A DNA stretch of 47,295 nt from Candidatus Rifleibacteriota bacterium (GTDB lineage: Bacteria > Muiribacteriota > Ozemobacteria > Ozemobacterales > Ozemobacteraceae), in NCBI GenBank assembly GCA_051747585.1, contig JBNJGH010000014.1, positions 1-47,295 of the forward strand, given 5' to 3'. Shown here piece after piece: positions 1-47,295 of the stretch. The notes under the pieces are model-generated. The model ran no database searches, was not told where the DNA came from, and saw only the letters and a list, made by a program, of their open reading frames with translations. Position numbers and translations under genes: made by a program. Position 1 is the stretch's first letter. Each line of letters opens with the position of its first letter.

Positions 1-209
1 TAAGTCCATTCTTCGTCTTTTGGAAGTTTGGCGTTGACTTCATTTACTCGCGCCAGGGTTTCTTCCTGATTTTTGTGGGGCATTTTCTGCCAGTTTCTGA
101 TCAAATAAACTTTTTCGAAGTCCTCGACCGGATCGCAGGGCACACCAACCAGAGCCCAGCACTGAGAACTTAACAATATCAATGAAACCAGCAATAGTAT
201 CTTCTTCAT
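1..209 (-). CDS. Secreted hypothetical protein (3' end runs off window start)
   Basis: Manual translation from ATG at 209: MKKILLLVSLILLSSQCWALVGVPCDPVEDFEKVY..., open to the window edge; classic signal peptide; GAGG SD upstream. Not in the ORF track. Confidence 0.75.
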   Translation of the reverse strand, partial: MKKILLLVSLILLSSQCWALVGVPCDPVEDFEKVYLIRNWQKMPHKNQEETLARVNEVNAKLPKDEEWT

Positions 210-348
210 AAAAACCTCACCAAATGAAACAAGCTTTCTTAAATTATAATGACAACCAACACAACCCACAACCCGAGTAAAAAATTCTTAATCCTAAATA
301 GATTGCTGCCGATAAATATGGAAGATAAGAAAGTATGGAGGCATAATC

Positions 349-588
349 ATGATAATTCCCAATACTCCCTTGTATCAGTCCAAAACTGATGCTGAATTCA
401 GAATCAGAATGATTCACCACATCAAAGCCAACTACAAGGATGTGATCGGCAGTGATGTAAATGTCCTGGACCTACCCAACGGATTGGATATTCTTCAGGC
501 AAAAGTTCAAAAAAGACTCTTTGATATGAGCAATGGTGAAATTGACCTGACTCCAGAAGAAATCAGAAACGAGCAACTTGCTGCCTGA
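349..588 (+). CDS. Hypothetical protein, 79 aa
   Basis: GGAGG SD upstream of the ATG; followed by an intrinsic terminator; no recognisable family. Confidence 0.7.
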   Translation: MIIPNTPLYQSKTDAEFRIRMIHHIKANYKDVIGSDVNVLDLPNGLDILQAKVQKRLFDMSNGEIDLTPEEIRNEQLAA

Positions 589-610
589 TTCATTAAAGAG
601 AATTATTTAC

Positions 611-639
611 AAAGCTGTCTCAAACGAGGCAGCTTTTTT
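611..639 (+). terminator. Rho-independent terminator
   Basis: AAAGCTGTCTC-AAAC-GAGGCAGCTTT plus T-run just after the stop at 588. Confidence 0.8.
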
Positions 640-738
640 AAATTTCATGAATTAAGAGAATCAAATCAATTTTCGGTAAAGCTTAATTAACTGGTTTCCA
701 TACCCTTTGTTTTATTTATCTCGTCAAATGCTTATATT

Positions 739-954
739 AAACCACTGAGCCCACCGAGAGCGCGGAGGTGATTTTTTTTATCTTTTTCAGCCATTGTTTC
801 TAGCAACCAATCATCAGTCAGAAAAACACGAGTGCTTTTTTGACTGATGATTGGTTGCTAGAAAAGCCGGACGGTGAACCCGCCGGCTGATTGTCCGGCT
901 GGACAATCCCAGGCTGAAAAAGATTCTCTGTGCAACTCTGCGAGCTCTGTGGTT
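739..954. repeat. Four-way-junction intergenic repeat element, copy 1 (core 780-924)
   Basis: Core closed by ATCTTTTTCAGCC/GGCTGAAAAAGAT; long hairpin 797-864; AGCCGG-A-CGG/CCG-CCGGCT 865-888; GATTGTCC/GGACAATC 889-908; outer CCACNGAG/CTCTGTGG arms. Homologous to 12326-12536 and 15874-16080. Confidence 0.95.
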
Positions 955-1007
955 AATTATCTTCTAAATTTGGTAAAAAACATTTTTTAGTGCTAAGATA
1001 GCCTGTC

Positions 1008-2030
1008 ATGCTGAATAATAAAAGAAAACAGCAATTTTTTAAGTTTTTGCTCGTTATTAAACCACTTTTTATAGCGATTATGGTCGGGCTGTTTTTTATA
1101 TCGCCCGCTTCGCCCGGCTTTGCCCAGGTAACAATTGTCGCACCGCCTCCGGTTGTTAAAGAGAAAAATAATTCGGCAACCCCTGTGCCAGAGCAGAAAA
1201 AACAAAAAGCAGCAGAAGAAAAAATTCATTTCTATTCAGATCCAGCCCCTTTGATTCGAAAAACAAAAAGTTCAATGAACTTTGACCTTGAATTGTTTAA
1301 ACTTGAACAAGCCAAAGATTTCCCCCGAATAGATGCACCTGCAGGTTTGTATGATTTTTCGTACAGCGACAAAAACTTTAAAATTATCGCAAGCCACAGC
1401 CTAAAAGAGAAGGAGATAAAACCAGGTCAAACAATTGGCTTAGACTTTATGGTTTCAAATTTGACTTCCCGTGGCTATCGTCTAAAACAGGAAATAATTG
1501 CCCATGAAAAAATCAGAGCTGCTCATGAAAGAACTTCATTTTTACTTGAACCAGGGAAAAAAACCAATCGACACATTGCGCTTTTCTTAGACTCTTCTTT
1601 ACCTCCGGGAATTTATCAAATTGTCTATCGGCTTAATTCAACGGCCGGCAACACTTTGTCCGAAACAGTGAAATTCAAATTTGCAGTTAAAGCTTTTCCC
1701 TGCCTGAAATTCAAAAGAACTTCCTCTGCTCAAATTACAGAAAATTCATTATTCAAAGTAACCGGCGAACTTCATAACTGCGGCAATCTCGATCTATACC
1801 TGGATTTAGCCATTGGCGGCAATGCAAACAACCTGGAGGTTGTACCCTCGCGCATATCTCTTCCTGCCGGCAGCAACTGCTATCTGGAAATAAGTGGAAA
1901 ATCTCCGGCTTTGCTGCACCCAATGAAAAATGTACTGAAATTAAATTTTTCTGCCACGGCACGAACAAGCAAAAGAAACTTCGAACTTCTCAACAAACCC
2001 ATAAAATTGATTCTTGGGGCTTCTCCTTAA
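1008..2030 (+). CDS. Exported protein with Ig-like/NEW3-type beta domains; paralog of the N-terminal part of the 1337-aa usher-like protein
   Basis: Hydrophobic N-terminal signal; IKPGQTIGLDFMVSN, LPPGIYQIVY and VVPSRISLPAG are typical Ig-like strand patterns; motifs shared with 4752..8765. Confidence 0.7.
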   Translation: MLNNKRKQQFFKFLLVIKPLFIAIMVGLFFISPASPGFAQVTIVAPPPVVKEKNNSATPVPEQKKQKAAEEKIHFYSDPAPLIRKTKSSMNFDLELFKLEQAKDFPRIDAPAGLYDFSYSDKNFKIIASHSLKEKEIKPGQTIGLDFMVSNLTSRGYRLKQEIIAHEKIRAAHERTSFLLEPGKKTNRHIALFLDSSLPPGIYQIVYRLNSTAGNTLSETVKFKFAVKAFPCLKFKRTSSAQITENSLFKVTGELHNCGNLDLYLDLAIGGNANNLEVVPSRISLPAGSNCYLEISGKSPALLHPMKNVLKLNFSATARTSKRNFELLNKPIKLILGASP

Positions 2031-2075
2031 CTTGTTACCAACCTACACGTGGGCATGGCGGAATAGTGAGATTGC

Positions 2076-2247
2076 TTCGTCATTCCGGCCGAAAAAAATG
2101 AGAGCCGGAATCCAGGGTCAGGGTAATAAGTTTTTTTATTTAAACTAAGGGTTCAAAATTTTGAGCCCCTACGGTTTTGTTTCTTTAATAAAAAACGACG
2201 ATTATTCTGGATTCCTGATCCGGTTAGAACCGGTCAGGAATGACGAA
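2076..2247. repeat. CGTC-type REP doublet (REPIN/MITE-like)
   Basis: Terminal IR TTCGTCATTCC/GGAATGACGAA; left hairpin ATTCCGGC..GCCGGAAT-CCAG; right CTGG-ATTCCTGA..TCAGGAAT; central GGGTTCAAAA/TTTTGAGCCC palindrome. Confidence 0.85.
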
Positions 2248-2496
2248 TAGAGGATTAACAAACAGAATCATTTTTTTTACTCTTGGTGTTCTTTGTGACT
2301 TAGTGACTCCGTGTGAGGAGCAAATATTTTCAAAATAAATTTATTTTCATAATTATCACTAACAAAGCTTTTCAGTTTGCCGATACTTCTTCACAAGTTC
2401 TCTCATTAAAGCTATAGCTTAACAAGCTTATGATTTTTTGAGGAATGGATAATCAAATGGACTGGAAAACAATGTACACACCTGTTAAAATTTAAC

Positions 2497-2525
2497 TTGA
2501 CAAGCTTTAAACGCTTAAATAAGTT
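2497..2525 (+). promoter_or_regulatory. Putative sigma70 promoter upstream of the pilin-like gene
   Basis: TTGACA-N17-TAAGTT. Confidence 0.45.
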
Positions 2526-2772
2526 TGTTGACAGTGTCTGTAACATTTTGGGCAAACGCCTTAATCAAGGGGTTTGAAAGTTGTTTTGTTCAAAATTTCA
2601 GATAATGTCAGGTTAATATAACAATGTTAAAAAGGTATTGTACATTTAACCAAAGAATCTTGCATAGCGAGGGGGTGAGAGTAAGTAAAAAAAATTATCG
2701 GGTAAAATGTTCACTACCAAACAATATTTAGTTTTTTAGTTCTAAATAATTTTACAAGGAGATTTATTAATC

Positions 2773-3300
2773 ATGAGAGCCAAACTCTTCATTCTTCTAG
2801 CTCTATTTGTAGCCTTTTCGGCCACCTCTTTCGCAGGATCAATTGCCACCAACACAATTTCAATTGATCTGCAGGAAAACAGATCTCTGGAATTCGGAGC
2901 CGGCCAATCAACTGTTGCTACAGATGTAACCCGTCTTTCCAATGATCAGCTTGCGATTACAACCAACTGGACCCCCCAGATAGCTACCCTCAGCATTCAG
3001 CACGACCTGGGGCTTGAGCAAAAGATTACAGTTGAAACTGCCCTCCAAGATGGCGACTGGGTCGGCAGATACCTCACCGTAGAAGCTGGCATAACAGAAT
3101 TACCCGCCGGCGGGAACCCCACAGGTGAAATCAATTTAATTACAGACGGAACCGTTGGCCCTGTATCAGACCTCGTGACCGAAATACCTGCAACTTCCGG
3201 CGTAGAGGAAGTAACTCTTAATTACTTAATCGCAGCAGGACCAAATGCTTCACCTGGCTTGCATACAGCAGAAGTTTATTATACTTTGACAGACAACTGA
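2773..3300 (+). CDS. Putative major fimbrial subunit (CsuA/B / spore-coat-U-like)
   Basis: Signal peptide; 175 aa, Thr/Gly/Ala-rich; C-terminal ASPGLHTAEVYYTLTDN fits the G-x-(Y/H)...alternating-strand end of chaperone-usher pilins; AAGGAG SD; chaperone-like gene nearby. Confidence 0.65.
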   Translation: MRAKLFILLALFVAFSATSFAGSIATNTISIDLQENRSLEFGAGQSTVATDVTRLSNDQLAITTNWTPQIATLSIQHDLGLEQKITVETALQDGDWVGRYLTVEAGITELPAGGNPTGEINLITDGTVGPVSDLVTEIPATSGVEEVTLNYLIAAGPNASPGLHTAEVYYTLTDN

Positions 3301-3319
3301 TTTTTAACCTTAGAATCCC

Positions 3320-3354
3320 GCCCCCCTCTTTTTTTTCACAAAAAAGGAGGGGGC
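3320..3354 (+). terminator. Stem-loop after pilin gene (attenuator or mRNA stabiliser)
   Basis: GCCCCCCTCTTTTTT...AAAAAAGGAGGGGGC hairpin between the major and second subunit genes; weak U-tail. Confidence 0.55.
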
Positions 3355-3415
3355 TTGCTTTAGGCAAAGTTGAAGTAGTAGACTATCTTCTGAAATATTA
3401 AACAGGATTCATAAT

Positions 3416-3913
3416 TTGTCAGTGTTATTTGATAATTTTGCTAAAGTAATTTTTATTTTATATATTTTTTGCAACTTTTCGCTTGCATGCAATGCCGATT
3501 CAATAAGATTGGGTGGCACAAGCCCGCAATTGGAAATTCAAAGATCAGCATTGTCGGCACCTAAATGGCAAACAAGCACATCATCGGAATTAAGTGCAAT
3601 TATAACAACTACCGGCAATTACAAAATTACGGTTGAAGTCAATTCCTTGAATCCCTCCAAATGGCAGGGCAGGAGTTTAAAACTTGAGCTGGATGAACAG
3701 GCCGACTGGCTGGCGGAAAGTTATCTGGCTACATTTTATTGGATTAATTTAGTTGATGATGGAAGACTTTTATCAAATGCTGAGACTCTTGTCGACAATC
3801 TTGAGTCAGGCACACATCCTTATATTCCTTTAAAATATGAATGTTGGGCAAATAAAAATGCAGTTCCAGGCATAACCCAGTTAACTGTTACCTTTACCTT
3901 AATTAAACAGTAA
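3416..3913 (+). CDS. Putative minor fimbrial subunit (paralog of 2773..3300)
   Basis: TTG start; signal peptide; shares KITVE, W.GR.L, INL..DG and C-terminal NA.PG....V..TL with the upstream protein. Confidence 0.65.
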   Translation: MSVLFDNFAKVIFILYIFCNFSLACNADSIRLGGTSPQLEIQRSALSAPKWQTSTSSELSAIITTTGNYKITVEVNSLNPSKWQGRSLKLELDEQADWLAESYLATFYWINLVDDGRLLSNAETLVDNLESGTHPYIPLKYECWANKNAVPGITQLTVTFTLIKQ

Positions 3914-3936
3914 AACTAAATTTCAGGAGTAAAAAA

Positions 3937-4737
3937 ATGGCAAAGGCTTTTAAATTTCTTTTTATAATTATTTTTTCTTTTTCATGCCTGACTGCTAATG
4001 CTGTAACTGTTGAGAATCCCGCAGATGACATATATATAAGCCCGGGCGGCAATGCTGAAACTTCATTTCGTGTAATAAACCGCTCAAATAAAGAGCATCA
4101 AATAACCGTTTACCAGACAGATTACTTTTTTAATGCAGATGGTAAAAATGAATACGGTTCCCCCGGTCAGCACAAAAGATCAAATGCTGACTGGCTTGAA
4201 TTTACGCCCAAGCGCTTTTTAATCCAACCAAAGTCAAAAGTTGCTATTAATGTAACTGCCAATATTCCCCAGAAGTCTCTTAGCGGAACTTACTGGAGCG
4301 TATTGATGGTTGAATATATAGATGCAAAAGCCACAGAAGCCGCCAACACTTCAAATGCAGATATACAATCGAAAGTAACAGTTAAACGACGTACCGCCAT
4401 ACAGATTCGCACCCATATTTCAGGAACAGGCGAAATGAAAGCTCGCTATTTTAATCAATCTATAAAAGAAATTGACGGCGAAAGAAAATTTTTTGTTGAT
4501 ATGGAAAATACCGGAACCCTTTATTTTACCGGCCAGTTCTATATAAACTTCTTTGACAGCAAAGGCAAACCGGTAGAAAAAATTCTTCTTGGCAAAAAAT
4601 CACTTTATCCCGGCTGTTCTGCAAGATTTTCAGCAGACATTTCTCATCTCAAAAAGGGAAATTATACTGCCTTGTGTGTTTATGACACTTCAGGTGAAAA
4701 AGTATTCGGCGGAAAATACCAGATAGAAATCAAATAA
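3937..4737 (+). CDS. Putative fimbrial assembly chaperone (PapD-like/DUF916-like)
   Basis: Signal peptide; RSNADWLEFTPKRFLIQPK, GTYWSVLMVE and ENTGT motifs; two-Ig-domain size. Confidence 0.7.
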   Translation: MAKAFKFLFIIIFSFSCLTANAVTVENPADDIYISPGGNAETSFRVINRSNKEHQITVYQTDYFFNADGKNEYGSPGQHKRSNADWLEFTPKRFLIQPKSKVAINVTANIPQKSLSGTYWSVLMVEYIDAKATEAANTSNADIQSKVTVKRRTAIQIRTHISGTGEMKARYFNQSIKEIDGERKFFVDMENTGTLYFTGQFYINFFDSKGKPVEKILLGKKSLYPGCSARFSADISHLKKGNYTALCVYDTSGEKVFGGKYQIEIK

Positions 4738-4751
4738 AGTTTCTTTATTGA

Positions 4752-7700
4752 TTATTCAGCTTCCACCATTTCAACTTTTCTGATTATTGGCGAAACATTA
4801 AAGGTTAGTTTATTCTCAGCTTCAGGTTTTACATTAATAAAACCTTTTTCCGGACTGATTCGATAACCTTTCGGGATGGTATTTTCGTAAACTCTATATT
4901 TCCAGGAACCTGCCGGCAAACCGTAAAATTTAAATTTTCCCTCTGAATCTGAAACGGCTGTGTATCGTCTTTTATTTGATCTTACTTCCAATATGACTCC
5001 CGCAAGCTTCTGTGCTTCAATTTTTCTAAAGCCTGCAGGCATTGGGGCTAAAATATCTTTACCTGCTTCGTCTTTTATTTGAACAGTATCATCAGGAATT
5101 TCCGTTGATGCGACCTTAATCTGCCCGGAAAAAGTGCAGCCTTCCTCAAGTAAAAGGGTTACTGAAGCTACTTTTCCACCCGGAATATAAACTTTCAAGG
5201 GCAAGCCTTGCTGCGAAATTTTATTTAAACCGCTGTTTCTACGATCTATATCAAGAGTATAAGTACCCGGAGTCAGATCGGCAAAAACAAAATTTCCATC
5301 AGAATTTGTAACTGCTGCCATGTTTTTCATCAATAAGGTTATATTATCTAAAGATCGGGTCTGACTGCCGACTATTTCTTTAACCTGACCTTTCAATGCC
5401 CCTATTTGGTTGTTTCTGCCTGTCGGCATGCCGAACTCTCGAGTAAGGCTAAGCTGATAATAAACAGGGGCTTCTGCATAAACAGTTGAATATGAATTTT
5501 TTGACATCCTGAAATTAACGCGATTATTTGATTTTTTATAATTTAAATTTAAATTCATATTTTGACTGGTTCTGTCTGTTTCACTGTAATTGGTCTGGCG
5601 AAAGTTGAAAATAGCTGTAAGAGCGTTTGTCACTCTAAAGTTGATCCCCATTCCCAGACTGTTACTATTATCTTGAAAGTAATCATTACTACTATTATTT
5701 TTTTCCATTGATCCGTAAGCATTTAACATAAGTTTTCGGGTTATTTTGTAACTTCCATTAAATCTGTGCTGTATTCTATCTTTTTGCGTCCCATCAATCA
5801 GGTCATCAAGAACACGCTTGGAGAAAGAATAGTTTGAACTGTATCTTCTGCCATTTTTTGTTACAGACCCCGTATAAGCCTTGGTCTTAGTGTTATACTC
5901 ATTGGAAATTCTATCGAAACGGTGACTGTCACTATAGTTCAATCTGAAATAAGTATCTTTATTCAATCTATAACTGACACCTGTTCTCATAGAATCATTT
6001 TGTGAAGCCGGGGTGGAATCAGATTCAACCAGCCGATGCTGCTTAGACTTAGAATAAGATACAAAGCTCTTTATATTTTTGCCCAGTGGTATACTAACAG
6101 AAGTTCTGGTGTTTTCATTACCACTGTTGCTACCGGCATAAATCACCCCCGTGTCGCTATGACTTACGCTAAAAGTTGCGTAACTTCGAACTTTTGTAAC
6201 ATAATTCAATTTAAAAGCTGCATCTCTTGTATCTGCAAGATCACCGCCCCACTTTTTCCCAACTTCGCCGGTCAAACGTGAAATTCTGTTGGGACGAAAT
6301 TTAAAAGCCAGGGTGGTAAATCTTTCTTCAGGACTCAATTTATTTGTTTTACTGGTAGATACAAAATGACTTAACTTTAAATTAAGTTTCCTGCCAAAGG
6401 ACTGAGACACGAAAGCACCTTTTCCTTCAAGTTCATTGATTCGATAACGAGTTTCATAATTTATAAAGCCAACTTCGGTTTCATTGGTTAAATTGTAATC
6501 AACACCAATACCACGGCCGGTATAAGAACGAGAAAGCGCTGCCACACCAAAGCTATGATCACCGATCGCTACTTTCATTTTTCTGTCATTATAAAGTAAG
6601 CTTGAAGTCTCTCTGGAATAGGACAAACCTGAGTCTCTATTCGAACCTTTGTCGCGCACAAGAAATTCAATTTTACGGCTATGTGAATCATCCAGGTAAC
6701 CCTCTGATGAAACTTCCATCTGGGTGCTGTATTCACCTCTAAAACTTTTAACTCTGACAGTTGCATCTACAGGTAAGCGATGTTTAAAGTCTGTTTTAGT
6801 TCCGGCTTTGGTAAAAAATTTAAAGGTTATTATCTGTTTAAGTAAAACGGGTTTCTGGCTCTTGCTTAAGTCTCTTACAGTCAGATAAGTTACAAGTGAA
6901 TGACCTGGTTGGTTACCAACACCTGTTGTCCCTTTTATTACCAGATCAACAAATTCACCCGGAGCCAGATCGGCTTTTTCCTGCGAAAGATCTAATCTGA
7001 AATGCTTTTGTTCGCTGGCCTCAATTCCTAACGAAAGCTTAGTATTACTATTATTGAAAAGCTTGCCTTTGATTGTGAAGTCTTCGCCATAAATGACGCT
7101 GCCGGGCTTTTCTTCGATGACAAAATTAAGGTCGAGCATTTCCATTATGTTGAATTTGAATGAAAAACTACCATGGATCGCCTGGTCATTGCGCTCGAAG
7201 ACATTATAAGCAAATGTATGTTCGCCGGCTTTAAGATATTGAGGCACAGTAACCATAACAATACTGTTATAGGTTTCCATTGGCTCAAGACTGAATTCTG
7301 CAGGCGGAAAGGCCAGTTGAAAACCTTCGGGCATATCGAACTCTTCGACGAAATGCCCTGGTCTGCCGGATATGTTGGTAATCTGGAAACTTATGGTAAA
7401 GCTTTCGCCGGGTTCTACATACATGCTTTGCAAATCGGTGGCAGCTTCAATATGAAGGCCGCTGTCAAAGGAGTTTACCCCATAAATTACCGAGCCTTTA
7501 TTGACCTCTTCAGTTTTTACCACAAAGCTTCTATCTCCAGGAGCGACCTCTTTATCGGATTTTTTTGCTGAGGGTTTTTCTGGTTCAATTTTCTTTTTTG
7601 AAGTTTCTTTTTGCCTGTCAGCATCTGACTTAGCAGAAGCTTCGGTTTCTGTAACTTTCTTCACAGTTTCTTCTGCAATTGTATCTTTTTTTATTGCAAC

Positions 7701-8765
7701 ATCTTTAACCGTTTTGGCCTGTTGTTTGTGAGGTCTTTTTTTCGCTTTTTGCCTTTTTTGCGCAGTTTTCTTTGCAATCGTCGGCTCTATTACTTTTTCG
7801 ATTGGCTTTTCAGGTGTTTTTAATTCAGAAGAGCCTGGCTTAACAGGTTTTTTAGTTTCTGCAGGCGGTTCTGACGACTCGACATCTGAATAGCCTTTAA
7901 TTCTACGCCTTAACAGCTCGAGAGTTTTGCTTTTCTGCAGAATTGAATCTTCGGGGGTTCTGCCAGACTTAATCGGCTGCTTATCTAAAGTTTTTGTTTT
8001 ATTGGATTGCACAGTTTCTTGTGCAAGTTCTTTGCCGGATTCAGCCGGTGTCTTTGAAGTTTTTTCGGATTGTACCGGCGACCGCCCAGGGGCTTCAGCT
8101 TTTTTAGCAACAGCAGGTTTACTAATTTTACCAGTTCCCCCTGGCGAACGTCGGGGTGTTTTTATTTTTTGCTGTTTCGCTTGCGCAGGTTTTTTGTATG
8201 ACGGCTCTGCCTGGCTGACAGTTTTTTCAGATCGCTTTTGCAAAGGTTTGCCTGAAACTTTTGCTTTTGTCTTTAACTGCTTATTTTTAAGCGCCCTTCT
8301 AAATTTTCTGATCACAGAAGGATCACCGGTTAAATAAACAAAGGTCGACTCAAGCTGTTCCCGGGTTAATTTATTGCGAATTTCCTTGAGCGAATTTACT
8401 ACAGCCAGCGGATTACCTGCGCGATCGACCAGAATTAAAGGCATTCCCGAAGGAGCCCTGTCAGCTTCTTCCAATTTCAACAAGACGGGCGGCGGATTAA
8501 CAATCATTGATTTTTGCGAAGGGTTTGGCGTTACCCTTTCTATGGCAGATTTTTCATTGCGATGAGACATTTTTTTTGCAGGAGCTACTGATGTTTTAAG
8601 ATCAGACCCTTTCTTCTTCTCTTCATATATAGGTGGGGGAGAAACAATTTGAGGCTGTTGAAAAGCGTTTTGCCCCACAGCAAAAACTCTGGAATACGAT
8701 ATAAAGCATTCCATTATCAGCAAGAAAAAAACAAGTAAAAATAAGCTACTTGTTTTACTTCTCAT
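4752..8765 (-). CDS. Large usher-like outer-membrane protein with Lys/Glu/Pro-rich N-terminal linker
   Basis: Signal peptide; low-complexity aa ~170-410; two Ig-like modules; long amphipathic beta-strand region; two C-terminal carboxypeptidase-regulatory-like domains (TNSDGNFVFADLTPGTY, SDSEGKFKFYGLPAGSW). Convergent with the chaperone gene. Confidence 0.6.
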   Translation of the reverse strand: MRSKTSSLFLLVFFLLIMECFISYSRVFAVGQNAFQQPQIVSPPPIYEEKKKGSDLKTSVAPAKKMSHRNEKSAIERVTPNPSQKSMIVNPPPVLLKLEEADRAPSGMPLILVDRAGNPLAVVNSLKEIRNKLTREQLESTFVYLTGDPSVIRKFRRALKNKQLKTKAKVSGKPLQKRSEKTVSQAEPSYKKPAQAKQQKIKTPRRSPGGTGKISKPAVAKKAEAPGRSPVQSEKTSKTPAESGKELAQETVQSNKTKTLDKQPIKSGRTPEDSILQKSKTLELLRRRIKGYSDVESSEPPAETKKPVKPGSSELKTPEKPIEKVIEPTIAKKTAQKRQKAKKRPHKQQAKTVKDVAIKKDTIAEETVKKVTETEASAKSDADRQKETSKKKIEPEKPSAKKSDKEVAPGDRSFVVKTEEVNKGSVIYGVNSFDSGLHIEAATDLQSMYVEPGESFTISFQITNISGRPGHFVEEFDMPEGFQLAFPPAEFSLEPMETYNSIVMVTVPQYLKAGEHTFAYNVFERNDQAIHGSFSFKFNIMEMLDLNFVIEEKPGSVIYGEDFTIKGKLFNNSNTKLSLGIEASEQKHFRLDLSQEKADLAPGEFVDLVIKGTTGVGNQPGHSLVTYLTVRDLSKSQKPVLLKQIITFKFFTKAGTKTDFKHRLPVDATVRVKSFRGEYSTQMEVSSEGYLDDSHSRKIEFLVRDKGSNRDSGLSYSRETSSLLYNDRKMKVAIGDHSFGVAALSRSYTGRGIGVDYNLTNETEVGFINYETRYRINELEGKGAFVSQSFGRKLNLKLSHFVSTSKTNKLSPEERFTTLAFKFRPNRISRLTGEVGKKWGGDLADTRDAAFKLNYVTKVRSYATFSVSHSDTGVIYAGSNSGNENTRTSVSIPLGKNIKSFVSYSKSKQHRLVESDSTPASQNDSMRTGVSYRLNKDTYFRLNYSDSHRFDRISNEYNTKTKAYTGSVTKNGRRYSSNYSFSKRVLDDLIDGTQKDRIQHRFNGSYKITRKLMLNAYGSMEKNNSSNDYFQDNSNSLGMGINFRVTNALTAIFNFRQTNYSETDRTSQNMNLNLNYKKSNNRVNFRMSKNSYSTVYAEAPVYYQLSLTREFGMPTGRNNQIGALKGQVKEIVGSQTRSLDNITLLMKNMAAVTNSDGNFVFADLTPGTYTLDIDRRNSGLNKISQQGLPLKVYIPGGKVASVTLLLEEGCTFSGQIKVASTEIPDDTVQIKDEAGKDILAPMPAGFRKIEAQKLAGVILEVRSNKRRYTAVSDSEGKFKFYGLPAGSWKYRVYENTIPKGYRISPEKGFINVKPEAENKLTFNVSPIIRKVEMVEAE

Positions 8766-9064
8766 AGAACTAATAATTTTTTAAGCAAGCCTGATTGCCC
8801 TGCCATAATGAATTTATTGCCGCCTGTTCTTACTTTTCCGTAAACCTGATCAAATCTATCTGTATTTTTTTCCACCAGGTTGCTTGAAAAAGAAAGGTTC
8901 TCTAAATAAATCGACCTTGAGGCTTAAAACGATTAGGAATTTTCGCGAAGTTGAATCCTCGCAATCAAAAAATTGTTTTGTATTTTTACCCGGTCATTTC
9001 GACTAAAACTCAATGACCAGACATCGACTTCAACCAGATAACCAGAATTTAGACGAATCAAACC

Positions 9065-9088
9065 GGGCCGACCGCGGTCGGCCCCTAC
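9065..9088 (-). repeat. GTAG-type REP singlet
   Basis: Minus strand GTAG followed by the perfect 20-bp palindrome GGGCCGACCGCGGTCGGCCC. Confidence 0.7.
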
Positions 9089-9195
9089 AAAAATAATTTT
9101 CAATGAAAAACTCAACAGACTCCCCAAAACGGACAATCTGACTTTGACATTTCTCATTTGGTTTGAGGCTTTTATGAGAGATCTTTCTTATGGAA

Positions 9196-12171
9196 TCAGA
9201 AGGGGCTTTGGTCGGCTACTTCAGTGTGGTCAGTTGCATTCATGCCTTTTACAAATCTGTAAATTTCGCCGACCCACAAAACTACAGAAGTTGCAACAAT
9301 ACATATCAGCCAGTCTGAAAGATTCAAAGGCGTAGTTCGAAACATTAAACCACCAAACTGAACGATCAAAAACTGAATAAGCACTATTGCCGGCAAAATC
9401 ACCATAAACCCACGATTTTCCCAGATACCTTTCAATGATGAATGCTTAAAACCAAGCGCTCTTGCATTGAACATGTTCCAGACCTGTAGCATTACAAATA
9501 TGGTAAAAAACTTCGAAAGTTCATAAGTGTCTACAAGACCATCATTTTGATAATATTTCAGCAGAAAAATCAGGAAAATGTAGAAAATTATCCCGACCCC
9601 GAATATGTGCTTGTACATTGGTCTGGAAACAATAAAATCTCCCGGGTTGCGTGGAAAACGCGACATGACCTTCCAGTGTGGAGGCTCAGTTGCAAGCGCA
9701 AGTGCGGCAAAGGTATCCATAATAAGGTTGACCCAAAGCATTTGAATTACAGTAAGCGGCATTTTTACCCCGATAAATGGTCCGGTTAAGGCCACCGACA
9801 GAGCAACAAAATTAATGGTCAATTGAAACATAACAAAGCGTTGTATATTTTCATATAAGGAACGCCCCCACATAATACCCTTGACCAGACTTGGAAAAGA
9901 ATCGTCAAGCAGCACAATATCACTTGCTTCGCGGGCTACAGAAGCACCTGTCTTGCCCATCGAAAGACCAACATTGGCATAATTCAGGGCAGGAGCATCG
10001 TTGGTGCCGTCACCCGTAACAGCGACAACTTCATCGAGACTCTGCAGAGTTTTAACAAGCTTAAGTTTGTCAGCAGGGCGCGCCCTGGACATAATTCTAA
10101 TTTTGTCAGCTACTTTTCGACTTTCTCCTTCTGATAGTTTTTGAAACTCAGCTCCGGTAATATGAAAGTCTTCAAGATTGTCTGTATCATGAAGCAAACC
10201 AATCTGGCGACTTATTTCCAGCGCAGTTTTTGAATTATCACCGGTTACGACTTTTACTTTTACCCCGGCCTTTCTACAAACTTCGAGAGCTTTGGGAACA
10301 TCAGGGCGAATCGGGTCAGCGATAGCCACAAATCCTAACCAGACCATGTCTTTCGCAACTTCTTCCAACTCTGCTTTTTTATTTATCTCTTCTTGTCGCT
10401 TAAAAGCAAAGGCCAGAGTACGCATCCCCTTTTGCTGAGCTTGATTAAGCTGATCAAATATCTGGTCACTGAACTTATCTATTTTTTCTATTCCTCTGGT
10501 AGTTAAGACGTGGCTGCAAATGTCTGCCAAAAGCTCTGGCGCACCTTTAACATAAAGAACTTTTTCTTCGCCCATAGCGGAATAACCGTAACTGCCCATC
10601 ATTTTTCTTTCGGTAGAAAAGGTCCATTCTTTCTCGAGCTTGAAATTTTTTCTTAAAGCTTGATAATTGATACCCTGACTATGCAACCATAAAAGAATAG
10701 CACCTTCTGTAGGATTTCCTATTGCAGAAATCTCATTTTCTTTCAGGCTTAGATTAGCGCTACTGTTAACAGAGATAAGCTCTGCAAGCAGCTTTTCTGC
10801 ATCTGAGTTCAAATCTGAACTAAGCTTGTTATCGGGCAAGGCTGGAAAATAAATGGAATGCATCGCCATTTTGTTCTGAGTCAGGGTTCCGGTTTTATCT
10901 GAACAAATAACGGTAGCAGCGCCGATGGTTTCACAGGCGTGCATTCTGCGCACCAGATTGTTTGCCGCTGTCATGCGCCTCATACTGTAAGCCAGGCTCA
11001 AGGTTACGCTCATGGGCAGCCCCTCGGGAACAGCTACCACAATAATTGTAACCGCAATCATAAAGTATTTTAAGAATTCAGAAAGCGCATCTGTGGTTAA
11101 CCATAAGGTTGGGTCCTGTGCCAGAACTCCAGTAACGCTTCCGGTGGCAGCGCAGAAAAGAAAGAATCCCAGCCCGGCAATTACCGGCTTTAACCAGGCC
11201 TTAATGCCCTGTCCCCTTAAAAAGGCGGGATATTTAATTCTTTTTCCACTGAGTTCAACCGCATCAGCAATAATAGGAAACCATACCCTTGCCAGCATGA
11301 TCATCGAACCGGCAAAAACTAATACCGAAAAAGTCCACTGGGAACTTGTAAGCTGAAACTCTGAGTTGAAATACCCTCTCATTACAAGTGCTATAAAGGT
11401 AAAGAAGGCTATCGAAAAACCTATAATTCCAATAAGCTTACTCAAGCGATCAAGCTGGCGGTTCAAGGGTGTAACTTCATTGCTTTCTTCACCGGCCGCC
11501 CTCGCAGCTTTCCCTATTTCGGTTTTATCACCGACTGCGGTGACTGAGAAAATTCCGTGCCCATTAGCCACCATTGTGCTTCTAAGAAGAGAATCCGGGG
11601 CATAAGTGTTTTCAGAGCTGCTGTCATCGGATTCGGCAGTGGAACAAAATTTTGAAACCGGCAAAGATTCTCCGGTTAATTTTGACTCATCTATCTGCAA
11701 AGCAACGTCTTCCAAAAGACGGCCATCTGCCGGAATTTCCTCACCGGACTCTATAATAACGACATCACCGACAACAATGTCTTTTCTGGCTACCTTGGAA
11801 TAAATGCCATCTCTCAAAACTGTAACCGGTGCCTCATCGGAAACCTGGTTCAGAATATCGAATTCTTTGCCTGCCTTATACTCATTCAAAAATGCAAGAA
11901 CGGTGGCCAGCAGAATGGCAACAATAATTCCAATACCCTCGAGATATTCGCCGTTTATTGTTCCGACTCCGATGGCAATTATTGCCGCAATCATAAGAAT
12001 TCGGATTATCGGATCATCAAACTTTTCAACAAGCAGCATCCACCAGGGATCGCGTGGCGGTGGAGTTAAAACGTTAGAGCCGTATTTTTCGCGATTTTTA
12101 GAAACTTCTTCAGATGTAAGCCCTGTTTTATTGATTTTTTGTGCTTGATCTTCTGCTGCCATTATTTCCAC
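9196..12171 (-). CDS. Calcium-translocating P-type ATPase, PMCA type (start may be ATG at 12162)
   Basis: TGES, VPEGLP, DKTGTLT, KGAPE, GDGTND, QMLWVNLIMDTFAALALATEPP. Confidence 0.95.
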   Translation of the reverse strand: MEIMAAEDQAQKINKTGLTSEEVSKNREKYGSNVLTPPPRDPWWMLLVEKFDDPIIRILMIAAIIAIGVGTINGEYLEGIGIIVAILLATVLAFLNEYKAGKEFDILNQVSDEAPVTVLRDGIYSKVARKDIVVGDVVIIESGEEIPADGRLLEDVALQIDESKLTGESLPVSKFCSTAESDDSSSENTYAPDSLLRSTMVANGHGIFSVTAVGDKTEIGKAARAAGEESNEVTPLNRQLDRLSKLIGIIGFSIAFFTFIALVMRGYFNSEFQLTSSQWTFSVLVFAGSMIMLARVWFPIIADAVELSGKRIKYPAFLRGQGIKAWLKPVIAGLGFFLFCAATGSVTGVLAQDPTLWLTTDALSEFLKYFMIAVTIIVVAVPEGLPMSVTLSLAYSMRRMTAANNLVRRMHACETIGAATVICSDKTGTLTQNKMAMHSIYFPALPDNKLSSDLNSDAEKLLAELISVNSSANLSLKENEISAIGNPTEGAILLWLHSQGINYQALRKNFKLEKEWTFSTERKMMGSYGYSAMGEEKVLYVKGAPELLADICSHVLTTRGIEKIDKFSDQIFDQLNQAQQKGMRTLAFAFKRQEEINKKAELEEVAKDMVWLGFVAIADPIRPDVPKALEVCRKAGVKVKVVTGDNSKTALEISRQIGLLHDTDNLEDFHITGAEFQKLSEGESRKVADKIRIMSRARPADKLKLVKTLQSLDEVVAVTGDGTNDAPALNYANVGLSMGKTGASVAREASDIVLLDDSFPSLVKGIMWGRSLYENIQRFVMFQLTINFVALSVALTGPFIGVKMPLTVIQMLWVNLIMDTFAALALATEPPHWKVMSRFPRNPGDFIVSRPMYKHIFGVGIIFYIFLIFLLKYYQNDGLVDTYELSKFFTIFVMLQVWNMFNARALGFKHSSLKGIWENRGFMVILPAIVLIQFLIVQFGGLMFRTTPLNLSDWLICIVATSVVLWVGEIYRFVKGMNATDHTEVADQSPF

Positions 12172-12198
12172 CGTATTTCAATTTGACCTTACCAGCAG

Positions 12199-12227
12199 AT
12201 TATAAAGGTTTACACTTTCTTTATCAA
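12199..12227 (-). promoter_or_regulatory. Sigma70 promoter of the ATPase gene
   Basis: Minus strand TTGATA-N17-TATAAT. Confidence 0.7.
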
Positions 12228-12325
12228 TTAAAGCTCCAAATTGTAGCAATTCTCGGTTAGCTACTATCAGCTTGTTTCAGAAAAAAGATATTCCTCACAT
12301 GCAGCCTCAAAGCCGCAAAGAAAAT

Positions 12326-12536
12326 AACCACAGAGCTCTCAGAGAATCACGGAGAATCTTTTTCAGCCATTGTTCCCAGCAACATCAGGCCCTCAGAAAA
12401 ACACTGGTGCTTTTCTGAGGGCCTGATGTTGCTGGGAAAGCCGGACGGTGAAGCCGCCGGCTGATTGTCCAAAGGACAATCCCTGGCTGAAAAAGATTAA
12501 AAAATCGTCTCGGTGCGCTTAGTGATCTCAGTGGTT
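12326..12536. repeat. Four-way-junction intergenic repeat element, copy 2 (core 12355-12498)
   Basis: AATCTTTTTCAGCC/GGCTGAAAAAGATT; perfect 28-bp arms 12373-12400/12411-12438; same two short hairpins as copy 1; outer arms swapped relative to copies 1 and 3. Confidence 0.95.
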
Positions 12537-12640
12537 TAAATTCTTTATTTGCCCTGAAGAAATAATACCGGAACTTTTGGTAATCAGCTAATAATGATTG
12601 ACCGAGAATAGCTGTCCAAATTGCGATACCTATTCGAATG

Positions 12641-12688
12641 TCGGTATCGCTATCGGAATCGAAATCGAAATCGAAATCGAAATCGAAA
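12641..12688. repeat. Hexamer tandem repeat (TCGNNA)8 ending in (TCGAAA)5
   Basis: TCGGTA TCGCTA TCGGAA then five TCGAAA; overlaps the hairpin GCGATACC/GGTATCGC (12623-12650). Confidence 0.9.
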
Positions 12689-12714
12689 AAACTGGCTGGA
12701 AACAGCAATTACAG

Positions 12715-15700
12715 TCAATGTTTTATTGAAATTATTTCAAACATTTCGACCACTGAAGTTTTACCCTTGACCGAAGTTTCTTGAAGCTTTTCATATTCGA
12801 CATGTTCTTTTACCAGCTCAAGAGTGGCACTGCTTATTATTACATGAGAATGCCTGCCCTTTTTGCTCATCCCCTCAAGTCTGGAGGCGACATTAACGGT
12901 GTCTCCGATTACCGTATGATCCATTCTGCCGGGGGAACCGATATTGCCGGCAATAACTTCGCCTGAATTAATGCCGACTCCAATCATAATTGGGAACTTG
13001 TTTTCCAGCTCTCTTTGCTGATTAAAATCTTTTAATGAATCCATCATGGCCATACCAGCTTTCACCGCTTTAAGAGCCATTGTTTCGGGTTCGAACCCCG
13101 GCTCATCTTTGCTGATAAATTGAGCCATAATTGCATCACCGATAAATTTATCAATATCGCCGTCATATTTTTCAATTACCATATTCATTTTAGCAAAATA
13201 ATCATTTAAAAGAGCGACAACTTCTTCTGCATCATAGCTTTCAGACATAGTAGTAAAACTACGAATATCTGAGAATAAAATAGAAGCAGGAACCCTGCGG
13301 CCGCCAAGCTTAATCTCATGGGTGCTTTTTACTGCCTCAACAGCAGACTTCGACAAGTATCTTGTCATTCTTTCACGCTCATTCAGCCCTCTGGTCATCA
13401 GGTTTACTGCTGACCCAAGATTTACCAGTTCGTCTTTTCCGGGTAAAGAAATTCGACAATCATAGTTTCCTTCTTCTACCTGTTGAACTGTTTGTTTTAA
13501 AAGCTGTACCGGCTGAATAAAAGAACGTCCGGTGATTTTTACAAGAACGTATACGATAAGAATAGACACAAGCAAAATTATCAGAATCAAAATTTTTAAC
13601 AGCTGCAATCTTTCACTAATTGAGCTGTAATCATGCAATGCCATTACCGTATAAGATTCAATTCCGGATGGTATAAAGCTGTAAAGCAACACTTTTTTAC
13701 CATTGCTGAACCTGTATGAGTCTTTTAGCGAAACGCCCGCAAACCTTGTCGGCTCAGTAATTTTTCCGATACCGGTTGCATCTTTACTTTTAGCTGTGTA
13801 GTCAAACAATGGGTTCTTTATATTAGACCTGCGAAAATAATTATTGCCGTGAAAATCATTTTTCCCGTAGAAAACCTGAATTTCTTTACCAATTTTTGCT
13901 TCCTGCTGAAATTTGTCAATCATCAGCTGCAAATAAAGCTCATCAAACTTTCGATCTTTAATTATAAAAACAAGAATAAAAACCTCATTTTCATCTTTTA
14001 AGGGTGAAAACTGCCCCACATAAACTAAAGTTCTGCGCCCGGTAAATTTCAATTCAAAAGCGCTGCCCTCTTTTGCCCCGAGAATTGTCTGAATATCTGC
14101 AAATTGGGCTCCTCCGGTTTCTTCTATCATCAGGTCCATAAGACTTACTGCTCCTGCGTATCCTTTTTCGACAAGCTGCCCGCTCAGCCTCAATTTAAGC
14201 TTTGCCAAAGATTTAACCAGAGGCAAAAGGCCTTCACGCTCATTTGACTCGAACATATCTCCAGTAAGCTCTTCTCCAGCTGCGTTAAAAAGATAAAGGT
14301 GCTCTATACCAGCAAGATCAAAATAATTGTCTATAGTTTTATTTAAACCTGCTCCGGCAAAGCGCTTTTTTCCTTCTTTCTTATAATAGCCGCACAAATC
14401 TTTAATAAAATCATCGCCTATGACCTCAATATGCCTGAAAACATATTCGACATTCTCTTCTATTTCTTTTTTTACTCTTTCAAGCTTCTTATAAGCCTGA
14501 TTTTCGTAAAACTCGGCTCGGTCCTTAACCAGCTCGTTACCAAAATGAAAAACAGCAATCATTGGCAATGCCATTGCCAGGCAGAACAATCCAAGCATCT
14601 GCCATTTGATACTCAATGCGGCTCCATTATTACTGCGAAAATAAAAAACGACAAAAACAGCTAAAATAATGACTATAAAAGCAACAAAAAACAAAAGAAA
14701 CTTTTTTTGCTCGATTTGCATCTCAATATCTTTAATACTCTTTGCCGAAACAACTATTAATCGGCTGTTAAGTCTTTTTATTACCAATAACAGACTGTTT
14801 TTGCGATAAACCCCGTCAGGTTGCGAGCTTATCCAGTTTCGCCAGAATTTCTGCTGCGTTATTGAAAACGGATAGGGTAAATGAGAGGCAGTCTGATTAA
14901 GTTCATCGATCCAGCCTAGAGAAATTTGCTTATTCTGCCAGTCTGCACGTCTTCTCATCTTGAATCGACTCAAGCCAAAAACAGTCGGAAGCTTTTCTTC
15001 TTTAATTACAGCTAGAAATCCTTTGAATAAAAAATTACTATCCGGTAAATCATCGCCAAAATTCTGCCAGTATAGATACTGTATTTTTCCGGAGGTAGTA
15101 TTCAACCGGGTAATTTTGCCGTATTTAACAAAGTCGATAAGGCCCGAATCATCGCCAAAATACCTGCTTACCATAGGCAAAAACTTCTTATAGCCGCGAG
15201 AATTTTCATCTTTACCCTGACGTTTTTTCAGCCTTAAACAGATTGATTTTATGAGCTTTGAATAAACAAACTTTGGCAGTAATTTATCATTACTGCTTAT
15301 TTTTTTGTAATGACTGTCCCAGTAAATGAATTCAATGCCCGGTATGAGTTTTTCCAGCTTTTTATGATAATGAGAAAGCTTTAAGCCGTCGTGTAATACA
15401 AACCAGCGATTAAGTTGATCGGCTGAAATAAAGGGGATGAAAGAAAGCTTGGGCAAAAAAACTCTATTTCGATTAATTCGAAACATCAGGGGTAAAATAT
15501 TTTTTTCGTATTCTTTTAAAATTTCATTAATTTGAATTGATTGTTCCTGCTCCTGCACTGCCCTGCCGGCAACTTTTTCAAGTTCGAGCTCTAAATCGCT
15601 TAACTTACGATCTGCAGATTCGTGCATAGCACCAACCATCTGATTAAAAAGTATAATCAGCGGAAAGCACAACAAAAGAACAATAATAAAAAACCATTTC

Positions 15701-15771
15701 CACAGGGATAAGGGCTCGAGAACAAAGTTTTTGCCCTTAGACTTTTTCTCAACCGATATGTCGCTCGACAT
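12715..15771 (-). CDS. Membrane-bound class III adenylate/guanylate cyclase with HAMP domain
   Basis: Several TM segments; HAMP (DELVNLGSAVNLM); ILFSDIRSFT, DKFIGDAIMA, GDTVNVASRLEG. The Lys in DKFIGD and Asp in MDHTV favour ATP. Confidence 0.92.
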   Translation of the reverse strand: MSSDISVEKKSKGKNFVLEPLSLWKWFFIIVLLLCFPLIILFNQMVGAMHESADRKLSDLELELEKVAGRAVQEQEQSIQINEILKEYEKNILPLMFRINRNRVFLPKLSFIPFISADQLNRWFVLHDGLKLSHYHKKLEKLIPGIEFIYWDSHYKKISSNDKLLPKFVYSKLIKSICLRLKKRQGKDENSRGYKKFLPMVSRYFGDDSGLIDFVKYGKITRLNTTSGKIQYLYWQNFGDDLPDSNFLFKGFLAVIKEEKLPTVFGLSRFKMRRRADWQNKQISLGWIDELNQTASHLPYPFSITQQKFWRNWISSQPDGVYRKNSLLLVIKRLNSRLIVVSAKSIKDIEMQIEQKKFLLFFVAFIVIILAVFVVFYFRSNNGAALSIKWQMLGLFCLAMALPMIAVFHFGNELVKDRAEFYENQAYKKLERVKKEIEENVEYVFRHIEVIGDDFIKDLCGYYKKEGKKRFAGAGLNKTIDNYFDLAGIEHLYLFNAAGEELTGDMFESNEREGLLPLVKSLAKLKLRLSGQLVEKGYAGAVSLMDLMIEETGGAQFADIQTILGAKEGSAFELKFTGRRTLVYVGQFSPLKDENEVFILVFIIKDRKFDELYLQLMIDKFQQEAKIGKEIQVFYGKNDFHGNNYFRRSNIKNPLFDYTAKSKDATGIGKITEPTRFAGVSLKDSYRFSNGKKVLLYSFIPSGIESYTVMALHDYSSISERLQLLKILILIILLVSILIVYVLVKITGRSFIQPVQLLKQTVQQVEEGNYDCRISLPGKDELVNLGSAVNLMTRGLNERERMTRYLSKSAVEAVKSTHEIKLGGRRVPASILFSDIRSFTTMSESYDAEEVVALLNDYFAKMNMVIEKYDGDIDKFIGDAIMAQFISKDEPGFEPETMALKAVKAGMAMMDSLKDFNQQRELENKFPIMIGVGINSGEVIAGNIGSPGRMDHTVIGDTVNVASRLEGMSKKGRHSHVIISSATLELVKEHVEYEKLQETSVKGKTSVVEMFEIISIKH

Positions 15772-15873
15772 TTTTTCTCTCTCAGATGATTTCGTTTATT
15801 ATCTTAAACCATGAAGTGCTATTTGCATAAAATTTTTATTTTTAACAAATGAAAAAACAAAAAACAAAATTTC

Positions 15874-16080
15874 ACCACCGAGGCCTCAGAGAACACGGAG
15901 CTGTTTTTAATCTTTTTCAGCCTATGTTCACAATATTACCCAGCATTCAGAAAAACATTAATGCTTTTCTGAATGCTGAGTAATATTGTGAAAGCCGGAC
16001 GGTGAAACCGCCGGCTGATTGTCCAACGGACAATCCACGGCTGAAAAAGATTCTCTGTGTAACTTTGTGTCCTCTGTGGT
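15874..16080. repeat. Four-way-junction intergenic repeat element, copy 3 (core 15909-16052)
   Basis: AATCTTTTTCAGCC/GGCTGAAAAAGATT; 28-bp arms 15927-15954/15965-15992 with one mismatch; same two short hairpins. Confidence 0.95.
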
Positions 16081-16267
16081 TAATTATTTATGTATTTACA
16101 GCTTTAAGAACCTGGTGAGCTATAGAAATATTCGACAACGATTACGAGCACGAAAAAAGTTATACAATCAAATTAAAAATTACCGGGAGAAAATAAAGGC
16201 TATTATTAATTTAGAAGGAATTGTGCTAAAGTGAAAAGCATAATTTTTCAGTGTTAACGAGGATAAA

Positions 16268-17032
16268 ATGTCTAAACCTTTAGCAAGATTTTTAAAGCAC
16301 ATGAATTCAATTGAAGTTGAAAGCCTGATTGCAAGAGAAGCACCAATTTTTTTGCCAATCGGAACCCTTGAGCCTCATGGGCGCCACTTACCAGTCGGCA
16401 CAGATACTTTATGCGCCGAAAAACTCTGCGAAGAGCTCAGCATAAATTTAGAAGGAGCAGTAGCACCTTCAATAGAATATGGAATTACAAATTCACTTGC
16501 TCAGACTGCACCTGCGAGCTTCTTTGACCAGGAACTTTTTGAAACTTTCACCTCAACAATAATTAAAAACTATATAAAGCATGGCTTTAAAAGCATAATC
16601 ATTGTCAACGGCCATGGCGGGAATGTTGAACCGTTAAAAAAAATATCACGCAAGATAATCAGAGAAGACCGGGTTGCACTTTGCGTAATTAACTGGTGGA
16701 AACTTTCGGAAAAGTTTGTTCCCGAAATTTATTCTACAGGCCCGGGTGGGCATGCCGCAGTTGAAGAAACCGGTCTTATGCTCCATTTTTATCCCAGGCT
16801 GGTAACTCCCGATAACTACAATCCCAAACAGGATGATTATATTGCCGACAACTATATATGGTTTTATCCACCCCCCGGCGAAGTAATTCTATCCCAACCT
16901 GATACAGGCCAGCCTTCTTTTGATTGTGGCAAAGCCGCAAAATTTAGTGAAAAAATTATTGAAGACCTTGAAAATCGGGTAAATAAATGGCTGGCAAAAA
17001 TCCACAACCTTACCGGAGGCTTGAGACCTTGA
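16268..17032 (+). CDS. Creatininase family amidohydrolase
   Basis: LPIGTLEPHGRHLPVGTD, NGHGGN, GHAAVEET metal-binding motifs. Confidence 0.92.
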   Translation: MSKPLARFLKHMNSIEVESLIAREAPIFLPIGTLEPHGRHLPVGTDTLCAEKLCEELSINLEGAVAPSIEYGITNSLAQTAPASFFDQELFETFTSTIIKNYIKHGFKSIIIVNGHGGNVEPLKKISRKIIREDRVALCVINWWKLSEKFVPEIYSTGPGGHAAVEETGLMLHFYPRLVTPDNYNPKQDDYIADNYIWFYPPPGEVILSQPDTGQPSFDCGKAAKFSEKIIEDLENRVNKWLAKIHNLTGGLRP

Positions 17033-17253
17033 ATGAAGTAGCTACCCCTGAATGGGTACATTACGTAGGCGATGGAATCTTTCTTCTACTTTTTCTAGTA
17101 GTTCTTTTCTTTTTTAAAGCTGACCCGGAAAGCCTGGAGCCTGAAAACGAAGCCGAGCAACCTAATCCACTCGAAAAAGTTCTGGTAACAGAAACCACAG
17201 AAATAGATGAAGAACAAAAGCTTGAAGATGCAAAAAACGAAAGTCCGGGATAA
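17029..17253 (+). CDS. Small single-pass membrane protein with acidic tail (~74 aa)
   Basis: TTG overlapping the creatininase stop (TTGA); GGAGG upstream; one TM helix (IFLLLFLVVLFFF) then Glu-rich tail. Confidence 0.65.
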   Translation: MNEVATPEWVHYVGDGIFLLLFLVVLFFFKADPESLEPENEAEQPNPLEKVLVTETTEIDEEQKLEDAKNESPG

Positions 17254-17279
17254 AAAAATTCCCTGGTTTCCCAGGGAAT
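17252..17279 (-). terminator. Intrinsic terminator oriented for a minus-strand transcript
   Basis: Minus strand ATTCCCTGG-GAAA-CCAGGGAAT-TTTTTT; no U-tract on the plus strand. Confidence 0.75.
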
Positions 17280-17434
17280 CAGACGCTTTAAAGTCTTTAA
17301 GCCGTTCCAACCTTTTGAGACAGCAAAAGAAAAGTGCCAAGATCAGCAACTTTAATTTTTTCGGCCCAAAGTACTATTGTTAAGAGCGCCTTTTATAGCG
17401 TCGAGGGATTCCTGATTGTTCAGGCAAACCTCTA
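17252..17434 (-). ncRNA. Candidate sigma54-dependent sRNA (~180 nt)
   Basis: Bounded by a -24/-12 promoter and a minus-strand terminator; no credible ORF; 5' and 3' segments are complementary. Confidence 0.55.
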
Positions 17435-17444
17435 ATGCAATATC

Positions 17445-17461
17445 AGCAATTTACATGCCAA
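17445..17461 (-). promoter_or_regulatory. Sigma54 (-24/-12) promoter
   Basis: Minus strand TTGGCATGTAAATTGCT: GG-N10-GC, matching TGGCA(C/T)-N5-TTGC(A/T). Confidence 0.7.
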
Positions 17462-17522
17462 TTCAATATAAGAAGTTCAATCAGCTGATAAAGGAATCTT
17501 AAACTAAGCAAGGAAAAAGTTA

Positions 17523-17538
17523 GAGGTAATTTTACCTC
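17523..17538. promoter_or_regulatory. Palindromic operator / candidate enhancer site
   Basis: GAGGTAA-TT-TTACCTC, about 90-105 nt upstream of the predicted sigma54 start and just upstream of the galT-like gene. Confidence 0.4.
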
Positions 17539-17583
17539 AACGATAAAAATATTTTTAACTTTAAATATCAGGAGAAATGCAAG

Positions 17584-18582
17584 TTGTACAGACAGGATCC
17601 GGTAACTAAAAAGTGGGTTATTTTTGCCCCACACAGAGCCAAAAGACCTAAAAATGCCCCCCATGTGCAAGCCGAAATAAAAAAGGGTAAAGCCCAGAGC
17701 TGCCCGTTCTGTGAGGGTCCCAATGGCCCTGACCGAAAGATATTCAAGGTAAATGGAAAAGGTGACAACTGGCAACAATACGTATTAGCCAACAAATATC
17801 CTGCAGTTGAAACTGCTTTAGAACCTGTGCGCCATAAAACCAAAGGCGGCCGCCTCTCAATAGAGGGCTTCGGCATTTCCGAAGTCCTGGTCGAGACACC
17901 TTCTCACCATTCTCCTCTTTCACTTAGAGACCCCAGTGAAGTCAAGCAGCTTTTCAGGCTTTACAAAGATCGCGCTATCAAGCGTCTTGGCGACCCAAGA
18001 GTTACCCAGGTAATTATTTTTAAAAATTGCGGTCCTAAAGCTGGGGCAAGTCAACCACACCCACATTCACAACTTTATGCCCTACCCATAGTTCCGGGGC
18101 ATATAAGATTTGCCGCTGACTGCTACCGCCGTTTTTATGACGACGAGGGTTTTTGCCCTTTCTGTCTCCATAACAAAGGTGAAATAGAATCAGACGAGAG
18201 AGTAATTTATAATAAAAATGAGGTGCTGGCTATCTGCCCCTATGCCTCAGAAAATGCTTACGAAGTGCATCTTTTTCCAAGAGAGCATTTTACCAGCTTG
18301 ACTCTGATAGAAGATAAAGTCTTAGACAATATGGCCGATGCAACAAGAGTTATACTTAAAGCCCTCAAGGAAATACTGGGCTTATTCGATTACAATCTTG
18401 TATGGGATAGCGCGCCTCAGGACGATTGCGACGCACCATTCTTTCATCTGCGTCTACGCATAATTCCAAGGTTATCTACACCGGCAGGTTTTGAAATGGC
18501 GGCTCAGATGCCGGTAAACCCCATCCTGCCAGAAATAGCCGCAGACGAATTAAAACAGGTAATCGAGAAAGGGAAAAAATGA
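17584..18582 (+). CDS. galT: Galactose-1-phosphate uridylyltransferase (GalT) family protein
   Basis: RQDPVTKKWVIFAPHRAKRP, CPFC (x2), FKNCGPKAGASQPHPHSQ (HPH catalytic motif); TTG start with AGGAG SD. Exact substrate uncertain. Confidence 0.85.
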   Translation: MYRQDPVTKKWVIFAPHRAKRPKNAPHVQAEIKKGKAQSCPFCEGPNGPDRKIFKVNGKGDNWQQYVLANKYPAVETALEPVRHKTKGGRLSIEGFGISEVLVETPSHHSPLSLRDPSEVKQLFRLYKDRAIKRLGDPRVTQVIIFKNCGPKAGASQPHPHSQLYALPIVPGHIRFAADCYRRFYDDEGFCPFCLHNKGEIESDERVIYNKNEVLAICPYASENAYEVHLFPREHFTSLTLIEDKVLDNMADATRVILKALKEILGLFDYNLVWDSAPQDDCDAPFFHLRLRIIPRLSTPAGFEMAAQMPVNPILPEIAADELKQVIEKGKK

Positions 18583-20039
18583 ATAATACAATAGAAACCA
18601 AAGAAACTTCACAGGAAACAGAAAAAGAAAGACTGCAACCCATTGAATTTGACGGCTATAGTGAAGAGCTGCAGGAATCAATAAAGCAGAAGGGCTGGAA
18701 AGAAGCCATGCCGGTTCAATCAGGTGTTGCGCCTTATTTAATCCAAAATAAAGACATTATTGTCCAATCAAGAACCGGAAGCGGCAAAACTGCAGCTTTT
18801 CTTCTGCCAATTTTCGAACAACTTTTAGATACGGAACAAACCTGTCAGGCACTAATTCTGGTTCCAACCCGTGAACTTGCAAAACAGGTTTATACAGAAC
18901 TCGAATCTTTACGTGGCAACACAAAAATCGACGGCACTGCAATTTATGGAGGCACATCTTACAAGCCTCAATTTGCCGACCTGAAAGCGGGCGTGCGTGT
19001 AGTTATAGGCACTCCGGGCCGAATATTGGATCACCTGATGAAAGGCTCGCTTCAGCTGAAACATCTTAAATTCATGATTTTTGATGAAGCAGATGAAATG
19101 CTTTCGATGGGCTTCTACAAAGATATGGTAAAGATTGGTTCTTATCTGCCCAAACGCAGAACAACCGCAATGTTTTCAGCCACAATGCCGGAAAGTGTAA
19201 AAAGACTGGCCTCAAGATTTCTTCATGACCCCGAATTTTTATGTTTTTCAGGTGACAGCACCCATGTTACCGACATGGATCACTTATTCTATCAGGTTGA
19301 TCCAATGCAAAAAGACAGGGTTTTAATGAGAATTGTCGAAATGGAAGATCCGGAAAACGCAATAATTTTCTGCAATACCAAGAGCGAAGTTGAGTATGTT
19401 GCCGCTCTGCTTAAACGCTTTGGCTATGACGCCGATCAGATAAGCGGCGACCTTGGCCAGAATGCCCGCGAAGCAGTAATGAGTAAGCTGAAGAAAAGAA
19501 CCTTGAGATTTCTGGTTGCTACAGATGTTGCGGCAAGAGGTATCGACATAAGCCATCTTGAGTATGTTTTTATTTACGACATGCATAAAGATACAGACCA
19601 GTACATTCACCGGGCAGGCAGAACAGCCAGAGCCGGCAATCGTGGTATCGCAATCAGTCTGGTAAATCCAATAGAAGCGGTTGACCTTAAAAGGTTCGCC
19701 CGCCGAAGCGGAATAGTATTCGAAGAACGTCAGGTGCCGAGCGAAGAACAGGTTCAGAATCTTTTGTGCGAAAAATTGTCAGCTCGGCTCGAAGCCGATC
19801 TTCGCGACAGCACAACAGCCCAGAAAGAGCGCAGTAAGAGATATGCCGGTGTATTAAGAGAAATAAATTCGAGTGAGAATACAGAAGAAATTCTGCTAAT
19901 GCTCATAGATGAATATCACCAGCGCCTGATAAAAAAAGGCCGCGAAAAAGTTGAAGATGAAAAACCGCCCCAAAATAATAAAGAATACAAAAAAACAGGC
20001 AAAAAACCTTATAGAAGAGGAAGAAATTCTAAAAGGTAA
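18579..20039 (+). CDS. DEAD-box RNA helicase
   Basis: SRTGSGKT, PTRELA, TPGR, DEAD, SAT, TDVAARGID, HRAGRTARAG; basic C-terminal tail. Confidence 0.95.
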   Translation: MNNTIETKETSQETEKERLQPIEFDGYSEELQESIKQKGWKEAMPVQSGVAPYLIQNKDIIVQSRTGSGKTAAFLLPIFEQLLDTEQTCQALILVPTRELAKQVYTELESLRGNTKIDGTAIYGGTSYKPQFADLKAGVRVVIGTPGRILDHLMKGSLQLKHLKFMIFDEADEMLSMGFYKDMVKIGSYLPKRRTTAMFSATMPESVKRLASRFLHDPEFLCFSGDSTHVTDMDHLFYQVDPMQKDRVLMRIVEMEDPENAIIFCNTKSEVEYVAALLKRFGYDADQISGDLGQNAREAVMSKLKKRTLRFLVATDVAARGIDISHLEYVFIYDMHKDTDQYIHRAGRTARAGNRGIAISLVNPIEAVDLKRFARRSGIVFEERQVPSEEQVQNLLCEKLSARLEADLRDSTTAQKERSKRYAGVLREINSSENTEEILLMLIDEYHQRLIKKGREKVEDEKPPQNNKEYKKTGKKPYRRGRNSKR

Positions 20040-20191
20040 ATTTTTAAAATTGATTTTCGCAATAATGGAAATCGCTCTGCCGAGCAAATTATTCTCGATT
20101 AAATCTTGCAAGAGTGCTTATTCTGTTATAAATAAGTTCTACTGAACTTTCGTTTTCAGTAAAATTTTCAGTTTGAAAGGAATAATCTGAA

Positions 20192-22147
20192 ATGGGTAAA
20201 ACCACCAAACACAAATTTAAAACCGAGGCCAGACAGTTACTGGATCTAATGATACACTCCGTTTACTCACACAAGGAAATTTTTCTGCGCGAATTAATTT
20301 CCAACTCTTCAGATGCTCTTGACAAACTTAGATTTGAAGCCCTTACCAATGAAAACCTCAGAGATCTCACTGATGATCTGCATATTCGCATTAGCCCTGA
20401 CAAAGAAAAGAAAACTCTGACGGTTTCAGATAATGGTATTGGCATGAGCAAAGATGAAATTATAGAGTTTATCGGGACAATTGCCAAATCAGGCACAGGC
20501 GAATTTGCCGAACTACTCAAAAAGGCTCAGGAACAAAAAGAAACGGCTCCCGAACTTATCGGACAGTTTGGCGTTGGTTTTTATTCTTGCTTCATGGTGG
20601 CAGACAAGGTTGAACTGATCAGCCGAAAAGCCGGTTCTGACGAAGCCTGGAAGTGGTCTTCAGATGGCCATGGGAGTTATGAAATGGCACCGGCAGAGCT
20701 TGAAACTAACGGCACCTCGATAACCCTTCATCTGAAACCCGAAACAGAAGATGACGAAGACTTTCAAGATTTCACTGCTGAATGGGTCATAAGACAGGTT
20801 GTAAAAAAATATTCCGACTTTGTTGCCTATCCGATTCGAATGAAGGTAGAAAGAACCGAAATAGAGCGCGACGAAGAAGGTAAACCCAAAGAAGGTGGCA
20901 AAGAAGAAACTGTAGTTGAAGACGAAGTATTAAATTCAATGAAAGCCATCTGGCTCAGACCTGAAAAAGAAGTTGGCGACGAAGAATATCAAGAGTTTTA
21001 CAAACACATAAGTCATGACTGGAACCCTCCTCTGAAGTGGAACAAATTTAAAGCAGAAGGCACCTCGAGTGAATTCAGCGCTTTGCTTTACATTCCCGAA
21101 AAACCCGGTTTTGACCTTTACATGCCAAACTCGTCACGGGGTATCAATCTTTATGTAAAACGTGTTTTTATAATGAATGACTGCGAAGACCTGATACCTG
21201 AATATCTTAGATTCGTTAAGGGTGTAGTAGATTCAGACAGCCTTTCGCTCAATATTTCCCGAGAAATTCTCCAACAAAATCGACAAATTCAAACCATACG
21301 TAAAACTGTGACCCGTAAAGTACTTGATACCCTTAAAAAATTACTCAAAGAAGACAGAGAAAAATATATCGCCTTCTGGACAAACTTTGGCCCGGTTATC
21401 AAAGAAGGACTGTTCAAAGAGCCTGCTTACAGCGAAAAGCTTTTTGACTGCTGTCTTTTTCAGACCACTGCTTCTCCAACTGACTGGTTTACCATGAAAG
21501 AAATTGCCGAGCGCATGAAAGAAGGACAGGAAAAGATTTATTACATTACCGGCGAAAACCGGGAAATGCTTGAAACCAGTCCTCATCTTGAGGCCTTCAA
21601 AGAAAAAGGCTATGAAGTTATGTTGCTGACAGACCCGGTTGACGAAGTCTGGGTACAGTTTGCCAGTGAATATAAAGGCAAAAAACTGCAATCTGCCTCT
21701 AAAGGCGACGCCGACCTTGGCACTGAAGAAGAAAGAAAACAGGCTGAAGACACCAGAAAGAAAAAAGAAGAAGAATGGAAATCTCTTCTCGAGACCATTC
21801 AGAAAAAACTCGACAAAGATGTAAAGGCCGTAAGAGTTTCTTCCAGATTAAGCAGCTCTCCTGCATGCCTGGTAAGTGAAGAAGGTGACATGAGTCCTCA
21901 CCTGGAATCACTTCTTAAAGCCTCGGGCAAAGAGGTTCCGGAAATCAAACGAATCCTCGAGCTTAACCCCAACCATCCCCTGCTTAACAAAATGCAGGAT
22001 CTTTACTCGAAAAACCCTGACAATCCTGTAATTGCCGACTATGCCGAACTTCTGTTTGGGCAGGCTCTGCTTGCAGAAGGCGGGCAACTTCAAGATCCCG
22101 CTTCTTTCAATCAGAAAGTAGCTGAGCTGATGGTAAAAACGCTTTAA
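20192..22147 (+). CDS. htpG: Molecular chaperone HtpG (Hsp90)
   Basis: FLRELISNSSDALDK, DNGIGM, IGQFGVGFYS, LNISREILQ, ILELNPNHP. Confidence 0.98.
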   Translation: MGKTTKHKFKTEARQLLDLMIHSVYSHKEIFLRELISNSSDALDKLRFEALTNENLRDLTDDLHIRISPDKEKKTLTVSDNGIGMSKDEIIEFIGTIAKSGTGEFAELLKKAQEQKETAPELIGQFGVGFYSCFMVADKVELISRKAGSDEAWKWSSDGHGSYEMAPAELETNGTSITLHLKPETEDDEDFQDFTAEWVIRQVVKKYSDFVAYPIRMKVERTEIERDEEGKPKEGGKEETVVEDEVLNSMKAIWLRPEKEVGDEEYQEFYKHISHDWNPPLKWNKFKAEGTSSEFSALLYIPEKPGFDLYMPNSSRGINLYVKRVFIMNDCEDLIPEYLRFVKGVVDSDSLSLNISREILQQNRQIQTIRKTVTRKVLDTLKKLLKEDREKYIAFWTNFGPVIKEGLFKEPAYSEKLFDCCLFQTTASPTDWFTMKEIAERMKEGQEKIYYITGENREMLETSPHLEAFKEKGYEVMLLTDPVDEVWVQFASEYKGKKLQSASKGDADLGTEEERKQAEDTRKKKEEEWKSLLETIQKKLDKDVKAVRVSSRLSSSPACLVSEEGDMSPHLESLLKASGKEVPEIKRILELNPNHPLLNKMQDLYSKNPDNPVIADYAELLFGQALLAEGGQLQDPASFNQKVAELMVKTL

Positions 22148-22160
22148 CCTGTTATCTCAT

Positions 22161-22210
22161 GTCTCACAGCCGGTGTTTGATTCTATAACCGGCTGTGAGA
22201 CTTTATTTAT
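22161..22210 (+). terminator. htpG terminator
   Basis: 14-bp stem GTCTCACAGCCGGT/ACCGGCTGTGAGAC followed by TTTATTT. Confidence 0.8.
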
Positions 22211-22226
22211 TTCGGGGAATTAATCA

Positions 22227-23333
22227 ATGCAGACAATCAAACCACAAAATACAGAAAAATGTAACATTGTACTGGACATAGAAGTGGCCACAGATTTTCC
22301 TGATAAGAAACCACTTTTTATCACCGGCAACCTTCCAGAGCTGGGGAACTGGGATCCGGCGGGAAAAAAACTGACCCCTTTGAATAAAAACCAGTATGAA
22401 ATAAGCTTGCAAACCGAACCCGGTGCTATAATTGAATACAAGCTTACCAGGGGTAGCTGGAAGACTCAAGGCATCTGCAATAAAACAGATATTCCACCTT
22501 CCAATATGGTTATAAAAGCTATTTCAGATAGAAAAATTCCAATTAAAATCATCGACTGGCTTGACCAGCAGATTATTCACTCAGACCCGGTAAAAGGAAC
22601 TGTGCTGATAAACGATAAGCTTAAAAGTACAAAACTTAAATATCAACGAAACGTTAGAATCTGGTTTCCGGAAGGCTACAGCTCGAACTCACAGCCCCAT
22701 TCCGTTATATATATGCATGACGGGCAGAACCTTTTTGATCCGGGCACAGCCTTTGCCGGGGTTGACTGGAAAGTTGACGAAACCATAACCAGCCTTTTAA
22801 AACAAAGATTAATTAAAAAGTGCATTGTAGTAGGCATAGATAATTCTCCTGACCGAATGAAAGAATTAAATTTTCACACTGATGCGGGCAAAGCGTATTC
22901 AGACTTTGTATGCTCGGTAGTTAAACCCTTTATTGACAAAAAATTCAATGTTTTGACCGACCCCGCCAACACTTTTATAATGGGCTCATCGATGGGTGGA
23001 CTCATGTCAATGCAGATGATTCTGGCCCGACCCGACATATTTGGCGGTGCCGGCTGTCTTTCATCAGCATTTAATCGAACTTACGGGAAACTTGATAAAT
23101 GGATCGATAAAACACCGGTATTGCCTGAAGGCATAAAAATTTATCTAGATACCGGCGAATATGAGCCTCCCATAGTTAATGATTATTTTAAAATGATCAA
23201 AACTCTCAAACAAAAAGGCTTTAGAGAAGGTTACAACCTGATGGGCGTTTTCGATGAAAAGGCTACCCATTGTGAAGCTGCCTGGGCCAGACGGTTACAC
23301 TACCCTTTGAGATTTCTCTTAAATCTGATTTAA
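22227..23333 (+). CDS. CBM20-fused alpha/beta-hydrolase esterase
   Basis: N-terminal FITGNLPELGNWDP and EYKLTRGSW (CBM20); YMHDGQNLFD, GSSMGG nucleophile elbow, HCEAAW. Confidence 0.88.
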   Translation: MQTIKPQNTEKCNIVLDIEVATDFPDKKPLFITGNLPELGNWDPAGKKLTPLNKNQYEISLQTEPGAIIEYKLTRGSWKTQGICNKTDIPPSNMVIKAISDRKIPIKIIDWLDQQIIHSDPVKGTVLINDKLKSTKLKYQRNVRIWFPEGYSSNSQPHSVIYMHDGQNLFDPGTAFAGVDWKVDETITSLLKQRLIKKCIVVGIDNSPDRMKELNFHTDAGKAYSDFVCSVVKPFIDKKFNVLTDPANTFIMGSSMGGLMSMQMILARPDIFGGAGCLSSAFNRTYGKLDKWIDKTPVLPEGIKIYLDTGEYEPPIVNDYFKMIKTLKQKGFREGYNLMGVFDEKATHCEAAWARRLHYPLRFLLNLI

Positions 23334-23370
23334 CTCTGTTTGTTAATCTATGGCAAAAGCAACACAAGAC

Positions 23371-23692
<322 letters not shown>

Positions 23693-23757
23693 TCTTTCCC
23701 GGCTGATAATAATTGCCAGAACGCTGACCGAGAATTGCTGATAATATCTACTAAGGT

Positions 23758-23786
23758 TTGACATTAAACTGGTTTTCGCATATATT
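23758..23786 (+). promoter_or_regulatory. Sigma70 promoter of the rhodanese gene
   Basis: TTGACA-N17-TATATT. Confidence 0.75.
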
Positions 23787-23822
23787 TGAGTTAAGATTAA
23801 ATGACACTAATAAGGAGTCGTT

Positions 23823-24335
23823 ATGAAATATACCTATTTTCTTTTACCTATAATTTTGCTGGCCTTTTTCTATGGTCCTTTATCAGCAAGTCGCGGGACC
23901 TGCGCTCCCCAGGCAACTTGCGCTGATGGTGTCTGCGGACCAACAGAAAGCAGCCACGAACATCAAGAAGTTCGTGACCATGAAAAAGAATCAGAAAAGG
24001 AATCCCCTGCAACCTTAAACACTTCCGGGCTTAAAACTCTTCTCGACAGTGGCGCTCCTGTTATTCTGCTCGATGCAAGGTCTGACAAATTTGACGATGG
24101 GACCAGAATTCCCGGCGCGAAATCTTTAACTGACAAATCTTCCATCGAAGAAGTAAAAAAAGTTATAAACGACAAAGAAGCGCTGATAGTAACTTATTGC
24201 TCTAACCTTCAATGCCCCGCCAGTTACAAACTCTATAAACATCTCAAATCGCTGGGTTACCCAAATGTAATAAAATACCCGGAAGGCATCAAAGGCTGGA
24301 AAGAAGCCGGCCTGCCAATTAAGACAATAAAATAA
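23823..24335 (+). CDS. Exported rhodanese-like domain protein
   Basis: Signal peptide; ILLDAR, RIPGAKSL, VTYCSNLQC, YPEGIKGWKEAGLP; AAGGAG SD. Confidence 0.9.
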   Translation: MKYTYFLLPIILLAFFYGPLSASRGTCAPQATCADGVCGPTESSHEHQEVRDHEKESEKESPATLNTSGLKTLLDSGAPVILLDARSDKFDDGTRIPGAKSLTDKSSIEEVKKVINDKEALIVTYCSNLQCPASYKLYKHLKSLGYPNVIKYPEGIKGWKEAGLPIKTIK

Positions 24336-24349
24336 TCTCTGTTTGCTAC

Positions 24350-24390
24350 AGCTGTCTTAGAGCCTGGAAGCTCTGAGACAGCTTTTTTTT
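24350..24390 (+). terminator. Rho-independent terminator
   Basis: AGCTGTCTTAGAGC/GCTCTGAGACAGCT plus T-run. Confidence 0.85.
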
Positions 24391-24469
24391 ATTTTAGAGA
24401 TAAAAACTGCTTTAAAATATTGCTTATTCAGCCTATAATAGCAGCATATAAAGATACTGGAGGTACACT

Positions 24470-26614
24470 TTGAACAAGAATACATTAATAACAGTAATGT
24501 GTTTCCTCTTCTCAATCATTTGCATCAGTCAAACTACAGCTGCTGTAATTACATTTGCAGACGGCTCCAATAAAAAAGCTGATTCAATTGAATATTCGGG
24601 CAATAAATTAAAAATTGCCTCAGGCACTGATACTGCCGAATTTGGCCGCCAGGATATTCAGGATATAAGCTTTACGGCCAGAAATCGGAAAAAAGCTTCT
24701 CTGGCAACTAGTAGCGCAGACCTTCAAGACCTTTACCAGAAAGCCCTCGCTTTACTAAAAAGATACCCGGACTCAGAATCTTTGCTGGTAAGTGAAGAAA
24801 CAAATTATATTCAAAGACGTGATGGCACCAATCTTTCAAGACATAGAGGCGTAAGCTTTATAGTTAAAGAAGAAGCTCTATGGCAATCTCAGGTTTCAAT
24901 TTCATTTGATCCTCACCGTGAAAGAGTAAAAATTCTTCATGCAAGAAGTCTGGGAGCTGACGGCCAGGTACATACTTTATCTCAAGATCAGATAAAAATC
25001 GCTAAAGGCAGCTCCGGCGGTGTTCACTTCAATCAACGCCAGCAACTCAGATTTTCGATTCCGGAAGTGGCGGTTGGATCTCTGGTTGACTACAGTTATG
25101 AAGTTGAGGAATTCAATCCATTCGATAAAAACCTTTTCCAGGGAAGATCATATTTTCAAGGAAGCTCGCCTGTAGGTGAATCGGTTCTGAGAGTAAGCGT
25201 TCCCCATGACAAAAGACTTTATTATGTCGCTAAAAATTGTGAAGGTTATGCGTCTTCACCAAAAAAACTGGATGGTGTAGACACAGTAATTTACAGCTGG
25301 AAATTCACCGATATGCCACCGATCACTCCAGAGCCCTATATGCCATCCTATCGCGACATAATTCCTGCAGTATATTTCAGCTTGAATAAAGACTTCTCTT
25401 ATATTCACAACAAATTAAAACCGATGTATGAAAAACGATTCAAGTTAACGGATATGGTTAAAAAGCAGGTTGATGAAATAGTTGAAGGCGCAAAGAGTCT
25501 TGATGAAAAGATCGCCAGATTATACAAATTTTGTCAAAAAGAAATCAGATATATATCTATCAAGGGAAACCTGGCAAGTAATCAAGTCGGACATCCTGCA
25601 GAAGAAACTCTGAAAAATAAATACGGAGACTGCACTGATAAAGGGATGTTACTGGCAACTATGCTTAAACATATAGGCGTCGAGGCCTATCCAATCGGAA
25701 TTAGAACCAACTCTGCAGGACGCGCAGTAAGAGATATCGGCATATTCGATGACAATCACTGTATTACAGAAGTACACCTTGATGGGCGAATTTTTTACCT
25801 GGATTCAACTGCTACAGACTTTCGCTATCCTTATTTCAGACCTGACGACCATGGCACAAATGCAGACAATGCCATGTTACAAACTTTGAATCCAGTGCCT
25901 CTTCCACCGCCGGAAGACAATGCAGTGCAAGTTGTCAGAAATATAAAACTCCGCTCTGATGGAACCACTGAGATAGATTTCACCAGCGAACAGAACGGTT
26001 CGTCTGAGGCTTATTTTCGTCAATCAGCTCGCAATCTTAAGCCTGAAGAATATGAAAAACAGATTCGTGCTTCTGTTTCAGCCCTTACCGCTGATTATGA
26101 ACTAAAGGTGGCAACTCATAGCGATCCGCTTGATTTCAGCCAGGCTTTTAAGGCTCGCTCGGCTTATACGTTAAATAAATTTGCGCCGAAATCCGGTAGA
26201 TTCATGATTTTCTCGATACCTTATTTTGAGCTAAGCTTTCCCGAAATCAGCCTGAAAGAAAGAAAATATCCTATAGAATACACAACGACTCGACTCAAAA
26301 CCGAAGAAATAAATATCGAAATACCTGAAGGCTACAAGGTGAATTACCTGCCTACTGCTTTGCGAGTTCAAAGCCCCTATGTAGAATTTGAAGTAATTTA
26401 TGACCAACAGGGCGATAAAATTACTATCACGCGAAAACTTGCGTTTCCGCGCAGATTAATTCCCGTTCACGAATATGATAAATACAAGTCACACCTGGAA
26501 AAAATCGCCCTTTCAAGCAAGGAAAGAATATTTCTTGAAGAAATAAAGCAAACCGAACAGCAAACAGCAATACCGCAGAACACTGAAGGTAGAAGCAAGG
26601 GAGAAAGTAAATGA
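24470..26614 (+). CDS. DUF3857 + transglutaminase-like protein (catalytic triad intact)
   Basis: TTG start with GGAGG; signal peptide; IPEVAVGSLVDYSY, IRYISI, YGDCTDK, NHCI, YLDST. Confidence 0.85.
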   Translation: MNKNTLITVMCFLFSIICISQTTAAVITFADGSNKKADSIEYSGNKLKIASGTDTAEFGRQDIQDISFTARNRKKASLATSSADLQDLYQKALALLKRYPDSESLLVSEETNYIQRRDGTNLSRHRGVSFIVKEEALWQSQVSISFDPHRERVKILHARSLGADGQVHTLSQDQIKIAKGSSGGVHFNQRQQLRFSIPEVAVGSLVDYSYEVEEFNPFDKNLFQGRSYFQGSSPVGESVLRVSVPHDKRLYYVAKNCEGYASSPKKLDGVDTVIYSWKFTDMPPITPEPYMPSYRDIIPAVYFSLNKDFSYIHNKLKPMYEKRFKLTDMVKKQVDEIVEGAKSLDEKIARLYKFCQKEIRYISIKGNLASNQVGHPAEETLKNKYGDCTDKGMLLATMLKHIGVEAYPIGIRTNSAGRAVRDIGIFDDNHCITEVHLDGRIFYLDSTATDFRYPYFRPDDHGTNADNAMLQTLNPVPLPPPEDNAVQVVRNIKLRSDGTTEIDFTSEQNGSSEAYFRQSARNLKPEEYEKQIRASVSALTADYELKVATHSDPLDFSQAFKARSAYTLNKFAPKSGRFMIFSIPYFELSFPEISLKERKYPIEYTTTRLKTEEINIEIPEGYKVNYLPTALRVQSPYVEFEVIYDQQGDKITITRKLAFPRRLIPVHEYDKYKSHLEKIALSSKERIFLEEIKQTEQQTAIPQNTEGRSKGESK

Positions 26615-28809
26615 AAACCTCGGTTAGTTTATTAATAATTTTATGCCTGTTCATGAGCCCGGTCTATGCTGATATTCTCTACCTGAATGAAGGAGAGGAG
26701 CTAACCGGCAAGCTTTTAACCATAAAAAACAATCAGATAAGTTTTAAAAAAATTAGCGGAGAAAAGGTTAATCTGGAATTTTCCAAGGTAGCTCACATCC
26801 TGATTTCAAAAATCCGCAAAGGCGATGAAGTCAAAAATGTATCAGAAATAAAAGATGCAACAGCCTTGAAAGTTTTAAAAAATCTGCCTGACTTCAGACA
26901 ATTTGCTGACTCTGACCATGTAACCCTTTTTCGTCAGGATACATTTGACTTTTCTGCTGACAATTCCATGACTCTTACCACCCGAGAAATCATTAAAATT
27001 CTTAAAGAGCCCGGTTTGGAGAAAGGAAACAATTCAGTTTACTTTTTTGCCGATCGCGGCGACTGCGAACTGTTATATGGGCACACTTACTCTCCAGATG
27101 GAAAAGTCTACCACATAACCGACGACGCTGTATCCTTAGAATCTCTTAGAAGCGGAACTCCCGAGTATGCCAAAACCAAAAAATTAAAAATTGCTCTAAA
27201 AAAAGTAGATATTGGCAGTATTATCGATTTTTCACATCGAAGAAAAGTTTTTGGAATCAATGAAATACGACCAAACGTGATTTCATACGTTTTTGGCGAG
27301 CGAGAACCGGTTTTGCACCAGGAATGTATTATCAAGTTCCCGGAGAAATTGAATTTCGAGAAAAATCTGTTTCAATGGTCAGATAAAATCAAATTCAGCG
27401 AACAAAAAACCACCGAGAATAAAGTTGCCTGGAAATGGACTTTCAGTGACAAAGAAGGTTTTGTTCCCGAACAAAATATGCTGCCGTTAAAAAGAATTTT
27501 TCCAAGATTTACCGTGCATCGCAATTATCCATGGGAAAAAACTGCAGAATCTCTCATAGAAGCCTATAAAGGAGCACGACCAACCCCTGAAGCCTTAAAC
27601 AAGCTTATAAAAAAGGCGGGCATAACCGACTCTATGAGTGATTACGAAAAGACTACAGCCCTTTATGAGACCATAAACAAAGAAATAAGGCATGTAGGCA
27701 TGACAGTTTCTCAGATGGGCAGCTTCGAACCGGTATCTGCTGAAGTTACTTTAAATAAAAAATATGGTAACCGCCACAGCCGGGTTACTTTGATGTATTT
27801 TGCCCTTAAAAAACTCGGTATAGAAGCTTATCCCGGCTTTTGTTCAGATAAATGGGAACAGGCAACTGTAGAAGATTTCAACAATATAGGCTTTTCGCGA
27901 TATGCTATTTTAAAGGTCATTCTCGATGGAAAACCTTTCTATACTGAATGCATGTCCCTATACCGGCCTTTCGCAACAATTTCGACGATTTTACAAGGTG
28001 CAACGGCCTGTTTTCTTGATCTTGAAAACTCTGAGTTCAGCTTTTCCAAGCTACCCAAAACTACTCACAGCTGGAATCGCTACAACAGAAATATTCTTGT
28101 AAACCTGAATTCCGATGGTGATATGGAAGTTAAAGAAATGGTATCGTTTCGCGGCCCATTTGAGGCCGGCATAAGGGAATTAAAAGGGCTAAGGGATATA
28201 GAAAAAAGAAATTATGCCGAACGCCGGGTAAAAAATGTTCACCCCAACGCCTTATTAAAAAACTTTGCCTTTACTGAAATAGATAACCTGAATGCGCCGG
28301 CAGTTTTAACACTTCATTACTCAATTCCCGGGGGCGCACAAAAAGCTTCAAATAAAATTATGACTTTTAAAAATTTCTGGGTAAATTACCAGTCCAGCTC
28401 AGCAAGCCTTAATAAACGAAAGTATCCGATGAAATACTGGGCAACCGAAGAAAACACCCAAACCATAATGTTCGAGCTTCCAGAAAATTTTGACTGGGTA
28501 CCATGGAACAGGCAATATAATTATAATTCAGGCAACATAAGTTTTATTTCAAATATGAATCAGCATGAGAACCAGTTGATTTATTCAGATCGCTTTATTG
28601 CCCGTGATGATGAGTTTTTAATCGATAAAACTTATCAGAATTATCGTAGTTGTATTTTGACCATGAGTGAGCTTGCAAATCAGTGGATAATTCTTGAAAA
28701 AGTTGCTGAACCTGAAAAGCAACCCAAGGTTTCTACCGAGAAATTACAAACTGCAAGTGAATCCATTGATTTAAATCAGATTCAAAAAACAAACAAAGCG
28801 GAAAACTGA
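26611..28809 (+). CDS. DUF3857/transglutaminase-like paralog (catalytic Cys absent)
   Basis: Same architecture (VDIGSIIDFS, EIRHVG, TLNKKYG) but GNRHSR replaces GDCTDK; ATGA overlap with the upstream gene. Confidence 0.8.
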   Translation: MKTSVSLLIILCLFMSPVYADILYLNEGEELTGKLLTIKNNQISFKKISGEKVNLEFSKVAHILISKIRKGDEVKNVSEIKDATALKVLKNLPDFRQFADSDHVTLFRQDTFDFSADNSMTLTTREIIKILKEPGLEKGNNSVYFFADRGDCELLYGHTYSPDGKVYHITDDAVSLESLRSGTPEYAKTKKLKIALKKVDIGSIIDFSHRRKVFGINEIRPNVISYVFGEREPVLHQECIIKFPEKLNFEKNLFQWSDKIKFSEQKTTENKVAWKWTFSDKEGFVPEQNMLPLKRIFPRFTVHRNYPWEKTAESLIEAYKGARPTPEALNKLIKKAGITDSMSDYEKTTALYETINKEIRHVGMTVSQMGSFEPVSAEVTLNKKYGNRHSRVTLMYFALKKLGIEAYPGFCSDKWEQATVEDFNNIGFSRYAILKVILDGKPFYTECMSLYRPFATISTILQGATACFLDLENSEFSFSKLPKTTHSWNRYNRNILVNLNSDGDMEVKEMVSFRGPFEAGIRELKGLRDIEKRNYAERRVKNVHPNALLKNFAFTEIDNLNAPAVLTLHYSIPGGAQKASNKIMTFKNFWVNYQSSSASLNKRKYPMKYWATEENTQTIMFELPENFDWVPWNRQYNYNSGNISFISNMNQHENQLIYSDRFIARDDEFLIDKTYQNYRSCILTMSELANQWIILEKVAEPEKQPKVSTEKLQTASESIDLNQIQKTNKAEN

Positions 28810-28820
28810 AACCCGACATT

Positions 28821-30602
28821 ATGATTTCGAAGATAAACCAGGGTGTAAGGTATTTTATACCCTGGTTTGTTTTTTTAGTTCTGCCTTTTGTTTATTTTAT
28901 ATCTGAGGCCTACGCGGTCTTTTTGTTTGAAATTTTTGTTGCTCTTACGGCGATTGTTTACAGCCTGCAACAAAAAAGTTTCAAAATAAAACGGCTGAGT
29001 ATAACTCTTTTTGTTTTTATTGCAGCCTGGGGATTGTTAGCTGCCAGGTCTGTATGGGTATCAGTAGATTATTCAACCAGTGTCAGTTCATTAATAAAGC
29101 TGCTTTGTTTGTTTATGTTAATTTACGTAACCTATAATTCTGCAAAAAGCGACGACCATTTTTATACCAACTGCTTTAACGCAGCTTTAGCAAGCGGAAT
29201 CATACATTCAATTATTGCCATATCAGAATATATTGAAGCAGCGCCTGTTCCGGCGACCTGGCTTGATCCTGCTCTTAAAGAATATTTACGAACAAGATGC
29301 GCAGGTATTTTTACTGACCCTAATATTTTTGGCGCTTTTCTTTCTTTTATTTTTGTTCTTGTGATGACAAAACTTTTAATTGCAGAAAAGACGCAAGCCA
29401 GAATTCTATTTTCAGTTGGTTTATTGATCTCGGGCATAGCAATTCTTACCACTTTGAGTCGTGGAAGCTGGATATCACTTGGCTGCGCCCTTATTTACCT
29501 GTTCATATTTAATTTTAAAAATAAACAGATTAATTCAACTTCAGCACGCATCACTTATTTTATAATAGTGCTTATTGGCCTAATTACAATTCTTGGCCCC
29601 TTTAGATACCGAGTTTTCAGCATTGTTAAAACCGGCGATATGACTATAGCGCAAAGATCGCTCATTTTTAAAAGTATTGTTAACAATTTTACCGCTGTTC
29701 CAATAACAGGTTATGGGCTGCATACCTTCAACCAGATTTACCCACAATATCGACTCGTTGGTGGTGATTATCCGATGAATGCCCATAACGAGCTGTTACA
29801 CTCAACTCTTGAAACCGGAATTCTTTCGGCAACTCTTCAACTGACTATCTTTTTATTTCTTTTTTTCAAGGCAAGCACAGCCTTTAAATTTAAGGCCGAT
29901 ATAATTAGAAGCTCTTTTACTGCTTGTTTTTTGCTGTTTTTTATTCATAATTTATCAGGTTTTTCTGCACGAATTTTGCCCACTGCTGCGCTGGTATCAT
30001 TTAGCACAGCAATTGTAGCGACAATAAAAGGGAAGTTGCTTCGACTACCGGCCGGGTTAATAACTATATTTAAGCTGCTGGTACTGTTTGTTGCTCTGTT
30101 ATGTTTGAGCAGGGGTTTGACAGACTTTAGAGTAAAACTGCTGTTAGAGCAGACCGATCATCTGCTTGCGGCGCAAAATTACAAACCTGCACTAAGCACC
30201 CTGAACAAAGCAATCGAACTGCAGCCAACCAATGCTATTTTACACGCTCGAAAAAGTAGTATTTTTGCTGCAACAGGAAGTTTGGAAAAAGCAAAACAAG
30301 AAATTGATCAAGCTAAAAACCTTAACCCGGAAGAAGCCCTTTACTGGGTTTACAGCGCAAGACTGGCTCAAAGAAATTCTTTAAAAGAAGCAGAAAAATT
30401 TTATAAAAAAGCAATTGAGCTCGACCCTGCTTCAGAGCTTTTTCGGCTCGAATTCGCGCAATTTTATATTAAAAAGAACGAGATTGATAAAGGATTGCAA
30501 CAGCTAGATCAGGCCCTTAAGTTTTCTCCGGGGTATCATGAGGTTTACACCAACTATCTTAAAATAGAAAAGCTGCACCAATATTTACAAAGCAAAGATT
30601 AA
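28821..30602 (+). CDS. O-antigen ligase family (Wzy_C) protein with C-terminal TPRs
   Basis: About 12 TM segments; RCAGIFTDPN, TLSRGSW, GYGLHTF, NAHNELL..LETGI; TPR motifs (KAIELQP, KAIELDP). Confidence 0.88.
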   Translation: MISKINQGVRYFIPWFVFLVLPFVYFISEAYAVFLFEIFVALTAIVYSLQQKSFKIKRLSITLFVFIAAWGLLAARSVWVSVDYSTSVSSLIKLLCLFMLIYVTYNSAKSDDHFYTNCFNAALASGIIHSIIAISEYIEAAPVPATWLDPALKEYLRTRCAGIFTDPNIFGAFLSFIFVLVMTKLLIAEKTQARILFSVGLLISGIAILTTLSRGSWISLGCALIYLFIFNFKNKQINSTSARITYFIIVLIGLITILGPFRYRVFSIVKTGDMTIAQRSLIFKSIVNNFTAVPITGYGLHTFNQIYPQYRLVGGDYPMNAHNELLHSTLETGILSATLQLTIFLFLFFKASTAFKFKADIIRSSFTACFLLFFIHNLSGFSARILPTAALVSFSTAIVATIKGKLLRLPAGLITIFKLLVLFVALLCLSRGLTDFRVKLLLEQTDHLLAAQNYKPALSTLNKAIELQPTNAILHARKSSIFAATGSLEKAKQEIDQAKNLNPEEALYWVYSARLAQRNSLKEAEKFYKKAIELDPASELFRLEFAQFYIKKNEIDKGLQQLDQALKFSPGYHEVYTNYLKIEKLHQYLQSKD

Positions 30603-30649
30603 TTTTAATTCAGCTTTAAAACCTATATTGCCGATATTATTTCAGAATC

Positions 30650-33600
30650 ATGCAGCAAAAAATAATAAAGGCAACAATCCTTCTCCTCATTCTATTGCCG
30701 GCATCACTGACTGCGGCGATGGATTTTATTTTTGAAGAAAAACTTTCAGACTCGTTGAAGCGTGCTGAAAAGCTATATGCTGAGCGACAATGGGATGAAA
30801 CGATGAACGTTGCCCGTGGAATAATCAAAGATGCACCCTCTGATTACGCTGGCGCAAGAAGGGCCAAAGATTTACTGATTCTAGCCCTGGATGGCAAAAA
30901 TAAAGAGCTTCTTAGCAAACACAATGCAAAACAAAAACAAACATCTAAAAAGAAGGCCCGGGAGTATATAAAAGAAGGAACAAAGTATCTTGGGGCTAAA
31001 CGTTTTTCTGGAGCGGCAGAAAACTTCAGCAAAGCTCTTAAATTATCTTCACAGGATTCGGAAACCTATTTTCTTGCCGGGTTTGCCCATTTAAAAGCCG
31101 GTAACAAGAAATCTGCTTACAAAGCATTTCGAAAATGCCTTGAATTAAATGAGCACCATTTAAAAGCTCTCTTTCATATTACCGGTTTGGGCTATCAGTT
31201 TAAAAGAAATCAGGAGGCCGAAAAATACGCCTCAATTCTTATACAGAGAATAATAAAAAAAATAAAAGAGCTTGAAGAAATTTTTTATGCCCAAAAAGAA
31301 CAGCAACTAAATGACAAAGCAATCGAAACAGCAAGAAAAATTTCTTCATTAAAACAAAACCTCGGACAAGCATCTTATATGCACGGCATTTTAAACGCTA
31401 ATCGGGGTAATCATAAAAAAGCGATAAAATCCTTTAACAGAGCCAGTAAAATAAATTCAACCTCTCCTGAAATCTGGCTTCAACTGGGTAAAAGTCTGCT
31501 AAAAGAAAAGATTTACCACCAGGCAAGCCTTGCAATCGAGCAATCTATTTTTATAAGAGAAACTCGATTTAAAGAAATACGAAATAAAGCAGGCATACTA
31601 CTGGATGAAGGCAAGAACGATGCAGCAGTGAAAGCGGAATTAAAAGCAAGAAAGTTAAAAGAAGAGCTTGCTGAATCGCTTTACACTATGGCAATTGCAA
31701 ATGCGAAGAAACGAGAAACAGAAGTTGCTCTTGATAACATCGAAAAAGCAATCGAATATAAACCAGACTTTATTCAGGCTCGCTATGCAAAGGCTGTTTT
31801 ACTTGCAGAAAAGAACCACCTCGATGAAGCGCTGGCAGAGATGAAAGTAGTTCTTAAACGAGCAAAACCCAAAAGCAAGCAGGCCAGAAAAGCAATAAAG
31901 ACCATAACCAGAATTATGGATATGAAGGTTAAGCAGGATAATCCACAAATTACTGCTGTAGAGGAAGAAAAAGAAAAGGTTACCGATGTTCATAAATATG
32001 TAAAAGATATGCCCGGCATTGGCGGCAAAAAGCAAGAATCTCAGCTACAGGATGTATTTCCTCAAATGAAGGAAATTAGAAAACTCTTTGTTATGAGAAA
32101 TTATTCTGAAGCCATTAGAAGACTGCTGTATTTAAAAAGCAAGCATCCTGATATTGCAGAGGTGCATGCAATTCTTGGTCAATGCTATATGGAGCAGGGA
32201 CGTTTAAAAGACGCAAAAAACTGTTTCGAAAAAGCAATCGAGATAGACCCGCATCACAGCGAATCTCTGGCAAATTACGCCTACATTTTAGCTACAATTG
32301 AGGAGGAGTTGCCCAAAGCACTGAAAATGGTAAATAAAGCTCTTGAAAAGAATGATTTCAAGGCAGAATTTCACCACACAAAAGGCTGGGTTCTTTTTAA
32401 AACGGGGGAAGTTAAAAAATCAATTGTTTCATTCTTAAAAGCAGTAGAAATAAAACCTGACTATGTATTGGCAAGATACAACTTAGGTCTTGCCTTTTAT
32501 ATTAGACATAGTCACGATAAGGCTCTCGATGCATTTGAGCAGGTTCTGGCGGTAAACCCGGCTCATCATAAAGCAAGGCTTTTCAAAGCGATCTGCCTGG
32601 CGAAACAAAATAAAGCCGACAAATCGCTTCTGGCACTCGAAGCTCTGAGGGAAAAGCTACCTGAAGATTCAACCTTAAACAAAGTTGTAGGTGACCTACA
32701 TGCACGTATAAAACTTGCAGCTTCGCGAAAAGCTGACCTGCCGGTGCCTGAAATTAAGTCTCCGGCACCAATTGAAAAACTACTGGCAGAAGCTGCACAG
32801 TATAGAAAAGACGGTCTGGTAACTTTTGCCAAAGAAAAATATCTCGAATGCCATCGACTTGCTCCGAAACGCTATGAGCCTTACTACGAACTCGGAGAAA
32901 TGTATGCTGCGGCAGGTCTGAACAAACCTGCTCTCAGAGCATGGAAAAAAGCCGAAAAACTTGCTCCGGAAAATTTTGAACTGGAGCTGAATCTTGGAAA
33001 AATTTTACACAAACTCGGACAAAAAGCAGAAGCACAAAAACGCTTCAATAACGCCCTTACCCTCGATGACAAAAATCCTGAACCTCGATATTATCTGGGA
33101 TTGATTTCTTATGAAGAACAGAACTATGAATCTGCCGAAAGTTATGCACTTGCCGCTTTGAGACAAAAACGCAAGTTTTACAAAGCTATGGCCTTGCTTG
33201 GCATGGCAAGAATAAAATTAAATCGGCTTAAACCCGCTCGAGACATATACGAAACCCTTTATGCTCAAGCCCCTTCAGGCTCTTCAATCAAGCGTCACGC
33301 CAGAAAAAAAATCTGGGAATTGACCAGAATGATGTCACCAGCAAAATACCCCTCGGTTGAAGACGCCATGCAGGTCAAAAAGCAAATGGTAACTAAAGTT
33401 ACCCAGGCTGATTCAGACAAAAAGATAAAACCAGATAGTAAAGAAGCCGCAGCAATCAAAGAATATGGGGCCAACACCATGACCGTAGATGATAAAATGT
33501 GGGTATTGAGCCAGCTCGAAAAATTTTCTACAATACCGACCCCCTCGCCTTCTGCCCCATTGCGACCAAAAATTACTCAGGCCACTATGGATAACAAAGA

Positions 33601-34375
33601 AAAACGGTGGCTGGTCAAAAATTTACAAAAATTCAGCTCACAGAATAACAAATATGCTCTGCCGCCAAAAATAGAAGTGAGCAAATATTCTCTTGAAACT
33701 ACGACCAAAGAAAAAGAACGACCAATGGATCCATCTGACAAACTGAATCTGGCGGCTATTGAAAAAGCCGAAAAAGGCCTGGTTAAAGAAGCTCTGGATA
33801 AATTGCAACAAGCACGAAACATTTCACCAACCAATCTCGAAGTTCTTATAAATCTTGGTTATCTGAATATGATAATGGGCAACTTTAAAAACGCATTCGA
33901 CGCCTTTGCCAAAGCAACGGTTGAACATCCTGAAAACCCTCTGCCAAGACTTGCGCTGGGCAACCTTTACTGGCTTGGAGGAAAGGCTGAAAAGGCCATC
34001 GAAAGCTGGAAAAAATCAAATAAAAAAATTGTAATTAACCAGCAATACAATTTAATTGCCCGTTCAGAAAAAATCTGGAAAAGAATGCTTGAAATAAACC
34101 CACTCGACGCAGATGCGCATTCAAACCTGGGTCTGGTCTATCTGTTTTCAGGTCGTCCTAGAAATGCATTAACAGAATTCCAGGCAGTCTTAAAAATAGA
34201 CGATGCAAGAACCGAACATAAATTCTATGCAGCCCAATGCTACGTTATAATGTATTTAGATAAAAAGAATAAAAAAATGAAAGAACAGGCCCGCACGATT
34301 TTAGCTGGTCTGCAAAAGAAACCCGATCCATTCCCTCACGCAGAAAAACTTTCCGGCTACATAAAGAAATTATGA
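30650..34375 (+). CDS. Large exported tetratricopeptide repeat protein
   Basis: Signal peptide; many TPR units (e.g. FEKAIEIDPHH, ARYNLGLAFY, AHSNLGLVY). Confidence 0.9.
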   Translation: MQQKIIKATILLLILLPASLTAAMDFIFEEKLSDSLKRAEKLYAERQWDETMNVARGIIKDAPSDYAGARRAKDLLILALDGKNKELLSKHNAKQKQTSKKKAREYIKEGTKYLGAKRFSGAAENFSKALKLSSQDSETYFLAGFAHLKAGNKKSAYKAFRKCLELNEHHLKALFHITGLGYQFKRNQEAEKYASILIQRIIKKIKELEEIFYAQKEQQLNDKAIETARKISSLKQNLGQASYMHGILNANRGNHKKAIKSFNRASKINSTSPEIWLQLGKSLLKEKIYHQASLAIEQSIFIRETRFKEIRNKAGILLDEGKNDAAVKAELKARKLKEELAESLYTMAIANAKKRETEVALDNIEKAIEYKPDFIQARYAKAVLLAEKNHLDEALAEMKVVLKRAKPKSKQARKAIKTITRIMDMKVKQDNPQITAVEEEKEKVTDVHKYVKDMPGIGGKKQESQLQDVFPQMKEIRKLFVMRNYSEAIRRLLYLKSKHPDIAEVHAILGQCYMEQGRLKDAKNCFEKAIEIDPHHSESLANYAYILATIEEELPKALKMVNKALEKNDFKAEFHHTKGWVLFKTGEVKKSIVSFLKAVEIKPDYVLARYNLGLAFYIRHSHDKALDAFEQVLAVNPAHHKARLFKAICLAKQNKADKSLLALEALREKLPEDSTLNKVVGDLHARIKLAASRKADLPVPEIKSPAPIEKLLAEAAQYRKDGLVTFAKEKYLECHRLAPKRYEPYYELGEMYAAAGLNKPALRAWKKAEKLAPENFELELNLGKILHKLGQKAEAQKRFNNALTLDDKNPEPRYYLGLISYEEQNYESAESYALAALRQKRKFYKAMALLGMARIKLNRLKPARDIYETLYAQAPSGSSIKRHARKKIWELTRMMSPAKYPSVEDAMQVKKQMVTKVTQADSDKKIKPDSKEAAAIKEYGANTMTVDDKMWVLSQLEKFSTIPTPSPSAPLRPKITQATMDNKEKRWLVKNLQKFSSQNNKYALPPKIEVSKYSLETTTKEKERPMDPSDKLNLAAIEKAEKGLVKEALDKLQQARNISPTNLEVLINLGYLNMIMGNFKNAFDAFAKATVEHPENPLPRLALGNLYWLGGKAEKAIESWKKSNKKIVINQQYNLIARSEKIWKRMLEINPLDADAHSNLGLVYLFSGRPRNALTEFQAVLKIDDARTEHKFYAAQCYVIMYLDKKNKKMKEQARTILAGLQKKPDPFPHAEKLSGYIKKL

Positions 34376-35307
34376 ATAAAAACTTTTTACTGACATCTTT
34401 TATAATTATTAAGCTTTTAATGCTTTCGCCATCTTGTTTCGCTCAATATCAGAGTGCAGGCGATTACGAAATCTATTCAATCGGGCCTGAAATTGAAGTC
34501 AGCAAAGCAGATAAAACAGAAAAAAAGTTGTTTACCCTGACTGCTCGTAATTCAATTAACTCAGAAGGGCTGGGCGGTTTTTTTGTCGCAAATACCGCAG
34601 ACAAATTAGAAAAAGGGAACCTGATTGTTTCTTCGCGATACAAGTTTCATAATCTAACCAGTAGTAAAGGCACAAGTTATTACTGGTCTGAGGATGGGGA
34701 AGTATCAACGTTAGAAACTTCAATGACCTGGGTCGGAGATTGGGCAGAATGGGCCGTTACCGTTCCCGTTCATGACTGGAGTTTGAGTGCACCACGGACT
34801 TATGGTGGTTACGCAGCATCTGACGCAGGACTTGGCAATATGAAAATAAGTTGGAAGGCCACCTATCTTCCAGATAAAAGCTATTACCGGTTTGCTTATG
34901 GTACCAGTGCCACAATTACAACCGGCAACCCTGACAATATGTTGCCCACAGGTTCAAAAAATGCAGATGAACTTAAAATTTTCGGCTGTGTGACCACCAG
35001 CGAAACCGACAAAGCTACTGCCAACCTTGAACTGGGTGGAGTTGTAGATTCTGAAACCGAAGACGATAGATTTATTTACAGAGGCGGAATGAGTTATGAA
35101 GCAGCCGAAAGGGTTTCGTTGATCGGAGAACTGGCGGGAGAGGTTCTGGGCGGTGACGACAAAGACACTCTCGACATGGTTCTAGGCATGCGAATAAAAG
35201 TAAATGAAACCTGGAATCTGGAATTTGCCTATTACAAGAATCTTCGCACTTACAGGGAATACGGCTGGGAAGATCAATTTCAGGCGGGCTGCAGTATTAA
35301 CTGGTAA
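34372..35307 (+). CDS. Putative outer-membrane beta-barrel protein
   Basis: Signal peptide; alternating aromatic beta-strands; GLGNMKISWKA motif; terminal Trp (AGCSINW); ATGA overlap. Confidence 0.65.
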   Translation: MNKNFLLTSFIIIKLLMLSPSCFAQYQSAGDYEIYSIGPEIEVSKADKTEKKLFTLTARNSINSEGLGGFFVANTADKLEKGNLIVSSRYKFHNLTSSKGTSYYWSEDGEVSTLETSMTWVGDWAEWAVTVPVHDWSLSAPRTYGGYAASDAGLGNMKISWKATYLPDKSYYRFAYGTSATITTGNPDNMLPTGSKNADELKIFGCVTTSETDKATANLELGGVVDSETEDDRFIYRGGMSYEAAERVSLIGELAGEVLGGDDKDTLDMVLGMRIKVNETWNLEFAYYKNLRTYREYGWEDQFQAGCSINW

Positions 35308-35309
35308 TT

Positions 35310-36875
35310 TTAATTAAGCCTACGCTGCAATTCTTCGATCATTTCTTGAGCTACAGCCCATTCTCGAGAATTTTCCGGTGCTCGTTCATACACCTTTTCA
35401 AATTGCATTAGAGCCATTTGCCCTGCGTCCTTATCTCCTTTGGTAATAAGAAGATCTGTATAAGCATTTGCACTCTTCATAAGCATTTTAATATTGTCAG
35501 GTTCGGATTCAAGGCCGACTTTAAGTACGGCAACAGCCTCTTTATGCTTGCCCGACCTGTTTAATCGATCGGCTTCGGAAAGGATTTCTTCAACCGACAT
35601 ATTTTTAACTACAAAATCACTGGCTCTGGGTTTGTCGGGTTCAGCGGTGGCAGCCTGTCTGGCTCGTTCTCTGGCGGCCGCAATTTCGGCACTCTGCTTT
35701 TCTTGAAGAGCTTCCTGTCGTGCAACCATATTTTCGTATCTTTCCACCATTCTTTTGGCTTCCTGTAAAAAGACCTCATCCTTTTTTTCCGGATCTCCCT
35801 GTTCGATGTAAGCTTTTAAGTCAGGTATCGCAAGCTCAAAATTACCGGAAACCGAAATAAAGAACCCTCTGAAAAACAAGCCGTCAGTCATTCGATTCGG
35901 CCGGTCCTGCAAAAACAGCAAAGCTTTTTTAATAAGATTGTTTTCAGGCTCAGAAAGCAGTTCTCTTTCTGCAATAATAGCCCGACAATATAGCTCAATA
36001 GCCCGCTTCATGTTATTTTTTTCCAATGCTGCCATAGCCTGGTTAAATATAGCGGCAGCAGGCCCCTTTCTGTCTGTTCTGACTTTCGCTTTCTTTTTCT
36101 CTTTTTCTTTGCGCTTTTCAATAATTTCAGAAACTTTTGCTGGCTTTTGCAGCTCAATCTTATCCGGCTTGCTTTTAACCACAGGTTTAGTTGATTTTTC
36201 AGGCTTAGCGGCTTCTTCATTGGGATTATAAATTCCCGGTTGAGATTTCTGCCCTTCTACAATGTAGACCATAGATTCTTCAAGCCCGGGAAGTGAGGGA
36301 ACAGTTTCTGACGAACCAGTGTCTGTGAGACTTCTGAGACGATGCAAAGCCTGGGTAAAACCAGGATTGAGCGACAAAGCTTTTCCGTAGCTTTCTCTTG
36401 CTTCCTGCATTCTACCCATGGCTTCGTAGCACAGTCCCATGTTGTAGGGAACCCAGTATGAGTCGGGGTTGATCCTCTCTGCCTGTCGATAGCAATGTAA
36501 ACTATCTCTAAATTGCCCACTTTTCTTATAAAGAATACCGAGATTGTTATAAGCGTGAAAATTGTCGGGGTCGATCCTCAATAGATTAAAGTAAGTTTCC
36601 ACAGCTTTAACAAAATTATTCTTCAAACTATATTCCATAGCCAGATGGAGCATAGCTTCAGTATCACGGGGTTTATCGATCAATCTCTGTTGAAGCTGGT
36701 ATATATTGCCAGAGTTGATTGCCCCTTCGATATTCTGAGTGGAAAAAGCAAGCAATAAAAAACATACCGCAATTACTATAAAACTGCGGCTGTTAACTGT
36801 AGCGAACAGTAAAGCTCTTAAATCTGTCTCAACGAGCTTCGACCAGAAATTTGATTGCTGTTTTTTCGTTTCCAT
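35310..36875 (-). CDS. Tetratricopeptide repeat protein (start uncertain; ATG 36875 overlaps the spoVS 3' end)
   Basis: N-terminal hydrophobic segment; AYNNLGILY, PYNMGLCY and KALSLNP TPRs. Confidence 0.8.
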   Translation of the reverse strand: METKKQQSNFWSKLVETDLRALLFATVNSRSFIVIAVCFLLLAFSTQNIEGAINSGNIYQLQQRLIDKPRDTEAMLHLAMEYSLKNNFVKAVETYFNLLRIDPDNFHAYNNLGILYKKSGQFRDSLHCYRQAERINPDSYWVPYNMGLCYEAMGRMQEARESYGKALSLNPGFTQALHRLRSLTDTGSSETVPSLPGLEESMVYIVEGQKSQPGIYNPNEEAAKPEKSTKPVVKSKPDKIELQKPAKVSEIIEKRKEKEKKKAKVRTDRKGPAAAIFNQAMAALEKNNMKRAIELYCRAIIAERELLSEPENNLIKKALLFLQDRPNRMTDGLFFRGFFISVSGNFELAIPDLKAYIEQGDPEKKDEVFLQEAKRMVERYENMVARQEALQEKQSAEIAAARERARQAATAEPDKPRASDFVVKNMSVEEILSEADRLNRSGKHKEAVAVLKVGLESEPDNIKMLMKSANAYTDLLITKGDKDAGQMALMQFEKVYERAPENSREWAVAQEMIEELQRRLN

Positions 36876-37089
36876 CAATGTCAATTTTTGCAAATGCAAT
36901 CAAAGTTACCAGCTCAATTCCTTTAGGTGCGACATACCCACGGGTAACCGCAATTGATTTGACGGCCTGATTAACTGCACCTGCTCCTACTGCGAGTAAT
37001 TCCACCTGCTTGTCCTGTTCAAGAACAGCAGCGATTGCGCCTGCAACTGATTTTGGGTTCGATGATGATGCGACTCTAAGTATTTCCAT
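36829..37089 (-). CDS. spoVS: Stage V sporulation protein S family (Alba-like)
   Basis: MEILRVASSSNPKSVAGAIA..AVGAGAVNQAVKSIA..RGYVAP..TAIKF; AGGAGAGG SD. Confidence 0.95.
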   Translation of the reverse strand: MEILRVASSSNPKSVAGAIAAVLEQDKQVELLAVGAGAVNQAVKSIAVTRGYVAPKGIELVTLIAFAKIDIDGNEKTAIKFLVEAR

Positions 37090-37131
37090 CCTGAGCCTCT
37101 CCTTTTATCTGGTTTGACCCCTCCACTTAGA

Positions 37132-37161
37132 ATTATAATCAAAATAACCGTACATTTGCAA
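37132..37161 (-). promoter_or_regulatory. Sigma70 promoter of spoVS, overlapped by a palindrome
   Basis: Minus strand TTGCAA-N18-TATAAT; TTTGCAA-N9-TTGCAAA overlaps the -35. Confidence 0.55.
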
Positions 37162-37194
37162 TGTATATTGTTGCAAAGAAGCAAAATAAAAAAT

Positions 37195-37234
37195 AAAAAA
37201 AGGCTTTAAATCGGTAAAGAGTACGATTTAAAGC
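37195..37234 (-). terminator. Terminator after fabF
   Basis: GCTTTAAATCG/CGATTTAAAGC stem with U-tract on the minus strand. Confidence 0.75.
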
Positions 37235-37271
37235 TCTTTGAGCTATATTTTAAATTTATTTTTTATTTATA

Positions 37272-38513
37272 TTATTCAACTCGTCCGATCAACACAGTTG
37301 CATTTTGTCCACCAAAACCAAAAGAATTAACCAAACCAGCCTGGATTTGCTTATCTTTAGCCTTAAGTGGAACAAGATCGAGATCGGCGATCTCATCATT
37401 TGGATTTTCGAGGTTAACAGTTGGATGAATAAAACCATTCTGAATCTGAACGATAGTTGCCACTACCCCCAAAGCACCTGCCGCGCCGAGTAAATGACCA
37501 ATCATAGATTTGGTTGCATTTATTGAAACATTGCAAATATCCTGATCGGCAAAAACTTTTCTTACAGCTTTAAGCTCTGCAAGGTCACCGATTGGTGTGC
37601 TTGTTCCGTGGGCATTTACATAGTTAATTTTTTCAACCGGATAATCTGAGCACTTAATAGCTTTTTTCATTGCCAGATAGCCGCCCAGGCCTTCGGGATG
37701 AGGAGCGGTCAGATGGTGTGCATCTGCACTGGCGCCATAACCAAAGAACTCTGCCAAAGGTTTACTGCCACGTTTTTTCATGCTTTCTTCGCTTTCGAGA
37801 ACTAAAACTCCGGCGCCTTCGCCCATTACAAAGCCATCTCTGTCTTTATCAAAAGGTCTGGAAGCACGTTCGGGCTCGTCATTACGAGAAGAAAGAGCTT
37901 TCATTTTTGCAAAACCCGCTACTGTAAGAGGAGTTATTGCTGCTTCTGCTCCACCACAAACCATAATATCGCATTCACCATGAATTATCTTGTTATAGGC
38001 TTCACCGATACCATGTAAACCTGAAGCGCAAGCCGAAACTACGCAGAAATTCGGACCGTTAAAACCATATTCCATGGCAATACAGCCTGCCGCAATATTG
38101 CAGATCATCATTGGAACCAGAAAAGGGCTTACCCTTCTGGGTCCTTTTCCCTCAATTCGTTCAAACTCGCTCTCAAAGGTATGGATGCCACCTATACCAG
38201 TAGAAACAGTACAGCCGACCCGTTCAGGATCAAAATCCTTCTTTTCTAAGCCGGCCTGTTTAACAGCCATTGAAGCCGCTGACATTGCAAACTGCGAATA
38301 ACGATCATGCCGCCGAATTTCTTTTTTATCCATATAAAGCTCAGGATCAAAATCCTTAACTTCAGAGGCAATCTTAACCGTATGCTGCGAAGCATCAAAA
38401 GTGGTTATTGGACCGATACCGCTTTTGCCCTGTTTTAGACCTTCGCTGAAATTTTCTACGCCAATACCTATAGGGGTAATCGCTCCCAGTCCGGTGACAA
38501 AAACGCGTTTCAT
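37272..38513 (-). CDS. fabF: Beta-ketoacyl-ACP synthase II
   Basis: MKRVFVTGLG start with AGGAGG SD; VSACASG, NAHGTST, KSMIGHLLGAAG, NSFGFGG. Confidence 0.96.
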   Translation of the reverse strand: MKRVFVTGLGAITPIGIGVENFSEGLKQGKSGIGPITTFDASQHTVKIASEVKDFDPELYMDKKEIRRHDRYSQFAMSAASMAVKQAGLEKKDFDPERVGCTVSTGIGGIHTFESEFERIEGKGPRRVSPFLVPMMICNIAAGCIAMEYGFNGPNFCVVSACASGLHGIGEAYNKIIHGECDIMVCGGAEAAITPLTVAGFAKMKALSSRNDEPERASRPFDKDRDGFVMGEGAGVLVLESEESMKKRGSKPLAEFFGYGASADAHHLTAPHPEGLGGYLAMKKAIKCSDYPVEKINYVNAHGTSTPIGDLAELKAVRKVFADQDICNVSINATKSMIGHLLGAAGALGVVATIVQIQNGFIHPTVNLENPNDEIADLDLVPLKAKDKQIQAGLVNSFGFGGQNATVLIGRVE

Positions 38514-38633
38514 GAAATTGGGTCCTCCTGCAATATTATTATAAAAAAAGGTTGTACCAGACTTAACAATTTCAGTCAACATTTAATTGACTATTAGAAA
38601 TAGTTTCAGACCGGCACAACCTTTTCAAGACTT

Positions 38634-39584
38634 TCAGTCTAAGCTTTCAAGCCCTTCAAGAAATTGCCTGAAAATATCTTTCACCGAAAGAATTTCTTTT
38701 ATACGATAAACCTGCTCTCCTGCAAATACCAGTCCCTGATCAAGTTTGCCCTTACGCGCTTCTATCAAGGCTTTAACAATACAAAACCTTCTGGAACACT
38801 TTTTGAGGCAGTTAATACAAGGTGGCACTTCGACAGTGCCGTCTTCAACCTTCCTGGTAAATTCAGTAGCCAGAGCATTACCATACAACCCTACCGGGCT
38901 GAGTATGCGATAAACGTCTCCTTCTTCGGCCTGCAGATAACGTTGATGAAATGCTTCATCAACATTAGCCTCAAAGCTTGCCGCAAATCTGGTTCCAATT
39001 TGAACTCCGTCTGCACCAAATTCAAAGGCATCGACCAAATCTTGCTTATCGATTATGCCACCTGCAAGAAGCACCGGAATTTTCACTCGTTTTTTGACCT
39101 CGGGAAAAATATCTCGTGCGGGTCGATCTGTTCCCAGATGTCCGCCGGCTTCACTTCCCTCTACCACAACTGCACTGGCGCCAAGCTTTTCTGACAAAGC
39201 GGCAACACGTGCACTTGATACAATGGGAATTACGGGAATATTGAATTCTCTGCCAAGATCAAAAATATCTCTCGAAAATCCGGCACCGGCAACCAGCAAA
39301 TCAATGCCTTCTTCAGCCGCTGTCCGCATGACCATTTTAAATTCACTTGCTGCAACCATGGTATTGATACCAACAATACCGCCCTCGGCAATACTACGCG
39401 CAATTTTGATCTCATCGCGCACTTCATCCATTTCCATGCCAGATCCGGCGATTAAGCCGATTCCGCCCTCGCGGGCAACAGAACCAGCAAGCCGGCCAGT
39501 TGAAACTCGAATAGCCATTCCGCCCTGCATTATAGGGTATTTGGGCTGCAAACTGCCGATTTTTAACTTAGGTAGTATTTTCAA
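38634..39584 (-). CDS. FabK/nitronate-monooxygenase family flavoprotein with 4-Cys motif (FabX-like)
   Basis: PIMQGGM, EGSEAGGH, LAGGI, GVQIGTRF; C-terminal CINCLKKCSRRFC. Confidence 0.8.
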   Translation of the reverse strand: MKILPKLKIGSLQPKYPIMQGGMAIRVSTGRLAGSVAREGGIGLIAGSGMEMDEVRDEIKIARSIAEGGIVGINTMVAASEFKMVMRTAAEEGIDLLVAGAGFSRDIFDLGREFNIPVIPIVSSARVAALSEKLGASAVVVEGSEAGGHLGTDRPARDIFPEVKKRVKIPVLLAGGIIDKQDLVDAFEFGADGVQIGTRFAASFEANVDEAFHQRYLQAEEGDVYRILSPVGLYGNALATEFTRKVEDGTVEVPPCINCLKKCSRRFCIVKALIEARKGKLDQGLVFAGEQVYRIKEILSVKDIFRQFLEGLESLD

Positions 39585-39631
39585 AAGTATCTCCAGGCTT
39601 TTTACAAGTGATTTAGGTTAAGATTAGATTA

Positions 39632-39868
39632 TCAGCCTTTTTTAGAAGTTACGTAGTCAACTGCATCTTTAACGGTTCTGAGCTTTTCTGCATCTTCATC
39701 TGGAATTTCAATTTCAAAATGCTCTTCCAGATCCATTACCAGCTCAACAGTATCAAGACTGTCTGCACCGAGATCTTCGATGAAGCTTGCTTCAAGGGTA
39801 ACCTGCTTTTCATCCACCTGTAGCTTATCAACTACGATTCTTTTAATTTCTTCAAAATAGTTGCTCAT
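39632..39868 (-). CDS. acpP: Acyl carrier protein
   Basis: [22 protein letters not shown]. Confidence 0.98.
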
Positions 39869-39895
39869 TTATAATTTCCTCCTGAAAATGGAAAA

Positions 39896-40651
39896 TCAGG
39901 CCATCACCATGCCGCCATCGACAGTCAGGACCTGACCAGTTATATACGAAGCCTTCGAAGACGCCAGAAAAACAACGGCATTTGCCACGTCTTGTGGTGT
40001 TCCAAAAGCATTCATTGGAATTTGGGTTAACATCTGCTCTTTAACTTTATCGGCAAGCACTGCCGTCATATCAGACTGAATAAAGCCGGGGGCAATGGCA
40101 TTAGCTCGAATACCTTTGCGGCCAAACTCTTTGGCAAAACTTTTAGTAAAACCAATGATTCCGGCTTTGCTGGCAGCATAGTTAGCCTGCCCGGCATTAC
40201 CCATCAAACCGATTACCGAAGCTATATTGACAACAGCTCCGCCTTTCTGTTTGAGCATTGGTCTTACCACAGCCTTTGACATAAGATAAGTGCCTTTGAG
40301 GTTTACTTTTAAAACCATATCCCAGGCTTCTTCATCCATACGCATTAAGAGGCCATCTCTGGTTACACCTGCATTGTTAACCAGAACATCGATACGACCA
40401 AACTCAGCAATGGTTTCCTTAACCAGTTGGTCGGCATCAGCTTTTGCCGATACGTCTGCTTTGCACCCCGAACATTTAATATTTTTGCTGCGAAGCTGCT
40501 CTACAGCATCTTTTAAGCCTTCCTGATTTATATCTGAAAGCATAACAGCATAGCCCTCGGCTCCCATTACTCTGGCGATCTCTAAGCCGATACCGCGAGC
40601 TGAACCTGTTACAATAGCTACTTTCTGTTCGGAATTATTACTGTCAGTCAT
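39896..40651 (-). CDS. fabG: 3-oxoacyl-ACP reductase
   Basis: TGSARGIG, NNAGVTRD, GQANYAASK, VDGGM. Confidence 0.96.
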   Translation of the reverse strand: MTDSNNSEQKVAIVTGSARGIGLEIARVMGAEGYAVMLSDINQEGLKDAVEQLRSKNIKCSGCKADVSAKADADQLVKETIAEFGRIDVLVNNAGVTRDGLLMRMDEEAWDMVLKVNLKGTYLMSKAVVRPMLKQKGGAVVNIASVIGLMGNAGQANYAASKAGIIGFTKSFAKEFGRKGIRANAIAPGFIQSDMTAVLADKVKEQMLTQIPMNAFGTPQDVANAVVFLASSKASYITGQVLTVDGGMVMA

Positions 40652-40700
40652 TATTACCTCGAAATTTTAAATAGGTTAAACAAAATCAATCAATTGAGGA

Positions 40701-40729
40701 GTTTTACTGCTTTTAAAGCTGCATGTCAA
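40701..40729 (-). promoter_or_regulatory. Possible internal promoter for fabG-acpP
   Basis: Minus strand TTGACA-N17-TAAAAC. Confidence 0.45.
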
Positions 40730-40740
40730 CCCCTATTTTT

Positions 40741-41676
40741 TTAACCCGCTTCTGATGCCGCAAGCAGCTTTTCTAATTTTTCCGGACCATCTGCAAAAAT
40801 TGTGGGAACAGAAGAATTTATTTTTTTATTCAAACCGGTCAAAACTTTTCCGGGTCCAATTTCAATAAATTCTTTTACACCATCATTAATCATTGCATTA
40901 ACCGAGTCTACCCAATGAACAGAACCGGTAATCTGGTCAAGCAATTTATTTTGCAGCTGTTCGGCAGAATTGGTCCGAGCTGCGTCAACATTTCCATAAA
41001 CAGGAATTTCTCCATCTTTAAATTCAAACTTTTTAATTGCTTGTGCAAGTTCCTGACGGGCTTTTGTCATTAAAGGAGAATGAAACGGGCCTGAAACGAC
41101 TAATGGGGTAACTCTTCTGGCGCCTGCTTCTTTTGCAAGCTCTCCGGCTTTTTTAACTGCCTTGGATTCACCAGAAATGACCATCTGCACAGGGCTGTTA
41201 TAATTTGCAATAACACAAGGCCCAAGCTCGTTTGAAACTTTTTTTGTGATTTCTTCAAGTTTTTCTCTGGGGAGCATCATTATGGCGCTCATTGCCCCCT
41301 TGCCGGCAGGGCAAGATTTTTCCATGGCCTCAGATCTGATAGACACAAGTTTGAGCAGATCTTCGTAAGAAGCGGCCCCCGCGGCATAGATGGCATTATA
41401 CTCACCAAGGCTGTGACCTGCAGTAACATCAAATTTCACACCATTTCGCCTGACCCATTCAGTCAAAAGCGCTGAAGTGAAAAATATAGCAGGTTGTGTG
41501 TTAACAGTTTTCTTTAATTCTTCTTCCGGACCGTTAAAACATATAGAACTTAGCGAACGACCCAAAACGGCATCGGTTTTTTCGGCAATCTGTGCAGCCC
41601 AGTCGAATTTCTCAACCATGGCCTTTGCCATTCCAACTTTCTGTGATCCCTGCCCCGGGAAAATAAGTGCCTTCAT
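40741..41676 (-). CDS. fabD: Malonyl-CoA:ACP transacylase
   Basis: FPGQGSQ, TQPAI, GHSLGE, VSGPFHS, EIGPGKVL. Confidence 0.97.
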   Translation of the reverse strand: MKALIFPGQGSQKVGMAKAMVEKFDWAAQIAEKTDAVLGRSLSSICFNGPEEELKKTVNTQPAIFFTSALLTEWVRRNGVKFDVTAGHSLGEYNAIYAAGAASYEDLLKLVSIRSEAMEKSCPAGKGAMSAIMMLPREKLEEITKKVSNELGPCVIANYNSPVQMVISGESKAVKKAGELAKEAGARRVTPLVVSGPFHSPLMTKARQELAQAIKKFEFKDGEIPVYGNVDAARTNSAEQLQNKLLDQITGSVHWVDSVNAMINDGVKEFIEIGPGKVLTGLNKKINSSVPTIFADGPEKLEKLLAASEAG

Positions 41677-41689
41677 TTTTCCCCCTGGT

Positions 41690-42643
41690 TTAAATTTTTA
41701 TTGGTTTAAAAGCTTGCAGGCGCTCAAAAGTCTGCAAATAATCACTTTCCAGTTCTTGAATGATTTCTGCTGCAGACTGTTCTTTTTTTAACAGGCCACT
41801 AATCTGCCCCGCCATTACAGAACCGTCCGAAGTGTCTCCATCGATAACCGAAAGCTTTAAACGCCCCTTACCCATTTCTTCGAGCTCATCAACTGAGGCC
41901 CCATTGAATTCTTTATCCTGATATTCCCTGGTAAGACGATTTCGTATTACTCTCACCGGATGCCCTGTTTTCAGACCGGTCATTACCGTATCCCGATCCC
42001 GAGCTTTTAGAACCGCTTTTTTGTAATTTTCATGTGCATGGCATTCTCTTGCCAGAATGAATCTGGTGCCCATTTGCACAGCTTCAGCTCCAAGCGCAAA
42101 AGCGGCGGCAATACCACGACCATCTGCGATGCCTCCGGCTGCGATAACAGGTATTTTAATTGCATCTGCTATCTGCGGTATCAAAACCATTGAGGTTATT
42201 TCGCCAACATGACCTCCTGATTCGTGCCCCTCTGCAATTACTGCATCTACGCCAGATCTTTCAAGTCTTTTGGCAAGCGCAACTGAGGAAACCACAGGAA
42301 CAACCTTTATTCCAGCTTCTTTGAATCGTTTAACAAGAGGGCCGGGATTTCCGGCACCTGTAGTTACAACTGGAACCTTTTCTTCAATACAGACGTCGAC
42401 GACGCCTGGAGCGGTGGGCATCATCAACATAATATTGACACCAAAAGGTTTATCGGTAAGGGATTTAATCTTATGAATTTCCTGTCGAACCAGCTCAGGT
42501 TCCAATGACCCGGAACCAAAAACCCCAAGGCCTCCAGCATTACTTACAGCCGCTATAAGGCTTGCAGAACTCACCCAGGCCATACCGCCCTGAATGATTG
42601 GATATTTTATTCCAAGCATTTTTGTTATTCTGGTTTCGATCAT
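41690..42643 (-). CDS. fabK: Enoyl-ACP reductase II
   Basis: PIIQGGMAWV, EGHESGGH, IAAGGIADGRG, TGHPVR, GSVMAGQI. Confidence 0.93.
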   Translation of the reverse strand: MIETRITKMLGIKYPIIQGGMAWVSSASLIAAVSNAGGLGVFGSGSLEPELVRQEIHKIKSLTDKPFGVNIMLMMPTAPGVVDVCIEEKVPVVTTGAGNPGPLVKRFKEAGIKVVPVVSSVALAKRLERSGVDAVIAEGHESGGHVGEITSMVLIPQIADAIKIPVIAAGGIADGRGIAAAFALGAEAVQMGTRFILARECHAHENYKKAVLKARDRDTVMTGLKTGHPVRVIRNRLTREYQDKEFNGASVDELEEMGKGRLKLSVIDGDTSDGSVMAGQISGLLKKEQSAAEIIQELESDYLQTFERLQAFKPIKI

Positions 42644-42735
42644 TTTCGAAGATCTCCCTATCTATTTTTCAAACTTATAAAACGAATATTGCTGTTAACA
42701 ATCAAGGCTAATATAAACCAAGCTCTTGAAGTTTG

Positions 42736-43725
42736 CTAACCTTCCTTTTCAACCTGCTTCTGTATCAAATCAATAACTCCGGTGGAAGCATAGCTAACCG
42801 CAAGTTCAATTGCATTTGAAATAACTTTTGCTTTAGATTTTCCATGACAAACAACGGAAACCCCGTTAATTCCAAGGAGTGGTGCAGCACTGTATTCTGG
42901 GGCATCGGAGCTGAACTTTTTCAATCCACTTTTTAAATTTACCAGTAATTCAGAAGGAACATTTAATTGCTGCGCTGTTTTAAAAACAGCACCCTGAATA
43001 AGCTCAGAGATGCTCTCGCTGGCTTTTAACAGAACATTTCCGACGAAACCATCGCAAATAACGACATTGGCCTTACCATAATAAAGGAGATCGGCCTCAA
43101 CATTTCCGACAAAATTCAAAGAACTTTTAGAAAGCAACTCATAGGTAGCTTTTGTGTTTTCGTTCCCTTTGCTGGGCTCTTCGCCAATATTAAGCAAACC
43201 AACCGCAGGCCTCTCTATTTTACAAACCTTCTGGTAATAAGCCGAACCCATTAAAGCAAACTGCAACAAATGGTGGGGTTTACAATCAACATTTGCGCCA
43301 ACATCAAGGACAAGAACTCCGTGATCTTTTGCGCTTGGAAGCATAACCGAAATAGCAGGGCGATCTACGCCGGGTATTCGACCAAGCTCCATTAATGACG
43401 CCACCATCTGTGCGCCGGTACTCCCGGCAGACAAAAGAGCATCAACTTCTTTGTTGCGTACAAGACGAGTCGCCACCGCAATTGAGGCTTTTTTCTTCCT
43501 TCGAAGGGCCTGCATAGGAGCATCGCCCATCTCAATAAATTCCGGTGTGTCTACAACGGAACAATTGGCAGGCAACTCCGACATCGTCTCACGAATGGCG
43601 GACTCTTTACCAACCAGAACCAGACCAACATCAGGATTTTTACTTGCAAAATCCTGTGCGCCCAGAACCAGCTCACGGGGGGCGAAATCACCACCCATAA
43701 CATCAACAGCGATTTTCATTCGCAT
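42736..43725 (-). CDS. plsX: Phosphate acyltransferase (start ATG 43725 or 43719)
   Basis: IAVDVMGGDFAP, LDVGANVD, LLNIGEE..KG, CDGFVGNV. Confidence 0.96.
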   Translation of the reverse strand: MRMKIAVDVMGGDFAPRELVLGAQDFASKNPDVGLVLVGKESAIRETMSELPANCSVVDTPEFIEMGDAPMQALRRKKKASIAVATRLVRNKEVDALLSAGSTGAQMVASLMELGRIPGVDRPAISVMLPSAKDHGVLVLDVGANVDCKPHHLLQFALMGSAYYQKVCKIERPAVGLLNIGEEPSKGNENTKATYELLSKSSLNFVGNVEADLLYYGKANVVICDGFVGNVLLKASESISELIQGAVFKTAQQLNVPSELLVNLKSGLKKFSSDAPEYSAAPLLGINGVSVVCHGKSKAKVISNAIELAVSYASTGVIDLIQKQVEKEG

Positions 43726-43736
43726 TGAATTCCGAA

Positions 43737-43925
43737 TTATTCTTGTTCTACGTCGAGAACCCTGGTTTTCTTGCCGTAATAACCGCAAGCTTTACAAACT
43801 CTGTGAGCTCTTTTTGTCTCAAAACAATGAGGACACTTGGCCAGAGCTACAGGATTAGCTTTGTAATGAGTTCTACGTTTTCTACCTCTGAGTTTGGAAA
43901 CTCTATTCTTAGGACATGCACCCAT
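43737..43925 (-). CDS. rpmF: 50S ribosomal protein L32
   Basis: MGACPKNRVSK..RKRRTH, CPHC..HRVCKACGYY zinc motif; GGAGGA SD before ATG 43925. Confidence 0.95.
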   Translation of the reverse strand: MGACPKNRVSKLRGRKRRTHYKANPVALAKCPHCFETKRAHRVCKACGYYGKKTRVLDVEQE

Positions 43926-43959
43926 GGTAACTTCCTCCAGGATTGAAATAAGTGCGGTG

Positions 43960-43988
43960 AGTATAACAGAATAGTTACGGCAAGTCAA
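43960..43988 (-). promoter_or_regulatory. Sigma70 promoter of the rpmF-plsX-fab cluster
   Basis: Minus strand TTGACT-N17-TATACT with extended -10 TG. Confidence 0.75.
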
Positions 43989-44035
43989 TTAACCAATTTC
44001 AGTCACAGTTATTGTGTTAATTGCAATAAAAAAAC

Positions 44036-44764
44036 TTAAAGAGGTTTGGAAGCCGGTGTTCCATTTTTTCGCGGGAACTTTCCGGCTGTCGGTTTTGTTT
44101 TTTTTATCTGCAAATAGCCACGACTAAAAGGTAATTCAGGCTCTAACAACTGAAAAATTTTAACATCAGATTTTTTTATGCCAAGCTGTTTTAAAGCATT
44201 TTCAGCTTCGGCAACTTCTTTTTCCAATTTTGGGCCTTTGTAATAAAAGCTGTAACCACCAACTTTAGTAAGAGGCAATGTATACTCAAGAAGGATTCGC
44301 ACAGCAGAAAGGGCTCGGCAGATTACCAGATCGCTTTGCTCGCGATATTTTTTATTCTGCCCCAGTTCTTCTATTCTTGAATGTACAACCCGAATGTTTT
44401 TCAGACCAATATTTAGCGCCATTCTATCTACGAATTCGACTGATTTTAACCTTGAATCGACTGCGACGAAATCGACTTCGGGCAACACCACGGCAAGCGG
44501 TAGAACAGGGAAACCTGCTCCTGTCCCAAGATCCATAATTTTTTTGCTGGATTTGAAAATTTTTGTTCCAAGTGCCAGCGGAGCAAGACTATCGATAAAA
44601 TGTTTTAATGCGATATCTTCCGGGGTGGAGATCTTGGAGACACTTGGGTAAAGTGGATCTGAAAGCATACTTTCGCCAAGACTATTCAATAAAGCCACCT
44701 GCCTGGGAGCAACTTCTATGCCCAGCTTACTCAGCCATGGTTGCATATAGCTTTCAAAATTCAT
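44036..44764 (-). CDS. rsmG: 16S rRNA m7G527 methyltransferase
   Basis: KHFIDSL, DLGTGAGFP, CRAL, PRKNGTPASKPL; follows mnmG. Confidence 0.95.
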   Translation of the reverse strand: MNFESYMQPWLSKLGIEVAPRQVALLNSLGESMLSDPLYPSVSKISTPEDIALKHFIDSLAPLALGTKIFKSSKKIMDLGTGAGFPVLPLAVVLPEVDFVAVDSRLKSVEFVDRMALNIGLKNIRVVHSRIEELGQNKKYREQSDLVICRALSAVRILLEYTLPLTKVGGYSFYYKGPKLEKEVAEAENALKQLGIKKSDVKIFQLLEPELPFSRGYLQIKKTKPTAGKFPRKNGTPASKPL

Positions 44765-46650
44765 TTAAATCCACCGGATATTTTTTTAAGTCTCTTTTTA
44801 AGATTCATTAAAATAACCATCATATCGGATGCTCTTACCCCGGGGATTCTTTCGAGATCACCAACGGTTAAAGGGCGGACGGCTGCAATATTCATTCGAG
44901 CTTCTTTGGAAACCGCATCGGGAATTTCCTGATAAAATTCAGGGGGAATTTTCATTGATGCCATGCTTTCCCGCAACTGAAAATGCTTTTTCTGCTGAAT
45001 CAGATAACCGGAATATTTAACTCTAGCCTCTAACTCTATTTTGGCAAGCAGATCAAGTTGCTCTAACTCCGGAAGCAAATCATTAAAATCTGCCACTGAA
45101 AACTCGGGCCATTTAAGCAATCTTGCCAAAGAAACAGACGAGCTAATTTTTCGATTTTTCAACTCTTCAAATTCTTCTACTAGTTCTTTAGGTGTCAGGC
45201 TAATGTTTTCGAGTTTATTTTCGAGCTCTGTTATACTCTTTTGCCTTCTTTTTAAGATAGTATATTTTTTTTCACCGAGAACTTTGTAATGATAAGCTAT
45301 TTCGGAAAGCCTTTCTTCGGCGTTTGACATACGTAGTTGCAATCTGAAAGGCGATCTTGAAGTAAAGACCCTGTAGGGTTCTTTTATTCCGGTTGTTGTA
45401 ATTTCTTGAACCATCAAGCCCAGATACGAATTTTGTGGCGTTAAAAGCAGTGGCCTTTCCTGCCTTAAAACTGCAGCGGCGTTAAGTCCTGCCAGCAAAC
45501 CCTGGGCAGCGGCCTCTTCGTAACCGGATGTACCGTTAATCTGGCCCGCAAGAAAAAGATTTTCAACTGATCTGGACATCATGGTGGGATAAAGATCAAG
45601 AGGATCTATTACATCATACTCTATTCCATAGCCGGGTCTGGTAATCACTGCTTCTGCATGACCGGGCAATGTTCTTACATATTCTTCCTGAATATCTTCG
45701 GGCAAGCTTGTTGAAAGCCCCTGAAGATAAATTTCACTTGAGTGTGTTCCTTCCGGTTCAAGAAAAACCTTATGGGCCAGCTTATCGGGAAATTTGTTAA
45801 TCTTGTCTTCTATTGATGGACAATATCTTGGCCCGGTGCCTGTAATTGTGCCGGCTACCAGAGCTGATTTTTCGATGTTTTCTACAATTACTCTGTGTGT
45901 CTGTTCAGTTGTTCTTATTATATGACAAGGCTTTGAAGGAAGCCGAATTATCGGATCTGACCAAAGTGAAAACGGTGGAGTAAAAGGCTCATCAACCTGC
46001 TTTTCCATATTCGCAAAATCTATAGTCGAGCTGTCGACCCTTGGCGGTGTTCCGGTTTTAAAACGCATCAGTGGCAAACCGGCTTTTTCAAGCGATTTTC
46101 CAAGGGCGTCTGCTGCAGGCTCTCCAGCACGGCCGGCTGAATAACTTATCGGCCCGATATGAATGACACCACGTAAAAAGGTTCCGGTTGTCAAAATAAC
46201 TATCGGTGCCTTGATTTGATCGCCATTAACAAGGCCAATGCCAATAACTCGATTATTTTCGCTTATCAAATCTGTAACCATTTGCTGTAAAATCGAAAGG
46301 CGTTCGCAGGACATCAATGATTTCAGCATTCTCTGACCGTAAGCTTCTTTGTCAGATTGAAACCTGTTGGCTTGAACGGCTATTCCTTTTCTTGTGTTCA
46401 GCCTTCGCCTTTGAATTGAAGTTTCATCGGCTACTATGCCCATTTCGCCGCCCAATGCATCGATTTCTCTTACAAGTTGCCCCTTACCCTGACCACCAAC
46501 TGATGGGTTGCAGGGCATCGCCGCAACGGCATCAAGATTAATGGTAACAAGAAGAGTCCGGGCACCGGCTCTTGCAGCGGCCAAAGCGGCTTCACAACCC
46601 GCATGCCCTGCACCAACTACTATGACCTCAAAATCTTTTGTGTTTTTCAC
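44761..46650 (-). CDS. mnmG: tRNA uridine 5-carboxymethylaminomethyl modification enzyme (GidA)
   Basis: GAGHAGCEAA, CNPSVGG, RFKTGTPPR, GPRYCPSIEDK, AGQINGTSGYEEAAAQG; GTG start. Confidence 0.97.
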   Translation of the reverse strand: MKNTKDFEVIVVGAGHAGCEAALAAARAGARTLLVTINLDAVAAMPCNPSVGGQGKGQLVREIDALGGEMGIVADETSIQRRRLNTRKGIAVQANRFQSDKEAYGQRMLKSLMSCERLSILQQMVTDLISENNRVIGIGLVNGDQIKAPIVILTTGTFLRGVIHIGPISYSAGRAGEPAADALGKSLEKAGLPLMRFKTGTPPRVDSSTIDFANMEKQVDEPFTPPFSLWSDPIIRLPSKPCHIIRTTEQTHRVIVENIEKSALVAGTITGTGPRYCPSIEDKINKFPDKLAHKVFLEPEGTHSSEIYLQGLSTSLPEDIQEEYVRTLPGHAEAVITRPGYGIEYDVIDPLDLYPTMMSRSVENLFLAGQINGTSGYEEAAAQGLLAGLNAAAVLRQERPLLLTPQNSYLGLMVQEITTTGIKEPYRVFTSRSPFRLQLRMSNAEERLSEIAYHYKVLGEKKYTILKRRQKSITELENKLENISLTPKELVEEFEELKNRKISSSVSLARLLKWPEFSVADFNDLLPELEQLDLLAKIELEARVKYSGYLIQQKKHFQLRESMASMKIPPEFYQEIPDAVSKEARMNIAAVRPLTVGDLERIPGVRASDMMVILMNLKKRLKKISGGFK

Positions 46651-47295
46651 TTTGATATAAGTATAGATTTGTTAACCAATGAACGAACAAGATCGTTATT
46701 ATCGTCAACCATTTGTTTTAAGAGTTCTTTAGCTTCTGGTGTTCTTTTACGGGAAAGAATTTTGGCAGCGGCAAGCCTTACATGATCATCCGGATGATTA
46801 AAGGATTTTTCAACCAGAAGCATCTGATCCTTTCCCATTACAAATGCAATATCTTTAGCTGCGGAACGCCAATCAGCCTGATCATCGGAGCAAAGCCTTT
46901 TATAAATTTCCAGCGAGCGCGACTTGGCAAATTCCGGGCTGCCTTCCTCACTTGCACCGGCTGTGTCGGGTTGAGGCGGAGGCGGACTCGCGGCCGGTGG
47001 CGTCGGCGATGCCGGTTGAGGCGGAGGCGGACTCGCGGCCGGTGGCGTCGGCGGTGCCGGTTGAGGCGGCGGCGGACTCGCTGCCGGTGGTGTCGGCGGT
47101 GCCGGTTGAGGCGGCGGCGGACTGGCTGCCGGTGGTGTCGGCGGTGCCGGCTGAGGCGGCGGCGGACTGGCTGCCGGTGGTGTCGGCGGTGCCGGCTGAG
47201 GCGGCGGCGGACTGGCTGCCGGTGGTGTCGGCGGTGCCGGCTGAGGCGGCGGCGGACTGGCTGCCGGTGGTGTCGGCGGTGCCGGCTGAGGCGGC
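46647..47295 (-). CDS. HEAT-repeat protein with Pro-rich tandem-repeat linker (5' end outside window)
   Basis: The frame of ORF 46647..46838 stays open to the window end; C-terminal HPDDHVRLAAAKIL and DDNNDLVR are HEAT-like. Confidence 0.8.
   Translation of the reverse strand, partial: PPQPAPPTPPAASPPPPQPAPPTPPAASPPPPQPAPPTPPAASPPPPQPAPPTPPAASPPPPQPAPPTPPAASPPPPQPAPPTPPAASPPPPQPASPTPPAASPPPPQPDTAGASEEGSPEFAKSRSLEIYKRLCSDDQADWRSAAKDIAFVMGKDQMLLVEKSFNHPDDHVRLAAAKILSRKRTPEAKELLKQMVDDNNDLVRSLVNKSILISK
46968..47295 (-). repeat. 45-bp coding tandem repeat (>=7 copies), PPTPPAASPPPPQPA
   Basis: Plus-strand unit GCCGGCTGAGGCGGCGGCGGACTGGCTGCCGGTGGTGTCGGCGGT repeated to the window edge. Confidence 0.95.

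Follow-up and report, generated by a model that had tools for sequence, protein, structure and literature searches.

A palindromic hairpin core with matched variable arms, carried within a MITE of a Candidatus Rifleibacteriota bacterium

The window analysed here, a 47,295-nt stretch of DNA from a Candidatus Rifleibacteriota bacterium (GCA_051747585.1, JBNJGH010000014.1:1-47295), contains three copies of a repeat with three nested layers: a MITE, inverted arrays of CACAGAG-type heptamers and a core of 142-145 nt (Table 1). Each core consists of three hairpins (P2, P3 and P4) that are closed by a 13-14-bp inverted repeat (P1). The long hairpin, P2, has a centre of 2 nt in each of the three window copies, and its tip is flanked by the two arms of a variable segment. 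The three variable segments and their reverse complements were located exactly where the initial annotation had placed them, and, as it had also reported, the opposite arm is an exact reverse complement in copies 1 and 2 and carries one C/A mismatch in copy 3. The stem length of 28-29 bp given there holds for the part that ends at a persistent mismatch, four bases away from the centre (A/C at position -4 of the tip in copy 2), but the full stem is 32-33 bp. The window cores have fold z-scores of -14.6 to -17.3 on either strand, values that were reached by none of 200 shuffles, and their two strands fold equally well.

Table 1. Positions of the features of the three window copies, counted from the first nucleotide of the window.
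Feature	Position	Strand	Remark
Copy 1 decayed MITE arm	about 663-740		left of the inner unit
Copy 1 inner unit	741..953	.	relative to the heptamer arms, core runs opposite to that of copy 2
Copy 1 core, 145 nt	780..924	.	
Copy 1 variable left arm, 19 nt	799..817	+	exact reverse complement at 844-862
Copy 2 left target-site duplication TCCAAATTG, 9 bp	12235..12243	+	
Copy 2 complete MITE, 371 bp	12244..12614	.	imperfect terminal inverted repeats of CAGCAATTCTCGGT type
Copy 2 inner unit	12327..12535	.	core between inverted CACAGAG-type heptamer arrays (12327-12355, 12498-12535)
Copy 2 core, 142 nt	12356..12497	.	predicted four-way junction
Copy 2 P1 inverted repeat, 13-14 bp	12356-12368 / 12485-12497		closes the three hairpins
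Copy 2 variable left arm of P2, 18 nt	12375..12392	+	
Copy 2 P2 tip, conserved 26-bp palindrome	12393..12418	.	2-nt centre at 12405-12406
Copy 2 variable right arm	12419..12436	+	exact reverse complement of the left arm
Copy 2 P3, conserved GC-rich hairpin	12439..12462	.	
Copy 2 P4, conserved hairpin	12463..12481	.	
Copy 2 right target-site duplication TCCAAATTG, 9 bp	12615..12623	+	
Copy 3 inner unit	15874..16080	.	without recognisable MITE arms; core orientation as in copy 1
Copy 3 core, 142 nt	15910..16051	.	
Copy 3 variable left arm, 18 nt	15929..15946	+	complement at 15973-15990, one mismatch

With the two short hairpins as the anchor, 115 sites were found in the genome, of which 107 were accepted as complete cores (141-145 nt) with 67 distinct variable arms. 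A search with the tip only added 16 sites, including one near-complete copy that the filter had missed and four sites from two rearranged copies; because these extra sites are mostly truncated or at contig ends, the census seems not to conceal a class of degraded cores. The assembly itself is a fragmented metagenome (330 contigs, 93.6% complete), and many of its breaks fall at the element. Checks of arm length and arm pairing over all genomic copies, which the initial annotation had proposed, extended its description from the window to the genome: the arm is 18 nt long in 95 of the 107 cores, 19 nt in 10, 17 nt in one and 20 nt in one, and pairing is perfect in 79 and interrupted by one mismatch in 21, so that 100 of the 107 have at most one mismatch. 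The P2 stem is 32 bp in 86 of the 107 cores, and the commonest arm version is common to 31 copies.

Beyond this genome, BLAST detected the core in none of 40 relatives, none of its five congeners carries it, and the viral contigs searched for it, one genome-collection scan with the MITE-end pattern and a first metagenome scan for the core gave no match. The four matches of a second metagenome scan all represent one unrelated locus without the hairpin and were rejected as cores. The tip pattern, which occurs at 106 sites in this genome, was matched in two of 86 other genomes of the phylum at one site each, with one mismatch, and the tip motif is thus essentially confined to one of 87 phylum genomes. 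Among the papers listed by literature searches, none concerns this element.

By its ends, its target duplication and its parent element, the outermost layer is a non-coding MITE of ~370 bp. Terminal inverted repeats (TIRs) of the CAGCAATTCTCGGT type form 47 pairs in the genome, 32 of which span 367-373 bp; an exact 9-bp target duplication is found at 18 of the 47 pairs, one of 7-8 bp at 6 and none of at least 4 bp at 23. The end motif recurs, often in many copies, in 34 of 50 relatives, where it surrounds other interiors, and ends of this type enclose other repeat cargo in this genome as well. In one relative, G022, the same ends bound a 1564-bp element with a DDE_Tnp_1 ORF for a DDE transposase of 439 aa, around which no target duplication is visible. 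The transposase passes no NCBIfam family cut-off and may resemble the ISNCY/ISMae2 group. The MITE may have been moved by a DDE transposase like the one that has these ends in G022, although no close homologue of it was found in the present 93.6%-complete assembly, where the best match has 24% identity. Candidate mobilisers found in this genome are one Y1 transposase, one IS110 transposase, a group II intron-like reverse transcriptase (RT) and a retron RT, none of which was tied to the core. At copy 3, a contig of sequencing run X2 (depth 3.8) is without positions 15838-16194 and has in their place 34 letters with TIR-like remnants, which is not a clean empty site.

The scaffold of the core persists where the MITE layer has decayed. 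Of 93 scorable copies, 21 have MITE arms no more alike than background, and the scaffold identity in these is still 0.94. No target duplication was found around the 20 MITE-free units scored (mean 3.75, versus 4.1 for mispaired flanks). Among the 238 CACAGAG doublets of this genome, 181 adjoin a complete core and 43 lie at contig ends. Relative to the flanks, the core is oriented one way in 66 copies and the other way in 41, with at least 20 changes of orientation on the tree.

How fast the arms change was estimated as Fitch steps per site on a tree of 45 full-length copies of the 107. The values are 4.3-4.6 for the variable arms, 3.2-3.6 for the unpaired outer MITE arms and, within the scaffold, 0.25 for the tip stem, 0.4-1.1 for P1, 0.95 for P4 and 1.8 for P3. 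The term hypervariable, which the initial annotation had applied to the segment, is therefore apt in comparison with the slow scaffold (0.25-1.8) but not in comparison with the unpaired outer arms, whose rate it exceeds only about 1.2-1.4-fold. Between close pairs of copies, arm divergence (0.03-0.11) is about equal to or slower than that of the outer arms (0.04-0.13). Between distant pairs the mean p-distance of the arm is 0.39, versus 0.13-0.33 for the outer arms, and this excess of about 1.5-2-fold leaves some modest local excess of mutation possible. The prevailing arm changes are C>T (82) and G>A (31). Since copying cannot slow substitution, the slowness of the scaffold implies constraint on its sequence.

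Length is a separate matter. On the tree of all 107 cores, about 6 changes of arm length stand against about 200 arm substitutions, no arm is shorter than 17 nt despite runs of CAA/CAG triplets, and the outer MITE arms contain 15 distinct indels in 27 representatives. The few arm length changes, together with the constant MITE length, indicate that indels are scarce throughout the element. A length ruler had been postulated for the arms, and 106 of the 107 are indeed 18 +/- 1 nt; such a ruler may exist but is unnecessary, for the whole MITE is constant in length and one hairpin, in a rearranged copy, has a stem of 36 bp.

Of 53 representatives, 42 have a symmetric 18-nt arm; among their 756 arm cells, 247 show a two-sided change and 17 are mismatched, whereas in P1 a two-sided change is seen in 4 of 546 cells and a mismatch in 25. 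The residual mismatches have no strand bias (13 A-C and 12 G-T), and this equality points to copying at the DNA level and not to selection on one RNA strand. Inversions are also seen. Among the 31 copies with identical arms, the tip reads G-TC-T in 19, its exact inverted complement A-GA-C in 6 and otherwise in the other 6, and the core is inverted in 4; since tip and core have flipped while the arms remained identical, inversion is faster than point mutation. Core inversion uses only the 14-bp repeats. In two copies a second long hairpin, with an arm unlike the first, takes the place of P4; it may have arisen by inverted duplication on the spot or by exchange with another copy, and a hairpin in this position is also the outcome expected from a switch at P3. 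A sister MITE in another genome, G017, has a short hairpin in which two-sided changes can likewise be seen by eye. Taken together, the excess of two-sided over mismatched cells, the lack of strand bias and the repeated inversion of tip and core support the arm-to-arm copying that the initial annotation had suggested. Both traces, arm homogenisation and spacer inversion, are described as products of polymerase template switching (PMC8604942).

Based on these results, we propose that the whole is probably explained by a copied-arm hairpin in a non-autonomous mobile element. The variable segment would be the sequence-unconstrained middle of a long hairpin in a palindromic core; point mutations of the ordinary kind would accumulate in it about as fast as in the flanks, and each change in one arm would likely be copied to the partner arm, or erased from it, by template switching during fold-back copying. 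Template switching is the route we infer, and repair of a cruciform would leave similar traces that the sequence does not distinguish from it. The same template-switch process likely also inverts the tip and, between the 14-bp inverted repeats, the core as a whole. P1, the tip, P3 and P4, which form the scaffold, may be conserved as a cis-acting site that the inner unit needs in order to spread or persist. Two observations do not follow from copying. An A-C or G-T mismatch at position -4 is retained in 83 of the 107 copies, while its neighbours on both sides have changed two-sidedly, and simple copying does not predict such a mismatch. Nor does passive copying explain the conservation of the scaffold even where the MITE arms are lost. 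Further points against the proposal are the lack of arms below 17 nt despite their triplet runs, the excess divergence of the arm between distant pairs, and the failure to find a close transposase homologue or a GxxExxY gene in this assembly.

A different reading, which we consider unlikely, gives the scaffold a more active role. According to it, the 142-nt core would be a single-stranded four-way junction specified by its sequence. It would serve as the cis site of a replicator, not described before, that a GxxExxY-type nuclease drives, and would spread or be rewritten independently of the DDE MITE that carries it. The junction, in single-stranded DNA or as a cruciform, would be cut and re-synthesised, whereby the long arm would be rewritten and held at about 32 bp, the length seen in most cores. 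The protein, such as a PD-(D/E)XK nuclease of the GxxExxY family linked to the CACAGAG arms, would read the junction, the tip and the short hairpins, while the long arm would only have to be paired over about three helical turns. The folds are consistent with such a substrate: with DNA parameters, the top strand forms a four-way multiloop in at least 105 of the 107 cores, 29 of them with no unpaired junction base, and the two junction-proximal base pairs of P2 are conserved beside the freely changing arm (one two-sided change in 84 cells). So is the company the heptamers keep, both in this genome, where most doublets adjoin a complete core, and in its relatives, where CACAGAG-type doublets stand on both sides of 5 of 30 GxxExxY loci and on one side of 3 more, in contrast to one of 29 control loci with any such doublet. 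The inverted arrays of this genome are of the same type as those that flank GxxExxY (PF13366) genes in relatives; the difference is that the units described here are without a GxxExxY gene, and no GxxExxY match was found in this 93.6%-complete genome or in its five congeners. The missing target duplications at MITE-free units, the 36-bp stem and a substitution rate near that of the flanks also speak against the nuclease. Among the papers listed by a full-text literature search on GxxExxY, none dealt with CACAGAG-type repeats, judged by title and opening of the abstract.

It is very unlikely that the core is a retron-like msr-msd template, copied by a resident reverse transcriptase, with the msd-like arm free to vary. 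The likeness lies in the layout: on the minus strand, a terminal inverted repeat encloses two short hairpins and one long hairpin in the order a1, two short hairpins, long hairpin, a2, which fits the arrangement as it is outlined in PMC6868368, where msDNA-like repeats in Nannocystis are also cited. A 285-aa retron-type RT is moreover encoded in this genome. That RT, at C43, has its own upstream ncRNA, which is conserved in four aligned congeners and unlike the core in sequence, and no core was found near its locus; the RT is present in all five congeners, all of which are without the core. The cores themselves also differ from msr-msd ncRNAs. They have no adjacent RT, P3 and P2 adjoin with no single-stranded linker, the P3 loop varies, and the stem contains hardly any of the mismatches that msd usually shows. 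In the stem motif CAGC the G is paired, unlike the unpaired priming G of retrons; many cores have a further G, mostly three bases into the stem, but it is not invariant.

Still slightly less probable, in our estimate, is a structured RNA in which selection on compensatory mutations keeps the long stem paired. The fold is very stable, the scaffold is conserved where the MITE arms are lost, and, of 71 cases scored, 56 have the L end of the element facing a gene start, compared with about 57% expected. Against this, both strands fold almost equally well, the core flips relative to its flanks, and the balance of G-T and A-C mismatches differs from what selection on RNA, which would favour G-U on one strand, should leave. 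The near confinement of the tip motif to a single genome of the phylum is a further argument against an RNA. For the window positions 1-17000, Rfam gave nothing at the gathering score, with miRNA-type matches and one match to an archaeal sRNA far below it, and a scan for terminators around copy 2 found none.

The initial annotation had also raised, as a speculation, that a constant scaffold carries an acquired 18-19-nt guide against foreign or host DNA. The segment is guide-sized, its flanks are constant and its versions are many, but the versions are kin. For the 55 distinct 18-mers the nearest-neighbour distance is 2.3, versus 8.4 in shuffled sets (lowest of 200 shuffles, 7.9), and 54 of the 55 link into one network at seven or fewer differences; judged by this stepwise relatedness, the arms are descendants of one ancestor. 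The words shared between arms in shifted positions, which had been read as indels in both arms, do not indicate such events: identity among the 55 18-mers is 0.54 in register, 0.28 at shift 1 and 0.34 at shift 3, and the side peak at shift 3, which arises from the low complexity of CAN triplets, accounts for the shifted words. In the searches for targets, 32 arm clusters had best matches of 2-4 mismatches in the masked host genome, no better than 64 shuffles, with a mean of 2.9 near-matches for arms and 2.8 for shuffles. For the three window arms, out of the 67, exact viral matches numbered 0, 1 and 1, and two control 18-mers had 1 and 0. The segment is also fully sequestered by its own complement, and RNA-guide cassettes of the CRISPR, TIGR or bridge-RNA type differ from the present case in that the variable segments here are mutually related.

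Data from related strains bear on the same question. A 481-nt contig of run X1, from a related strain, includes the copy 3 left arm and tip and shows a single difference overall; this is the sole orthologous arm that was read directly, since the contigs at a second region did not connect hairpins with unique flanks. Five substitutions and one insertion separate the X1 and X2 contigs from the C3 copy, and the C132 copy differs from the C3 copy by an equal count. The insertion agrees, as do three of the substitutions, from which we infer, for the other two as well, that the X1 and X2 contigs carry the C132 differences. Where they could be checked, the arms appear unchanged in related strains. 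With arms of one family, matches at chance level and no change between strains where visible, a guide cassette is extremely improbable. An artefact of assembly or library as the source of the perfect arms and flips is equally so: near-identical young copies could become mosaics in a 330-contig metagenome assembly with many breaks at the element, but the complete hairpin, with the distinguishing differences of the C132 copy, recurs in contigs from two other studies, the X1 contig extends over the copy 3 left arm and tip, and core inversion uses no repeats longer than 14 bp.

The copied-arm hairpin can be set beside several known systems. Like prokaryotic MITEs mobilised in trans by DDE transposases, the element is about 370 bp long, non-coding and intergenic, with TIRs and a 9-bp target duplication, but palindromes are nested in its interior, and its invertible core is better conserved than its ends. 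REPIN spacers are reported to be all different, always hairpin-forming and of discrete lengths (PMC3337134), and in REPINs with a RAYT, as described in PMC3337134 and PMC3116915, inverted short repeats likewise enclose a variable, hairpin-forming spacer; the ends of the present element, however, are tandem CACAGAG-type heptamers instead of short imperfect palindromes, and its spacer is a three-hairpin junction. A RAYT-linked REP arrangement was not seen in this genome, where the sole PF01797 (Y1) match is at the end of a contig and the one flank assembled bears other repeats. A mechanistic parallel is quasi-palindrome template-switch mutagenesis according to the Ripley model, as presented in PMC8604942, which shares the homogenisation of arms and the reversible inversion of the spacer. 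The differences are that the process appears here as a steady state across about 100 copies and on two nested levels, the tip and the 142-nt core, and that the mismatch near the tip is retained in most copies.

As read here, the element is a species-specific MITE/REPIN-like repeat, ordinary in kind, in which three layers of mobile element are nested within one 370-bp unit. Its about 100 copies form a natural record of template switching, in which homogenisation and the inversions of tip and core can be counted against point mutation, and for which the retained mismatch near the tip serves as a built-in marker. If the scaffold were indeed the substrate of a GxxExxY nuclease, it would provide a ready assay for an uncharacterised, widespread protein family.

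In the genome as a whole, the left end of the MITE is directed toward the start of a gene in 56 of the 71 copies scored. At copy 2, the complete element in the window, a site predicted to be a sigma-70-like promoter for a P-type ATPase gene (11/12 match) lies directly outside this end, and a short tandem run of GAAATC-type units, which, in each of the four sequencing runs compared, matches contigs from many other organisms, adjoins the element. A second tandem array, built of a 45-nt unit, extends off the contig end.

The genome also encodes a stand-alone retron-type RT of 285 aa, which is found in all five congeners and in 7/7 genomes of another genus. In the conserved ncRNA upstream of it, three short hairpins are accompanied by one that is msd-like and very short, at about 7 bp.

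Locations of the repeats and associated features (G000, source genome; G017, genome of a relative)
Feature	Location	Strand
Predicted promoter	window 12199-12227	-
GAAATC-type run	window 12645-12690	
45-nt-unit array	window 46924-47295	
Lone MITE end	window about 23630-23740	-
MITE ends, other cargo	G000:C203:1377-1731; C248:1388-1744; C7:4172-4581	
A-rich-segment cores	G000:C13:13862-14230; C18 near 5003; C78:11681-12007; C126 near 9136	
Two-long-hairpin cores	G000:C52:1328-1517; G000:C92:8206-8400	
Retron-type RT	L023:1348-2205 (G000:C43)	-
Upstream ncRNA	L023 about 2225-2362 (G000:C43)	
Sister MITE	G017 loci L055-L058, L060, L064	

The palindromic core itself occurs in altered forms. In two rearranged copies, the short hairpin P4 has given way to another long hairpin whose variable arm is a different one, giving the order P1-P2a-P3-P2b-P1, and the four-way fold is retained, with 36 bp in one stem. 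In a core subfamily, an A-rich segment with a CGCAAAG-type repeat substitutes for the left arm of the inverted repeat P1 and the long hairpin.

The relative's genome carries a 278-bp sister MITE with ends as in the core-bearing MITE, 9-bp duplications at several copies and an interior formed by a different nested palindrome with two central hairpins. In the window, an isolated MITE end that includes a portion of the left arm is fused to a different repeat type. At three loci of the source genome, the same MITE ends enclose REP-like repeats of types other than the core, and thus the MITE ends gather varied palindromic cargo.

Follow-up and report, generated by a model that had tools for sequence, protein, structure and literature searches.

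Three intergenic repeats in the 47,295-bp stretch of DNA analyzed here (the window) share a core that folds into a four-way junction. An earlier note had described them as a three-copy element that was either a non-autonomous mobile element or a multicopy noncoding RNA (ncRNA) scaffold. Which of these they are, how far each unit extends, and what keeps the junction paired are the questions raised by this locus.

The repeats and the mobile unit around them

Folded as single-stranded DNA (ssDNA), each window copy formed a four-way junction (z = −14.7, −14.5, and −13.4 across the three copies), and none of 200 shuffles folded as well. The coordinates of the repeats, helices P1, P3, and P4 with their loops, the adjoining of P2, P3, and P4 without linkers, and the common orientation on the plus strand were all reproduced. 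P2 is a hairpin as described, whereas its length of 28 to 29 bp proved too short, with arms of 32 to 33 nt including the tip. Differences between copies had been placed in loops, linkers, and compensatory changes only. In fact, the P2 body differs among the window copies at many positions beyond the tip, and copies 1 and 3 have one additional P2 mismatch each. Both core strands fold alike (−100.8 and −103.9 kcal/mol), and core length is nearly constant (140 to 145 bp in 104 of 109 pairs).

The window holds three cores and one lone end fragment, and only copy 2 is a complete unit. It is larger than initially thought, spanning 371 bp (12244 to 12614; plus strand here and below unless stated otherwise) between identical 9-bp target site duplications at 12235 to 12243 (TCCAAATTG) and 12615 to 12623. 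Its parts follow in the order left arm, inner CACAGAG arm, core, inner arm, and right arm. Imperfect terminal inverted repeats of ∼28 bp lie at 12244 to 12271 and 12587 to 12614 (minus strand), each matching the end pattern with 1 mismatch. Inner arm A (12326 to 12354) starts with AAC, followed by three CAC(A/G)GAG-type words, and inner arm B (12509 to 12536, minus strand) is inverted relative to it. The 142-bp core between them (12356 to 12497) is oriented A-core-B and comprises P1 (12356 to 12368/12485 to 12497), P2 (12373 to 12438), P3 (12439 to 12462), and P4 (12463 to 12481). The left boundary is also marked in run X1, from a related strain, by loose contig ends at 12244/12245. The match of one X1 contig ends exactly at 12243, beyond which 57 letters remain, but no skip joint was listed, and hence no pair of empty and filled sites was seen. 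Runs X2 and X3 gave short pieces only.

Copy 1 is preceded by a decayed outer B arm with a terminal repeat remnant (664 to 739; z = 8.1 versus shuffles). Inner arm B (740 to 767) is followed by a 145-bp core (780 to 924; P1, 780 to 792/912 to 924; P2, 797 to 864; P3, 865 to 888; P4, 889 to 908) and by inner arm A (926 to 954, minus strand), beyond which there is no significant outer A arm (z = −0.6). In copy 3, inner arm B (15873 to 15900) has no significant outer B arm (z = −0.3). The 142-bp core (15910 to 16051; P1, 15910 to 15922/16039 to 16051; P2, 15927 to 15992; P3, 15993 to 16016; P4, 16017 to 16035) precedes inner arm A (16053 to 16081, minus strand), with at most a faint outer-arm remnant beyond (z = 3.2). 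Both of these cores are oriented B-core-A. The single orientation reported for all three copies thus holds on the plus strand but not between their own arms, where copy 2 is opposite to copies 1 and 3. A lone left-end fragment without a core lies within a cluster of other repeats (23674 to 23740, minus strand; E = 7e-7). The genes flanking the three copies are arranged +/+ (copy 1, between the open reading frames [ORFs] at 349 to 588 and 1008 to 2030), −/−, and divergently, as originally described, and the rejection of a cis riboswitch is upheld.

The three window repeats are the centers of a small noncoding mobile element. Instead of three copies, the assembly (330 contigs) contains 145 matches, comprising 107 full and 38 partial cores. 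Full units are noncoding and 367 to 373 bp long. Their imperfect inverted terminal repeats (∼28 bp) gave 137 pattern matches in the assembly compared to none for a reversed control, and both ends were present in 53 of 108 core pairs. Among the 40 of these 53 two-ended copies with canonical spacing, 9-bp target duplications were exact in 12 and within one mismatch in 20, versus 0.6 for shuffled pairings; 16 of the 40 had more than 2 mismatches within the 9-mer. Every other duplication length from 4 to 13 bp yielded at most one exact case. On the basis of terminal inverted repeats, 9-bp target duplications, and fixed unit length, the element is a MITE. Terminal inverted repeats with 9-bp target duplications are marks of DDE-type transposition, and the unit delimited in this way would probably be moved by an enzyme of that class.

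Cores are mostly intergenic, with only 1 of 107 full cores overlapping an ORF of at least 150 amino acids. For 74 copies, flanking genes were divergent in 28 cases, codirectional in 38, and convergent in 8, compared to 166, 328, and 67 of 561 gaps genome-wide, a comparison that rests on crude gene calls. No neighbor gene recurred beside the copies among 179 flanking ORFs, the largest cluster having 3 members.

Relatives, candidate transposases, and known systems

The earlier view that the repeat matches no known family was confirmed for Rfam, in which no family was hit at the gathering score; a search by E value gave subthreshold matches only, mostly to generic hairpin (microRNA) models. The element was not found in 40 relatives by BLAST, in 86 genomes of the phylum by end pattern, in 50 genomes of the family by covariance model, or in the metagenome contigs, viral contigs, plasmids, and phages searched. 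Two scans of genome contigs returned 0 and 1 end-like matches, the latter without a transposase beside it; these scans, like those of metagenomes, viral contigs, plasmids, and phages, may omit very close genomes. The absence from relatives indicates a lineage-specific expansion. No description of the element was found in titles and abstract beginnings of the largely open literature searched.

DDE domains in the assembly were represented by PF01609 (2 hits), PF13808 (1 hit), and PF13701 (1 hit), with none for PF13359, PF00872, PF13546, and PF14294. The MITE terminal repeat was absent from all three DDE loci in this assembly, which is 93.6% complete in 330 contigs. Three candidates for a parent insertion sequence (IS) were rejected since their ends differ: a gene and an element that we take, from ends and protein, to be IS1380-like (C47) and IS1182-like (C194), respectively, and a PF13808 gene (C307). 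A fragment on C51 fuses an IS1380-like piece to a MITE end; since the C47 copy has no such end, we take the junction to have arisen by chance. CAG ends and 8- to 10-bp duplications are found in the ISMae2 group, ISAs1, and some IS4 subgroups. The ends of the present element likewise begin with CAG, and its 9-bp duplication fits, but no element with matching ends was found. Assignment to one of these groups is a lead only; the portion of the ISMae2 paper available to us gives no end sequence (PMC2779907).

As a MITE, the element is ordinary. Prokaryotic type II MITEs such as Correia, QMITE2, and Chunjie are described, in the available parts of the literature, as short, noncoding, intergenic, multicopy sequences with terminal inverted repeats, target duplications, and stable folds that are moved in trans, all as here, and Correia elements are also reported to invert (PMC10969869, PMC3184786). 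The element differs from these in its nested build, with IS-like ends enclosing a CACAGAG arm pair and, within that pair, a branched core. Inversion affects the core and the hairpin tip while the ends stay fixed, conservation is higher at the interior junction than at the ends, and no parent IS was found. The bcr1 repeats of the Bacillus cereus group, as far as the accessible text describes them, share a length of ∼150 bp, cruciform-like independent stem-loops, compensatory changes, flanking direct repeats, and a nonconserved genomic distribution; however, they have 5-bp repeats, are transcribed, and show covariation that was read as acting at the RNA level (PMC3184786). The element studied here has a 9-bp duplication and strand-symmetric covariation.

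REPIN/RAYT elements are characterized by a GTAG- or CGTC-type tag and are not known to have a long target duplication. Such tags are documented in the consulted part of one study (PMC3733652). Here, the inner arms begin with AACCAC, and duplications are 9 bp long. REPIN/RAYT and Ssn/SRM systems resemble the element in that, according to the sections available, an inverted repeat pair brackets a small enzyme gene at some loci and is gene-less elsewhere (PMC3184786, PMC11893778). In contrast to both, the arms are of the CACAGAG type and go with GxxExxY genes in relatives rather than with RAYT or GIY-YIG genes, terminal repeats and 9-bp duplications mark the full unit, and the assembly has no cognate gene. 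A GIY-YIG gene (C121) had no such repeats within ∼300 bp. The assembly has a single Y1 transposase gene; a different repeat lies downstream of it, and upstream the contig breaks off, which leaves a Y1/RAYT link unsupported. Of the first proposal, the non-autonomous mobile element stands, whereas the HUH/RAYT route is not supported, in view of this different repeat and of the terminal repeats and 9-bp duplications.

Orientation of the core and pairing in P2

Relative to its arms, the core occurred in both orientations (64:40 among 104 copies), including within each P4 subfamily (38:4 and 25:36). On an arm tree of 60 copies, 12 orientation changes were needed (bootstrap, 9 to 12), only 2 of them forced by well-supported branches. 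Shuffled labels required 15.8, indicating that orientation is inherited along sublineages. Run X1 provided independent data: joints between opposite strands at 12369/12485, with an overlap of 14 letters, correspond to the isomer flipped at P1. The P2 tip inverts as well, between flanking repeats other than those of the core. Its supposedly conserved A-C opposition is one of several states among 103 copies (G/T, 48; A/C, 34; A/T, 14; G/C, 6; C/T, 1), and the tip states G/T with CTCG (27 copies) and A/C with CGAG (11 copies) are exact reverse complements.

Although 61 distinct 20-mers were present in the variable P2 stem, 1,995 of 2,060 positions were Watson-Crick paired, and G-T/T-G (14) and A-C/C-A (16) oppositions showed no wobble bias on either strand. 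In 37 young copies, P2 contained 11 two-sided Watson-Crick changes, each seen once, versus 5 one-sided changes. At ∼1% change per site, independent hits would yield ∼0.2 or fewer two-sided changes. P1, P3, and P4 of the same copies had no two-sided change and 17 distinct one-sided variants. The concentration of two-sided changes in P2, together with the missing wobble bias, points to arm-to-arm copying of DNA and not to selection on RNA. Copying of one DNA arm from its partner is the most likely reason that P2 stays paired.

We therefore assign a probability of roughly 0.7 to the following reading: the element is a ∼370-bp noncoding MITE, bounded by terminal inverted repeats and flanked by 9-bp duplications, that was likely mobilized by a DDE transposase acting in trans; its core and tip are found in both orientations, and template switching during replication likely maintains the pairing of P2. 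When the replication fork exposes them as single strands, the P2 arms, each 32 bp long, could template each other, and a change in one arm would then either spread to its partner or be removed. The tip segment would be inverted as a block together with its single mismatch. For the whole core, the 14-bp P1 repeats might allow inversion by the same route or through recombination. The published accounts of template switching at inverted repeats, in the parts available, report that it homogenizes arms and inverts spacers, and they describe perfect stems, inverted loops, and stems altered on both sides in a single step, like those seen here (PMC8604942, PMC8794818). Compared to these reports, the present case involves two nested levels, extends over more than 100 paralogues of a single bacterial element, and is strong in P2. 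The paralogues form a natural data set for template switching, with an effect far stronger in a 32-bp stem than in stems of 8 to 13 bp.

Inner arms, the conserved junction, and rival readings

The junction sequence outlives the transposon ends. Outer arms were near background in 23 of 89 copies; in these, P1, P3, and P4 were 94% identical to the consensus and P2 was 61% identical. Identity of P1/P3/P4 stayed steady as the outer arms disappeared (0.936, 0.941, and 0.936 in three bins; Spearman, −0.19). Template switching leaves this conservation unaccounted for, which counts against our preferred reading, as do the two-sided changes outside P2 among diverse copies, the armless copies without any arm remnant (both described below), the full copies with poorly matching 9-mers, and the failure to find a transposase with these ends. 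That reading also includes a probable exchange of sequence between copies and a loss of outer arms from older ones. The sequences of P1, P3, P4, and the P2 tip would be preserved, most likely because only copies with an intact junction seed new copies or conversion. In young copies, cores were more uniform than their arms, which may in part be an artifact since short-read assembly can blur repeat interiors. Retention of the tip mismatch in 82 of 103 copies indicates that arm asymmetry survives assembly.

The inward-pointing inverted pair of CACAGAG-type arms flanks the core and pairs around it in the fold. In relatives, the word pointed inward on both sides of 6 of 25 GxxExxY loci with a strict motif and 13 of 25 with a broad one, compared to 2 and 3 of 45 control windows, respectively. 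Since similar arms bracket GxxExxY genes there, the arm pair and the 142-bp branched palindrome that it surrounds likely represent part of that repeat system, captured without a gene. A check for GxxExxY genes, suggested in the earlier note, therefore gave a mixed outcome: the inner arms match the repeats around such genes in relatives, but no such gene was found in the assembly, either by PF13366 or by a profile from 25 relatives. The gene was present in 0 of 5 genomes of the genus and 29 of 87 of the phylum.

These arms also suggest an alternative in which the inner ∼215-bp unit (CACAGAG arm pair and junction core) is a separate REPIN-like element that would first have spread under a junction-specific enzyme, such as a PD-(D/E)XK nuclease of the GxxExxY type, before IS ends captured it. 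Cleavage of the junction by this enzyme, followed by repair templated by the opposite arm or a second copy, would produce flips and conserve P1, P3, and P4. The steady P1/P3/P4 identity fits this alternative, as does the enrichment of inward word pairs at GxxExxY loci. Furthermore, 11 of the 23 armless copies have no arm remnant and may never have had MITE ends, and the triple CACAGAG-type word occurs at at least 126 viral-contig loci. Run X1 contains an arm pair joined by 22 other letters where the core would be (15900 to 16066), and forms of 126 to 155 bp exist that have both MITE ends and no inner unit. Against this, besides the missing gene in assembly and genus, no GxxExxY gene lay within 800 nt of the word at 80 viral loci, and the core covariance model matched none of the viral word loci. 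Twelve of the 23 armless copies retain remnants of MITE arms, no consistent duplication surrounds armless inner units, and deletion between AAAGAAA-type microhomologies could account for the short forms. Nothing links the joint in X1 to the copy 3 site, and no A-B arm pair in the assembly is cleanly empty, for which reason insertion of the core into an empty arm pair was also rejected. On balance, we regard a separately spread inner unit as unlikely.

A narrower version is, if anything, slightly more doubtful. In this version, the inner unit would be a gene-less GxxExxY/CACAGAG member carrying a four-way DNA junction of defined sequence as its cargo, and a PD-(D/E)XK nuclease would recognize and cut P1, P3, and P4. 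Repair on the template of the opposite arm or a second copy would flip the core, perfect P2, and spread the core from site to site independently of the MITE ends that captured it later. The PD-(D/E)XK superfamily includes junction resolvases. Within titles and abstract beginnings of the open literature searched, nothing tied GxxExxY/PDDEXK_3 to flanking repeats. If such a nuclease did recognize the junction, this would give a function to a widespread uncharacterized protein family whose cassettes have arms resembling the inner arms here. The GxxExxY reading, if true, would make the repeat a nested selfish element with two mobilization systems and a ready-made substrate for that nuclease family.

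Conservation of P1, P3, and P4 in armless copies, near-constant core length, and intergenic placement would also fit a core domesticated by the host, either as a protein-binding or nucleoid-organizing DNA site or as a bidirectional signal for transcription or mRNA stability, with P1/P3/P4 and the length of P2 kept after the MITE ends decay. Such a role is quite improbable, given that the element was not found in any of 86 related genomes and that its gene context is in line with the genome average. Moreover, the core of copy 2 contained no promoter-like or terminator-like site.

The second of the original proposals, a multicopy structured ncRNA in which selection on the transcript would preserve the junction, an argument also made for Bacillus bcr1, draws on the very stable fold, on a P3 loop and bulge kept mostly on one strand, and on covariation. 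Among 48 diverse copies, two-sided changes were found in 31 of 60 pairs, compared to 0 of 500 shuffles. However, 21 of the 31 pairs lie in P2, with 2 of 13 pairs in P1, 6 of 9 in P3, and 2 of 8 in P4. Neither strand favors G-U pairs, the two fold equally well, and a given strand shows the tip mismatch either as A-C or as G-T. Tip and core also flip. Two-sided changes arose without intermediates, no Rfam family matched at the gathering score, and the element is confined to one lineage. We consider an ncRNA very improbable. The repeat is instead a warning case: it passes a standard covariation test although its variation is strand symmetric and arises without intermediates, and repeats of this kind may be misread as structured RNAs.

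A programmed switch, in which a site-specific recombinase would flip the core between the 14-bp P1 repeats and thereby alter expression of a neighboring gene, is the least credible reading even though both orientations are common and the break points fall within a short inverted repeat, since orientation is inherited along sublineages, the P2 tip flips too between other repeats, the core of copy 2 lacks a promoter-like site, and no recombinase family occurs among the 27 window proteins.

A role of the P2 arms as guides or spacers was rejected because a target is lacking. Arm 16-mers matched outside masked copies for 3 of 61 arms versus 4 of 305 shuffles, and these three are variants of the commonest arm and thus probably unmasked fragments. 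For 14-mers, 20 of 61 arms matched compared to 36 of 305 shuffles, a modest excess.

Ends, duplications and copy number of the mobile unit

The positions and helices assigned in the earlier note were borne out for the three cores in the window (copies 1, 2 and 3, at 780-924, 12356-12497 and 15910-16051), as were their gene contexts (+/+, -/- and divergent); the neighboring genes are unrelated (P-type ATPase, adenylate/guanylate cyclase, a creatininase-family gene and an unknown ORF). Folded as single-stranded DNA, each copy formed the proposed four-way junction, in which P2, P3 and P4 adjoin directly (z = -14.7, -14.5 and -13.4), and in each case 0 of 200 shuffles folded as well as the native core. 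Both strands folded alike. The claim that the core matches no known family also held: Rfam gave 0 matches at gathering score and, at lower stringency, sub-threshold matches only, mostly to generic hairpin models.

The element is not confined to three copies, as had been thought. An iterated profile search of the assembly (4.14 Mb in 330 contigs, the window being contig C14) recovered 145 cores, including 107 full-length ones. According to crude gene calls, one core overlaps an ORF of at least 150 aa, and the 74 copies that lie between two genes (28 divergent, 38 co-directional, 8 convergent) are close to the genome background of 561 long gaps (166, 328 and 67, respectively). The element was found neither in 40 relatives (BLAST), 86 phylum genomes (end-pattern search) or 50 family genomes (covariance model) nor in metagenome, viral, plasmid and phage collections; a related strain, sequenced in run X1, contains many copies.

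Outside the CACAGAG-type inner arms (A and B) flanking the core, many copies extend by ∼80 bp per side, terminating in imperfect ∼28-bp inverted repeats that start with CAG. Both ends are present in 53 of 108 core pairs, and 40 copies with canonical spacing have a unit length of 367-373 bp. In these 40, the flanking 9-mers were identical in 12 and had at most one mismatch in 20 (shuffled pairings, 0.6), with more than two mismatches in 16; other duplication lengths from 4 to 13 never gave more than one exact case each. Complete copy 2 occupies 12244-12614 between two copies of TCCAAATTG, and loose ends of X1 contigs fall at 12244/12245, at its left boundary. Copy 1 has retained a decayed B arm (z = 8.1) and copy 3 at most a faint A-arm remnant (z = 3.2). 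Terminal repeats together with a target duplication of fixed length are marks of DDE transposition; the element is therefore a MITE, and the mobile element suspected in the earlier note is supported by its terminal repeats and 9-bp duplications. An empty site at the position of copy 2 is hinted at in X1, where the match of one contig breaks off at 12243, leaving 57 letters over, and no skip joint is listed.

Searches with seven DDE-type Pfam families for a parent transposase returned three loci, none with MITE ends. IS groups that combine CAG ends with 9-bp duplications may offer a lead. A single-copy locus on contig C307 (198-2632), in which a 303-aa ORF overlaps a 508-aa transposase matching PF13808, has ends unlike those of the MITE. 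On C51 (2336-2870), an IS1380-like 5' fragment (87% to C47) terminates in the MITE right end, which we took as a chance fusion. Forms of 126-155 bp that have the two MITE ends but lack the inner unit (C30, 9267-9392; C3, 10958-11083; C11, 42995-43149) may be deletions or an ancestral small MITE. Judging from excerpts of the respective papers, type II MITEs (PMC10969869) and Bacillus bcr1 (PMC3184786) are among the closest described cases, and Ssn/SRM (PMC11893778) is the closest for the arm-plus-nuclease design.

Inner arms and the persistence of the junction

Our preferred reading, to which we give a probability of about 0.7, is that the element is a MITE specific to this lineage, that its CACAGAG arm pair was captured, and that copying at the DNA level perfects and flips its branched palindromic core. 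In relatives, the CACAGAG word points inward on both sides of GxxExxY genes (PD-(D/E)XK nuclease family) in 6 of 25 cases with a strict motif and 13 of 25 with a broad one, compared with 2 and 3 of 45 control windows. This tie between the inner arms and GxxExxY cassettes is new for this element; in the titles and opening abstract lines retrieved for GxxExxY and PDDEXK_3, flanking repeats are not a subject. Most simply read, the interior of the MITE is a fragment captured from a CACAGAG/GxxExxY repeat system, without the gene. That a junction nuclease, of GxxExxY type or another, mobilized the inner unit independently is improbable; the gene is present in 29 of 87 phylum genomes and was not found in the source assembly or in 5 genomes of the genus. 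At least 126 loci in the viral collection also carry the triple word, and of 80 such loci, none had a GxxExxY gene within 800 nt and none had a core. Arms pointing inward on one or both sides of GxxExxY genes were seen at loci L055-L057, L059, L062, L064 and L068 of relatives, and several of these cassettes were inserted directly after the stop codon of a host gene.

The junction was found to outlast the transposon ends, which, like the helix-by-helix test of two-sided change below, is new. In 23 of 89 copies the outer arms were near background (0.58 versus 0.53), with remnants in 12 and none in 11, and P1/P3/P4 still had 94% identity to the consensus, equal to intact copies, with P2 at 61% and the inner arms at 82%. 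In young (little-diverged) copies P2 changed no faster than P3 (∼1% each); in the long term, therefore, changes in P1/P3/P4 were purged and paired changes in P2 retained. Across 20 young copies, cores had fewer singletons per site and copy than their arms (0.008 versus 0.018) and fewer shared variants per site (0.04 versus 0.22-0.28), and arm variants occurred in mixed combinations, although short-read assembly can yield both core uniformity and such mixing. Conservation of P1/P3/P4 may reflect either that only intact-junction copies serve as sources of new copies or conversion, or a past enzyme of the inner unit's own, or host use; a core domesticated by the host as a DNA site is quite unlikely. 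One X1 arm pair, not tied to a site in the window, has 22 other letters where the core would be, which fits core loss and core gain alike.

Two-sided changes and inversion of the core

The covariation check proposed in the earlier note revealed strong covariation, with two-sided change in 31 of 60 pairs (48 copies, covariance model; 0 of 500 shuffles as high), distributed over P2 (21), P3 (6), P1 (2) and P4 (2); a younger copy set gave 21 of 60. Over all 103 copies, the variable P2 stretch comprised 61 distinct 20-mers and was Watson-Crick at 1995 of 2060 positions, G-T/T-G (14) and A-C/C-A (16) being equally rare. In 37 young copies differing by ∼1% per site, two-sided Watson-Crick changes numbered 11 in P2 (each observed a single time) and one-sided changes 5, whereas by our arithmetic independent hits would give ∼0.2 or fewer two-sided changes; P1/P3/P4 had none and 17 distinct one-sided variants. 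RNA selection cannot produce double hits at such a rate and arm-to-arm copying can: the covariation is DNA-like, and a noncoding RNA is very improbable. Excerpts of two papers describe template switching as homogenizing arms and inverting spacers (PMC8604942), and as mimicking compensatory change and inverting loops (PMC8794818). Two-sided changes at single loci could still be assembly artifacts; since the tip mismatch was kept in 82 of 103 copies, assembly did not wipe out arm asymmetry wholesale. The variable P2 stem (e.g., 12376-12395) shows a weak period of 3, with C at every third pair across the 61 variants; as some variants would hold a stop codon, it does not look coding.

Since the two inner arms differ, each element has a polarity. 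The shared core orientation reported earlier stood for the window strand (all +); relative to its own arms, the core of copy 2 is reversed compared with those of copies 1 and 3. Among 104 copies, 64 cores pointed one way and 40 the other (excluding four longer pairs, of which two were spurious and two had a second long hairpin), and both orientations occurred in each P4 subfamily (38:4 and 25:36). An arm tree of 60 copies gave 12 orientation changes (bootstrap, 9-12; shuffled mean, 15.8). This tree is weak, and its well-supported branches force only 2. Independently of the assembly, X1 contained opposite-strand joints at 12369/12485 sharing 14 letters, the P1 repeat. The tip of P2 inverts as a block, its states being reverse complements (G/T with loop CTCG, 27; A/C with loop CGAG, 11). 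The A-C opposition once described as conserved proved variable (A/C 34, G/T 48, A/T 14, G/C 6, C/T 1; 103 copies). DNA-level copying, as in our preferred reading, would both perfect P2 and flip the branched core within the MITE; a programmed switch is the least probable of the readings considered.

In variant cores of 190-195 bp (C52, 1328-1517; C92, 8206-8400), P4 gives way to another long hairpin of P2 type whose sequence differs. In a small subfamily (C18, 5012; C13, 14041; C78, 11863; C126, 9127), the left arm joined to P3-P4-P1 is a different one, which shares the outer part of P1.

Other repeats and neighbors

The window contains a cluster of several repeat kinds at 23343-23750, including hairpins, a tandem run of GAGCAC type and an isolated left MITE end (23674-23740, minus strand), and, between genes at 2030-2330, an accumulation of other types of hairpin repeats, which may resemble Ssn-related motifs. 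Genome-wide, 182 clusters are formed by one word type and 90 by a second, with a few situated near cores. An ATCGAA-type tandem run (12624-12690) immediately follows the right target duplication of copy 2, with a comparable run behind an end-like 27-mer in a Desulfobacteraceae MAG (L024, 2501-2527). Two of five matches to a presumably Rpn-like protein (C3, 54549-55472; C215, 3019-3921) are located 270 bp or less from a core, one of them between two copies. At 46924-47295, at least six copies of a 45-bp period with Pro/Ala-rich frames run off the contig end, upstream of mnmG/gidA.
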